Positions 1 through 64,000 of a DNA stretch of 64,000 nucleotides are shown here, one piece after another (position 1 is the first letter of the stretch; every line of letters begins with the position of its first letter). Below the pieces are notes generated by a model. The model was not told the origin of the DNA. It was given only the letters and a program-made list of their open reading frames with translations, and searched no databases. This DNA comes from Tubulanus polymorphus. Taxonomy: Eukaryota > Animalia > Nemertea. A program made the translations under genes and the position numbers. Location: positions 21,012,950 through 21,076,949 of the forward strand of contig NC_134029.1 in the NCBI RefSeq assembly GCF_964204645.1. The letters run 5' to 3'.

Positions 1-830
1 AACAAGAATTAGAAGCCGCGAGATTACGTTATGAACGCGAGCGTGCTAGGATTTTACAACAGGCGGGCCAGCACGAAGATGAGAATCTCGGTCAAACTCG
101 AGATGAACAGATGCCTAGTGAGGACTTCGGCGACAGCGGACGAGAAAGTGGATACACAGTTGCAGAGGGATTGAAACAGGCGTTAGAATTGGGACAGGCG
201 ATTAAAAGTATGGAGAGGAGCTTAACCGAAGTAGCTGCTGCAGATCAGGACAATCCAGAAACCGGTGAGTCTAACGCGGAAAAATCCTCGCCTACGTCTG
301 AGGGAATTCCAGCGGTGAGGTTATCGGAAAGTACTGTTGATTCGAACTCAAAACATGTCCAACTCGGCGCGTTTAAAGTATACAATTTCTACCCGGACGA
401 CATATCTATAAAAACCATCGGACATTTCATTCATATCAGCGGTCGATATGAGATTTGTAAATGTAATAAGAACAACTGCGAAAAGAGCGAATTTCAACAT
501 CATTTCAGCATCTCACAATCTATCGATACCTCCAGTATTCACGCCACGCTAGACGCTGATAGAATTCTGAGAATACACGCTGTCGATTACGAGGGTACGG
601 TCATTGAACCTGAAGACAGGCAAATCCGTATTTTAGGACTTGGAATCGAGAAATCACGTCCCGCCACTTCGACCTCCTGTTCAGATGGTCAGCGGCCGGT
701 AGATTCGCCAACACCACCACAACCACCACCAGCCGATTACCCGAAAGTGGGAAAGGTCTACAACAAACCGAGAACGTTCGTTATTACCGCAGAACCAGAA
801 AAACATTTAAGAATCCTTGACGAACTCTAA
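1..830 (+). CDS. 3' part of a protein with an alpha-crystallin/HSP20-like domain; 5' end probably outside the window
   Basis: Frame is open from position 3 to TAA at 828-830. Segment FKVYNFYPDDISIKTIGHFIHISGRYE...FQHHFSISQSIDTSSIHATLDADRILRIHA fits the alpha-crystallin pattern. AATAAA signals at ~1113 and ~1138. Confidence 0.7.
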   Translation, partial: QELEAARLRYERERARILQQAGQHEDENLGQTRDEQMPSEDFGDSGRESGYTVAEGLKQALELGQAIKSMERSLTEVAAADQDNPETGESNAEKSSPTSEGIPAVRLSESTVDSNSKHVQLGAFKVYNFYPDDISIKTIGHFIHISGRYEICKCNKNNCEKSEFQHHFSISQSIDTSSIHATLDADRILRIHAVDYEGTVIEPEDRQIRILGLGIEKSRPATSTSCSDGQRPVDSPTPPQPPPADYPKVGKVYNKPRTFVITAEPEKHLRILDEL

Positions 831-1500
831 ATGCGAAGAAATAATGATGATACGGTTCGTCAATATTAATTATTCAATATATCATTAGATCAGCCTATAA
901 TGACTACTATACATATGTGATAAGGTATCATTCAAATCTAAGTAATGTATATAAAGCTTAAATTATATAACTTAAATATCATATTATATTATTTACTGTA
1001 AGGAACATTCAATTGTCTGTAATTACTAGATAATTTATAAAAGTGTTGTGTGTATTGATTGATATGATGTGGTTGTATCTCTTTATATAAATCTCAGTTT
1101 TTTACGCGTGTCAATAAATAAATGCATTTTTCATAACAATAAATGCTAGTTTTTAGTCTAAATTTGGATATGAAAATTAATCATCTCTATATCAACGGTT
1201 TATTATCCACTGAGGACCGAAGGAAACTGTTTAAAGCCAAAAATAGCCAAAAGAAAGTAGTGAAAGTCCCTATCGATCGGCCCCTTCGGTATTGAATTTA
1301 CACCTCCCTGGTAACGGGCAGTTTTCGGTTTGAACCAGCGTGCTAGCGCATAACGACGCTTAACAAACAGGTTATTACTTACATGAAATACACTACATTA
1401 ATGACAGAAAGGAGCTAAAGATTAGTCTTTTGATTTAGTGCAATGACGTAAAAGAATCACTCTGAAATTTTTAACTGAAAGAGTGCCACTTGCAAGGAAC

Positions 1501-4429
1501 TGTAGCGGAAATTCCGTGATGATGTTATAGGCGCCAAATTTAAATCACTTTCTTGCCTGCATAGCAGTTTTATAACCGGGCCAGAGCGCCAGTTTTGAAT
1601 CCCTCATGTATCGCCACAGATAGCGTCTAATATTTATAGATCCTTAAAATAGCACCAATTATTCAATTTCCTTATCCTTTATTCCCGTTTATAACCTGGT
1701 TACCTTTCTTACTGCGTTGCGGGACGAACTCAGCTCGCGTCCGGTCGAGTTGTGTTCGTTGGGGGATTTTACACAGACTATGTTGTCTTACCGTCTTTAT
1801 AACTATTCGGCGGAACCAGTTGTTCAAGAAATCAAACTGCTCTTAAAGCACATCAGTACGTCTTAAATCTTCTTACCAATACGTTCGTATTTATATCCTA
1901 ACGATGTTATATTGTGATATATGAATTCCGCTCTAGTGAAGTCGAGTAGCGCCCGGATTCGGGCCGGTTCAATTTGGTACTCCGCGGTGCCGACCGCTTG
2001 AGTGCTCCCTCTTTCGGTGAACTACATTTTTTTTGTAACTAATTGGAAGTTAAATATTCTCTTGATAATAAATCTTTTTCTTTTCGGAGTTTTTAATGCT
2101 CGACTCGGACCGGAGTTCGTATAAATAAATCTATGCTTGTAGGTTCCGATCGAGCGACGTCGTGGACGGCGGTCAGTCACGCGTGATCGTGACGTCACGC
2201 CGTACCACGTGATTTTCAACCTATTGGAGCGTAGCGGGGACAAAGGCGGGTAGCCAATCAGGACAACGCGGGGACAACGAGCCCTATATAAGGCGGGCAG
2301 CGCGCTAGTTTGGGATTCTGACCTGAGCGTCGACCACTCGCATGGTTCAATTTAGCTCTCTCTAACCAACGGATACTATATTCCAAGTTACAATGTAAGC
2401 AAGTTGTAGGCCTACCTCCCGCGTCCCGACGGGGACCGGGTTTCCTTTCCTCGGGGGGATGTGATTGAATTACGTTGCTTTTATTATTGGTAATTGTTAT
2501 TGTTTCCGTGCCGCGAGGTCCTGATTGTCCCCGGCCCTCCATGTTATTCTAAACTTCTGTAGTATTCGCCAATCATCACTGCGATAGTATTAGGTTGTCT
2601 CCAACGACAGCCCTTGTTTAAAGCTCTACCTAAGGTAATTCCCGTCCCGGGTGGGTGGATTTTGGCGATGGTGACTGGTTTGGGTAGGTTATTTCGGTCT
2701 CAGTCCGTTGACGGTCCAGATAGCTAGGCTATTGAAGACGACGAGGGTTATTGGTGCGGATGGTTCAGCCGCCTACGGGATTTGCCGGGTCCGGAGAGGA
2801 CGTCTGATGTCGATGGTTTGACCACCTACGGGAATGGTATATTGGTCCACGGAAAAGCGAAGAGAGCGAAGAATGGGGTCTGCCGGTCAGCCGTTAGACG
2901 AGAATCTGCAGAGACTGAGTTCCAGTCGGGTGCTGGCACTGTCGCCGATTTCTTCCCTCCCCTCCTTAAGCATTAATCGCCTTAATCATAGGGCATTACC
3001 CGTCCTATTCCACGAGAAGTATTATCGATCGACGATCGATCCCTCTAGTATTAAAATACGGACATTAGGTATTATTCTAACGAGTTTCCACATCATTGTG
3101 ATGCTGGGACTGGGGCACAGCGAGGACTATTCCTCTCTGTCTCCCAGTCGCTCGAAATACCTCACGCTTGAGTTCTAATTCGAGTTAGATGATAATCGGG
3201 CAGCTAAGCCGTTTGACTTTAGTAATGCGCCGGCGGGACCTAACCGTTTCGGCTATATCCGCCTCGCGTTTCAACCATTTATGCAATGCATCGTTGTAGA
3301 GTCGAATTTTATTCGGGGTCGCCTAGGCCTCGTTGCATTTATTTCCGCGGGCGATTTCGCGTGCGGTCCTTAGTATTTTTCTTAAAACTGAGTTGAGAGA
3401 GAAGGGTGAGGGAATATCATTTTTGACGGTATTTTATTTCGTTGGGTCACTTGACCCCCCTTGAGTTTCGGAATTTGTCGGGTGACGATCAACCATGCTG
3501 CCAGTGGTAGTCCAGGTCGAAACCAAGTCTCCCCTTGATGTCTTACTGCCTAAGAGGACCAGAGATGAGTGGCCCGAAGAAAGAAGGGCGGACCAGGGAA
3601 CTGATCAGTCCCTGCGTCGGACCACCAGTGAAGGCGAATTCCAACCAAGATGAAGAATCCCTGTAGTGGTAGTTCAAGAGGAGGCATTATCGAGTCGGTC
3701 CTTGGCCGGGTTCAGATATTGGGATCTGCTCATCGTCACCGACATTTCCGCTTCGGACTCAAGCCTTTTAATTATTTGACTCTCATAGTTCAACCCCCCC
3801 CCCCCCTTTTCTCTCTCTCTCTCATTTTTGGGTGTGAGCCTAATCGCGCCTTCGTACAATATTATATCCGTGGAACATGATTAGTTCTACGAGCCGTCGT
3901 TATGCCTAAGGACCAGTTTATAAATGTTATAAACGTCCCTTGTTCCTGGGGATTTCCGAGAGTACACATATTTTATTACGAGTATTGGGAGATTGCTTTG
4001 ATCTTGAGTGACGAGCAACACCCCGTTCTTTTAATCCGTTGTTGAGCTGAATAAACATGGCAATCGTTAATTTTTCACGAATAACGGTCTTATGTCTTAT
4101 TTTGAGTGGATATCTGAGTCTGAGTCAGTTCGACCTGTTTCGGGAACAACCTTGGAATGAGGACGCGCTACCATGGAAACGAAAGGATTCCGAGTTGTTG
4201 ATGATCGCCTTCAAGTTAAGGACGATTGGACCCGAAGACCCACCTAGAATCGATAGGAGGCACGACGTGTAGAGGGGATCCCCGACGAAGTTATTTGGCC
4301 CGGCCCGTGCGTTAGGGAGGCCAAGCTGTAGACCAGTACTGAGCGGCGGTATATTGTCTGGCGCAGCCATTGTGAGAAAATCTGGCCCGGAGAGCCAGTC
4401 GGTTACTGTGCCTGGCCTATTCGGTTACA
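1501..4429 (+). repeat. 5' LTR (2929 bp)
   Basis: Direct repeat of 10914-13840. Imperfect terminal inverted repeat TGTAGCGGAA...TTCGGTTACA. Followed by the PBS. Confidence 0.97.
2155..2320 (+). promoter_or_regulatory. LTR Pol II promoter (also present at +9413 in the 3' LTR)
   Basis: CRE TGACGTCA 2190-2197, E-box CACGTG 2206-2211, inverted CCAAT ~2223, GC box GGCGGG 2245-2250, CCAAT 2254-2258, TATATAA 2285-2291. TSS inferred at ~2315. Confidence 0.75.
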
Positions 4430-4432
4430 AAG

Positions 4433-4450
4433 TGGTGGCAGCGGTGGGAT
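4433..4450 (+). other. Primer-binding site complementary to the tRNA-Leu 3' end
   Basis: TGGTGGCAGCGGTGGGAT, 3 nt after the 5' LTR, is the reverse complement of the metazoan tRNA-Leu(AAG-type) end ATCCCACCGCTGCCA-CCA. Confidence 0.9.
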
Positions 4451-4729
4451 GCTTCGAGAAACACAGAGAAGAACTGACGCAGATGGAAACGGCGTTGAGA
4501 CCGGGATACCAGCCCCCTCAATTGTGTCGGACTCAGATATCTCACTTTTTTTAGTTAAAGAACCATTAATTCATATTTCTTTTGTGTCATGTTACACGTG
4601 TTGAATGGTTGCTCGTTGCTCTTGATAACCTGTTAAAATTTCTCTTGCTCGTTCCCGTAGGCAACCCTCATGACTATATACCCGTTCCTATTCCACCCTA
4701 ACGACTTTCCCCTTCCTCTAGCCAGCAAG

Positions 4730-5806
4730 ATGACTGATAGTAATAATACGGACAAAACCGTCGTCTCTGACGGAGAGGTAGAATATGAGACTACGACCCT
4801 TTTGAGTGGAGGAGACGGGCCTCAAGTAACCCCTGACTTTGGATCTTCTGATGACGAGGAGCCGATGGAGACTGCGGCCGAGGAGGAGGACGAGGACTGT
4901 GACCCGAACGAGAAGGGTGATGACAGACGCGTTCAATTCCGCTTGTCCCAGACTGAGCGGCAGAAACGTTACCGTATACGTCGCCCAGCGACCACGCCGG
5001 ACCGGTATGACGGGAAGACTAGTTGGACTGAGTTTGAGGCCCACTTTGACTCCGTCGCCTCCCTTAATAATTGGGACGACGACGAGAAAGCAATATACTT
5101 GGCCGTAAGCCTGAAGGGCGAAGCTCAACAAGTCTTGCGGGAGTTGACAATGGAGGAACGCAGAGACTATCGGTGCTTAATTTCGGCACTACAACTTAGA
5201 TTTGGTCCTAAGGTCAGAGAGGAATTATATACCGCGGAACTGAGAGCCAGAGTACGACGGCCGGGAGAGAGTTTACAGGAGTTAGGTCAAAGCATAAAGA
5301 ATCTAGTAGCCCGCGCGTATCCGGCCTCGGATAGAAAGACTAAAGACGCTCTCGCCAGATCCCACTTTATGGATGCCCTACAAGAGTCTGAGATGCGTAT
5401 GCGTCTGTTCCAAGCGAGCCCGAAGACCTTGTCGGAGGCAATCACCGCCGCCCTGGAGGTGGAAACGTTCCGTCGAATAGAGGCCCGCCGGGATACGAAT
5501 CACGTCTCCGGTAAGAAAGCGGCTGCTGCAGCCAGGAGTATTGCCGCCCAGCACCAAGACTCGGCGATGAAAGACGTCAGAGACCAGCTGGAGAAGCTAA
5601 CCGAACAGATGACCGCGTTAGCAGCTAAACTGGACACGAAGGCCGACAAAACTTCACCACCCAGGCAGTCAGCGCCCACCAATTACCAGTCTCGCATCAC
5701 CTGCTACAGCTGCGGACAACCAGGTCACATTTCGCGCAACTGCAATCAAAATCGCCCGGGAAATGCTTCCTCTCCGGTGCCAGGGGGCGTGGGCCGGAGA
5801 CAGTAG
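4730..5806 (+). CDS. gag: Gag (capsid domain + CCHC zinc knuckle)
   Basis: WDDDEKAIYLAVSLKGEA gag motif and CYSCGQPGHISRNC knuckle. ATG 4730 (CAAGATG) follows a splice-acceptor-like tract; an upstream in-frame ATG exists at 4670. Confidence 0.92.
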   Translation: MTDSNNTDKTVVSDGEVEYETTTLLSGGDGPQVTPDFGSSDDEEPMETAAEEEDEDCDPNEKGDDRRVQFRLSQTERQKRYRIRRPATTPDRYDGKTSWTEFEAHFDSVASLNNWDDDEKAIYLAVSLKGEAQQVLRELTMEERRDYRCLISALQLRFGPKVREELYTAELRARVRRPGESLQELGQSIKNLVARAYPASDRKTKDALARSHFMDALQESEMRMRLFQASPKTLSEAITAALEVETFRRIEARRDTNHVSGKKAAAAARSIAAQHQDSAMKDVRDQLEKLTEQMTALAAKLDTKADKTSPPRQSAPTNYQSRITCYSCGQPGHISRNCNQNRPGNASSPVPGGVGRRQ

Positions 5807-5826
5807 ATCAAATCGAGCAGCCCCCT
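5758..5826 (+). other. -1 ribosomal frameshift signal (slippery heptamer + pseudoknot)
   Basis: G GGA AAT at 5758-5764 in X XXY YYZ register with gag. The -1 frame is open into pol. Stem 1 TCTCCGG 5771-5777 / CCGGAGA 5794-5800; stem 2 AGGGGGC 5782-5788 / GCCCCCT 5820-5826. Confidence 0.8.
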
Positions 5827-8800
5827 CCAACAAACATCGTCCGGATTGCTAATTGCCACCCCGATAAAATCGCCGATAATGGACTTTACATAATTACCGA
5901 GATAGGACAAGTTCAGATGGCCCTCTTGGTAGATACTGGCGCCTGCCGAACTATACTCTCAAGAGCCGCATACGAAGCTATACCCAAGTCACACCGACCA
6001 CGGCTCAAACCATCCGACTTGAAACTTTTCGGACCAAGTAACAGCAAAATAACTGTTGGTGGGGTAACCACTTTGACCTTCCCGTTAGGTCAAAAACCGT
6101 TAAGGATTGACGTCATCGTCGCGGATATCGCTGGCGACGGGATTTTGGGGATGGACTTTCTGAAACGAACCGGCTCGTACCTGGATGTGGGTAATTCGTT
6201 GCTATTTTGCGGTAACGAAGAGATCGTCTGCCACACGAAGAATTCATTAGAACCCGAAACCGAATTATTAGCGAGGACCCTGGAAGCGATAGAAATACCA
6301 GCTCGACACCAGATGGTCATACCCACTTCTATCTCTGGGGATTCCGATATTCCATCGTTTGGTATCATCGAGGGTACAGGACGATACGAGGGCGGAGATC
6401 TGGCTGTGGCCCGAACACTGGTCGACACTCGAGAGCGGAGTTCCACTTGTGTTCGAGTGATGAATTTGGGATACAGCCCTATCCTTCTTCCGCAGTCTAC
6501 AGTCCTGGGAAGACTCATTACCGTTTCCACGATTCGAACCGTTGAGATGGAAGAAAAGAACTCAGAATCCGAAGAACCTAATGCGAACCACGACATTCCA
6601 GAACACCTGGAAGAACTGTATCAAGCCAGCGTAAAGAACCTCAGCCAGGAAGACGCTCCCTTGGTGGCGGAGCTACTGATTAAACATGCTTCAGCTTTTT
6701 CGGAAACCGATGAAGACCTGGGAAGGACAGATTTGGTCACCCATGAGGTGGACACCGGGAATCACCCACCCATACGACAGGCGCCGAGACTTCCTCCCCT
6801 GACCAAACGCAAGGAAACAGAGAATTTGATCGAAGACATGCATCGCCGCGGGTTGATAGAGAGGTCCCGGTCCCCCTGGTCGTCCCCGATTGTATTGGTG
6901 ACCAAGAAAGACGGAAGCACACGTTTCTGCGTGGACTATCGCCGACTAAACGAAGTAACGACCATAGAAAGCATGGCTATCCCGAATATCAATCGTTCGC
7001 TGGAATGTCTGGGAGGCGCCGTCTGGTTTAGCACCCTAGATCTGAATTCCGGTTATTGGCAAGTTACGTTGAGCGAGGACGCGAAACAGAAGTCCGCCTT
7101 CATTACGCAGAGTGGATTGTGGGAGTTCACTGTTCTTCCTTTCGGTATGTCCGGAGCTCCGGGAACCTTCGAAAGATTGATGGAAATGGTCTTAACTGGG
7201 CTCCAGTGGGAGATTTGTTTAATATACCTCGACGACGTGTTGGTGTTTAGTAGCTCCGTTAAAGAGATGGTCGAACGGTTGGACCTCATCTTCAGTAAAT
7301 TGGAAGAAGCCGGACTCAAACTTAAACCCCGCAAGTGCTCGCTTTTCCAGCGGTCGGTAGTTTTTCTCGGGCACGTGGTTAGTCACGAGGGCATACAGAC
7401 AGACCCGTCCAAGATCCAGTGTATACGGGATTGGCCAACGCCCAGAAATGTCAAGGAAGTTCGTAGTTTCTTGGGCCTTGCCACTTATTACAGGAGATTC
7501 GTCGCCGGTTTCGCGAAGATCGCGGGCAGCCTCCACAGACTCACGACTAAAGACCAAGATTTTATCTGGGGGGACGAGCAGGAGCAAGCTTTCCGGGAGC
7601 TGAAAGAGAAGTTGACCAACGCACCCATCCTAGCATACCCGAATGTCACGGACCCGTATATATTGGATTGCGACGCTAGTGCCTTCGCCATCGGAGGCGT
7701 GTTGAGTCAGGTGCAAGGAAACGAGGAACTCCCGATCGCATTTGGAAGTCGCACGCTCAACCGCGCGGAACAGAACTACTGCGTGACTCGGCGTGAATTA
7801 TTGGCGGTCGTGTTCTTCGTGAAGCATTTTAAGCACTATCTCTACGGACAAGATTTTCTCATCCGCACTGATCACAGCGCCCTCCGTTGGCTGATGAATC
7901 TGAAGGAACCCGAAGGTCAAATTGCCCGTTGGCTGGAAGCCTTGTCGACTTATCAGTTTCGGATTGAGCACCGTCCCGGAGTAAAACACGGTAACGCTGA
8001 CGGGTTATCGAGGATGCCGTGTAAGCAGTGTGATAAGATAGGGTATATACACGTGATCGAAGACGGAGTCGTCGAATCTCAATTAGATGAACCGTGGGAC
8101 TTAGAGGAGCTCAAGTCAGCTCAGAGAACCGACGAAGATCTAGAGTGGGCGATCGACGGGTTGATAGCCGGCATCTCCAAGCCACCGTGGCGAGACGTCT
8201 CAGATAAGAGTACCAACGCCAAACGATATTGGGCTCAGTGGGAGCTTCTATCGTTCAACAACGAGATTCTATTCCGGGAGTGTAGATCTGAGGATGGATT
8301 TTCCCAACTGATTGTTCCTCCGAATTTCCGTCGTACTATTTTTCACCAACTCCATTCGGCTCGTACCGGGGGACACCTAGGGATCGAGAAAACTCTTTCC
8401 AAGTTACAACAGAGGTATTACTGGCCCGGGATGAGAGAAGATATTGAGTTATGGGTGAAGCAATGTGAGCTCTGTCCTCGGAAGAAACCCCCGGCAAAGA
8501 AATTTCAGGCTGAACTTCAGATTTACAACGTAGGAGCACCCATGGAGCGTATCGCCGTAGATATTATGGGCCCCCTCCAGGAGACCACGGCCGGCAACGT
8601 CTATGTCGTCGTTGCTATGGACTATTTTACCAAATGGGTTGAATGTTACGCTATTCCCAATATGGAGGCCGAGACGGTAGCCAACAAACTAGTGACAGAG
8701 TTTTTCAGCCGTTTTGGCGTACCTCGTGAGCTCCATACTGATCAGGGTTCGAATTTTCAATCCAAATTATTCAAAGAAGTCTGCATCCTCCTCGGTATAA

Positions 8801-9507
8801 AACAAACCCGCACTACTCCATACAGGCCCCAGAGTGACGGTATGGTCGAGCGTTTTAACCGCAGTCTGATATCGATGCTGTCCCTGATGTCTGCCGATGA
8901 CCCCTTCGACTGGGATTTACAGTTGCCGTTCGCTGCGATGGCTTATCGTGCGGCTAGACATAATACGACTGAAGCCTCTCCGAACTATCTGATGTTGCTG
9001 CGGGAGGTAGATCTCCCCGTAGACCTCATAGTTGGCCTTCCGCCTAAAGACAAGTTCCCGTCGACCACTGAGTACGTCAGCCAGCTTCGGAAACGGATGG
9101 AGACAGCCCACCGCGATGCCCGGAAAGCGTTAGCAAAGAATACTCTTCGTCAGAAGAATCTCCATGACCAACGACGTTATGGGAAACCATATGAGGCCCG
9201 GGACCTTGTGTGGCTGTACCAACCGAAAATCACGAGCGGAAATCCCAACCGGAAGTTTCAGTTGAATTGGACAGGACCATACACCGTCTTACAGAAGCGC
9301 TCTGAAACAGTCTACGAAATACAAGATATGCCGACCAACGCCCCCAAAATAGTACATTATGACCGACTAAAGCCTTATCTGGGAACCCAGTACCTGGGTT
9401 TAAATCACGACGCAACCGAGCTGACTGTAACTGACACTCCTACTTCCCAACGGAGGAGCTCGCGGGTTCCTACTCAACGACGGGATGAGTCCTTTCTGTA
9501 CCTTTAG
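5758..9507 (+). CDS. pol: Pol polyprotein (protease, reverse transcriptase, RNase H, integrase with GPY/F motif)
   Basis: LVDTGA protease, YLDD at 7225-7236, LDCDAS RNase H, HHCC and DDE integrase motifs (VDIMGP, HTDQG, VER), WTGPY. Frame is open from the slippery site; first Met at 5917. Confidence 0.97.
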   Translation, partial: GKCFLSGARGRGPETVDQIEQPPPTNIVRIANCHPDKIADNGLYIITEIGQVQMALLVDTGACRTILSRAAYEAIPKSHRPRLKPSDLKLFGPSNSKITVGGVTTLTFPLGQKPLRIDVIVADIAGDGILGMDFLKRTGSYLDVGNSLLFCGNEEIVCHTKNSLEPETELLARTLEAIEIPARHQMVIPTSISGDSDIPSFGIIEGTGRYEGGDLAVARTLVDTRERSSTCVRVMNLGYSPILLPQSTVLGRLITVSTIRTVEMEEKNSESEEPNANHDIPEHLEELYQASVKNLSQEDAPLVAELLIKHASAFSETDEDLGRTDLVTHEVDTGNHPPIRQAPRLPPLTKRKETENLIEDMHRRGLIERSRSPWSSPIVLVTKKDGSTRFCVDYRRLNEVTTIESMAIPNINRSLECLGGAVWFSTLDLNSGYWQVTLSEDAKQKSAFITQSGLWEFTVLPFGMSGAPGTFERLMEMVLTGLQWEICLIYLDDVLVFSSSVKEMVERLDLIFSKLEEAGLKLKPRKCSLFQRSVVFLGHVVSHEGIQTDPSKIQCIRDWPTPRNVKEVRSFLGLATYYRRFVAGFAKIAGSLHRLTTKDQDFIWGDEQEQAFRELKEKLTNAPILAYPNVTDPYILDCDASAFAIGGVLSQVQGNEELPIAFGSRTLNRAEQNYCVTRRELLAVVFFVKHFKHYLYGQDFLIRTDHSALRWLMNLKEPEGQIARWLEALSTYQFRIEHRPGVKHGNADGLSRMPCKQCDKIGYIHVIEDGVVESQLDEPWDLEELKSAQRTDEDLEWAIDGLIAGISKPPWRDVSDKSTNAKRYWAQWELLSFNNEILFRECRSEDGFSQLIVPPNFRRTIFHQLHSARTGGHLGIEKTLSKLQQRYYWPGMREDIELWVKQCELCPRKKPPAKKFQAELQIYNVGAPMERIAVDIMGPLQETTAGNVYVVVAMDYFTKWVECYAIPNMEAETVANKLVTEFFSRFGVPRELHTDQGSNFQSKLFKEVCILLGIKQTRTTPYRPQSDGMVERFNRSLISMLSLMSADDPFDWDLQLPFAAMAYRAARHNTTEASPNYLMLLREVDLPVDLIVGLPPKDKFPSTTEYVSQLRKRMETAHRDARKALAKNTLRQKNLHDQRRYGKPYEARDLVWLYQPKITSGNPNRKFQLNWTGPYTVLQKRSETVYEIQDMPTNAPKIVHYDRLKPYLGTQYLGLNHDATELTVTDTPTSQRRSSRVPTQRRDESFLYL

Positions 9508-9586
9508 GCCTAGGCGGTTCGCCGACTCCTACCCTAACTCAACGCTTTACTTATGTGGGACCCGGCTGTTCTTTTCTTTTCTTTAG

Positions 9587-10619
9587 GACGCGAGAGAAGT
9601 GCCACGGATGCCATTATCACTTCCGTGACTCGGCAACTTTGCAGCGACACCAGGAGACGTGTGACTCGATCGCACGCGTTGGAGTCTCCTATCGATGCAC
9701 CGCGTGCGGGAAGACGGGCTCTCGGGCCGATTCTATCCGGAGACATGCGCGCCGGGATCACCGAACCCCGACTAAGGTCTTAAAAGTCGTAGAGGAACTC
9801 TGGGACCAGCCTCCCCGTGTCTCCCTGGGTGAGGGCGAACCACCAACGAAACGCGCGAGAGATAATTCTTCGTCGGAGCCGCAAATCGTTAATTCTTCGT
9901 CGGAGCCGCAAATCGTTAATTCTCCGTCGGAGCCACAGATCGTTAATTCTTCGTCGAAGCCGCACACCGTTAATTCTTCGTCGGAGCCGCAGATCGTTAA
10001 TTCTTCGTCGAAGCCGCGCACCGTTAATTCTCCGTCGGAGCCACAGATCGTTAATTCTTCGTCGAAGCCGCACACCGTTAATTCTTCGTCGGAGCCGCAG
10101 ATCGTTAATTCTTCGTCGAAGCCGCACACCGTTAATTCTTCGTCGGAGCCGCAGATCGTTAATTCTTCGTCGAAGCCGCACACCGTTAATTCTTCGTCGA
10201 AGCCGCACACCGTTAATTCTTCGTCGAAGCCGCTCACCGTTAATTCTTCGTCGAAGCCGTACACCGTTAATTCTTCGTCGGAGCCGCAGATCGTTAATTC
10301 TGCGTCGAAGCCGTACACCGTTAATTCTTCGTCGGAGCCGCAGATCGTTAATTCTTCGTCGAAGCCGCTCACCGTTAATTCTTCGTCGGAGCCGCAGATC
10401 GTTAATTCTTCGTCGAAGCCGCGCACCGTTAATTCTTCGTCGGAGCCGCAGATCGTTAATTCTTCATCGAAGCCGCTCACCGTTAATTCTTCGTCGGAGC
10501 CGCAGATCGTTAATTCTTCGTCGAAGCCGCGCACCGTTAATTCTTCGTCGGAGCCGCAGATCGTTAATTCTTCGTCGAAGCCGCGCACCGTTAATTCCCC
10601 TTCGCGTGCCGTTCTGTAG
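9587..10619 (+). CDS. ORF3: accessory protein with C2HC + C2H2 zinc fingers, PxVxL motif, NLS-like PPTKRAR and a Ser-rich 9-aa repeat tail; lacks its own ATG
   Basis: CHGC-x12-H-x3-C and CTAC-x12-H-x4-H. Preceded by branch point CCCTAAC (9532-9538), a polypyrimidine tract and AG (9585-9586). The listed ORF start at 9555 is GTG. Confidence 0.75.
9864..10592. repeat. Tandem array of 27 x 27-bp units with two mostly alternating unit types
   Basis: Type A AATTCTTCGTCGGAGCCGCAGATCGTT (NSSSEPQIV); type B AATTCTTCGTCGAAGCCG(CAC/CGC/CTC/TAC)ACCGTT (NSSSKPxTV). Total 729 bp. Confidence 0.97.
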
Positions 10620-10894
10620 AAAGATGGCGGTCGCAGCCGAGATCGATTGGGATCCGCCCGCGCGTAGTTCTTCGGCGCCTTTCGGTGAGGTGCATGTGCA
10701 CCCGTTGCCGCTGGGAGATATGATCATCTATGGATTCGACGACATGCCCGTCGACTGCGTAGCGTGCGAGATTGAAACGTCTTACGCTTAACTTTCGAAC
10801 CGGTCGTCGGTCGTTCTTACATATAAAAAAAAAAAAAAAACCTTCTTATCGCATTATATCATGTTACTTTCTTTCTTTCTCACGCGGGACGCGT

Positions 10895-10913
10895 GAAGGC
10901 TGGGAGGGGGTGG
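10895..10913 (+). other. Polypurine tract
   Basis: GAAGGCTGGGAGGGGGTGG directly before the 3' LTR. Preceded by hairpin TCACGCG-GGA-CGCGTGA (10880-10896). Confidence 0.85.
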
Positions 10914-13840
10914 TGTAGCGGAAATTCCGTGATGATGTTATAGGCGCCAAATTTAAATCACTTTCTTGCCTGCATAGCAGTTTTATAACCGGGCCAGAGC
11001 GCCAGTTTTGAATCCCTCATGTATCGCCACAGATAGCGTCTAATATTTATAGATCCTTAAAATAGCACCAATTATTCAATTTCCTTATCCTTTATTCCCG
11101 TTTATAACCTGGTTACCTTTCTTACTGCGTTGCGGGACGAACTCAGCTCGCGTCCGGTCGAGTTGTGTTCGTTGGGGGATTTTACACAGACTATGTTGTC
11201 TTACCGTCTTTATAACTATTCGGCGGAACCAGTTGTTCAAGAAATCAAACTGCTCTTAAAGCACATCAGTACGTCTTAAATCTTCTTACCAATACGTTCG
11301 TATTTATATCCTAACGATGTTATATTGTGATATATGAATTCCGCTCTAGTGAAGTCGAGTAGCGCCCGGATTCGGGCCGGTTCAATTTGGTACTCCGCGG
11401 TGCCGACCGCTTGAGTGCTCCCTCTTTCGGTGAACTACATTTTTTTTGTAACTAATTGGAAGTTAAATATTCTCTTGATAATAAATCTTTTTCTTTTCGG
11501 AGTTTTTAATGCTCGACTCGGACCGGAGTTCGTATAAATAAATCTATGCTTGTAGGTTCCGATCGAGCGACGTCGTGGACGGCGGTCAGTCACGCGTGAT
11601 CGTGACGTCACGCCGTACCACGTGATTTTCAACCTATTGGAGCGTAGCGGGGACAAAGGCGGGTAGCCAATCAGGACAACGCGGGGACAACGAGCCCTAT
11701 ATAAGGCGGGCAGCGCGCTAGTTTGGGATTCTGACCTGAGCGTCGACCACTCGCATGGTTCAATTTAGCTCTCTCTAACCAACGGATACTATATTCCAAG
11801 TTACAATGTAAGCAAGTTGTAGGCCTACCTCCCGCGTCCCGACGGGGACCGGGTTTCCTTTCCTCGGGGGGATGTGATTGAATTACGTTGCTTTTATTAT
11901 TGGTAATTGTTATTGTTTCCGTGCCGCGAGGTCCTGATTGTCCCCGGCCCTCCATGTTATTCTAAACTTCTGTAGTATTCGCCAATCATCACTGCGATAG
12001 TATTAGGTTGTCTCCAACGACAGCCCTTGTTTAAAGCTCTACCTAAGGTAATTCCCGTCCCGGGTGGGTGGATTTTGGCGATGGTGACTGGTTTGGGTAG
12101 GTTATTTCGGTCTCAGTCCGTTGACGGTCCAGATAGCTAGGCTATTGAAGACGACGAGGGTTATTGGTGCGGATGGTTCAGCCGCCTACGGGATTTGCCG
12201 GGTCCGGAGAGGACGTCTGATGTCGATGGTTTGACCACCTACGGGAATGGTATATTGGTCCACGGAAAAGCGAAGAGAGCGAAGAATGGGGTCTGCCGGT
12301 CAGCCGTTAGACGAGAATCTGCAGAGACTGAGTTCCAGTCGGGTGCTGGCACTGTCGCCGATTTCTTCCCTCCCCTCCTTAAGCATTAATCGCCTTAATC
12401 ATAGGGCATTACCCGTCCTATTCCACGAGAAGTATTATCGATCGACGATCGATCCCTCTAGTATTAAAATACGGACATTAGGTATTATTCTAACGAGTTT
12501 CCACATCATTGTGATGCTGGGACTGGGGCACAGCGAGGACTATTCCTCTCTGTCTCCCAGTCGCTCGAAATACCTCACGCTTGAGTTCTAATTCGAGTTA
12601 GATGATAATCGGGCAGCTAAGCCGTTTGACTTTAGTAATGCGCCGGCGGGACCTAACCGTTTCGGCTATATCCGCCTCGCGTTTCAACCATTTATGCAAT
12701 GCATCGTTGTAGAGTCGAATTTTATTCGGGGTCGCCTAGGCCTCGTTGCATTTATTTCCGCGGGCGATTTCGCGTGCGGTCCTTAGTATTTTTCTTAAAA
12801 CTGAGTTGAGAGAGAAGGGTGAGGGAATATCATTTTTGACGGTATTTTATTTCGTTGGGTCACTTGACCCCCCTTGAGTTTCGGAATTTGTCGGGTGACG
12901 ATCAACCATGCTGCCAGTGGTAGTCCAGGTCGAAACCAAGTCTCCCCTTGATGTCTTACTGCCTAAGAGGACCAGAGATGAGTGGCCCGAAGAAAGAAGG
13001 GCGGACCAGGGAACTGATCAGTCCCTGCGTCGGACCACCAGTGAAGGCGAATTCCAACCAAGATGAAGAATCCCTGTAGTGGTAGTTCAAGAGGAGGCAT
13101 TATCGAGTCGGTCCTTGGCCGGGTTCAGATATTGGGATCTGCTCATCGTCACCGACATTTCCGCTTCGGACTCAAGCCTTTTAATTATTTGACTCTCATA
13201 GTTCAACCCCCCCCCCCTTTTCTCTCTCTCTCTCATTTTTGGGTGTGAGCCTAATCGCGCCTTCGTACAATATTATATCCGTGGAACATGATTAGTTCTA
13301 CGAGCCGTCGTTATGCCTAAGGACCAGTTTATAAATGTTATAAACGTCCCTTGTTCCTGGGGATTTCCGAGAGTACACATATTTTATTACGAGTATTGGG
13401 AGATTGCTTTGATCTTGAGTGACGAGCAACACCCCGTTCTTTTAATCCGTTGTTGAGCTGAATAAACATGGCAATCGTTAATTTTTCACGAATAACGGTC
13501 TTATGTCTTATTTTGAGTGGATATCTGAGTCTGAGTCAGTTCGACCTGTTTCGGGAACAACCTTGGAATGAGGACGCGCTACCATGGAAACGAAAGGATT
13601 CCGAGTTGTTGATGATCGCCTTCAAGTTAAGGACGATTGGACCCGAAGACCCACCTAGAATCGATAGGAGGCACGACGTGTAGAGGGGATCCCCGACGAA
13701 GTTATTTGGCCCGGCCCGTGCGTTAGGGAGGCCAAGCTGTAGACCAGTACTGAGCGGCGGTATATTGTCTGGCGCAGCCATTGTGAGAAAATCTGGCCCG
13801 GAGAGCCAGTCGGTTACTGTGCCTGGCCTATTCGGTTACA
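10914..13840 (+). repeat. 3' LTR (2927 bp)
   Basis: Matches the 5' LTR. The only difference seen by eye is a C-run of 11 versus 13, shifting the offset from 9413 to 9411. Confidence 0.97.
13461..13466 (+). terminator. Probable polyadenylation signal of the retrotransposon (5' LTR copy at 4050-4055)
   Basis: The only AATAAA I found in the LTR downstream of the TATA box; followed by U/GU-rich sequence. Confidence 0.55.
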
Positions 13841-14196
13841 GAACTTAAGAATGATCAATCTGAATAGAAAGTTGGTACCGTATACGTTTTGCACAGAAAT
13901 ATGCATTGTGGAATAGTTGATTATAACCGCAGATGAACCGAGCCGGAACCGGCCTCGCGGGTGTGCGGTCACATAAAACCTTTATCGGTATATGTAGATA
14001 CTTAGCTCGATTGCATTATTTATTCGATAGACGGCGCCAAAGTCGGTGAATCATTGTGGAGCAATGCGGAAGTAATGATTAAATCGGAGACTTGCGGGAA
14101 TTGTTTCAGAATATTTGTCTATGATTTAAGTGAATGAATACGTCGTGAATTAATCAGTTAAACGCTCATTGTACGAATGAATGACACGCGTGAAGA

Positions 14197-17100
14197 ATGG
14201 CCAGCGAAAAACGAGAACGCGTTAAATTCGGGCATCATGACAGCGGAGTTAGTTCTTCAGTTGATGACAGCTCGTCGTCGTCGCAGTCCGAAGCAACCAG
14301 TCCGGTATCGACTACGTGCGCTTCGTCAGTCGGTGCCTTCACCGATCCGAAACAAGTGGACATGAAAACTGCCGACTCAAATTCGAATATGTCGACGGAT
14401 TCTAGCGACACGATGACCGACTCGGCGTCCTTGATCGCACGAGCTTCGAATGATAATTCTTCCGTCACGTTGTCTATGCAAAGTTCGTTAAGTTTCGACG
14501 AAGCCGACGGACACCTACCGCTGAACGCGTCGGAGTTCGCGGTGACATATCTCGGTAATCTGGTATTGGACCGACGCTACACTCAACCGATGCTTCCGTG
14601 GGTAATGGCCGAAGTGCGTCGTCGAAACGACGTGCTGTTCGTGAATCTGGAAATATGTCGCAACTATCTGAAAGCTCGACGGATGGACAACGGCGAGTTA
14701 CACTTCGAACATCGGCTTCAGAGTTTGTCGCGATTCGCGAAAACCCACCGTGACCCGAAATGTTTCGCTTATTTGACGCGACCGAATTCCGATTCGCCGT
14801 TTACGTGTCATGTTTTCGAAGCTTCGAGTGAATCCGATGTAAGTATGTGTAATGTCTACAAATGTCTGGCGTCGTGAAAACGTTTTAAACTTCAATCGTC
14901 TTAGTTTGAATTGTTGCCCATATTGAAAGTAACCAATAGCGATTAAACCGACGATTTGCGTTTAACTTTTTCTTGAAACTCGACCCGAGGCTTGATTTCG
15001 GCAGTATCCCATTGGGTGCTAGATTTTTTGTTGGGATATACTAAAACTTGAAATGAAACTGATTTCGCCCTTAGAAAGGCAAACTGAGATATCAACGCTT
15101 TGACACCTTGATGGGATACTGACAAAGAGATGATACTCTCTAGGATTGTTTAAATCGAGCATTGTTCATATAATTTGATTACTAAATATTTAGATTTAGA
15201 GGTGCACAGTTTAGGTGCCCCTAACCTAGCCTTAACCCTTAGTAATAGATGTGCCTAATATCTGGAAGATGACCTACTTTATTCAGAAGACTCGCCAGTT
15301 ACCCTGAATTGAATGCATGACCTTGGAGTAATTACACCAAGGTATGACTACGGTTCACCATAAAAAACCACACTTTTACTCAAGGAACAATTGTTATTTT
15401 TAAGCAACCTTTGAATACTCGTGTCCCCAAACTTTATTCAACCTGACCTAGGTAGTATTATTAGGACTCTATCTCTTGTACAATTCCGATAACAAAGGTT
15501 TATCAAATCCCCGAGTTACCCACGTTATCTTATCAACCTTATATGGAGGGTCTAAAAGCCAGACGTTATTGTTTCTGTATACTGGCGTAGTTGAAATCCA
15601 AACAAATTACTTTTCTCAAAATTTATCCCGATATTTTCTAGAGAGGGTGCGAGCTTATCAATGAGGAATATTGATTCGTATGAAATATACAGTCTGTAAT
15701 CTTGAGCAGTCTGTAGACTAGGCCTATATGAGTAGCATTAATTCTCCATTGTGTCACCGTTGTTGGACACAATAGGAAAATTTGCTTAATCAACAGAAAA
15801 AGTGATAGTATTTTTGTCCCCATGACTCATCAGAGCGAAGGGGGCTTTACCATCCATCCGTTCGTAGGTTTCTTTTGTACGGAATACGGGCATCTGTGGA
15901 TAGAATCTTATGAAACTTTATGATATGATGTCAGATCATGAAGGCAAAGCACGAGCCCTATTGATTTTGGAGGTTCAACCTTTCAAGATGACTGGTTCGG
16001 TTGGCCTTTTACAATAATGGAACTGTTCGTACCTATTCCGTAGTTGAACCGACAGGTTTTCTGCCTTTTCATCGGGTCAACTCCTCGATATCCTGAGACC
16101 CACTTTCTTCATTCGTATCCCTTATGGTATTCATGCCATGGACATTTTGTTGTTTTCGTGTCATCAAACAAGCATGTGATTCAATCGCAGCATTGTTTTT
16201 CGATTAATTACATATAATCTATAGTATTATAGCTAGCCCGGGTTCAGGTAAGCCTACAGCTGTGTCTGCGCAGTGAACCCTCTAGACGAGAATGTAATTA
16301 CCACTTAGAATCGCAGTATGAGGTGAAAAGCCATGTATAACACTTCGAAAATGTTGTTGTTTATTTACTATAAAATCGATGCGTTTTTCTCGCGGCAAGC
16401 ATTAGAAAATTTGATGTTTTATCAATAGATCAATACTGCGCCGTGTTTGATGATGATGGCATCGCGATGTAAGCACGATTCTCCCTAGACTTCCAATAAT
16501 GTTTATATATCGGTACAAAAATGTACAATGTGTTCATATATAAATTACGACTTGCTCTGTTCACACCCACCCTCTTTCACTAAGGCAAAACATACATTTT
16601 TGGATTTGTATCATGATCGGTCCAACTGTAAGTTTGTTTTCTCGGTGTTCATTCGTTTGGACAAGATTTTCATTTTCCTTTCCTCGAATTGATATATTTC
16701 AGGTGCCGCACTTGTTCAAAGTCATTCGGGAGGCGACGAAGGTCGCGGTTAAAGACCACCATCAACACACGGGGCGCGAAGGTCGTCAGGTGGAGAACAT
16801 GGGCGAGCTGATGCGCGCCGGATACCAATTCTTCGAGGTTCTCTACACGGGCCGAGTTCGCGTTTCGCAGAAGAACGCCCCGCCAACGTTCATCGACGAT
16901 ACGGTGAATAAATTCCTCGAGCAGCAGAAATTGAAAGCCGAAGAGGCCGCCACCGCCGTCGCGAAAGAGGCGAAACTCGACGACGGCCGGGAACGCCACA
17001 GTAGCGGAAACAGCGTACGAAGTTTGCCGAATAGTTTAGAAAACGCGGTCAACGTGAAAGAAAACGAGTTGAAAGAAAGCGAGGATAAAAGCAGCGACGG

Positions 17101-20100
17101 GTTGAATACGAGCGGCGAGCTGGTGGAGAGTACGTCGTGTAGCGAGACGACCAGTTCAAACGAACAACTACTCGATTCATCGCCGCGAGATAATAACGAT
17201 AATACGGTCGTTGAAAAACAGCCGAAACAACAACAACAGCAACAACGTCCCGCGCGTAAATTGAGCAATACGAAAAAACCGCACAGAAAGTTGTCGAATC
17301 CGCACGACAATCGAACAATGTTATTCCAGATCGGACACGAGGAAATCAGTCTGATCAGTCTCGATAAGAAGTCGATCATTTTGGACCGGAATTTTAAGGA
17401 TATATCGTTTTGCTCTCAGGTACGTGGTTTGGAATATCGGTGAATTTCTCAGTCGAATACGAAGTGGTTGTTTCTTTCGAAATGAATTTGATTGCAAATA
17501 GTCAACCCCCCTGATATGCCGCCTACATCAGTGCAGAACGATTTTGGCAGTATATCGGGGGTGTTTTACTGTGTATTTGTATAGAGATGTACATCGAGAA
17601 AACCTGGGGGTATTTGGTAGGGTGGTATATTGGGGGTTGACTGTAATACATTTTTCTTATTTCCTGGCTTAATCATTGATACAGAAAAATACCGGGAACT
17701 CATCTTTTGATTCAAGAAAACCTGCTGATTTATGACTTTAGTTTAAGCAGTGCCTTAATTTGCCTCAGTCCGTCTGCTACAAACCCTGCTAGAAGAAGAA
17801 ACGTTTAGATTTTTAATCGAAATCGATTTCTTTTTTTAGGGAGTTCAACATCCAGAACATTTTGGATTTATCTCGCGGGAGCCGAGCTCTAGCTCATTTA
17901 TCTGTTACGTATTCCAGTGCGCGTCGGATATCGTGGTAAGTTAGCGCCATCGTTTCCCCTCATCAACCACCCACGTCCCACTCGCTTATTGATATATGGA
18001 TTCACCAGAATTTTGCCGATATTGAGATGTACGACAACGAGCCGAGCAATAAATCTAAAGAGCTTTTCCGTCGAGCATAAAATCTCTATCATCTCCATCT
18101 GAGGATGGAATAAAATGTCAGATTTTGGCTCCATAATTCTCTTCTCTCGCGACTGACGCTGACAGAATAAACAATAAGAACCTCTGTTTTAGTTGTTGTT
18201 TGTTATGCTCTCAGACTCAGCTGATTGTGTTTCGTACTGTTTACAAGCGAGGTGAAGGTCGGACGGTAATCATAGGCAACTTTAGATGCAGATTTATAGC
18301 TCGCCCTACTATGTAATAGTTTATGCTACTATCGTTTTGTTGACGTTTCATCCTATTATCCGCTGATTAAATGAACAACAACATTGAGATACAGTGCATT
18401 CTGTTCCCTCTCAACTATACAACAACAATGTATTTATATACATGTATTTCGAACTACATTCAACCAACGCTATTCATTGCAACAGATGGTTCACCGGGCT
18501 ATTATTGCACGCATGGAGATCTCTGCGATAAAATCAATTACATAAGTTTCATTTGACACAGACGTTTACAAATAAAGGCATTGAATTTCTTCTTTCTTTT
18601 TTGATTGATAGGAAGTACAGATTTTGTGTCCTGCATTTTTGACAAACTGTTTTTGCATACAAAAACTCCAGACACCGTACTTTATCAGGCGCTTAAAAAT
18701 CCTTTAAAACCGAAAATTCTTGTGCTTGAAACTCCTTTAATCTGAGCAAAATACTTAGAATTCCTTCAATTTTTAGAAATAGGGAATTAGACATTTTTTC
18801 TAGTTTATATTTGTACCATAAGCTATGCCTGTATTGGTACATTTGGGACCAGGATTTTTTCTACCCGAAAGGTGGTTACGCAATTAGTAACCGAGTGTAG
18901 TAGTGTATAGGAGAAAAGTTTGCTTACAAAATGACCAAATAAACGGGTTTACTGAGATGATTTAGGAGTCTAATAGTAATTAGGATATGAACGCAATGCG
19001 GACACTTCCTCGAAATTTGAAATTTTTTCGTTTAAAACTTAATATCCAGGAACATCTGTAGGGACCCTGATTATGCAATCCATCTATGGGAAGATGTTGT
19101 TGATTGTCTCTTTATTTCAGGTCGAAGATGTGATGCAAGCTTTAAAGATGGCATTTGACGCAGCGTATAATAAGTTTCATACGCGAAATCATATTGTGTG
19201 TGAAATGTGTCCGATGCATCAGTTGCACAAACTCTGTCAGGATATCGATGGTTAGTGATGTTCAAATTGTTCGACGATTTAAGCCCGGACTGACCTGAAA
19301 AACTTGGGGAATCAGAAAAATCTTGAAAAAAATCAGGGAATTCGTAAATAAGCATTGAGTGGCCACCCTGCAAGAAAGACTACAAATGAATGAAATTATG
19401 CACTGCGCTTGGGGTTGGCGGCTTCCGATGGCCTCGAATATTATCGAACTTTGAAAAAAAATTTTCGAATACTTTGAAGAATGCAGGTTGTTGAAATATG
19501 GTGGTGACGATTCTGGAAAACCAAGGGAACTAATTTCTCTCAGGGAAAAATAGGGAATTTTATAGAATTTAGAAGAAAACCAGAATGAAGAAGTCTCAGT
19601 GAAAGCTGTTTTTACGTATCTATACCGGGCTTATTCTCTGCCTACCGGGTCTGTATTTGTGAACGTTTCCTTTTTATCGGAGTGTATACGCCTTCAAAGT
19701 GTGGAAGTCAAATTATTTGCTTTTTCGTGGAACTACTAATGGAATCTAAAATCTGCCCTCGCACGAAAATCACATGCAATCTTCTAATGTGGAAAATGTC
19801 ATTTTAAGCCCTGTGGTTAACGGCAGGTAATGCGACATGAATAATCTCAATTCATCGCGGCGAATGAGTTTCGCGTAGGTGTTTTTTCATTTTTCCGTCG
19901 CGCGATGATAAAGAAAGTTCAAGTTTGATGTGTATCTTAGATTTCTTCCTTCGTTTGATCACTGTTTGGTACCGGTGTATCTAGAAGGCTATCGCCGAGA
20001 CACACTGGATCAAAGTCGCGTCATTCTGTGTTCTGTATAATCATATGCTAGTTAATTAGGATGCTATGAAATCGGGGTTTGTAGCGAGTCTGATAATTTC

Positions 20101-23100
20101 TGAAAAGCGCTTATTTTTGCAAAGATTTATGATAGCCTCATCCTGATTAATGCTTGCTTATCTAAGATAATATCTTTATAGTGCTAAAAAGTACTGACAT
20201 TTTGGGCTCATTGTCGTCGCCGGAAATTTCTACCCAGAAATTTTATTGCAGTCTATTATGTCTTTCCAATGACAACTTAGTAAAATCCATAAGTGGTTGT
20301 TTCTTTTGAAATGAATTCTCTTGAATTTGGTTGCCAATGCATTTTCTTATTTCATAGCTTAACCGTTGATTTAGAAAAATACCAGGAATTCATGTTTCTG
20401 GATTCATTTGACTTTCAAAAAATGTTGTTTTTTTTGCTGTAGTCTGACCACTAGAAACCCTGGAAATTTATACAAATGTACGAGTAGTATCCCAATGATG
20501 AAATATATTCTAACCGAAAAGTAAAAACCCTGAATCACAATTAGGAATTTATGAAATTTGGTCTTGTGTGATACGATATCAACCCTAAGTGAATTTCATC
20601 GTGTCAGAAAGTGTGAATATGAACGTTTGTTTTTTGTTCATTGATTTTCAGGCATTCCTCCGGAGAAAATAAACGAGACAATCAACATGAGAATCGAACA
20701 ACTGAACGAACGAGATCAACTCGATGTTAAAGCGATCATTAAGGTAAAAACAATCTCTCGTAATCTGATTTCTAGTACACAGCATGATAACCGCCGGCTT
20801 TTCGAGCTTTTATGCCTGCGAAACGCCGCTTTTATCCTACGCAGAAGTAACAGAAATTTGCTCGTTAATCTTTGCTGTCGTAGTAACGTCTACGAAAAAG
20901 ATTTCTGAAGATATTTCACGTGTTGGCCGCCCCAAAGGCGTATACATAGCTGAGCGGAGAAACCGCGGATATTCGATCGAGTTTTGATTTTCATAATTTC
21001 TCGATCAGTCACTGACGACTGTGCAGTTCGCGCTTCGAAATGACACGTCACAATTCCTATAAATAGACGTGACTTAGACGTCGACTTGATTCAGTAAATG
21101 ATTTGAATAATGTCGTATATTATCATATGTATATAGCGCGTATATCGACTTCTTCCATCGAGAACTGGTCAATAAAATATCTGCGTTTTCGGGTGTGGCT
21201 GTCGTCGTTCGTATAAAACAATAGTTCACTGAGTTTATATATTATTCGATTTGACAGATATTTGTACCGGGTAATTCAATTTTCTGTTAGAAATTGATCG
21301 CGAGTATGATTGATGATTGTCGATACGTCTATATACGTTTCGATATTCAGGGGCAGTCGATGCTTAAGATATATACGGCCGCGTATAGCTCATTTTGATG
21401 GTCAAGCTTAACACAGGGCTCTTGCGGGTTTTGGAAAGTTTTGGAAAATGGGATTTTTCCCCAGGCCCTTTGAAAAGCTATGGAAATTTTGTGTTTAATT
21501 CTCTGTGACTGTGGAAAAGTCGTAGAAAATTAGAAAAAAGCTCTCGAAATATAGGTTTCCTTCGATTTTAAATTTCAGGCTGTATGCCTAATAATTGTCT
21601 TGGTAACAATTTTGTTAACGACCAGTTGTAGCTTTCCAGATAACGCACTGTGCATAGCCGTGACACATTTGATAAAAATCTTTATGAAAACGCTTTTTTC
21701 AATGGTATTGATACGTTTTTGCCTCCAATTTACGTTGAATGGGCGTCTATGTGAATAAAAAGTTTGGAAAAGTGTTTGAGCTATGGAAAATGAAAAAGGT
21801 TGACCCTGAGAACCCTGTCAACAATTAAAGAACACCATTCTGATGTAAGCCTATTTTGCACTGAAAACAATCTAAAAAAAAACAACAGCGGTTTTATATA
21901 GCACCGATATCCAGCGTTAACGACGTAGCCTATCCGAACCTGTCTATCTGATGACCTGTCCTTGATATACGGTTACCTGCGGTGATTCATTAATCATTGA
22001 AATTAAATAATCCAGGTTCATCTAATAATAATAACAGTACATCAATCAATCTATAAAATTAATCATTGCACTGGTACCCACTATGGCTATCACTGGAAAT
22101 AAATCTTGATAAGTCATATTTGGAGGTGTAATGAAAATTGCTTTTGTACTTATTATCTTGTTAGTAAACATACATTATTCCTCGAAAGCATTACGAATAA
22201 GATTTCCCAATGATAATCTAATAGACTAATAGGATTAGCCGTTACTTGTCTTTAATGAAATGATGACCTTTTTGAAAGAAAGCTTTCTCTATGCACTCCT
22301 TTGATATTAGATGGAAAATATGGAACAGATCATCTGATTCCATATAAACAAGGTATAATATCACGCGTTATTAGCTGATTAGTTTTTCTGTCCTACTTTT
22401 CGTATGATTTCCGCTTAACATCTGTAATATCAACGTGAAACGTATTTATCAATGCTATTTTCATATGTATTCGGTCGTTTCGAACATTGTCAGCCGACAG
22501 CTGTGGATGGAAAAATAGACGAGGGTGTCCAGGGTTTTTACTGATCGGGAAATCAGGAAAAATTGGCGAATTCCAGATTTATCTTCGTTTTTTAGAAAAG
22601 TGAATTCCAAATTTATTTTCTTTTTATAGAAAAAATCAGTGAATATTAAGAGAATTCTAATTTTTGGTATCTAGTTGTTCTCTCTAGAATTTAATCACAG
22701 AATGGATTGGTCAAGGTTCATGGAGATATCAGGGAATTTCCCTTATCCGAGCCGCGGATTTTGTTACATGTAACTAACGCATTCTGAAGTGGTATCTCGC
22801 TTGTACGCCGCGGTTCGCTCGTACAGCGATCGGCTCATCCGGATAGATTTCTGATGAGGTGCAGTTAGTATTACCAGGGATTAGGGAACCGTCGACTAAC
22901 GCGACGTACGCGAGTCCATGATAAATTGTAAATGATAATAGAGCGGCGTTATCGATTTTAGACCGTATCGGCGACGGCTGAATTTATCGATCGTCGAACT
23001 GATTTTCTTCGACTCGTAGCTCGTGACACGCAGCCGGCTGCGATTCTCTCTCTTCTCTACTTATGTATCAATTATTTACAGTCGAATGGTTTAAAGATGA

Positions 23101-26100
23101 AGCTCGTCGAGACTCGGGTCAGCGATGAGCGACGTTCATATACGCGGGATTCTGATCTCTTGTGTATTCGCTGTAATTATATACCATAGCTAGAATAACG
23201 TTCGCCTCCGCGTGATGTAGATCCAAAAAGCGATTGTCGAACAGTTTTTCAGTGGCATATACATGCGTGCCCCGAGGATTATTCGAGGAGGTTGAAGTTC
23301 TCTTAAGAAGGGCCGAATCCATTAAATTTCACAATTTTTAAAACAAAAAACCTAGGCTATAATAAAGTCCCTGCAGCTATTATATCTACATGATGCTAAT
23401 TTTCTTATAGAGGTTAAAGCTATAGTCAAGCTGTAAAATAAACTATTCTAAATCTAAATAGTTGTCATAGTGGAAAAGTCTGTGAAGAAGAAATCGTTTT
23501 TCTAATTTTATAAAGGGCACTATGATCCAAAAGGGAGATTATTCGCATCCCATACCCCCCTTGGGGATGCCCATGGTATAGATAAAAGGGAATTCTATCC
23601 ATGATATCTGAAAAATCCTGGCGTAACATGAAATATACTCTCTGTGCACATGGTTTTTATATATCACATGATGCAAGCAATCAGTTGAATGTTTTCAGTA
23701 AGCCACATTTTTCGCGTCTGCATTCGTCCAGCCTTTCACAGTACGATAGATCCATGTGTGAGAGAGCTGTGATGATGTGTCTCTCCGTCCGCTGTATATC
23801 CATCTGGTTCATTTAATCCTAATCCGGTTCTGTAATCTTCGATGTCGCGCTGGAAAAATGATATGACACAATCTCATCGAGAGACGTATTAGTTTTCGTC
23901 GGCGCGGCGTAACCCGTCATGCGTCCATGTTATGGGATTATTACGTCAGAAACTGCCATTAATGGCTTTAAATCTTGTGTCGCGTGGTCTAGTGCCGGCG
24001 CTGGCACGGGGAATTACCGAGAAGTAGTGACATCGGGTCGATTTTACTCGACGCGACAAAATCCTTCCAACTGTCTTTTCGGCAGATTGATTTTGTTTGT
24101 CACGCTTGTTGGACACCTCTAACTCGTCTGGAAACGAGTGATATTTGTGGTTATTTTCGTACTGATCGATCTCTCGAAATAGAAGCAGTAACCGTTAAGA
24201 CATATAGTACTTCGAAGGTTAACAAGATTTATTTTTAAGTAGAAGCTTTCGCAACTAGTGCATATTAGCTTCATCAGGCACAGTCAGTACAGTCAATCCA
24301 GAAACAACAGTATTTAACATGGGATATACTAGTTGTTTCTGCATTGACTGTGCTCATTTACCCGATGAAGCTACTATGCACTAATAGCGAAAAGCTCGGT
24401 ACTCAAATAAACTTAGTTAACCTTCAAAGTACTATTCGTCTTAACGCTTATCGATGCTACACCAAGTTAACACAGCTTCTCTACAACTGATTCAACGTAG
24501 TGCGTACACGTGAATGATATTGTTTTCCATATTACTATATTTCGATAGGCTGACGATCCGACGACGATACGCGATCGTAACGAAGTTCAAATGAAAGCTC
24601 TGCGACTGGTGAGCGAAGCCAGACAGCAGGAACATATCCACATCAACGACCCGAACAGATCGCAAAACAGAAAAAACGAGGTTTGTATTCCTGGATTCTT
24701 TTAGTCATGAGATCGGTATTTTTCTTTATAACGCTACTACCGATATATTATCACCGAGTTCTACAATTCAGAGTTTAAGGAGCTTTATTCAAGAGTTACC
24801 AGGGTTAGGTAATGAATTGGGGAATGAACTTATTTTGACTTGTGAGAGTTAAATCTCTTGACAATGATCGTGAAATTGGGTTACTGAATATGTTACAAGT
24901 GATATAAAAAGGACCTAGATAACCCAACGTAGCAGTTGTATTATTTTGGAGCCATCCATAAAGTGTCTCGCCCGGCGTATCTGAAAACGTTTCTCAAATC
25001 TGGAAGAGTCCTCAATGGAGCATACAAATTATCTCATCCATGGTTTGTAGCTAGCCTGCTACTTAGACTACTATATTTGGAAAAAGAATTGTTAAAAGAC
25101 CTGATTTAAAAAGTGCTGAAAATTGTTAACTCTGACTAAAGAGCCATCAAATTTTTGTCAAGGATTCATGATTGTGATAATGGCAATGAACTGTCCTAAT
25201 TCATGAATGACATAGTTGGTTTCCATAGGTTATTGTTACGGTTTGACAAAATTATGATGAGCAGTTAAAATGTCTATCATAGATGCAATTCCCTAAAAAA
25301 AAGTACCGCAAACTCCTTTTTCCGCACCATAAGTGCTGAAAGGAGCTTACTTTTGCTGCTACAAACCGTGTCATCTATTATCTTTCATTTCGATGTTCCG
25401 TTTCAAAAAGCTTCAACATCTTTGTAACGTAGTTCTGTTGAAGTATGTACAGATCTCAGGTGAAATGCTTTTAAATTAGAAATATCTGCAAACTGAAATA
25501 GATATACACACGTTCTAAACAGGTATATCAGTTTCAGTTGTCAATCATAGCTGTTCTATTTCCCTTCTGAAAATCTAAATTTAAATTCGAACTATTTAAA
25601 CTGAACGCGAACTGAACTGAAAATTCTTCTTTATTCTTCGTAGTTTACGCTGCTGGATCCGCTGAGAGTTAGGCCAGTTTCGCGCTTGGACACGCTGAAA
25701 AACAAAGCGAAACGTTCGCTGGCGAATTCCTTCGAGAATCTGATTAATCGGGTACGTAACACTACATCCAACAAACCCACGCGCAATTTTACCTTTTCTC
25801 CATCGAGAATTATTTATGCACCTAAAAATTCTATGTATGATTTTTTAAGAAATCCGGGCTTTTTCTGTAAATATTTCTATATATCTCCTGCTTTCGTCAT
25901 TCAGTTTCCGTGAAATTTTCAAATTCATATTCAAATTATCTATAATAGCTACTAATAAAACGCTTAAATACTTCAAAAACCATTAATTATGGGCTTAGCT
26001 CGTGACGATTTTGTTATATTTCATGCTGCTGTTTACATGTGTTTCCAAAAATCAAGCGAATTATATCCAATTATTATATATTTCATGTGTTAGAAAGGCT

Positions 26101-29100
26101 TTTTATGTCTGGCTTGCCTCAATTCCTAGAAATTACCAGTGTGTGTTTATATTGTATTCCCTAATTCTTCACTAAATGTAGCGTACACGGCTTATTGTTA
26201 GTCTTCCATTTGGTCACCAGGTGGTGTTGCTTTTTATCGTTGCTTGATTTGTTTTCAAGGGTCGAAGAAGTAGTGGTGATTTATTCCAGCTTCCTCCTAT
26301 CGAACATAGAGGGCGCTCTTCGTCGTTAATTCCAGTTATCGACAGCAGCGGCAATCAACCCTACACTGTGAGTCACGGGTTACCCTTCCTCCCCCTGGTG
26401 GTGAAAACCAAACTTCATATTCATGGTTTGTTGCAAGTATTCTTAGTGCTACTTTTTGGAGAAAAAAACTTGTTAAGGTCCTGATTCGTGCTTTTTACAA
26501 AAATGTCAAAAAGTGTTTCTTTTTGACTTACAAGTCATCTGAAAAACTTCTATCACAACATTCATAATTGTGATATTTAGAGCTAATAAATAATCAAAAG
26601 CCAAGCACACATCACTTCTGGGCAATCAACACATGTCCTAGCACATGAATGACATGAGTGATTTGTCCATAAGATAAATCATATTGACCGGTTACACCGT
26701 CTATCATAAAAAGTGCTGCTTTTTCCAAAAGTGTTGAAAAGCGCTAACTTTATCCTCGAGGCCTTATTGCTACAAACCATGAATCGCGCATAACTGATTA
26801 TTGCAATGTAAAGGTAGAAGAAATCCATAAAATCGCATGATTTCCTCGTGATAAATGTGGCTAATTTGATGAATACCGAATATAGCGTGACTCTTGAAAT
26901 ATAGAATAATGACCTGGAAACTGCTATGCATATCTATTGTCTCGATAAAACTACGATACTATCGCACTATCGCAGTCGGGTCTGATTTCTTACGTACTTA
27001 AAAAAAAAAACTGTTGCCCGATCAAAATCGTAAATATATGAACTTTACGCATAAATGTTTTTATGTTATTATTTCGTCTGTTGAGATATCAATAAAAGTC
27101 TGTGAATAACAAAGCATGTCATATACATTTCGAAAGATTGACCTATGTTAATCATGCAAAAAAGTGCTTAGATTATAGAATATTTCGATAAGAATGCGCT
27201 GTTTTTCTTGAAGATACATTTTCAAACTCGTAAATGTTTCTTCTTAATTTCCTTATTAAGTTTTTCGAAGGTATTATTGAAATTAATACGTTAGTAAACC
27301 TCGCCTTGCTCGGACATGGCCATCGAACACTTTCGACGAAAACGAAATCATTTTTCTGACTTCCTACCGTATTTCCTATCCTTATCTCGGACTTCGCTTA
27401 CCTCCGTGCAATTTTTCCGGTCCCAGTTTGTCCGAATTAGGCTAGGTTTACTGTATTATCAACGATAAGCGTACTATTTCCAAAAATGAACTGACTTCAT
27501 TTTCCGCTATGTAGGATTCGTCGGCAGCGAACACGCCCGATGCATCGCCGTGTCAGTCGCCGATTAAGAAAGAATTCGACAAGAATCCGTTTCGTAGCAA
27601 TGACCCGATCAATCGTAGACGTAGCGCCACCGTGGACGGCTCGACTCCGGCAGTCAGCAGGAAGATCTCGGCCCCGGCTCGCATTACCGATTTATGGAAG
27701 GAGAAATTCAACGAGTTGAAAGCTCACGCCGATAATCCTATATTGCGCACGCATAGCCCTAAATCTGCGTAAGTCCACTATCCGTTGGATGTAAGATAAG
27801 TTGTTTGAGGTCTATCCTCTCACCTATCCTATCAAGTATGGATTTGAATTTGATTTGAGCACTTCAAATTGTATGAAAATTTTCAAAACTAATTTTGGTT
27901 TTGTGACATCTAGACGTACCAGTATAGAAACTGAGTATTTTTGTCTGTTCAAAAGATCATTTCAGCCATATTGATTTCTTTTTCTATATTTGAAGCAGTA
28001 TTACATATAACAGGGTGGTCACTTACCTCGAAATCAGCGAAATGTCAGGGAATTTTTTTTCTTTAAAAGAAGTCAGCCAATTTTGTATGAAAAACCCAAA
28101 AATCAGGGAAAAGTCTGAGAAATTTGTTGGTATACCCTGTATAATTAATAAATGTATATATATATGTATATTTGTACGTATATGATTTTTCAGATTGTTT
28201 CGTAATGAAAGTGATCATAATGCCGGTAGCCCTTCTCCATCTCATTCCTCCAGCAGTATGACAGCTACTCCGATTACTCCGCGTGGACGTCGTGGATCAT
28301 GGAGGCAACAGATATTCATCAGCGTCGTCACTCCGGTTCATTCGCCGAAACCTCCCAGAATCGAAGGTACGATTTTGTATCAAAATATTACAATGAATTA
28401 AGTCAATCGACTATGAATTAAGTCAATCACCGGGATTTGAGTTGAAAGACCTAAGTCCAAAAGTGGTCTTCAATCTTAAGACAGGTCTTAAATTGTTAGA
28501 TTTGCTATAGAACAAAGATTGTCTTTGACTGATCTAAAATCTAAGCCATGACTATGGAACTCACGCTTTAGTGTTGGTTATGATTTAGCCCCTGGCCACA
28601 TTTCCTATTGCAATTATAACTATTTTTCATTGTTGCGATACTAGTCATCACCCGGCACATAGCAGATTCATCCCTTAGGATAATATTGACTCCAAGTCTA
28701 CAAAACTGCCCCTGGCAAACCATCTAATTACCCACTTGGTCCTAAATTTGTGGATTGTTTTTGGTCTCGTTGGAATGTAACTATCGATACAATTCAGCCA
28801 TTAGTTCCATTCTCGAAAACGTTTTAAGCCCTTCGATTAAACGGTGAATGTAATCGTATTTTAGAAGCGGTAGAACCCGAAGATTTGTTGGATTATTCGA
28901 AAACCGGTCAGAAACTATCGTCAGCCGCCCTGAGAGCTCTGTGGAAGAAAGCTATACTGGAAACCGTTTTACTCATCCGTATGGAGAAGGAAAATAAAAG
29001 TTTACAAGGTAAGAAGAGAATCGTAACTTGCCAGTAAACAAATTTTGCCTGGTTTCAGTGAGCTACGTAGATCAACTGAGTACGAATGTAAAAATCATTC

Positions 29101-29435
29101 TTAACTGTTTAGAATTCTGAAACTGTTCACAAGAAGGTGTTATTTAGAAGCGACTTATTGGAAACGCCACGATTTGTAAATCATTTCTATTGAGCGAAGT
29201 CGTAAATTCTGCTATCAGATTTCTTCAAAACTATGCATACAATTCCCACTGTTCGAATTTGGAATCTCGAGGTTTTGTGGCTCAATAAAAAAAAAAAACC
29301 GAATGCTTCGAATTCTGAATTCTAACGTTCGGACTTCAATTTCCTAAAACACCAACTAGTGAAAGGCTTCATTGAATTAGAGTTGGTATATATTAATCAT
29401 TAACTTAAGAGATAAAGCTATACCAGGATGTGCGG

Positions 29436-29470
<35 letters not shown>

Positions 29471-32400
29471 TATATGTATATTCTCATGGTATGATTGATT
29501 TGTAATAATAGTTTTCTAATCAAATTCCCTATAATGATAGAAGTACATTAATATCGAGCTGTGGCAGTGAAATATTGCGTGGTGACGGTCGTTTTTATAA
29601 TGTAACTATATCACTATTTATCACACAGAGTGTTACTTTGAAAATAAAAAGTTAGAAGGTATGTGTGTTACTCGTATCTACAAATCACACTGCTGACCTA
29701 TCCTCAATCAGGTTCGCAAACGTAACCCTGGCTCTTCCTCTCCCTCCCTCTCTCTCTCTCTCTCGCAAACTCTGATTGAGGATATTCGGGGCTCATGTTC
29801 GGTTGTCGTGCATGGGGCTGTTTGATCGTGTTGAGGCTAATGCTAAACATAAATCACCCCCTAAGCCTTGCTTAAACGAAGCATCAATTCATTAACCCTT
29901 TCAGTACTGACTAATTATTAATTACCCTATAGTGCTGGAAATAATTTGAAAATTTTGAAACAAATAGCTTAATTACATCAATACACCGCAGTGCAGCGTA
30001 CCAACAAAATCGATCACCGATTTATACACCGCACTGCGGTGTAGATGCATTGAAAGGGTTAAGCTGACCTGTGTTTTACCTGTTCTTGCCTTATCCGATA
30101 TATCTACATAACCGTTATTAGATAGCGGGTTATTCTATTCACTAAGGCTGATATACTCGACTCATTAACCCAACCGATCATGCTTTGTTTAAGCGAGGAA
30201 TTTCTTACTTAACCAATCCTAACAAACCATATATCCGTAATATACATATGATACTATTAACACGTTTCCATCCTCTTTAGGTTATTTTGTAATATACGGG
30301 TGTAGGTCTATAGTGTTATTCAAAGGTGAGAGAATCTGGTGTATTGTAGTGGAAGTGTAGTAGTATTATTACCCCTGGATGTATGTTCAAATCCTTGTAG
30401 GTAGATGTTATGTATGTTTGTGATTTGGTAGTTATAACCGGCAAAGAAACATCAGGTAGAATGATTCATTGACACAATATGACCTCATAGAATTCTTCGA
30501 TTAATCATTACAAAAGCTAATCAATTTGTTAAAATGTTTACATTTGTTTATTGACATTATTGTTTATAGAATACAAAAGGTAGAGGATCTATTCTCTCAG
30601 TTTTTAAAAAGGAATGCACCTGTTTACTTTTAAGCAATTAGTTGGCAAACTTATTTGTCAGCGTGACTGTTTGTGGTTCAGCTTTATTGCCAATGAACCC
30701 AAGTATCAAAAACTGTTTAGAGAATACCCAATCAGTCAAAACATTGTATTTAGATGATGAGAGTGAACAATTTACAATCATTAGTTAGAAAATAATCAGT
30801 TTGCAAACCGTTAAGTAATTTGTATTTCTTAATTGACAATCTGGGTATATGAAGTGGGTTTGGGTCTACGGGTATTAACCCAGTGTTAGTTCGGAACCAC
30901 CCAGAGAAACACCTAGAAAAGACTATCGTGGATTGTTAGAATATGGATTTATTGATTCCAGTTCTTCAACGACTCAAAAGGAAAAGACGTAAGCATCGTA
31001 TTGATCTGTAACTTGCGAAGATTTTTTTGACCCAGTAAAAACCATTACAATTATGTTTATATACATTGATACCTAGCGCGCAATATTTAAGGGGTTCTGT
31101 GTTGAGGTTTCAAAATAACAACTACTATTGGGCATTTATTTTGTAAACAAATATATTTCATAACCCTTATTTTATTTTTTTGATGAATTTTGATGATTAT
31201 TTTTTGAGAGGATGTGCGATATGTCATCAATATATCAGGGGCCTGGGCTTGTTGCCGGTCATTTCAATTATTGATATATTCAAATCCAAAATAACTTCAC
31301 TAATCCTTGATAACATAATAATCTATATTATATTATTCATTGTCGCAATGAATATATAATACATATATGTGTTATTTTTCAAGGCGAAGTTAGTTTCCTT
31401 GTTATCGCCTACTTACTGTGGATAGTTATATTTCTCATCTAAATCTTGCGTCTGTTGATGTTATCACGAAGTATTCACCTGGTATCATTTAATTGCCGTC
31501 AGAATCGAGGATATCTTTTGCACATTTTCCTATCGCCGATCTCATCTTAAGATAACCGATAATTTTCACAGCTGTGGTTTGGAAAAAATAGATCCCCGTG
31601 GAAGAAATCAATTTCGATAATCTGGATGTCGTTTAGCGAGAAATTTTCGTTTCTCCGAAAAAAAAAGCGTATGTAAATCAGGGTCACTACGAATCCTCGA
31701 TGCCTTAAAAACTCCGTCTAAATGGAAAATGCTTGAAGCTCCTTTAATTTAAGCAAAATACCTTAAACTCCTTTAACCCTTTCAGTGCTGACTAATCAAT
31801 ACCCTATCGTGCTGGAGATAATTTGATTATTTAAAAAATTTCCACCCTAGTGTGTTGAATAACAGGAATACCACTATAATACGTCTACAACGCGGCGCGG
31901 TGTATCGTTAGTTACTAGTATTTCACTATGTTTGACAGGTGCTGCCATTTTTCAAGAGATAATGACTAATTACTGATATCATCAATACAACTCATTGCGG
32001 TGTACTAGCAAAATCCATCACCGATTTGTACACCGCACTGCGGTGTAGACGCACTGAAACTTACATTTTTGAAAAATAGGTAATTCGATTTTTGTCTAGT
32101 AGACAGTTGGAACCAGGATTTTTTGTTGCCCTATGAGTCTACAGTAATTGAAATATGAAATTGATGCAGACACTTTCTCAAAATTTTCTCCTTTAAAACT
32201 CCTTGAAAACTCAATTGATCCAGGAATGTTTGATCTGTAGGGACCCCGTTAATGGACTATCATTAGGACTATAGGTTGATCTTCAGTTGTGGGCAGTCGG
32301 TATTTGAGCACGTGTATAAGCCATGGACGTGTAAATACAACTTAGCTTATTATTTATTGGCCACGTTCCCAATTGATAATATTATAACTAGCTACCATTG

Positions 32401-35400
32401 ATAGCCATTAGATACACTATTCTTACTGTACATTAGAACAAATGCACTTTCGTCAGGCCGATAGTGTGAGGAGTTCTTTTTTTTGCTTAAGTTTACAGAA
32501 AAGCGAGTAAACTTTTCTTGGATCTAAAGGACTTTCGGAAAATAAGATTGGATTAATAATTACTTTAGTCGGTACACACAGGATGACATAGATTTGAAGA
32601 GATTTCTGGAGTAATATATTAGATTGATGGGAATATTGTTCTATTGTTTGCGATGGAGGAAGGAGACAGTAGCTGTACCGACGCAGATTGCGATTCCAGT
32701 CAGCTTGCGTTCAGTGTCGATACTCCGGTTACGAACATGCCGAACCGGCTGAAGGCTAACGGCTTACCGATGGCTACGATAAAAGAAGAAAACGATATAT
32801 TGTTTATCAGTTGTAGCATGAATAAGTACCTTCATCAAATAGTCAATAATCTGTACTCGGATCAGCAAAATTGTGGTAAGTTTACGTCCACTGAAATAAA
32901 GTTCGCCCGGGGGAGGGGGGGCGGGCAAAGAATAATGAGCTCGCCTATGTTTTATCTATAAAGAGTAGATATCAGAATTGTGATCTGCTTGAAAATAGAA
33001 AAAAATTACAAGTTTGCGAGACAGGTTATTGTCAGAACATTGTAATCAAAGAAAAGAAACGTAAATAACATTTTTATTGACCATATTGTGGTATAACGGT
33101 CAAATCAGAGTCAAATCTAACTTTAACTTATGGAAATCTGATTTCCATATTATTCATTGGATTCAAATTTGAACGCGTGTTACTTGCAGCTTGTAATGAT
33201 TTCCGAGCGCACATTGCGTATTAGACACGTATTAGCGGTAATTATGAGATGATTTCCGAGATGAAAGTACTTCAATCTGCGGTTACTGTTTCCTATAATT
33301 ACCGCCCGATCGCCGGAACTCGCTGCGTATCATTATCGAATTGCGAACAGATTTTTACGATTTTTGCTTCCCACGAAAATTGTTTCGTAGATATTTTCGT
33401 TTCCGCGTTTGGATAGTTAACGTATACAGTAGCGGAAAATTAATAATTATCGCGGCGATAATAAAGTCAACATATCAGGAATTCTAATTTGATCTATTTA
33501 CGCTGATTATCGTTTAGGTTTCTGTGCGTATCTGATAATGTTGAGTACAATGTCTAAATAATGGTTAGTAAAATGTCTGAATAGTAGAACGTAACACTTT
33601 CGAGATATGCTGTTATTTATTCGATTATGTTTGGTAAAAAATTAATTGAAGCTCCAGGTACCTGTTTCATTGATTGGGTATTTGATTAATTCCTGGTAGA
33701 TTTTTTACGCCACATAATAATTGATATACAAAAAAAAAACATAGAAAATATGATTGCAATTTAAAAATGTCCTCTAAGGTTCCCCCATGAACCTAGGAAT
33801 TCAGTCCCAGGATAGAGTAATATGTATAAATGTGTTTTGACTTTGAACTTAGAGGTTTCAATCGCTGTAATTTAAGTTAGTCTTTTCGACGTCTGTGCAA
33901 TAAATCAAAGGAAATCCAGACTTAAGCTCGCCATAAAGCTAATGTTTTTCATTGACTTCCGAACAATAGGACATTAGCGCAAGAGTGCTTCTAAACTGAT
34001 TGTGAAATCTTAAGGTCATTACCCAAATTGTATTTATGAATTTCGAATTTCGGTTCTAAATTTATCCGCGAATGTCATTCTTCCGCCGGTTTGAATCGCG
34101 CTACGCGATTTCAACGACGAAAATTACGTCATTTCGCGAAATGTATTGGCAACATTTTTGGCAAGATGATCTAACCTCCTTGACGCCTATTCAGCAACTA
34201 ATTGGAAATACCACCGGCGATCAGGTAAAACCCACAAATTAATGAATTCGACATAGACCACCTCATAGGTAGTTAGATATATGCAGTTATTTAGGAGACG
34301 GTGTGCCCGGTTAGTACTCGCGCCGGTGATGAGTGTTGACTCAGCGTTCAACAGTAACAGTAATACCGCTGTCATCGTAAGTGCACGACCAAGTATGGTT
34401 AACCTCATTACGAGTCTACTGAAAAACTCTCCCGGAAATAAGTCACTACTGTTCTCCTCTTCGCCGTCGTTAATACAATGAAATAATCGACTGTTTCCTT
34501 CATTCGGCGTACGCGAAAACAGATCGAAACAGATCTAAGCGATTTCTTATTCGTTTGGGTTTCGAGCGTTGAGGATTTAATGGGGTTTTACGGTAATAAC
34601 CAACGAAATATGGGAATTATGGACACCGCGTTCAGAATCCAGATGTTTTTGGCGTCTCATGTAGGTGAGTTTTAAGATAAACACGAATTGAGATTTTTTT
34701 TTTAGCTGCGTTATCGGTATTGAGCATGATAATTTCGGCAGTTTTTGTCAGAATGTCTGTTGGATTTTTTGTTGTATTTTCTCTTAAGTGTCGAAATGCA
34801 TGATTTTGTTGTGTGACTAAGTAAAGGCAGGATAATGGAACTTATAATGACATGACGCTTTTATGCTGTCAAAAGAAAGTTTTTTTTCGCTGTGATCATT
34901 GCGTGCAATGTTGGTGCAAAGTTGAGCAAGTATGAGTAATACAACAAGTTTACCGGGGAGTTTTTTCTAAACTCGAATATCAAATTACTTATTTCAGAGA
35001 TATTAGTTAAAATGTTTTTTGATGCAACTTGTTTAGAATACAAATTTTTCCTTGTATTTTTAAATTTTCTACACTTCCTTTATTACTAATTCTGCAGGTC
35101 GCGAAGTAGTTTAATTTGTTTGATTGATTGATTTATTTTCATAGAACTGTATATAATACAAGTACAAAATTAAACATTTCTGTATGGCATTACAAAATTA
35201 ACACTCTTATTACAAAAAAAGTAACAACTTATAAGATGATAGTCTATGGTTGACAGCCCAACTGGAATATATGAATTATTTAACTGGAATATATGAATTA
35301 GTCAAACAAGATAAAGAAAAGAAATTTAGTCAATATCGGTTAATGTAACCAGGGGCCAGTTGCATAGTCACAGCTTAGATTTAAGACTGGTCTAAGACCA

Positions 35401-38400
35401 ACTAAGTTCTATACTCGATCTAACAACTTAAGACCAGTCTTAAGATTTAATACCACTTTTGGACTTAAGTCACGACTGTGCAACTGGGCCCAGGCTCTAA
35501 AACCCATTACTTATAATCTGATGAAAAAGCCGAGGTATTTTTTTTTCTCGTGAATTTCTTAAGAAATATTCTAAAGATAGATACGTTATTGCAGCGCGTC
35601 AAGATGAAATGGAAGCTAAACGACAGAAGTTGGATTACGAGGAAATAACGCCGTGTTTGATCGAAGTCACGAAGGTATGGGATTCGTTGATCGCTACTCC
35701 GAACCGTGCCGACATCAAATTCGATTGCGTCAAATTAGTCGATGCCGTCAAAGCAGGTAAGCGCGATTGTGGCCTTTCGTAATTGTTGGGTTAATTAAGA
35801 AATTCTTTTTTTTTTAAGAACTGCGAACATTTCGTACATTGCGATGAAAAGTGGGTAATTTCGGTCTTGAACTTTACGTGGCAGGTGTCTGGTAATAATT
35901 AGATCCAGACACGATTAATTTCTGCTAGATTGATTTTCTCTTTCAACAAAATCCTGTTACATAAAAAGTATAGTAGATAAAAAGTAGACAATCATCTTTT
36001 TGTCTAAACGTCATTTTGTCCGGTATGTCTTACTTAGGTGATAAAATTTTTCTCTCTTCGTAAATATTGAGTGTTCGAGACATTATTTACTATCGTGGAG
36101 TTTACACATTTTGCTTATTCTTCTCCAAGTACGAACATTCAAGCATCGCATACAAAGTATGAGATAATTTTGCAGGATGAAGGACTTGTCACATCTTCAT
36201 AAATAGTTAAGACTATTTCCAGTCTTGAATATCACAGAGAAAACCCACAATATCGATTTAAACAAAATTTAGAATTAAGCTATTGTTTTTTCCTTACGTT
36301 TCTCGGGTGAAATCCTTCCACCGATCTTCAGAGTTTATTTGATTTTGGGGTTGTTTAGGATTTTGATATTGTGGGTTTTCTCTCAATGACTTGTCACATC
36401 CTATAAGGGCACTTCGATGTCTAAAAAGGGCAATATCAAGCTATCGCGATGAATGCGCCAATTATCTATCTTTGTTGAGAAAATGAAAAAAGAGCACTCA
36501 AAAAATTTGATGGGTTGTATGAGTCCTCCTGGATCTACTCTGAAAGCTTGTTTGATTCAAATATGTAATAAGTTCATGACTCTATTTTGAAGGAGTGCCT
36601 CGAAGTCGACGTGGAGATATTTGGCAGGTGTTAAGAGAACAACACGAAATTCATAATCCGGCGCTGAAATCGGCTGCTCCGAAAACGGATTGCATTTCGT
36701 ATGAAGATTTATTGAAACAACTCACGACTCATCAACACGCAATACTCATCGATTTAGGTAACATTTTCGACTGAATTTCGATTTATTGCAGAAAAGAATT
36801 TTCGAGGTAATTTTTCGTTATGTTATTCTCTTTGTAGGTCGTACATTTCCGACTCACCCGTATTTTTCGACTCAGCTCGGTGCTGGACAGTTGGCCATGT
36901 TTAACGTACTGAAGGCTTATTCACTGCTCGATAAGGAAGTCGGATATTGTCAGGGTTTGAGCTTCGTCGCGGGAGTTCTTCTCATGCATGTAAGTTAGAT
37001 TCTTTAGTTTCATCGATTTGATAGCAAGATCGTCGCGCACGGTTCCATCTGATTATTGCTATCTATGCATTTATGCATTTCTTCAATAGCTTAATACAAA
37101 GAAATAAGAATTCAACTTCTATAACGCCCTTTTCATTGTGATACAATGTTGAATAGTGTTTTTATTACTTGGTATTATTATCCCAAGCCAGTTATTATAT
37201 CCATAACCATGTATCAGTCATCTCTTCCTGGGGAGAAGTAACATCCAAGCTCTACTATTTAAAGCGCTATCTATCATCTATTGGGCCAGGTACCCATTTA
37301 TTCCTGGGTGGAGAGTGGCGATGAGGATGAGTGTCTTGCCAGGAGACACTACTGTAATGAACACGGTTCGAACCCACAACCTGGCTTCCCAGAGTCGAAC
37401 CACTCAACCCCCCACACCACTCAACTAACAATATCTCATTTATTACAGATGCCCGAAGAGCCGGCGTATGAAACGATGAAGTATATGATGTACAATCTCG
37501 GATTGAGGAGACAATATAAACCAGATATGACGGCGTTACAAATCCAGTTATATCAGTTATCGCGTTTATTACACGACATGCATCGTGAAATCTACGAACA
37601 TCTCGAAGCGAACGAGGTCGCGCCGACTTTATACGCGGCTCCGTGGTTTCTGACTGTGTTCGCGTCGCAGTTTCCTCTCGGATTCGTGTCGAGAGTTTAC
37701 GGTTAGTGTAAATTATGATTTTTCTTTTTTTTCAAATTTAACTCGTAACATGTAGTTTAAAACCTTTGAATCCCATTCCTAGCTTGATCATAGTACACAG
37801 TGGCACCACTGACCTGGTAAACTTGAAAAATCAGGAAAAATTTGACAAATTTGACCAAAAACCTGGAAAACTCGAATTTGGATGATGATTTTGACCATGC
37901 GTTTCTTTATCAGTACCTGATTTACTGAAAAATGAATGAATTTTTACATTTTAAACCTAGAAATTTCTCTGATTCACTCAAGGGAATTTTGTGTAATCAT
38001 ATGGAAAAATCCGGGAATATTTTAGGGATTTTTAAATGGGCAAAACATGGCCACCCTGTAGTACATGATATATGTTGTAAGTATCTGTGACTTGTTTTTT
38101 CAGATTTGATACTGTTGCAAGGTTGGGAAGTTGTATTCAAGGTCGCTGTCGTGTTATTAGGCGAACATAAAGAACTGATTTTACAATGTGATAGTTTTGA
38201 AACAGTCGTAGAATTTCTGAAAACGACGCTGCCAGCTCTGGGTATTGTGCAAGTCGAACGTGTTATCAATCAGGTATTTAGCGACACTCGACAAAATTTT
38301 GTATTTGAATAAGCTTCAATATTTGCATCTTATTAATCATCCTATTGTGCTTTGATGCGGACAAAACTTCATTGCAGACTTGAAAGTTTAGTAGATTAAT

Positions 38401-39450
38401 CGAAAATATGAAATATGAAATTTCATTTAGTTATGTATGAAAATATGTATGAAATATTTGAATAGCTTGAACTCTTGCAGTGCATGTACACCGCAGTGCA
38501 GCGTATAAATCAGTAATGAACTGTGTATCGATGTGAATAGTACTTAGTTGATATCTCTATTGAAAGTTGGCAGCATTTTGCCAAACGTAGTAAAATATTA
38601 GTGAAATATTACAATACACCGCAGTGCGGTGTAGACACACTTTAGCAGTATGTCCATAATGCAATACACTGGGATTGGATTTTTTCAAAATTTTAAAATT
38701 AATCTCTGGCTATTAAAAAGGCTAACACTTGTGTGAAAGTATTAAGGTATGCATTTGTAATCTTCATGCTCACACTTATTTGTTATTCAGGTGTTCACGA
38801 TGGATATATCTAAGGAATTACAAGCGTATGAAGTTGAATACCACGTTCTACAAGAAGAAATGATATCATCGCCTCAAAGAGGCGACACCGACATCATTCA
38901 GAAATTAGAAACTGCTAATCGTAATTTAAAACATCAAAATATGGAGTTATTAGAACAATTACAACACGCTCGTGTACAACAACGCTCCCTGGAGGAAGGC
39001 TACACTAGTATCCGTGGTAACGAAGGGAAACTAAAGTCGCACGTGCGAGCGTTAGAACTAGAACGATCGGCGTTGTTAAACGCCGTATCGAAATTACGAG
39101 AACTAGTCCCCGAATCGGAGTTGCAAGCCGCCGGAATTCAAATTCCCGACGTTGCGACGATTTTACCGTCGAACGAGTCAAATTCGCACGAAAATCGATC
39201 TCATCGCTCGAACAGCGCGAGCGTCGTCGAAGTAGGAAACGTCGGAGCGGCCGGCGCGCGCAAGGCGTCTGCGGATTCGATTATTCACGCGGCGAAACCG
39301 AAAGCGACGAACGATTTGCCGAGAAAATTTTCAGCCGATTCCGTTCAAATGACGGCGAATCAGAAAACTAGCCAGCTGGCGTCGGGAGAAACGCCCCCGG
39401 TATCGCCGCGTAGACGTAATACTATACTTACACTTATCGATCATCAGTGA
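14197..39450 (+). CDS. TBC1D1: TBC1D1/TBC1D4 (AS160)-like protein: two PTB domains + Rab-GAP TBC domain + coiled coil. Exons 14197-14838, 16703-17419, 17840-17935, 19121-19250, 20652-20743, 24549-24680, 25644-25751, 26260-26367, 27515-27768, 28194-28366, 28865-29008, 35595-35756, 36593-36757, 36838-36989, 37449-37701, 38104-38273, 38791-39450
   Basis: Motifs [117 protein letters not shown] boundaries with consistent phases. Confidence 0.93.
17499..17644. mobile_element. Tc1/pogo-type MITE
   Basis: Terminal inverted repeats AGTCAACCCC...GGGGTTGACTG followed by TA. A related type lies at ~27292-27455. Confidence 0.55.
24189..24450. mobile_element. Foldback (~260-bp inverted repeat), probably a Penelope-like element pseudo-LTR pair with hammerhead cores
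   Basis: Arms CGTTAAGAC...AGTACTTCGAAGGTTAAC and GTTAACCTTCAAAGTACT...GTCTTAACG. Each arm has a C(T/C)GATGAAGCTA...GCGAAA core followed by AATAAA. Confidence 0.7.
25039..25370. mobile_element. MITE with CATGGTTTGTAGC termini and 5-bp TSD TCATC; relatives at ~26422-26781, ~42812-42890 and ~17650-17790
   Basis: TIR CATGGTTTGTAGC...GCTACAAACCGTG. TCATC at 25034-25038 and 25371-25375. Confidence 0.75.
28011..28139. mobile_element. MITE with CAGGGT termini and 5-bp TSD TATAA; relatives near 19250-19370, 37797-38059, 52730 and 56950
   Basis: TATAA|CAGGGTGG...ACCCTG|TATAA, with shared internal AATCAGGGAA motifs. Confidence 0.7.
29896..30058. mobile_element. piggyBac-like MITE; other copies at ~31773-32060, ~38470-38720 and ~61480-61629
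   Basis: TTAA|CCCTTTCAGT...TGAAAGGG|TTAA. Shared internal palindrome ACACCGCACTGCGGTGT. Confidence 0.75.
30943..30988 (+). CDS. Candidate alternative first coding exon A of TBC1D1 ([15 protein letters not shown])
   Basis: ATG, 15 codons + 1 nt, donor GTAAGC. Phase 1 fits the acceptor at 35595. Confidence 0.45.
32653..32875 (+). CDS. Candidate alternative first coding exon B of TBC1D1 ([10 protein letters not shown]...DQQNC)
   Basis: ATG in good context, 74 codons + 1 nt, strong donor G|GTAAGT, phase 1. Confidence 0.6.
34580..34664 (+). CDS. Candidate alternative first coding exon C of TBC1D1 ([28 protein letters not shown])
   Basis: ATG, 28 codons + 1 nt, strong donor AG|GTGAGT, phase 1; CpG-richer leader upstream. 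Confidence 0.6.
35352..35490. mobile_element. PIF/Harbinger-like palindromic MITE; relatives at ~28430-28570, ~41460-41550, ~47055-47150, ~47735-47830 and 50619-50748
   Basis: TIR GGGCCAGTTGC...GCAACTGG(G)CCC. The copy at 50619-50748 has a CAG 3-bp TSD. Confidence 0.7.
36196..36387 (-). mobile_element. Short insertion with a degenerate hammerhead core, probably Penelope-derived
   Basis: 13-bp direct repeat GACTTGTCACATC at 36183-36195 and 36388-36400. Internal IR GAGAAAACCCACAATATC/GATATTGTGGGTTTTCTC. Minus strand reads CTGAAGATCGGTG...CACCCGAGAAACGTA. Confidence 0.55.
37110..37425 (-). mobile_element. Degenerate tRNA-derived SINE
   Basis: Minus-strand B box GGGTTCGAACC (37365-37375), A-box-like GTGGTGTGG upstream, and SINE-body-like CAGGTACCCATTTATTCCTGGGTGGAGAG. 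Boundaries approximate. Confidence 0.55.
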
Positions 39451-39936
39451 AATTGAGCGCGCTCTCGTATCATCGGTAGATCTCATCATCATCATCATAA
39501 ACAATATTAGCGCTTTAAACTGTGATTGGTTGAAAAAGGTGCGACGAAAAAAGAAAAAAAATCGAATTCTGTGATGACCGGCGACAGGATGCAGTAAACT
39601 CAGCGGGAAATACCCGCGAATTTTTCTTTTACGACTAAAGATTCTGACTTTGAATTAAGAATTATCATTACCGATATGCGTAAAAAATTGAATGATAATC
39701 AGAGTTGAAAACAAAATCGAGTTCTACTGTAATCATCTCCCATATGTGATTTTCATTTTCATTCCTTAAGTACGATAGTTTTGTGGCTTCGTGATCGTCT
39801 ATAGAAATATTACCATTGACAATTGTATTTTCGTAGTGTGTGTATAACAATGGTACGTAAATGTTTTAGGGTAGAAATTATTTTGAGATGTTTTAGGGTT
39901 GCTTAGTACCGATATATGTATACAAACATACACTGG

Positions 39937-39940
<4 letters not shown>

Positions 39941-39992
<52 letters not shown>
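39941..39992. repeat. (TA)n microsatellite in the TBC1D1 3' UTR region; others at ~29439-29467 and ~63617-63639
   Basis: Perfect TA run. Confidence 0.95.
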
Positions 39993-39997
<5 letters not shown>

Positions 39998-42900
39998 TTG
40001 TAAATGTTTTTTGTACATATTTGAAATGTAGGGGTTTTTGTAAAGTACATATACGCATGTAGCTTCCATCCATCACTGTAATGATTTCCTAATGGTCTCG
40101 CAAAAAATTGTCGATAGATCTTAACACGAGAGTGTGCCAAATTATTTCTTTGATTATTTTAAGAAAACTGTCACCATTTTAAGATATTTCAGCGAAGAGT
40201 CGGTTATTTCTTATTCGGGGGAGTGATTTTCAGAGTTTCGCTATTTTTTATAGGACTTTAGAAAGCAAAACTGTAAAACTTTTCGAAGGATGGCTTCTAC
40301 GAAAGATAAGTATTCTGACCATGTCCCTGAATAATTCAATCAATAGCATTTAGAAGGATAGGCAATTTAGGCAATAAAAAGTTATCTTGTACTTCCTTAA
40401 CTGTGGAATATTTATAATTGTTTGCTCACCAAAAAAAGGCTTCCATAATGATGCAAACATATATTCTTATAGGTGTTATGTGTTTTAAACGCTTAGAACA
40501 TTGCTCAAGTTGTTGTTGAGTTTAAGGTTAGAACAAGTATTCATTGTGCGCTTTTATTCGGAATTGGTTCATCATTATCATTGTTGCCATTGAGTTTAAT
40601 TCACAATACGCGGTAATCATTGTGATTTGACTAAGTTGAGCATAATATTTTTTGAAAAATCATCGTGTAATCGAATATTGCTTCTCGAAAAAAACCAAAT
40701 ACGATTTTTAGAAATAATTGTGATTGATTGTATATGTATTACGCGTATAGTCTTTCTAACATATTTGTTGGTTGACTTAAGTATAGGTCTGAGTGCCTGT
40801 TAGTCCAGTGGTTGCAATGCTCTTGTTACCTAAAGGATTTTAGACACTGTCCATGATAACCGGTTACATTACTTGTAAGAATATGCAGGAAGTGACTCTG
40901 AAAAAATGTATTTGTGCCATTTCATCGTGTACTTTGTCCATAAAACCTGAGTGATAGTTCTATGAAGCATTTTGTGATTGTCTTCTAATTGTTTTTCTAA
41001 AATATCTTGCAACTACTAAGTACATTCGTACCTCCTGTTGTTGTACGTGTAGTTATAAGTATATACTAGCTCAGATTATGCACAAATTCATTAGAAATTT
41101 TTGAGAGTGAATTGAGTGTTGGAGAATGTACATTTAGGATGTATCAGAATTAGTTCAAATGTAATATTATTGTAAATATTTCTGAAAGTTGTATATAAAA
41201 CGATCATTTGTAAATAGATAAACTCTTGTAATGTATATAGTACCAGGTATTAAACAAGAAACGATTATTGTGCTAACATTTATTTGAGGCTCATCCATTA
41301 CCGAGTCTTCAATTCAGAAACCGTATACCAGTGTAGTAGTTCAAGTGTGTGAAAATCGAAAAAGAGCGTGATTTAAGGAATGTTCATGGCATTTTATTAT
41401 TGATTTGATTGTTTTAGTTTTCTCTCCATTTTAAAGAGTTATTTAGAGAAATAATGCAATATCTAGTTTCACGTCGAGTTTGACCCTAAGAGCTAAAGTT
41501 AGTTTACTCTGGGGTCAAATTTTAACTTCGAGCTGTGTAACTGGGCCGAGAGAACCAAAGATGTTTCCTGATCGGAATCGATGCCTTTAGAATCTGTATC
41601 TCTGATTGTTGATTGTTTTCCCGTCTGCAGATCATGTTATTGATTTTATCACAGTTTTTTTCATTAGACCAGTTCAGAGCTTCGTTGAAGTTCCCGAAAA
41701 CTTGCAGCTTTAAATTGTTGTTTAAAGAAACTACGTTGCGTTAAGGATGATCCTAGGCTTAGTTCGACAAAATGTGGTTAGAATATACAATTTCTAAACC
41801 GGTTTTCGTTAAACCCGAGGGTCGTGGATTGTTACTTCGTTTCAGACACTAAATACCTCACGAAAAATGTTCATGTAATATCTTTCATATATGCTGATAA
41901 GTACCTGTCTACGTGAATGGGTACGACTTGATTGTTGAGCGCAAATTATGATATATGTATCTTAAAACTGATGGTAAAATATAAAATGCTACATTAATTA
42001 TGTTCGCTTTTCTTTTGTTTATTTTTGTTTTCTTATGAAGTAAGGATGCCGGATATGCATAGGCCCTTTAATACAGTGTTCTTCGCGTGCTGGAATTTCA
42101 AAGTGGCTGCATTCATCGTTAAGTGTGTGACATCGTGGCTGCTGGTAGCAAGGCTTTCGATCCCCGTGTAATCTTCTATTTCTGGTAGAAGGCGCAGCTG
42201 ATTTTCAGAGAGCTGGATGTAAAATGAAAGGGGTATCCGCCCATCTAAAACCTGTTGTCGAGAATGCTGCCCCATTAACCTTCAAGATGGTTACCTCAAA
42301 AAAGCTCCATTCCACATAGGTTCTTTTTTTTTTATCGTTTTAAGAGACTATGGCCAGAAACTGGTTTTTGGCCACTCAACAAAGGTTTACTACTGCAAAC
42401 AAAATGTCATCGGTAAACGAATGAAGTGGTAGACTAATATTTCAGATAGTTTATGAAACAACATTTTTGGGTTTTATACAATCGTGATATTGACCTGAAT
42501 AATTCAATTGTCAATGAAGTAGGTTTTTTACAAACACTGATATATACATGGTATTTCCATAAGATCTCTTTCAATACGGAAAATACCTATTAACCTCGTT
42601 AGGAATCTATCTGATTATTTTTGGACATTTTTGTTCACTTCTATTTAACGCAGGTCGATGAAAAACACGGAAAATATATAGACTATGTTAACAAGGTTTG
42701 TTGTTTCTTTTTTCTATGTCGCATTGCAATTTACAACAACAAATTATGTTTTAAAAACTTCACGTAAAGAGCTTTTGGTTTTTTCGCTAATTTGCTTATG
42801 ATAGTCAGTCGCATGGTTTGCAAGTATACTAAAGTGCCACACCAAAGTGTTAAAAAGTGCTCACAACTGCTAGCCTTTACTACAAACCCTGATTCGGACG

Positions 42901-44465
42901 TTTACATCGTCAATCCCTCCCAGTCATCAAGCAGTTTTTGGCTTCCGCGTCTTAGAATAGGGATTGACCCTGCTATTTATTTGATCGGTAGATTTTGTAT
43001 GATCTTTATAATTTGGTGTCCCTTACAAACCCACCACACCTGCCGGGAGCGAAACAGGGGGTTTGATTTTGAAATCGGAAATCGAAGTACGGTTTTAACC
43101 GACGGAAGCTGCACTGTGACTGAAAAAAAACAAACCGCTTCTGACGTTCGCGTCATAGTCGATCTAAACACTTATTTTGCGACAGTTACAACCATCACCG
43201 CGCATCGCCAAGTCGACCCTTGAAGTATTTGTATAGAGGAGTATCAGCATTGATTAATAAGCACTTTTAGCTTGTGAAAAATCGTCAAATAACCAATGCA
43301 TTATAAGAACCATGCAACAAAGTATTCTTTATTCTGTATATAAAGAAAAACGAATAATTATTCACAGTCAGCACTAATCCTGACGACTGCTTATACGTAT
43401 ATGCTATAATTATGACATATTACGCTCCATTACAGTCCATTATTTTTATGTTACGGGAAGACTATGATATTTGTCCGCGAAATGATTATATTTTCACTGG
43501 ATTGTATTTTTAATTTCATGTCCGTTCCGTCGTCCCAATAAGAGCCTATCGAATATACATACACCGAATATTTTGCGAATGTGATAGGGTGTAAAAAAAA
43601 AATCGACTTAGCGATAGGCGTATTTGTATGAGGTAGATTTTGCCGGCGAAATTTCATAAATTTCATGCAGAAATAATTCACCTGCTGTCAGTGCGCTGAA
43701 AGCGTCGGTACTGTTATTCTCGTTGTCGTAATTCAAGCGTGTTTCAATTATTGCTTGTTTAATCGGTGTTGTAGATAAATAAATCTCATTCGTCTGTTTA
43801 ACCTCGACCAGTACTGGTTTTACGTTAGCGCTATGCTGAACGTACTAGCACGCGGGGCCTAATACCTACTGGGCCCCTATGTCTCTAAGCAAGCATTTCG
43901 TATATACATAAGATTGTGCTCGACCACTTTGAAGACATCGTAGAAGATTTACCGGAATTTTAACTCTTCAAGTTTGAAGTAAGCGATATTTAAAGTGTCG
44001 TGTATTTATCTAATCAAATATACTTGTTTAAATGTCAAATCATTGTGACCAGTCACCACATTGAATGTACACCAAATGTATATCAAGAGAAAATTAGATG
44101 ACTTTTTAAAAACTGGCCTAACTGTTATTTTGTTATTATTTGAAGTTCAGCGTATTCTGAACGTTACAAATTAAATAGATTTATCAAATTGAAATGAGGT
44201 TAAAACCTTTATTTGCAGTCAAGGCACCCCATGAATATATCAATTATTTTGTTAATCCAAAAACTATTCGTAGTACAACCTGCCACTTCCATTGAATATC
44301 TGAACATTAAATGATTTTTGGAAATATTAGGAAACGAATTATTCAAGTTTGAATTCAAAACTCAAAACAAAAAGTCGTTTGTACTTTCTATGGTATAATT
44401 TAGATGTTCGTTTCTCGAAATATAGAACGCCACAGATTTTCAGAAAGTATGATTTTGATTTCAGA

Positions 44466-47400
44466 ATGGCTGAAACTGACGTGTCTGGTAGAAGGAGAAG
44501 CAGTGGAATGCCTGTAGATATGGATTTATCTAGGAGACGCAGTAGCGCCACACACGCTGAAAATTCCGGCACCAAACCGAAGAAAACTTTCGAATTCCGC
44601 ATGTGTAAAAAAGTGGCCGAATTGACGCAAGTCGTTCATATGTTATTCGTCAGAAACCACGAGAAGGAAGTCGAATTGGACGCGCTTAAGGAAGCTTACG
44701 AAGAGGAAATCGACGCGGTAATAAATGACGCTAAATCCAGAATCGCAAAACTGGAAGGTAAGATCAACGAACTCGAACAGCAGTCGAGTTTAAACGACGG
44801 CCGATCGAAAACGCTGCTCGAATCGGAATTAGCGAAGAAAGACGCCGATTGGTTACAAAAAACTCAGAATTTAGAAAAAATCGTGGCCGAGGAGAAATCC
44901 GAAAATCAGAATATGAGAGATTTGTTGATAACGGCGCAAAAAGACATTGAACAGTTGAGAAGCGCGATAGAAAGCGAAAATCTATCGAAATGTTCCGAAA
45001 TGGAATCGCGCGATTCCGAGATCGATCGGCTCAAGAGAAACGCGCAAAATTTAAAAGATCGAATAAAAGATAGCGAGATTATGACGGAGAGGAAAATTCG
45101 CGAGTTGGAACTGTCGAATTCTCGTCTGCAAAACGACATGACTCAATTACAGGATCTATACGACGAAACCCGCCGCACCCGCGACCAATACTCACAGAAA
45201 ACGAAACAGTTAGAAAACGAACTGAAAACTGTCCGTAAAAACTTCGGCAGACGAATTAGCGAGGTGGTTACCAACCAGAACGGTGTTACATCCAAGAGAA
45301 AACAGAGCGAACCGTCCGTGCTCGTGAGTATATTCATAAATAATCCGTAAAAAGTAGAATGTACGTACATATTCAATACGCAATGCTGCTAGAGCCTCTG
45401 GCAACAGTTTTATATCTATACTGCATAATACGGTATGAATGTATTATTTGAAATGTTCGGACTTTTAGGTAACTCCGAATGCAAAAAATGGCGCCATAGT
45501 TCCAGGTTTTATGACCGTCGAGGTAATTCGTGTGACGCGTTTGTGGAGTTGTCGTTCATGAATTTGAGAGCTGCGATCATGTTTGTCATTGATCGCAAAC
45601 TAATCGTTCAATCACTCGTGTAAAAGTTTAAAAAAACAGTTACATTAAAATGAGGCGTGTGAGGTGGAACTGAGCGTAGTATCCCTTCTTGGGGGATTTT
45701 TTTTCCAATGGTTGGGGTCAAAGTCGAGTGTGTGTTAAGGCTTTTTAATGGTGAAGGTACTACTAAACTATGGCACAGTTTTTTAACGATCTATATAATC
45801 CAGGTGATTTGAATATTCCAGGCAAGTCTTGTTTCATTCCTGGACGAAAAACAGTCATGCGATGGTTCCGGGGTTTGTTATGATGAGTAGGAACTTTCTC
45901 AGCTTAAAGCGCTTATATCGGGTGGAATATAACTCTTTATTCGTAGTACCACTTTGCCCAGTGTTGCTAGCTCTGCACCTTTAGGAGATGATGGTCTCTC
46001 TCTTCTTTTGTCCAGAATATTCACCTTCCTGGGAAATCAGAGATTTTTCCATGTAATTTAGATGAATGAAAACAATTCATTTGTACTGCGCGTATGATTT
46101 TCCACCCGATATGAACTCGCTTATTTGCCACACACCGCTTAGAAGAGGACCAATGTATCGACACCCGCGAGCATGCTTTTCTATTGCAGCTCTTTGCCGC
46201 CAAAATAACGACTGCAAGAGTAGACTTTGAATAATTAGCACTTTTTCTATTTCTTCTACACATTTATATTGAAAGAAGAATGCGGATTGCTAGTACAGCG
46301 TATAGTTTTATGACGTATTGCTTAATTGTACAGTAGACTAACCAAGTCGGATCGGATAACCGTTTTTTCAATTCGGATGTTTTTTTACCCCAGTGAAGTT
46401 CATTACTTGTTCCTTATTCCTTAACATGTTACTTGTTCCTTATTGGGAGATGAATTCTCAATAAGTAACGGAATAAGGAATAAGGAACAAGTAATGAACT
46501 TCACTGGGGTTGTTTTTATTTTCTGGGGCACTATATATGAAATACATAACGACCAACTGGGATATAACTCAAGTCGGACGGTCCCAACAGATGCGACTTG
46601 AGTGAAGTCTACTGTAGCAGTGATGTTTTCCAAAGCAAACGATTCAATTAGTCGCACGGGTTAATCGATATTTCATTACATCGTAATCAATTTCTATCAA
46701 TGTAGGATTATAAACAAGAACTGGAACGTATGAGAAAAGAATTGCAGCGTTATCGACTGGAACTATCGAACCGCGAAGGAAATTTCAACCGGGTCTTCTC
46801 CGAACATAAACCTGTTCACGTTGATTCGAGAGCGGGTCGAATAGGTCTACAGCAGCAACAGTTCTTCCATACACAAAGCGCCCAAAATTTTAGGTATGTG
46901 ACTTTAAAAAGCGAATTGCGTGTAGTTTCTAGCAATTTGTGTGAGATAAATTGCTCAATTCGAATATAGTTATAATCATGTTACTACTTATGTTTGATTT
47001 GATTTCAAATTTCAACACCTAAGTTGATTTTCACTATGTACATTAAAACTACAGGATCCAGTTCCACAGTTGTGAGTTGAAATTTGATTTGGAATAAATA
47101 CATTGTAAATGGACTGATTTTAACTCACAACTGTGGAACCGGGTCTAGATTAAACCTCGCCCAACTCGTCAAACTGGCCTGGGATCGGCATAATCGAACA
47201 GAGATTTACGAAATCCGAGTTAACGACAGGAAAATACGTCATGAAGTCAGAAAACTGAATTCGTTTTTGTTCCGAGTCAAATGTCAGAGATTACTGCACG
47301 AGTCCTCTCTCCGCTCAGATCGATAGTCAAAAATCCTCAGTTTCCTCTTGCTCCTTGTTTTTCAGTCATTATACGAAGCCGCAGACGTTGCGACCAGAGA

Positions 47401-48019
47401 AAACCTTCTCATACGTCACTTCAGAAGCTTACGACGACGAACCATTTGTAAGTAGTTAACAGGAAAAAAACTGAAAACCCTCAATTTCACGTATAAAAAT
47501 ATTTATTCATTTGACTATCTTTTATCACAAAGTTTTGAAACGAAATGAGCTGTATACATCTGTCGACTTGGCCATCTTGGCGCAACTAAAAGTATAAAAG
47601 ATGCACTAGGTTAATAAAGTGATACCTTGTTTCTCCTAATCGGCCGCGTCTCTTTTGTAAACTGCAAACTGTACAGGGTAGTAGATAGGTGGTCGGCTGG
47701 GTCAATTTTTAAGCTCGACGAGAATAAGACACCCAAGACCCAGTTCCGCAGTTGTGAGTGAAGATTTGACATTGAAAATGAACTAATTTTACTCAGAGTT
47801 AACTCTAAGTCATGACTGTGGAACTGGATCCAAGGTATCAATTTTTTCAGCTATATGAATTATATCTATTTGCAGTTGATATCGAGAAGTGCATCTGCCT
47901 CATCTTCGGGTAGATTTCCCAATCTATCTGCCACAAGCGACAGCCCCCGAAGTCAGGTTCACAAACTGGTGAAACCACGAGCGCCCAGGAGAGAATTAAC
48001 CTCATCAGGAAAATTTTGA
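44466..48019 (+). CDS. FAM184-like coiled-coil protein. Exons 44466-45323, 46706-46893, 47366-47447, 47876-48019
   Basis: MCKKVAELTQVVHMLFVRNHEKEVELDALKEAYEEEI resembles the FAM184 N-terminal motif; long heptad coiled coil; consistent GT-AG phases; TGA at 48017-48019. Confidence 0.75.
46331..46614. mobile_element. pogo/Tigger-type MITE with a nested palindromic insert (46388-46509)
   Basis: TA|CAGTAGACT...AGTCTACTG|TA. Inner IR CCCCAGTGAAGTTCATTACTTGTTCCTTATTCC and its reverse complement. Confidence 0.7.
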
Positions 48020-49718
48020 TGACTTCTTTCATGAAAAACTATTCATCTGAATTAACTAAACGATGACCTGTAGTAACTTTCGATGACCAGGGCCCTTTTT
48101 CGTGAAACTGGGCCCAGAAATGTTTGATCTAAAAGGCGTGTAGATTACTCATCAGACATATCAAACCTTTACTCACTAGGTAAAGCATTAATTCAACGAG
48201 TCACTGTAAGAGAAAATGAGTCATGAACACTTGACAATCTTTGTAAATACATGTACATATAACTAACTGAGCACGATTCAAGTTCGCTTTGGAAATTCTG
48301 TCCAAATCCATGTACATAGTTGTTCTGCAAAAAAGAAAATACTGAACTAGTTAAAATAAATTTTTTTTTGTTAACGAAAATATATCTTGTATTCAACTAA
48401 ATCGATGGTATAGTTTACTTACAACTAGTATGAAGCTACTAGGTCCACTCCCAATATAAGCATCAATTCCATTCAGTTTCAACCAGCCCACAGTATCAGT
48501 CATTCAGGACTTCCAGTTCATTGAGTAGCGTCATCACAACCAGTCATCATCTTCTCAATCACTTCTTCATGACCAGACGATCTTCAGGTCGATGATCTTC
48601 CACATACCACAGTGTTTAACACACGTAGTACGTTTCAAAGTGAAAGAATAGTGAAGTTGAAAGAAGAAAGTAGAAATATGACAACCAAAAGCTCTGATTG
48701 TCAGTTTGTTTTGAAGCAAGCTTGGCAGGGGTCATATGCGGCCATTTCTGGGACATATTTGGGTGTTTTTTTCACACCATCTTTTTTTAAACATGTTCTG
48801 TACATCTTTTCGGTGTTCTTTCTTTTTTTTCTGAGCTCAATGTTTTTATTTATTTTCATTGATATATTTTTTTCTCGTTTCTTTTCTTTTCATGTTTTTC
48901 TTTTCATTTTTTTCTCTCTCTCTCGATTCAACATGTTTTTTTACAATCGTACAATAAATCGTAACATCGTATTTGTCTTTCGTATAATCGACATAATCAT
49001 TACAGCTATTATATTATAACATACCGTCACGAAACACACGCGCACAAACACACTACGTCCTTTTTTAAAAACAAAATGCAGCAATAAATGGCGTTAACAA
49101 GCAATTGATAAACTGGGACAACCAACGACTTATAACTAAAATGCTACCGAAAAATAAGGATAGCCTCTAAAACTCATCAACTAAACTATCGATTCTGTAA
49201 TTCATATCGAATAAGAACCCAACTTTAGCTACGCGGCGATCCGCGTCAGACGAGCCAATTTACGATCGACGTCTTGATCTAGAAACGTGCCGATTAAGTC
49301 GCCTAGTTTCAATTATCGTTTTTCGCTCGTTAAAATAGTAAAACATATACATGTACTCGCGTAAATCATCATACGTCGCTCGAAACATATTTACATTTAA
49401 ATCGATAAACGACTCAAAGTGAACTTATCGTTCGCTTTCAACTTCATCAACACAAATAATCATCTAATTATCATTAACTCAAGAAACATGAATATCTTCG
49501 CTAAACACCTTTAACATCTTAACCGAATGAGTTTCAAAAACGACTAGGAAAACTTGCGCGATAAGTTTTCCGGTTCGACATAGATGAAAGTTACTGGTTC
49601 TTATACGTCTAGGTACTGGCCATTTGATTCGATGCCTCCCCGAAACGCTGCTAGACGATAAATCCATAAATTGAGAAAAATATATCCTAAATGCGCGCGG
49701 AGTCGATCGACGCTGTCA

Positions 49719-52700
49719 TCATCGTCTCCACGAACGATCTTCGTCCTCGTCGTCTTCTTCCTCTTCATCGCCGAGGTCGCCGAGCAGTAGATCCTCGTCG
49801 ACGTCGTCCATCTATAACAAAGAAGGGAAGAGATGAGGCACGAAGGAGAAAAACATCGAATCTATCCGTTTGACTGTGACTAACTAGGAATATTAACTTA
49901 TAACTTGAAGTATGATGAAATCAATGTCAGGCGACTGAATAAAATAATGCCATCACTTCAACAAAATCAGAGGAAAATGTTTTATGTAACAGGGTCCCAA
50001 CAGATCAGTCATAATCCAGGATTCAAGGACATTGAAAATTTCAAATTTTGAGGAGTGTCTGCATCGCTTGCATCTCAATTACTGTCAACCCCCACCTAAA
50101 TTGGTACTGTTTATCCGAGTAACCATTTATTTCGGTGGAATCTGTGTGTATAATAACGAGGCCTAAAACCTCCTAATTGCCAATTTCTCAAAATTCAAGG
50201 AGGTTTCAAGGACTTGGAAGAAATATTTTTGGTTTCAAGTTTTCAAGGAGTCAAAGGGACGCTGTGTTAGAGCGATAATCAAAGCGGCAATCATAACAGA
50301 AATTCTTACCGGTTCGAGTTCAGCCTCGTCTCCCGCGGTTGCAGCAGCTAATTCCGCCTCCAGCGCGTCGGTCGAATTCAAACGGTCGACGATCATCGCC
50401 GTAGACGGCGCCACGGGTGTCGATTCGCTAGACGGTTTATACCAGGACATGACTAGTTGTTTATCTTTGAATTTACCGGCAGCGACGCTCGCCTGAAATA
50501 ATTACATTCAAACATGATATGTATATGCGTATGGTTACTAGAACAGCTATTTTTTTAATGAACTCTTTTTTTTCACATTTGTTCACAAATATAGCTTTTT
50601 CTCACAACAAAATACCAGGGGCCAGTTGCTCAAAGGTAGGTTAAAGAAAACCGGCGGATAAATACAGTAGTACTGTAACGATGAACTTTTGTCGCCGTAT
50701 CATTTGTCCACAGTTTAACTCTGTAACCAACTTTTGGGCAACTGGCCCCAGGAGTTTTCAGACTTCTTCACCTCAAGGTACAATATCATAAGTGGTTTCT
50801 GATCACAGTCTGGATCGATTAATATAGAGTTTCTCAAACTTCATTACAACAATTCTGACCTCCACGCTATATGGTATAAGGGGATCGAAATATTTTGACT
50901 GACCATTTTACTTGAATTTTTCACTCATTTCGATGAATTTCACGGATTTATATACCAGGTAATGATACCTCACACATTTTTTTCACAACTTTATAAGCAG
51001 ACAAGAACCACTTTTCACATCAATCCGACTCGACCGACCCCTGCAAGAGTACCGGGGATATGCGGCCGACCGGAAATGAAGAATACCTGCTCGGCTTCTT
51101 TACGAGACGTGAATGTAAATATGGCACTAGTAGTTGTCTCGTCGAATTCCGTATTTTGTAACTGTCCAAACATCTGAGTAAAAAAATACACAATTCAGAA
51201 TATTTGTTATTCACCAGATTCTACCGTAAGATTTTACAAATTGAACCGTTTGCGGAACTTACGGCAAAATGAGTCGTAACTTCATCTTTTTCTTCGGGGG
51301 TGAACCCGACGACTTTGAGCTGTTTCGGACGATGGTCGAGAGATCGACCGAGGCCGATACCGCCGCGACCTCGACCCCGACCTCCGCGGAATGATCCCCT
51401 CGCGAGGCGTCCGCCGCGACCGCGTCCACGCGATGATAACAGTCCCAGCGACGCTGCCTGTAATGACATTAAACAAATCATTCAGGTTAACATTAGTTTT
51501 CCAGGTCAGTAGCCACCCTGACAGACGATGAAGTACGTGTACCTCTTTTTTCAATTCTTCAACTTTAGCTCTCAAGGCTACAGTATCAGGGCCTGGTGGT
51601 TTAGTTATCAACTCTAATTCCGTATCGAGAATCTCCTTCTGAGCCTGAAAATAGAATGAACACAACATTAACAAACCAACCTTCAATCGTATAGACGAAT
51701 AGCAGGAATAGACACCACTTACCTCCTGCCTAGTTCTGGGAATTTTGTGATCCCTCTCCGCGGGCGATTTTGAAACCAGAAGATCCTTTTTCAGATTTTC
51801 AATTCCCTCGGCCAAAACTTTGATTGTCTACAATGAAACAACAAACAACATTACGGATACCTGTTTTTAAGTATCAACAGTGTATTAAATATCAGAACTC
51901 TTAGAAGTACCTTCATAACAGAAGCTTTTTCCTCGGGAGTTATGTTCTTGTTTTTCTCCAATTTTTCAATGAGTAACTGTTGTAAAAATATCAAACAAAT
52001 GTATAGCACACTTATGCCTTCAATTACCCCCACCAAGTTTGAATTCAGAAATCTATCTTTACCTTTTGTTCCTGTAAATGCTTCTGTAGTAATTCTTGTT
52101 TCTTCTTTTGAATTTCTAATTTGGCTCGAATTGCTTCCTGAAATCGAAATCATTCCATCCATTAACATCTCAAAAATGAAATTTCAAAACAACTCTAGCA
52201 ATAAACGTCTTTTGGAATGGTGTGAGCTCACCTCCTTTTTGCGTTTGATGGCAACGGCCGGATTCACTTTAACCGACACCGATTCATTAGCAGAAATCGC
52301 CGCCGCTTTACTCTTTAAAGCAGCCGCATTGACGACTGTTTTCGTTAGTGCTCCTGATGACGACGCGTGAACTATCACCTAAAACAACGATTTACAATGT
52401 TATCTCACTAAGAATTAGCTACTAGCGTTGAACTACATCCCTAGACTAGAGGCTTCAAGTTGGTAATCTTCACTGATACAGTATAACCGATTGCCGAAAT
52501 ACCTTTTCATTAGACATTTTGTTTCCTTCATTTTTCAGTGTGTTATTCAGTTGCATTTTTTCCGGTGGTGGAATCGTTGGTTTCTCTTTATGCTTTGAAT
52601 TATCGTCATTCGTGTTGTTACCATTCTGCAAATACGCAAATCAATTACTATCAATGAGAATTTATAACGAAAACTTTAGTACCTGAAAGAATAGTTATCC

Positions 52701-55700
52701 CATATTCCACAGAGGTTTCACCAGAGAATCGGGGCGGCCACTTTTAGTTGACTTTCTTTTCCCCCTGACTATTCCCACATTGTTTTCCCGGACTCGAACT
52801 GCTAAGCATAGACGGAAACTGTTTGATTTTACACGTGATCTAGCAATCTCAACAAATTTCCCTGACTTTAAGCTTTTTTTTACAACATTCCCTGATTTAT
52901 TTTAAGAAAAGAAATTTCCCCACATTTCCAGGCAAGTGCCCTGTAAATGAATTAACTTCATACCTCCTCCTGTTTGTCCTTTTCTTTATGCCAGAACACC
53001 TTAATAAATCTATTGTTGAACAGAGGTTCCGCGCTTCGGTAGGCGAAATTCGCTTGATTGTGATTCGCGAATGTAACCAATGCTCCTTCGGGATCGTTTT
53101 CATAGCAGACCTGGAAATAAGTTTATAAACACGGAAAATAGTTACGTTCCCGGCATTTGATCGTAGAAGATTTGGGTATGAATTTCCAGTTACCGGTCCT
53201 GTCATTTTTGTTTTAACCCATAACTTTCCGCATGGGTAGAATCTTTTTCTAAATATCACGACTAAACTAGAACTAGTAGTCCGTTTACCTGAAGATTGGT
53301 GATGGTGCCGAATTTCGAGAAGTGCTCGTTCAGTTTGCTGATATTGTTTAATTCTCGTGGTATTTTACGAACTTCTAACGTAGCGTTCGCAGCCGTAACC
53401 ATATGTCTTTTGTAACCTACAAATACAACACAACTGATTTCATTGATATGACCCGAAATACTACCGAAGAACAAATTGTTGGTTTTTGATTGCGGTTAAC
53501 CTCCACCCGATTGAAATTTGTCGATCAGTTTTTTATTTCCTCAAATTACAGAACATTGAAGTCCCTTCTTTAATCACTGACTTGATTGATATGATTAATT
53601 GATGATAATTCTTAACCTAGTTGTTGTAAGTACTAAAGGAACAAATAACGATCATTTTTAACCACTTAAAGGTTTTGGGCGTATATTTACATGCAATATG
53701 CCCATTCACTTAGGGTTTCGAACGTATTCATACTTTCTCATCATTGCTAATTCGTTTGCCTGACATCTGATGGACTCATTCAAAACAAGCTCTGTGTAAG
53801 CTTTGAATTTTTACAGCGAAAAACATGAATTTTGTTCAATTAATTGAAACTCTGGGAAAACGGAGAGTGGAAAAAATTGAATCCTTTGACAAAGTATTCA
53901 ATTTTTTCTGAGGGGTTGATCTAGTCAGTAAGTACTTAGAGAAGGCACTGTAAAAACAACAAATAACGATACAATAGAATTTCTTGCCTAATCTATTGAA
54001 ATCAAATCCTGGTTGTCTTCTGTTCATATGTTGTTGATGTTGTTTTTGATTATTGTTCGAAGGATCGTACGGAGGTTTAGCGGCGATAACTTGTCGCCGA
54101 TCGCGCAGGTCTTCATCTTGGGGAACACCATGACCATGACCATGACCATGACCTGGGAAAAACGCCACAATTCAATTACCCAACGCACCGAATGCAACTA
54201 AGCATGATTATCCATGATAACCCTGACTGAAGCGTTCAATAGGTAAAAAGCCAATACATGTTAAACGATTAATTAGACAGGGTCCCTACAGATCTCATTT
54301 TGTAAAGAGCTTTGAGATGTATGTTTTAATGTAAAACGCTTTTAAATAATAAATTAATAGTTTTTAAGGAGCAAATTTCAAAATTTTGAGAAGCATTTCT
54401 TTTAGTTTCATATCCCAATTACTGTAGACTCCTCCTAAACTGGTACTGTTTATCTTGGTAAAACATTAATTTGGTGGTTTTGAAAGCAAATTTTCATCCT
54501 CAACACTACCTACACTCGGTTTCTAATTTGGTAAAAGCAAATCCTGTACTGATTTAGGGATTTACAACTACAAACTAGACTAAAATTTCTAATTGCCTAT
54601 TTCTCAAATTGAAGGAGTTTCTGGCATTTTGTTCAAATCGAATGAGTTCGAAGCACCTTTAAAAGCGTTTGCCATTATCAAGGAATCAAGGAGTCATAGG
54701 GACCCTGTTAGACCATTCCTCGAATATATAACAATACAAGTGATCAACATTAAAGTCCTCCTTATTAATTCCGACAAATGAAATAAAACCATCAACCAAA
54801 CACAGATGAATATACGTCATACCTTGATTGTGAGGAACAGTAGGCACGTTGACTAGATCTCTACGAGGTCCCACAGGTGGCGGCGGTATTCCCTGCGGTA
54901 TTCCACCGAACGCCATCGCCGGCCGCGTACCAGGTGGTAGAGGTTGCGGCGGTCCGGGTACGCGTGGCATTATCGCCGGAAATCGTACCAATCCGATGCC
55001 GGGAGCACCCTGCGGCGGGGGAGGACGAGATCCTTGCAACAACGGCGCTTCTGGATTGTACGGCTCCGGTTGATATGGTTCTAAAGGATACAACAAACAG
55101 AAATGATCATTTCATTAGCGAAAAATCCGAATTTATCATTCAATAAAATAATACTTTTAGAAAACAAAATTATTTCCTTAACACTGAAGCACGTATATCC
55201 ATCACCAAATGAAAGCAACAATTTCGATTTTGACGTGAATTTCTTCCTAGCGCACAAAACAACATTATCGGCCAATCGACATATGTGACTAAGGTGAAGT
55301 ATCTCAGGTGACAATTGGATGGAGACGATTTCGTGAATACAACGATCGTGAATTGTTGTGCCGGATTTGACTGAATTTCTAACGGCCGCACAACATCAGG
55401 AGCTTACCGGGACGAGCGATAAACATGGTTATAGTATTAGGAGTGTGATGCGGACGCTTACAGCGACATGATCGAGGGAGAGGTGGAGCATTTAAACCAA
55501 CATCGGACGTTTTCACTCCTTCATCCGCAAGTAAAATCAATACATTAAAATCAATTTTGATGAATAAAATTCTCAAATTTCAACAAATCATTATTAAGAC
55601 GATGTGCTTTGATTTTCGAAGCTACTAAACACTGCCACTAACGCTTCACATTACGTGGATTTTGTACCACCTTCAAACAATAACCATAAGGCATATACAA

Positions 55701-58700
55701 AACATTGTCTCGGGAAGTTTTACAAACAAGGTTTTTACAGAGATAAAACAAGGATCTATGAAAAACATTAACAATCACCTATTAGTACACCCTGATATTA
55801 TTACACTTGTCATATGTCATGAAAACCGATACCATAATGACAGGACTCTATTTCCCAAAAAGTATTTTAATTTGATTCTTACCCATCCCATTTACACCTG
55901 GTGGCATAGGTTCTTTACCTGTCATATTTCGAAAACCGATTATATTCAGATTTATTTACTAGATTTTTAATTTTCTGTAACTGTTTCAAGAGTTTGTAGT
56001 ACGTTACAGATATAAAGATTGGATAAGATCTATTGAAAATACATGTATATTACCTGTATGTGGGGGCATGGGACGATGAGGGGGTGCCCCGGGAGCAACC
56101 AGTCTCGGGGCCATGCCCGGCGGCGGGGCGCCTGGAGGCATCGGTCTCGCCGGGCCACCACCTGAAATATCATATTAAAAACAATCTAAAGGACATCACA
56201 GCAATAACGATAATAACATACTTGATTGTTTCTCTTTCGGAATATATCATTGCAATTATAACCACGGTAGGTTTTGATAATCAAATTGCGGGATACAGTA
56301 CCTGGAGGAATAGTGATAACGCTAGGTAAAGCTACATCTTCCACAACCACTGGGTCCAAACCATGATCAAACGGACACAAATCACCACGCATGCAAAAAC
56401 CCTTCTCTAGAAATCATTAAAAAAAAAAAAGAAGACACCCGATGATTTGTAATATATAGTATTTCGTGGGGGTCGGGACGTTTCACAAACCCGGAAAACA
56501 CCGAATACTAACCATCGAAATCGCGACACCGAGGCCGAGCGGATCGAATGTTGTTATTATTCGGCGGCGGACGACGATCGGTTTGAACGCTACGATATCC
56601 CGGCTCCGTGCGCATCGGTTCACGATCCTGAATCGGCGTCGAACCGCGACTATCCGGCGTTCGCTGACCAACTCCTCCTAAAATACGCACAATTTTCAAA
56701 TCTTTTTGAATACCCGGTACCAAATAACAGCTTCTATTTCATAAGAACTTTCAATTGGATGACCGTTTGAATTATTTCCCCGGATATCTAGGTTGTTTTG
56801 TTTCTCCTGACTTGGCTAGAAATACGATCCTCCATTAACACAGTCAAAATACGTTAAACATACACGATCTTACAATCAATCCCTGATTTTTTTTAAGTGA
56901 AAAGAAAATTGCCAGACTTCTTGATTTCCACCTAATACAGTGTCCACCCTGTTTTATTGCCGAATCAAAATTTCAGTAGTAAGAACTATTTCACGACACT
57001 TATTTCTGTATGGTACGCCATACGGCTTCTTAAGTAGTTGGTTTTAGTCTGCTATCTGTGACTTTACTGAAGGAAGGATTACCAGTAAGATTAGATTATG
57101 CAAAACTACTATTCTCCGTTCCTACCTCTGCTTCTTGATCTTGACCTCGACCGTGACACCGACCTCGATCTACTGAACGAACGCGAGCGCGACCTCGATA
57201 GCGAACGCGGCGTACGAGAACGGGTTCTTCGTTCTCTCGATCGGCTGCGACTGCGAGGCGGTCCGCGCGGGGAATGCGACCGCGCGCGTTCGAACGGTCG
57301 TTGCGGAGGCGGTGGACCGCGGCGGAAGTTCTCGTCGTATCGGCCGCCGCCGCCGTAGCGATAACGTTCCCGATCGTATTCGAATCTACGAGGAGGCGGA
57401 CCGCGATCGTCGAACCGCCTGCGAGGTGGAGGACCGCGATCATCTCTACAATTCAGACAGAATAAATACATTTAATTTAAGGCACAGTAACAATAAACCG
57501 AGTCAAACTAGTGTCGAAACATGACGAAATCAGTAAAACAAGACAAGGTCCCTACAGATCAGTCATTCCTGGTTATAAGGAGGAAATTTCAAATTTCATG
57601 GAAGCGTCTTCATCACTTCTAGCCCATATTCCATCCAATTACTGTAGACTCCTAGATCGGTATTGTTTATTTCTCTAAACGGTTAATTTGGTTTTGTAAG
57701 CAAAGTTCTAATTTCATCCTTAACACTATAAAACTCAGCTTCTAATTCGGTAACCGCCTGATTAGTGCCTGGTGCCAACTGTATCGATTCAGGCTTAGTT
57801 TAGTGTACAACTACAAACATTTCTAATTGTTATTTCTCAAAATTGATGTTTTAGAGGAGTTTCGGGCATTTTGTTCAAATCAAAGGTAAGTTTTGAGCAC
57901 CTTCAAAAAAAATTCCTGTTTAAGGATTTTTAAAGGAATCAAAGAGTCGCAGGGACCCTGATCAAACGATTATTTTCCAAACTTGAATGAAATCAGTAAA
58001 ATGAACAAGGAAACATGAACTGTTGAAAACCAAAAATAAAATTGATTCAAAATCTAACATAATCGTGATAAAAGTTCAGTTGCTACATACATCTCACCAA
58101 TATTCACCCTAAAAATATGAACAAAGCTTTGCTTGCTTGTGAATATCAATGAATAATTGATTATCCATACAAATTTTTCCACGACCAACGAGGATGTTGA
58201 ATTTGAATTGAGCACAGACTTACCTATCAAAACGTCCCCGTACATCTCTTACTCGTAGGGGACTTCGAATCGGCCCGCGTACCGGACTTCGACTTCTAGA
58301 TCTCGGACGTCGTCTATCGGCTTCCTCCTTAGTTATAACAGCCTGAAATAATATTTCAATGTTAGGAAACCAGAGACAAACCACCAGAGACACCGGATTT
58401 TCACTCGAAAAAATTAAAGACACTGGAATTAAAAACAATGGACAGGAATGGAGAATGGGCAGCTACCAATACAATGGTGGCAATCGATGATTCCAATGTC
58501 AAAATCATTTTCGGTTTAACTGAATGCTCGTCATGTTATCTCTCGGGAAAGCTGGGGTTGGTAGCTTACCATTCTGTTTTTGATAGAGATAAGGTAAAGC
58601 TCGGTTAATTCCAATTACGATAATTGAGTTAAGTTCACTTTTTAATCTAAGTGCATTCAGCTGATACTGATAAATCATTTAAGTGGATACCTCTTTGACT

Positions 58701-59443
58701 ATATTTTCATCTTTCTCATCGGTTGGTTTTACGGCGATTTCCTGTTTATTAGCAGCGTCAGAAGGCTGCAGGGGTTCGGCAGCTGGCACTGCCGGGGCTG
58801 GCGGTGCCTCTAAATACGCCTTATTTTTGATAGCTTCAAACAATTTCGCCACAAACTCTTTCGTTTCTGTAAATTAAGAGAAAAAAAAACACATTTTTTT
58901 CAATTTCATTCAAAAAGCTACACAAAAGGTGTTCGAGAGTGTGAAATAAGACGTCATCTTAATGTGGACGGCACTTACTGTCTTGGAGGAAGACATCTAG
59001 CTGATCCATACACAGATCATTTAGTTCACTTTCTGGTTTATCCTTTTTCACGAGAGCGACTACATATTTAGCTAAAGCTACAGGATCAGCATCACAGCTA
59101 TACAGAAATATAATACAATCTTTATTTAATTGAATTAATTATGATTATTAGTACGTTAAAAGACAGATTCGGGACTGAATTTTTCGAGATATTCGAAGGA
59201 TTGATTATCACATTACACATTTTAGTTAGCAGGTGAGCTATTGGCATGATTTATATCTAGATAAAGATTAAAATATGACAACATTTCAACAAACTCATGG
59301 TTGGTATGGATAGATTTTAATTTCATTTTAACAACAGCCAGGCTGCTTGCTCGCTTCTCGAAGCAAAAATATTGAAATACTTACATAGGGGTAAGTGTGT
59401 TTGTTAACCATGACTTCAGAGCATCAAAATTATCTATAAGCAT
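49719..59443 (-). CDS. RBM26: RBM26/RBM27-type RNA-binding protein (PWI, RS region, CCCH finger, two RRMs), multi-exon
   Basis: MLIDNFDALKSWL (59443-59385), CDADPVALAKYVVALVKKDK (59097-58979), RCRDFD...GFCMRGDLCPFDHGLDPVVVED, LEVRKIPRELNNISKLNEHFSKFGTI, QKEILDTELEL, and C-terminal RSWRR* ending at 49719. Confidence 0.93.
54278..54707. mobile_element. MITE family CAGGGTCCCTAC...TAGGGACCCTG with 5-bp TSD TTAGA; copies at ~18650-19069, ~31679-32248, ~49990-50265 and ~57544-57960
   Basis: TIRs, TTAGA on both sides, and internal sequence shared among five intronic copies. Confidence 0.75.
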
Positions 59444-59559
59444 CTTCGTTTTTGCTGCAAATGGAAATTATAATTTGTCAATTGATAGTTAATAGCGAGT
59501 TTTAGGGACCGGTATTTTCGTTCCAATCTTTGATTCTTTTTTTGTTACGAGAAATCCCC

Positions 59560-60040
59560 CGATCTTTTTGAAACGATCTTCTTTTCCGAAATAGACTTTC
59601 ACCACTCATTTCTTGAACAAGTGATGAAGGGCAAAAAAGCCACATTCAAAGCTCAATTAGGAAGTCGCGTAATTACGATCCTTCGATGGCAACTAATCGT
59701 GCGAGTTACATACCGACACAAATTTTCCAAATCTCAGCAAAACGTTGAAAATGGCGTAATCGCAAACTTTCACGTCCGGACGCGAGATTCTCGACGAGAT
59801 TTCAGTGGCAAACAACAATTCAATCAAATTTTATTCGCAACAAAATGCGTCGAATTCAAAACTGGTTAAGATACAGTAAACGCTAAGAAAGCTAAATTAC
59901 TGTGAGTAAATCGACGCGATGAAATATAAACGTGAGATAGTAGAATATATGCCCGAAAATGTGCTTGCAATTCGTCCACGTATCTGCCGCCCGATAGATG
60001 GCGACATAAACCCGGAAGTAACGAAATTCAATAGTAAGTT
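59560..60040. promoter_or_regulatory. Putative bidirectional promoter between head-to-head RBM26 and PARP16
   Basis: CpG-richer segment with YY1-like AAAATGGCG (~59748) and AGATGGCG (~59996), ETS-like CCGGAAGT (~60012), and donor GTAAGT at ~60033. Confidence 0.5.
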
Positions 60041-60519
60041 TTTTTATTTGTATTTTATTTAATTAAAACGAAGATAAAATCTCAAGAATATGGTAAATAC
60101 TTTTAATTGGCAAAGATCTGATCATATCTTAACGATTACCATTATCGTTTTTCCTCTGGAGCCAGTCTGGTCAGTTCCTCAATTTATTAATTAAACTCAA
60201 TCATCGGTTGTCCTAATTAACGACCGAAACCACCATAAACCGTTTTCAAAATAGTAAAAATGTCAAATTTCTACTCTGACAAACTTACTGTTGACCGCAA
60301 TTATTGGAGGTCCCTTGTACATTACATGGTGACGCAGCAGCGTTGGTGATGTCATAGAAGAAAGAAATGTCAAATTTGATTATCCGGGTACATGGATAAC
60401 TGGTGACGTTTTAATTTCTCGATCGGCTGATTATATTGGGATTGATCTCAACTTTAGTTTCTCTATTTCAGATTTGAGTGTAACATGTATTTGACGGATA
60501 TTTCACACAAATAACGACG

Positions 60520-62792
60520 ATGGCAGAACGAACGAATGGTGATGACCTGGATAAAGCTTTATCCGATGACACCGAATCTGTCGATTTTCTGTGGAGTTTA
60601 TTTTTCTCAGCGTTGAGAAGCTATAAGCACGACACATTAGTTCGTCCATTCCCTCCACAATTTTCCACGTCCAACAATGAAAAAGACTTTAAAAACCTTG
60701 TGAGTCTTAAATCGGTCTCGTTTTCTCGACCTAAATATCATTCCACTTTTCACCTTTTTCAGTTCAATTCAATTAAACTTTATACATTACAGAAAAACAA
60801 GGAAATATACATAAATGTCTGCACTAGCGTGGATGTAGAAGATAGTTCTACATCAATGCTAGCTTACAAAATTGACCTCAAAAATCTTTTCTGGAGTTTA
60901 ATTTCATTAAGCAATGTCCTGCACTTGATAATGTTTGGCCGCTGCCAATAAAACTTTGGTATGTGTTTCTGGCGGAAATCAGAATATTGATCACATTTCA
61001 GGAGAGCATGAAACTCATTGCCCATGGCAACTTCCACACATCATAAACTTTCACACATCACATCATTTCTAGAAAGTCCTGAAAATCTGGAAAGTCCTAT
61101 TTATGATAGCGATGATTTTTATGTTTCGTTGACAGGCAAAAACAGCATCTAACCTTCCCGCTCTGCCGCTGGTCAAAAGGAATGTGAAAAATATCGATGA
61201 AAATTGTTCACAGTTGTTGAATTGGTTGATAAACTGCGGTCGACGGAACTTCACTTTATCTTCGTGTCCGGTTTCAAAGGTAGGCTGGTTTTACATTATA
61301 AACCACATTGACCCTGTTATCTATTTGATAAGTTGATTTGGTGTCCCTTACAAATATAACGATAACATTTTTCCTATAGTACAAATTATGTTATCAAATT
61401 AAACATAGATTTTTGCTAAATCATCAGGATCTATACCCTAAAGAGCTTGAGGTAATTTGAAAATTTGGAAAATTCCACCTCAGTGCGTTGCATAACAGAC
61501 ATACCGGTAGAGAACAACTGTGTGATAGGTGCCGCCATCCTACCATTGAGATTTTGACCAATTAAATCGATATACTTCCAATACCGATTAATACACCGCA
61601 CTGTGGTGTAGATGCACTGAAAGGGTTAAGTTAATGAAAATCTGTCAAATTGGTCTACACTTTGAATCAAATTTTTCAGACTTTTGCTATGAAATCTATA
61701 ATTCAAGTTAATTACCGTAATTTTTCAGTTCAAAGAGATCCGAGCTTTAACGAAAGAAACATTGTCGAGCCCAACTCCGAAGTATATCTTCGAATTGAAA
61801 TACAACGAAGCTGCTGAAACCAAATTCAAATCGACCCAGGGATCGTCGGATCTACTTTATCTGTATCATGGAAGTCGAGTGGAAAATTTCTACTCAATCT
61901 TACACCACGGTTTACAATGCCATATGACCAAGGTACGTGAAGTTCAACTTCAACAACATAGGTTCTACTGTATAACTTACTACCTTACTAGGTTGCATTC
62001 AGACTGTAAATATTTCACCAAGTTCTTAAACATGGAAATCATTAAGTGTTTCCAATAGACCCTTGTAGACCAGTTCTAAGTTAGAGTTGCATAATCAAAT
62101 AGCTTGACTGTCTTATTTTTTCAATTCACAGAATGCATTGTTTGGAGAAGGAATCTATTTGAGTAGTGAACTAACTGTAACGATGCCTTACTGTCCAACT
62201 GGACATGGATGGGAACACAGCGTACTCGGCGATAAACTGAGTTGTGTTGCTGTTTGCGAGACTATCGATCATCCATCTGTGAAATGCCAGTCGGCAGGTA
62301 ATATTCTTCTTCGGTGTTATTTTCACGCGCTTCTTTCAACGAAGCAGATTTCATAATCGGTGAATATGCGAAAAACGTACCTTTCAGACAAGGACGGAGT
62401 TCAACAGAAAAGTCGAACGCGTATTAAAGACAGTTTAGGCGGAGATATTCCAGAGAAATATTACGTCGTGCAAAACAATGAACTTTTGAGGGTTAAATAT
62501 GTACTTGTTTATGCTGAACGAACGAAAAGGTGAATAAATGAATAAACAGATGTTTTATTATCGAGACCGTTTTCAAAACTCAATAAACCTCGTTAAACTC
62601 GGGTGAATCAAGGTCCGTGTTTTCATCGTCTTTGTTTTCTATTTCAGGTCATACCGTTCGTCTTGGTGGTATCAACACCGGCAAATGATTCTAGTCCTTT
62701 CCTACGCCATCATGTTGTTAGCCGTCGCTCTGTTTTACAACCAGAATTCTAAAGCTTATCTCAGACGTTGGTGGCGATCATTCCAACAGTAG
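60520..62792 (+). CDS. PARP16: PARP16-like mono-ADP-ribosyltransferase, tail-anchored. Exons 60520-60699, 61136-61279, 61729-61932, 62132-62297, 62388-62529, 62648-62792
   Basis: [73 protein letters not shown], and C-terminal TM segment [17 protein letters not shown]. Confidence 0.93.
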
Positions 62793-64000
62793 CGAAATGT
62801 GGGGACGAACGAACGAACATTTCTTACCAGTTCATTCAATGCATTTCAGGAGAGAATTACGTTCATTGGGGTTTAGTTTATAGGAACATGGATAACTTAT
62901 GTTAATGTTAATTTCAGGGAAAATAATTGGTCGAGGTGATTTAGAATGAACTTTTAATTTTTGTTACCGTAATCGTGTTCTTTTAAAAAGGATAGTTGTA
63001 GAGGAGCCATGTTTACCTGGTATTGAATGAAATGAGAAAGTAAACCTGATTACCATTACTATTTGTGAGTAGTTGCCACTCTTTTAAGAGCTCAGTCGCT
63101 ACCAAAAATATTAGAATGCTCTCAAAATCAGAATTTTCTCTAGTTCATTCGCAATTAAACTTTAATTTTCAAATTGCGGTGACATCTACCTCATAGGAAG
63201 ACACCCAGATAGTCGGGTCTGGTACAGGTAGCACTGACTTGATCTGAAATCATGAACTAGTGACTGATTGCACTGCACTTAACAGATAGTACTTAGTACT
63301 ATTATGCTTGTAAAAGAATGTTAATTTTTCATCGTATAAATTTGGCCCCACTCCATGTCCAAATTTCAAATACGGGCCTGAAAATGGTTAGCTTGTTTCA
63401 AGCAACAGTACAACTAGATCTTACAGTGGATGCAATACGAGGTATAATCTCGTGCTACAGCATCTTCAATGTGATGGATTCAGGTTCATTCAATCATCGC
63501 AATTGATGGCATTGATTATTTGATGCGGTTACTATTACAAACTTACCAGTAATTCTCTATGATGTACACTATGTCTCGTTGATTATGTTATTACTCAAAT
63601 CGATACTACTTAAACATATATATATATATATATATATATCTACGCGCGCTCTTTTCGCTATGCAACGAAATATTTTTTCAAACATTATCTGATATGTGAT
63701 CATCTGTTTGTATGCCAGGTATTAAAAATGATTTATTGCAGTTGATTAAAACAGTCATCTTGTATTTTGATATGAAATATTATTACCCTACGCGTTATCA
63801 TTATGGATCTATTCACGCTCATATCTGACCACACACAGGCCCGCAGCATGGGGGGTTCTGGGGTTGGAAAGAATCTAGCTCCGAGGATATTTAGTTCTGC
63901 TTGATTTTTTTTTATTTTCAAAAATCATTGAGCTGAAATTATACCATATAATGCATGATTATTTGTAAAATTCGGTCATTTATTTAGACCTTCAATCGAC

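What the first reader, a model, noticed from the sequence alone, without database searches (positions are those of the whole stretch)
2315..10619. Gypsy element with a zinc-finger accessory gene whose start codon is built by splicing from the LTR
Seen: in the env position there is an ATG-less ORF encoding two classical-type zinc fingers (CHGC..H..C and CTAC..H..H) and an NLS-like PPTKRAR. It is preceded by a textbook 3' splice site: CCCTAAC 9532-9538, CTTTTCTTTTCTTTAG|G, exon start 9587, phase 2. About 80 nt after the inferred TSS the LTR has a donor, ...TTACAAT|GTAAGC (GT at 2395). Joining 2394 to 9587 gives ACA-ATG-ACG-CGA-GAG-AAG-TGC, an in-frame ATG with A at -3. The donor-like sites I checked in gag (~4826, ~5105, ~5511) are phase 0 or 1 and do not fit. 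Established: errantivirus env genes are expressed from spliced subgenomic RNAs, and complex retroviruses encode nuclear regulators this way. Inference: this is a complex retrotransposon encoding its own DNA-binding regulator instead of an envelope. Caveat: a 7-codon uORF (2342-2365) lies in exon 1.
Basis: partly seen in the sequence, partly recalled or inferred. Interest (0 to 1): 0.88.

Follow-up and report, generated by a model that had tools for sequence, protein, structure and literature searches.

The report
Retrotransposon carrying its own zinc-finger regulator
An intact virus-like jumping gene of an invertebrate carries, where retroviruses keep their envelope gene, an extra zinc-finger gene that many distant relatives also carry; splicing likely builds its start codon, and its protein is predicted to bind and control the element's own promoter.

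Summary
The sequence features are there. The element is an intact 12.3-kb Ty3/gypsy retrotransposon (1501-13840, 2.9-kb LTRs). After pol lies a Met-less frame with two zinc fingers and 27 nine-residue repeats, behind the element's best splice acceptor. The first strong donor after the TATA box supplies AT and gives an in-frame ATG. A splice-built AU|G is already known from Drosophila gypsy/springer env, so that part is not new. The gene itself looks new: 25 of 91 related loci (35-52% pol identity) carry a finger frame after pol (opposite strand 7, shuffled 0.6), mostly behind an acceptor with their own ATG. The site predicted from the two fingers is the top-ranked of 4096 triplet-pair patterns in the element's own U3 (6 sites, 1.1 expected); the spacer was chosen afterwards and a test in one relative failed. 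Ten paper searches found no description; Repbase, Dfam and GyDB were not searchable. The scan noted other finger-bearing accessory genes on other DNA, not this one.

The parts
1497..1500 (.). 4-bp target-site duplication (second copy 13841-13844)
1501..4429 (+). 5' LTR, 2929 bp, TGT...ACA; differs from the 3' LTR by one 2-nt gap only
1936..2303 (.). six U3 sites of the pattern GYG-NN-GYC predicted from the two fingers (1936, 1984, 2154, 2189, 2262, 2296); two contain a CRE-like core
   Evidence: recognition code recalled
2254..2291 (+). promoter: CCAAT box 2254-2258, TATATAA 2285-2291; start site inferred near 2315
   Evidence: sequence; inference
2315..2394 (+). predicted leader exon, ending in AT; holds uORF 2342-2365
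   Evidence: untested by RNA
2395..2400 (+). predicted splice donor, first strong GT after the inferred start; stronger donors follow at 2635 and 3406 but bring no ATG
4050..4110 (+). poly(A) signal AATAAA with CA and a GU-rich stretch downstream; would make R about 1.75 kb long and lies inside the predicted intron
   Evidence: inference
4433..4450 (+). primer-binding site (tRNA-Leu type; assignment recalled)
4640..4729 (+). two strong acceptors before gag (exon starts 4661 and 4722, the latter with CCCTAAC branch motif); 32 ATGs lie in the unspliced leader
4670..5806 (+). gag (ATG 4670 or 4730), one CCHC knuckle; phase-2 donor at 5005; -1 slippery heptamer at 5758
5629..9507 (+). pol: protease, RT, RNase H, integrase in gypsy order, no chromodomain, open throughout
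9532..9586 (+). branch motif, pyrimidine tract and AG: best acceptor of the element
9587..10619 (+). ORF3 exon, no Met of its own
9600..9761 (+). finger 1 (C2HC, 9600-9662) and finger 2 (C2H2, 9696-9761)
9840..9860 (+). short basic patch, possible nuclear localisation signal
   Evidence: sequence; motif recalled, untested
9863..10597 (+). 27-nt tandem repeat, 27 copies, Ser/Pro-rich nine-residue units in the ORF3 frame
10624..10791 (+). possible 55-codon ORF4 with a strong ATG context, 4 nt behind an acceptor whose TAG is also the ORF3 stop; no Pfam hit, no relative found
10902..10913 (+). polypurine tract
10914..13840 (+). 3' LTR

Best explanation
This intact Ty3/gypsy retrotransposon carries a third gene for a two-zinc-finger protein that is likely made from a spliced RNA whose leader exon in the LTR would supply the AT of the start codon, and the protein is predicted to bind repeated sites in the element's own promoter and so to regulate, most likely stimulate, its transcription. 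Shown: the frame, the fingers, the splice-site sequences, the recurrence of a finger gene after pol in distant relatives, and the excess of the predicted site in U3. Inferred: the start site, use of donor 2395 (about 0.7), translation past the uORF, nuclear entry, binding to U3 (about 0.55) and the direction of the effect. The same donor likely also splices to the gag acceptor (4722 or 4661) and, by binding U1, would silence the poly(A) site at 4050 in the 5' LTR, as in foamy viruses.
For: Frame has no Met and no slippery site links it to pol, yet sits behind the best acceptor. Donor 2395 is the first strong GT after the TATA box and the only one of 11 leader donors tested that yields an in-frame ATG. 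Host genes in the window end 2 of the 4 exons inspected with T before GT (exon ends inferred from translation). The built start leaves 5 residues up to the first Cys, as in L021, L024, L029 and L109. 25 of 91 related loci with at least 500 nt after integrase have a finger motif there on the sense strand, 7 on the opposite strand (4 of them near-copies), 0.6 in shuffles; 23 of 25 have their own ATG and 15 of 25 a T-rich acceptor within 20 nt of it, against 9-12% of other ATGs. Five more protein families read from pol straight into a finger pair. L095 also lacks a Met before its fingers. Among other copies in the host, 9 of 16 listed differences in the exon are silent, 27% expected, the branch motif is kept in a diverged copy, and a replaced stretch changes length by 3 nt. 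Finger helices match DNA-binding fingers (weak fold matches, none at E <= 0.001). The site predicted before testing (GYG, gap, GYC) has 6 distinct U3 sites against 1.08 expected, 0 of 2000 shuffles; with a 2-nt gap it ranks first of 4096 patterns; the reverse order is not enriched; the two LTR promoters are the richest 300-nt windows of 425; none of 19 other LTR stretches holds more than one site. Precedent for AU|G starts: PMC2585583 and bioRxiv 2023.08.03.551782.
Against: The junction is unobserved. Donor 2395 is weaker than 2635, 3406 and 5511, and the gag donor 5005 fits the frame. A uORF precedes the start. The motif result is one case: the 2-nt gap was picked among four after the test, the code is recalled, 2 of 6 sites are CRE-like and may serve host factors (without them 4 against 1.0, P 0.0125), and the same kind of prediction showed no excess in the LTR of L116. 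Fingers from different branches are no more alike than unrelated C2H2 proteins and the label needs 10 changes on the tree, at least 4 forced, so one origin and one function are not shown. Two other host copies have lost the last His of finger 2 and carry frame-breaking deletions. Four near-copies (L118-L121), L102 and L116 lack a good acceptor. The acceptor count took the best of several ATGs per locus and related loci are not independent.
Confidence: 0.45

Rival explanations
1. The finger protein is real and spliced, but works on the element's RNA, like Cer1 CERV or retroviral Rev: it would bring unspliced genomic RNA out of the nucleus or balance splicing.
For: The element has several strong donors and acceptors and a poly(A) site inside its leader, so unspliced RNA needs help. 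CERV, the spliced 3' gene product of Cer1, does this (PMC10309623, passages). Some relatives have Arg/Ser-rich tails (L101, L104, L105). C2H2 fingers can bind RNA (recalled).
Against: The predicted DNA site is enriched in U3, which is not transcribed at the 5' end, and not in R (10 against 9.2). The window's tail is Ser/Pro-rich, not basic.
Confidence: 0.2
2. The start codon comes from gag: a leader splices to the gag acceptor, and the donor at 5005 joins about 92 acidic gag residues to the fingers, as in idefix env or CERV.
For: 5005 is phase 2 and gives an open fusion. Gag-peptide starts are described for idefix-subclade env and CERV shares exons with gag.
Against: The donor is weaker than 2395 (2.5 against 3.5); one of three gag donors in phase 2 is what chance gives; 23 of 25 relatives start ORF3 at an ATG right behind the acceptor, which points to a non-coding leader. 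A copy type seen in all three DNA runs lacks 4895-5644 and with it this donor.
Confidence: 0.15
3. The protein acts on chromatin rather than as a promoter factor: it tethers the integration complex or shields the element from silencing.
For: In five protein families the fingers are in frame with integrase; L001 has a PHD finger in the same slot; several of these frames begin with a Lys/Thr/Arg stretch that recalls the histone H3 tail (recalled).
Against: In the window ORF3 is out of frame with pol, without a slippery site. The H3 likeness got no PDB match and is not evident in the window's protein.
Confidence: 0.12
4. The fingers are a captured piece of a host gene carried along without use, and the AT before the donor is chance.
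For: No close relative of the window's ORF3 in two protein searches; fingers look generic; other host copies are broken in ORF3.
Against: Finger frames recur at the same place in 25 of 91 loci, open over hundreds of codons, with acceptors; silent changes are in excess; the frame stays open through 27 repeats.
Confidence: 0.08

Closest known systems
Drosophila errantivirus env, gypsy and the springer subclade (PMC2585583, bioRxiv 2023.08.03.551782, PMC13097621; passages read)
   Same: Third ORF after pol, made from a spliced subgenomic RNA; start codon built from a donor AU and an acceptor G.
   Different: There the product is a membrane fusion protein and the junctions are mapped; Springer's donor lies 43 nt downstream of the LTR. 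Here the product is a soluble finger protein and the donor lies inside the LTR, upstream of the poly(A) signal.
Cer1 CERV of C. elegans (PMC10309623; passages)
   Same: Ty3/gypsy element with a spliced non-envelope 3' gene for a nuclear regulator with a cysteine finger.
   Different: CERV shares exons with gag, acts in RNA export, has a C4-type loop and no homologues outside nematodes by that paper; no C2H2 pair.
Foamy viruses (PMC3694450; abstract and outline; the Tas transactivator is recalled)
   Same: Major donor inside the LTR upstream of the poly(A) signal; an accessory gene near the 3' LTR for a regulator of the own promoter.
   Different: True retroviruses with env; the transactivator is not a C2H2 protein (recalled); nothing here is tested by experiment.
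Non-envelope ORF3s of bdelloid rotifer and plant LTR elements; sORF1 of the 412/mdg1 group (PMC5408684, PMC7264820, PMC11952523; passages)
   Same: Extra, lineage-specific genes in LTR retrotransposons, some spliced, some nuclear.
   Different: Esterase, exonuclease, membrane or helix-turn-helix products; the term 'zinc' does not occur in the first two main texts.

Membership tests
Ty3/gypsy LTR retrotransposons (Metaviridae) | pol order protease-RT-RNase H-integrase | tested here: met
Ty3/gypsy LTR retrotransposons (Metaviridae) | two LTRs TG...CA, target-site duplication, primer-binding site, polypurine tract | tested here: met
Ty3/gypsy LTR retrotransposons (Metaviridae) | gag with CCHC knuckle | tested here: met
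Errantivirus | ORF3 is an envelope protein (signal peptide, furin site, transmembrane helix) | tested here: not met
   ORF3 has C2H2 hits only and no hydrophobic stretch
Errantivirus | ORF3 expressed from a spliced subgenomic RNA | not testable with these tools
   splice signals present; no RNA run available
Errantivirus | pol groups with insect errantiviruses | not tested
   no named reference sequences in the trees
Chromovirus | chromodomain at the integrase end | tested here: not met
   no chromo hit at E <= 1
Gmr1 clade | integrase before RT | tested here: not met
   feature from PMC2774666 passage
Named mollusc/annelid gypsy clades (MolGy, PolGy, C-clade) | placement in the RT/RNase H tree with the clade's references | not testable with these tools
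   motif look-ups in 13 of 14 listed supplements of PMC8556966 found nothing; one was a picture, file 13 was not searched
Classical C2H2 (Kruppel-type) fingers | Cx2C-x12-Hx3-5H with beta-beta-alpha fold | tested here: met
   finger 2 fits; finger 1 ends in Cys; Pfam above cut-off, model pLDDT 83-94 over residues 1-60
Classical C2H2 (Kruppel-type) fingers | TGEKP-type linker between fingers | tested here: not met
   4 residues longer than in designed finger proteins
Complex retroelements with an own transcriptional regulator (Tas/Tax-like) | accessory protein binds or acts on the element's own LTR promoter | tested here: inconclusive
   predicted site enriched in own U3; not repeated in L116; no binding assay
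Cer1/CERV-like | 3' ORF joined to gag exons; needed for RNA export | tested here: inconclusive
   donor 5005 would allow it; function not testable

The most novel reading that the evidence does not exclude
A wide, overlooked lineage of animal Ty3/gypsy elements are 'complex' retroelements: they encode their own C2H2 transcription factors in the env slot, express them from spliced RNAs and use them to bind their own LTR promoters. The finger class that hosts use to silence transposons would here serve the transposon, with fingers and LTR sites changing together from family to family.
Probability: 0.35. Interest if true: 0.85.

Novelty: new variant of a known kind. Interest (0 to 1): 0.66.

Why it matters
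Self-encoded transcriptional regulators are a mark of complex retroviruses; among animal LTR retrotransposons the papers read here describe CERV (RNA export) and a nuclear sORF1 of unknown role. A finger gene that recurs across a large invertebrate lineage, with a testable site in its own promoter, would add a sequence-specific regulator, give a simple system to study finger-site co-evolution, and bear on how C2H2 fingers move between hosts and transposons. The splice-built start codon is a known device and adds little on its own. One large mollusc survey limited LTRs to 1500 bp, so elements like this one, with 2.9-kb LTRs, would have been missed.

Tried and rejected
RNA test: no RNA holder listed; the one possible RNA run X4 gave no cover; no evidence either way. 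No whole genome is held, so copies could not be listed. Close homologues of ORF3: none in the word search (42 candidates, 188-601 aa only), only generic multi-finger proteins among the best 150 of 253 hits (17 read). Viral contigs gave no relatives. The ESM Atlas gave no answer. Foldseek gave no match at E <= 0.001. One origin of the fingers: not supported by profile scores. H3-tail mimicry of relatives' N-termini: no PDB match, no paper with the three terms; left as a recalled likeness. Frameshift from pol into ORF3: no slippery heptamer. Non-AUG start: GTG 9555 lies in the predicted intron, ACG 9588 has no support. Leader donors 2490-4444: none brings an ATG in frame. RNA structure of 2315-2700: no better than shuffles (z -0.2). 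Finger-site prediction for L116: no excess. Clade name: not obtained. Two papers on the finger code were not held, so the code stays recalled; only the contact positions -1, 2, 3, 6 are cited (PMC4592553).
Full report
The element. The finding lies in a complete LTR retrotransposon at 1501-13840. The LTRs (1501-4429, 10914-13840) differ by one 2-nt gap, with a 4-bp target-site duplication, a primer-binding site and a polypurine tract. gag and pol are open, overlap in the -1 frame at a slippery heptamer, and carry gypsy-order domains without a chromodomain. The neighbours are animal genes. DNA runs show further copies, from near-identical to under 90% alike. Named pol relatives come from a bivalve, a lancelet, arachnids and a psyllid at about 50% identity. 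I could not name the clade.

The observation. All stated coordinates hold. ORF3 has no Met. It encodes a C2HC and a C2H2 finger (Pfam above cut-off; confident model), a basic patch, and 27 nine-residue repeats that make up about 245 of 345 residues. Its acceptor is the best in the element; the second best sits before gag at 4722. The donor at 2395 is the first strong GT after the TATA box, but ranks 4th of 406. Stronger LTR donors (2635, 3406) bring no ATG; of 11 leader donors tested only 2395 does. Host exon ends in the window show that T before GT is tolerated (2 of 4).

RNA. No RNA holder was listed, so the junction is untested.

Is ORF3 a real gene? Yes, most likely. Of 159 loci fetched by pol similarity, 106 hold the integrase end and 91 have at least 500 nt after it. 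25 of the 91 have a finger motif there on the sense strand, 7 on the opposite strand, 0.6 after shuffling. One of the 25 (L024) was counted at a wrong place, but its real ORF3 has a finger and an ATG. The frames are mostly 170-600 codons long (L114 is cut at 56). 23 of 25 have their own ATG, 18 a YAG within 20 nt of it (background about half) and 15 a T-rich one (background 9-12%; inflated by taking the best ATG and by kinship). Five protein families read from pol into a finger pair. The usual design is thus acceptor, own ATG, finger, low-complexity tail. The window and L095 lack the ATG and need it from an upstream exon; P0111 looks so at protein level only. In the host, 9 of 16 listed differences in the exon are silent against 27% expected (P 0.014, not independent); a diverged copy keeps a branch motif; two copies have lost the last His and are frame-broken. 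Against a single family: fingers of different branches score no better against each other than unrelated C2H2 proteins, and on a tree of 67 rows (28 with, 27 without fingers, 12 unlabelled; five chosen loci dropped for short RT matches) the label needs 10 changes, at least 4 forced (quick tree, midpoint root). Ancient origin with losses and repeated capture both remain open.

What does the protein do? The contact positions -1, 2, 3, 6 (PMC4592553) read Arg, Asp, Ser, Arg in finger 2 and Asp, Ala, Thr, Arg in finger 1. By the recalled code this predicts GYG then GYC, with a gap allowed by the long linker. I set this pattern before testing. It is in excess in U3 and not in R, and only in this order. 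The excess comes from the 2-nt gap: first of 4096 triplet-pair patterns (strand pairs counted twice) in both the proximal 300 nt and all of U3; 6 distinct sites against 1.08, 0 of 2000 dinucleotide shuffles; 4 against 1.0 without CRE-like cores; the two LTR promoters are the top 300-nt windows of 425; 19 other LTR stretches hold at most one site. The gap was chosen afterwards, host factors could explain two sites, and the one relative that could be tested (L116) showed no excess of its own predicted site. This is a good lead for self-regulation, not proof.

Likely expression scheme (inferred). Transcription starts near 2315. The leader to gag is 2.4 kb with 32 ATGs and holds a textbook poly(A) signal at 4050. 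The donor at 2395 would serve three ends: suppress that signal in the 5' LTR as in foamy viruses (PMC3694450, abstract), splice to the gag acceptor, and splice to 9587 to build the ORF3 start. Unspliced RNA, which alone keeps the primer-binding site, would be the genome.

What is known. A start codon built from donor AT and acceptor G is described for D. melanogaster gypsy env (PMC2585583) and for the springer subclade, while idefix-type env starts with a Gag peptide (bioRxiv 2023.08.03.551782); Springer's donor lies 43 nt past the LTR (PMC13097621). Non-envelope third genes are known in rotifers, plants and Cer1. I found no description of a C2H2 third gene in animal gypsy elements in ten searches (listings seen), and 'zinc' does not occur in the main texts of three broad surveys (term look-ups only). 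Repbase, Dfam, GyDB, most subscription papers and preprint supplements were out of reach, and the large supplements of those surveys were mostly not read; any of these may hold the gene. The scan's own notes list other accessory genes with fingers on other DNA (antisense finger-OTU, fungal finger-JmjC, a large CERV-like frame), unchecked and not the same gene; look-ups by sequence found nothing.

Verdict. Observation confirmed; interpretation partly supported. A new variant of a known kind: a Ty3/gypsy lineage with a recurrent zinc-finger accessory gene, likely a regulator of its own promoter. The splice-built start is probable here (about 0.7), has precedent, and is the exception within the lineage. 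Interest 0.66.

Noticed in passing
window 10620-10791: A further acceptor, whose TAG is the ORF3 stop, is followed after 4 nt by an ATG in strong context and a 55-codon acidic frame with a CxxC pair: a possible second accessory gene. No Pfam hit, no relative in the first 80 loci.
   Followed up: partly
window 9793-10791: The repeat is also open in a second frame, as Arg/Ser-rich units that run into the 55-codon frame; no Met before the repeat.
   Followed up: no
window 13840-14200: The 3' LTR ends about 357 nt before the first Met of a same-strand host gene with two PTB domains (TBC1D1/4-like, name recalled); weak acceptors lie between, so the LTR promoter and donor could drive hybrid transcripts.
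   Followed up: partly
window 4894-5645: A copy type lacking 750 nt of gag stands in all three DNA runs: a deleted derivative of the family.
   Followed up: no
L012, L013, L017, L024, L029, L031, L036, L076: In one branch ORF3 holds a conserved helical domain of about 120 residues after the finger, with no Pfam hit; L076 has the domain without a detected finger.
   Followed up: partly
P0113, P0121, P0122, P0123 (after integrase): The finger frames begin with a conserved Lys/Thr/Arg stretch that recalls the histone H3 tail (recalled; no PDB match) and end in a second conserved block; pol and ORF3 are one open frame.
   Followed up: partly
L001 4559-4954: A relative has a PHD-finger frame in the same slot.
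   Followed up: no
L125 9115-11265; L131 (opposite strand after pol): L125 has a 716-codon ORF3 whose end looks like a TatD-type nuclease (by eye, recalled); L131 has an antisense two-finger frame.
   Followed up: no
L012, L013, L029, L031: The gag frame seems to open upstream of the primer-binding site, inside the LTR.
   Followed up: no
L081-L159: Many prokaryote bins in genome contigs hold animal retrotransposons, one bin over 25 loci: host DNA in the bins.
   Followed up: no
window 44331-45350 and 60484-60951: Host exons like FAM184 and PARP16/ARTD15.
   Followed up: no

Follow-up and report, generated by a model that had tools for sequence, protein, structure and literature searches.

Several genetic elements encode regulators of their own activity. 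The P-element repressor is produced through intron retention, foamy viruses have Tas and Bet, Arabidopsis has the VANC anti-silencers, and the integrase of Ty5 is targeted through Sir4. In HIV, tat and rev have one exon in common that is read in two frames. Like the products predicted here, these accessory products arise by splicing and act on how the element itself is expressed, silenced or targeted, and within this set, HIV tat/rev included, one acceptor read in two frames is similar to the predicted arrangement of two open reading frames, ORF3 and ORF4, at the present locus. To our knowledge, none of the P-element repressor, Tas/Bet, VANC, Ty5 or tat/rev uses a C2H2-plus-PxVxL design.

The Cer1 element of C. 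elegans encodes CERV, described as a 517-aa protein that has its N-terminus in common with Gag and exports genomic RNA (PMC10309623). The product predicted here differs in having 115 or 344 aa, fingers of the C2H2 type, HP1-like motifs, and a start codon formed at a splice junction.

Known proteins that direct an HP1 box against retrotransposons, e.g., KAP1 and ADNP, are tools of the host. KAP1 (TRIM28), a corepressor, is recruited to DNA through KRAB fingers, whereas here fingers and motifs would be found in one element-encoded protein. In the KAP1 HP1 box (PMC12126490), the residues matched by the first motif of the predicted protein, once spliced, are P486, R487, V488, L490, E491 and R492. 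ADNP in ChAHP (PMC11293393) and Kipferl with Rhino (PMC9531945) likewise bring together a sequence-specific zinc-finger protein and an HP1-family protein at transposon DNA. Both are host-encoded and large with many fingers, in contrast to the predicted protein, which the element itself encodes and which has two fingers and possibly two motifs.

The Retrotransposon

An intact, young Ty3/Gypsy LTR retrotransposon occupies positions 1501-13840 of the window (the whole 64-kb stretch of DNA that was analysed). Its parts are:

1497..1500 (+), target-site duplication GAAC, 4 bp; other copy at 13841-13844
1501..4429 (+), 5' LTR, TG...CA, 2.9 kb, with a TATA-like box at 2285
4433..4450 (+), primer-binding site, which we take to be tRNA-Leu-like
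4661..5806 (+), gag open frame with a CCHC knuckle
5629..9507 (+), pol open frame (protease, RT, RNase H, integrase), overlapping gag in a different frame
10899..10913 (+), purine-rich tract ahead of the 3' LTR
10914..13840 (+), 3' LTR

The structural features of Ty3/Gypsy elements are all present (two LTRs, TG...CA ends, target-site duplication, primer-binding site and polypurine tract), and the gene order is that of the group, with gag followed by a pol that reads protease-RT-RNase H-integrase. The two LTRs show 0 mismatches over 2,927 aligned bases and differ by a single 2-nt gap in a C-run. The env gene of the Errantivirus type was not detected, no env family being matched after pol in a profile search. 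The 5' LTR is unusually long and has several strong donor and acceptor sites. It also holds an open frame of 118 codons (2822-3178) without a Pfam match, and AATAAA candidates occur at LTR positions equivalent to 11480, 11537, 12463 and 13461. No tRNA genes were detected in the 64-kb window, and no Rfam matches in 9400-14000.

ORF3 and Its Zinc Fingers

The frame of ORF3, open over 9489-10619, contains no ATG. Its start codon would be formed by splicing, with AT from an LTR donor at 2394 joined to an exon at 9587. Among five LTR donors tried, this one alone gives ORF3 an in-frame ATG. Both sites score well; the ranks given here and below refer to the 745 GT and 755 AG sites of the element and come from an approximate splice matrix.

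2393..2400 (+), LTR donor AT/GTAAGC (GT 2395-2396; junction 2394), rank 9 of 745 GT sites
9564..9586 (+), ORF3 splice acceptor, AG 9586, rank 1 of 755 AG sites
9587..9828 (+), predicted exon 2, 242 nt, with fingers 1 and 2 and motif 1
9600-9662 (+), finger 1, C-C-H-C, ending in Cys
9696-9761 (+), finger 2, C2H2, with G in place of the usual aromatic residue

Joining the same donor to 4661 (2394^4661) would give a 4-codon ORF that ends at the first gag ATG, in an ATGA overlap at 4670-4673.

ORF3 matches PF00096 with 36.1 bits (cut-off 25.2) and an E-value of 7e-9 over two stretches, and the C2H2 spacing is present. Apart from zf-C2H2, the profile search gave a low-complexity match to herpes ORF30 over the repeats that follow the fingers. 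The linker between the fingers is four residues over canonical length. In a single-sequence structure model (mean pLDDT 57.7) only finger 1 is folded, and residues 45-72 fall below 50. By alignment, the helix of finger 2 has R in position -1 and D in position +2, a combination typical of DNA-binding fingers under the recognition code. The target predicted from that code, GYGGYC, is not clearly enriched in the LTR, with 7 occurrences in 2.9 kb vs 9 in the 5.2 kb of gag-pol.

A Predicted Second Intron and the Tandem Array

Between the fingers and the 3' LTR lies a minisatellite that the preliminary description proposed to be removed as part of a second intron.

9829..10619 (+), predicted intron, 791 nt, GT-AG
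9863..10597 (+), tandem array with 27.2 copies of a 27-nt unit (9 variants) and two open frames
10591..10619 (+), acceptor TAG preceded by a branch-like TTAAT (A 10594) and a pyrimidine tract
10620..10723 (+), predicted exon 3, 34 codons in the frame of the 115-aa product

The GT (9829-9830) and AG (10618-10619) named in that proposal do bracket the array, which falls entirely within the 791-nt interval, with the donor 34 nt 5' of it. The donor, TGG/GTGAGG, has rank 10 of 745 GT sites and is the sole strong one scored in exon 2, where five other GT sites rank no better than 281. The acceptor, ending ...TTCTGTAG, has rank 29 of 755 AG sites and is the first AG past a branch-like YTNAY whose A (10594) lies 25 nt upstream. 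The interval 9829-10619 thus has the donor, branch site, pyrimidine tract and acceptor of a GT-AG intron, and from these signals the junction 9828^10620 is probably used. Computation reproduced the lengths given earlier for the two products: 344 aa without splicing (stop 10617-10619) and 115 aa via 9828^10620 (stop 10721-10723). Nothing in the analysis supported a further part of the proposal, that intron retention switches between these two isoforms.

Read in the frame of the fingers, the array encodes 27 nine-residue repeats after a basic stretch; the PPTKRAR ahead of it resembles a nuclear signal. The codon states of the array variants are synonymous in 3 of 11 cases when read with the fingers and in 4 of 11 in the second open frame, against a neutral expectation of about 0.28 that was computed for the neighbouring exon. 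The array is without sign of coding constraint. Because it is open in two frames with few synonymous states, its openness is not a mark of coding. The second open frame, Arg/Ser-rich, extends over 9793-10791 and continues into ORF4. There are 25 GYGGYY matches in the array, one base off the finger target predicted from the code.

Other splices were considered and rejected. Motif 2 is followed by another strong donor-like site:

10685..10690 (+), TCG/GTGAGG, just 3' of motif 2, rank 11 of 745 GT sites

In a sister copy its +5 base is altered. The 33-nt intron that it could define (10685-10717) would leave the frame unchanged, and 33 nt is generally too short for an intron. Donor 9828 joined to the AG at 10636 or 10717 would put the fingers in frame with ORF4, using acceptors of ranks 368 and 315 of 755, respectively.

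PxVxL Motifs

Predicted exons 2 and 3 carry one motif each.

9813-9827 (+), motif 1, PRVSL, in predicted exon 2
10658-10681 (+), motif 2, PRVVLRRL (core 10658-10672), in predicted exon 3

For Drosophila HP1a, one study gives a code of 3-6 basic residues in -4..+4 in flanks where acidic or aromatic residues are few. It reports that each of the 16 functional peptides is basic at +4, and finds PxVxL alone insufficient for binding (PMC12526061). Both motifs have the core P-x-V-x-L and are 18 residues apart in the 115-aa product; as claimed before, the junction gives PRVSLER and exon 3 adds PRVVLRRL. Motif 2 fits the expanded HP1a code, with four basic residues in -4..+4, R at +4, and no acidic residue within seven positions. 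Motif 1 depends on splicing. Its +4 residue is E in the unspliced form (with G at +5) and R after splicing, so that a basic +4 is found in motif 2 and spliced motif 1 and is lacking in unspliced motif 1. With 2 basic, 2 acidic and 2 Trp residues, spliced motif 1 falls below the Drosophila-derived rule of 3-6 basic residues. The preliminary description had the unspliced form retain PRVSL and the repeats. Both are present; however, given E at +4 and G at +5 and the rule of PMC12526061, the 344-aa form is probably a poor HP1 ligand rather than one with a retained HP1 box.

Statistics on the motifs are inflated, since the motif class was chosen post hoc, and the following values overstate significance: when exon 3 was shuffled 20,000 times with dinucleotides preserved, the frame of the 115-aa product contained PxVxL in 1.1%, the full pattern PxVxLxR-hydrophobic in 0.045%, and a junction yielding x-R-hydrophobic after PRVSL in 3.8%, and the background of PxVxL-x-[KR] was 19 per 706,596 six-frame codons of the window and 80 loci, with the window's own match counted. 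The element has 24,674 six-frame codons and a single PxVxL-x-[KR] match among them, in the motif 2 frame of exon 3, and this is the frame forced by donor 9829 and acceptor 10619. Though inflated, these statistics are the main support for the HP1 reading. Should the junction be used, HP1 binding by the product is slightly favoured. An origin of motif 2 as a degenerate array unit was rejected, 111 of 500 shuffles matching its similarity.

An alternative, judged unlikely, is that the junction is real and HP1 is not involved. The protein would then be an LTR transactivator or Rev/CERV-like, with its Arg-rich tail acting as a nuclear signal or as an RNA-binding arm that aids export of unspliced genomic RNA. 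The element has many strong splice sites, so unspliced RNA would need help, and the tail is indeed rich in Arg. In addition, two papers describe a spliced 3' accessory protein of Cer1 that is needed for genomic RNA export (PMC10309623) and degenerate PxVxL patterns that match more than half of the fly proteome (PMC12526061). On the other side, both motifs fit the extended pattern, six residues of the KAP1 HP1 box recur in motif 1, and the fingers resemble DNA-binding C2H2 fingers.

ORF4 and the Sister Copies

Exon 3 is overlapped by a further ORF.

10624..10791 (+), ORF4, 55 aa, in a frame other than that of exon 3, which it overlaps; stop 10789-10791

Its ATG lies 4 nt past the acceptor in a strong context (A at -3, G at +4), which gives the acceptor a purpose without the second intron. 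The C-terminus of ORF4 is an acidic tail that contains CxxC.

Sister copies of the element were compared in contigs of runs X1-X3 (one study, two samples) over 1400-9862 and 10598-11100, with the array excluded, so that a splice across it would not show up as a joint. The runs behave as DNA: the LTRs are deeper, the flank at the LTR end is different, and 0 of 5 joints are GT..AG. Contig loose ends in these DNA runs include none at 9828 among the 18 of 64 listed and none at 10620 among the 14 of 21 listed. One contig has a 27-nt loose end that is absent from the window within 3 mismatches. Many of the contigs are diverged sister copies (90-95% alike), and internally deleted copies also occur, lacking 4894-5645, 5057-5160, 7958-8381 or 2679-4237.

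For 10598-11100, 29 substitutions were listed; the 15 in 10644-10791 were classed, and 14 are located past 10791. More than one contig contributes to the list, one substitution being private to the window and one found in near-identical copies; one contig has 13 differences, few of them among those listed. In the ORF4 frame 10 of the 15 differences are synonymous (P 0.002, or 0.012-0.021 if CpG sites are given 5- to 10-fold higher rates); when CpG-type sites are left out, third positions account for 5 of 8 (P 0.09). Beyond 10723 the proportion is 7 of 8 (P 0.0007-0.007). The ORF4 stop at 10789-10791 is retained in the sisters, and indels affect four sites at 10791-10805 and none in 10624-10790. 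Conserved as coding in the sisters, most clearly over 10719-10791, this is likely a fourth ORF, of 55 codons.

The frame of the 115-aa product fares differently in exon 3. There, 6 of 7 listed sister differences alter the protein, and the stop at 10721-10723 is lost in three sister contigs (two of X1, one of X3), while near-identical copies keep it. Apart from the stop, the changes are mostly mild: I->L, V->I at a non-core motif position, R->K, I->T and S->L. A BLOSUM-cost test of this frame in the main sister gave P 0.11 when the stop codon was left out and 0.37 when it was included, neither value being significant. In the sister of about 90% identity, the one listed change in motif 2 is the non-core V->I, and its P, V and L and the R at +4 and L at +5 show no listed change in the diverged sister. 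In exon 2, the differences are those among the 40 of 245 rows listed, none falling in 9781-9862, and 5 of 9 are synonymous. A 1-nt gap at 9766 occurs in one of the sister contigs, and one further contig has only 10718-10775 in common, with unrelated sequence before it.

Of the zinc-finger protein with HP1 motifs that had been proposed, the splice signals and the motifs, whose statistics are above chance, hold up, whereas the loss of the stop and the predominance of protein-altering changes speak against it. The conservation looked for in its exon-3 frame is carried by the overlapping ORF4 frame, which the proposal had overlooked. Up to 10723, where the two frames overlap, 3 of 7 differences are synonymous in the ORF4 frame vs 1 of 7 in the other, neither being significant. 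Because neither frame is significantly constrained within the overlap and the ORF4 signal lies mostly past 10723, dual coding of exon 3 and ORF4 is possible. The stop of the 115-aa product forms an ATGA overlap (10720-10723) with an internal ATG of ORF4 that is not retained in the sisters. Coupled reinitiation is possible at this overlap and at that of 4670-4673.

It is also possible, with a probability that should be put rather low, that acceptor 10619 serves ORF4 only. ORF3 would then be a 344-aa finger-repeat protein, or the donor at 9829 would be rarely used, and the HP1-like motifs would be by-products of reading an Arg-rich off-frame sequence. The conserved ORF4 frame with its retained stop and freedom from indels, the strong start context just past the acceptor, and the loss of the 115-aa stop in three contigs are all in accord with this. 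The array is, moreover, open in the finger frame and preceded by PPTKRAR, which resembles a nuclear signal. However, a strong donor 34 nt ahead of the array is left unexplained, two extended HP1-type motifs must be attributed to chance, the array is without coding constraint and open in a second frame too, and the ORF4 signal is not significant within the overlap.

The third frame of this region contains a heptapeptide (10734..10754, +) identical to the end of the helix of finger 2 (9735-9755), encoded by mostly different synonymous codons. A match of six or more residues between finger 2 and the third frame was reached in 0 of 1,500 shuffles and in 0 of 36 other stretches of the element. The 3' tail could be what is left, in scrambled form, of an early duplication that included finger 2 with its flanks and was later overprinted by ORF4, in which case motif 2 would be an echo of exon 2 and carry less weight. 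The exact match and a CxxC upstream in the frame of the 115-aa product (10697-10708) point that way. The match was found after the fact, however, and a frameshift-aware alignment, reached by 72 of 3,000 shuffles, scores no higher than the heptapeptide alone. DNA similarity of exon 3 is not significant either, whether to the pre-array segment (135 of 500 shuffles) or to the array (111 of 500), and the third frame of a sister copy has stops. Such a duplication is rather improbable.

Searches for Relatives

At E 0.01, no homologue of the ORF3 N-terminus was found among 5 candidates. ORF3 gave 276 matches at E 0.001 against 1.84 billion representatives; the 150 of 276 listed were all finger-only, generic zinc-finger-like, and at most 47% identical. 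An Atlas search with ORF3 gave generic finger clusters only. ORF4 has no homologue in sequence searches and no Pfam family. Relatives of the integrase were found in 80 metagenome loci at 30-60% identity, and none in viral contigs. A finger pattern matched in 7 of the 80 loci, none a credible third gene on inspection. Of 35 loci examined, 23 have at least 1 kb downstream, none with a similar ORF; these loci are too distant to gauge conservation.

Literature searches were negative. No C2H2 accessory gene of an animal Gypsy element appeared among titles and the beginnings of abstracts, PRVSL was not linked with HP1 in the literature searched, and no zinc-finger ligand of HP1 encoded by an element came up in that literature, from which most subscription papers and repeat-database reports are absent.

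A Possible Mechanism

The best reading of the locus is a spliced zinc-finger HP1 tether together with a small fourth ORF. Since a probable junction has to be combined with an HP1 interaction that is slightly favoured once the junction is granted, this reading as a whole is tentative. One LTR donor would serve several acceptors, those of gag, ORF3 and 10620. Joining exon 2 to 10620 would remove the array and produce a 115-aa two-finger protein with two HP1-type motifs. Skipping of exon 2, with exon 1 joined to 10620, would give ORF4. The fingers may bind the element's own DNA, and the 27-nt array could serve as a candidate binding platform for them. By tethering HP1 to that DNA, the 115-aa protein would act as a self-limiting brake.

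This role is preferred because host zinc-finger partners of HP1 concentrate HP1 at their target DNA, as described for ADNP/ChAHP (PMC11293393) and Kipferl-Rhino (PMC9531945). If HP1 is bound, repression has a little under an even chance, anti-silencing by occupation of the chromoshadow cleft is almost equally likely, and integration targeting is improbable.

In its most complete form the preferred reading is a miniature, element-encoded equivalent of a KRAB finger protein plus KAP1, with HP1 boxes completed only by splicing of a minisatellite intron and an acceptor that also feeds an overlapping microprotein. This combination is doubtful. If true, the choice of splice would determine the heterochromatin state of the element, a small and direct example of host heterochromatin under the control of an animal retrotransposon that thereby limits or protects itself. 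Even without HP1 binding, the element has two accessory ORFs without detected homologues.

Flanking Sequence

Downstream of the insertion there are two host open frames, 14194-14877 and 16544-17443 (+), each with a PTB/PID-domain match. A FAM184-like coiled coil is encoded at 44331-45350. The PTB and FAM184-like matches suggest that the host is an animal. The window also contains an inverted repeat at 46387-46510, with 51 nt that are 90% complementary and 22 nt between the arms, and a pair of 114-nt inverted arms at 28448-28561 and 35358-35471.
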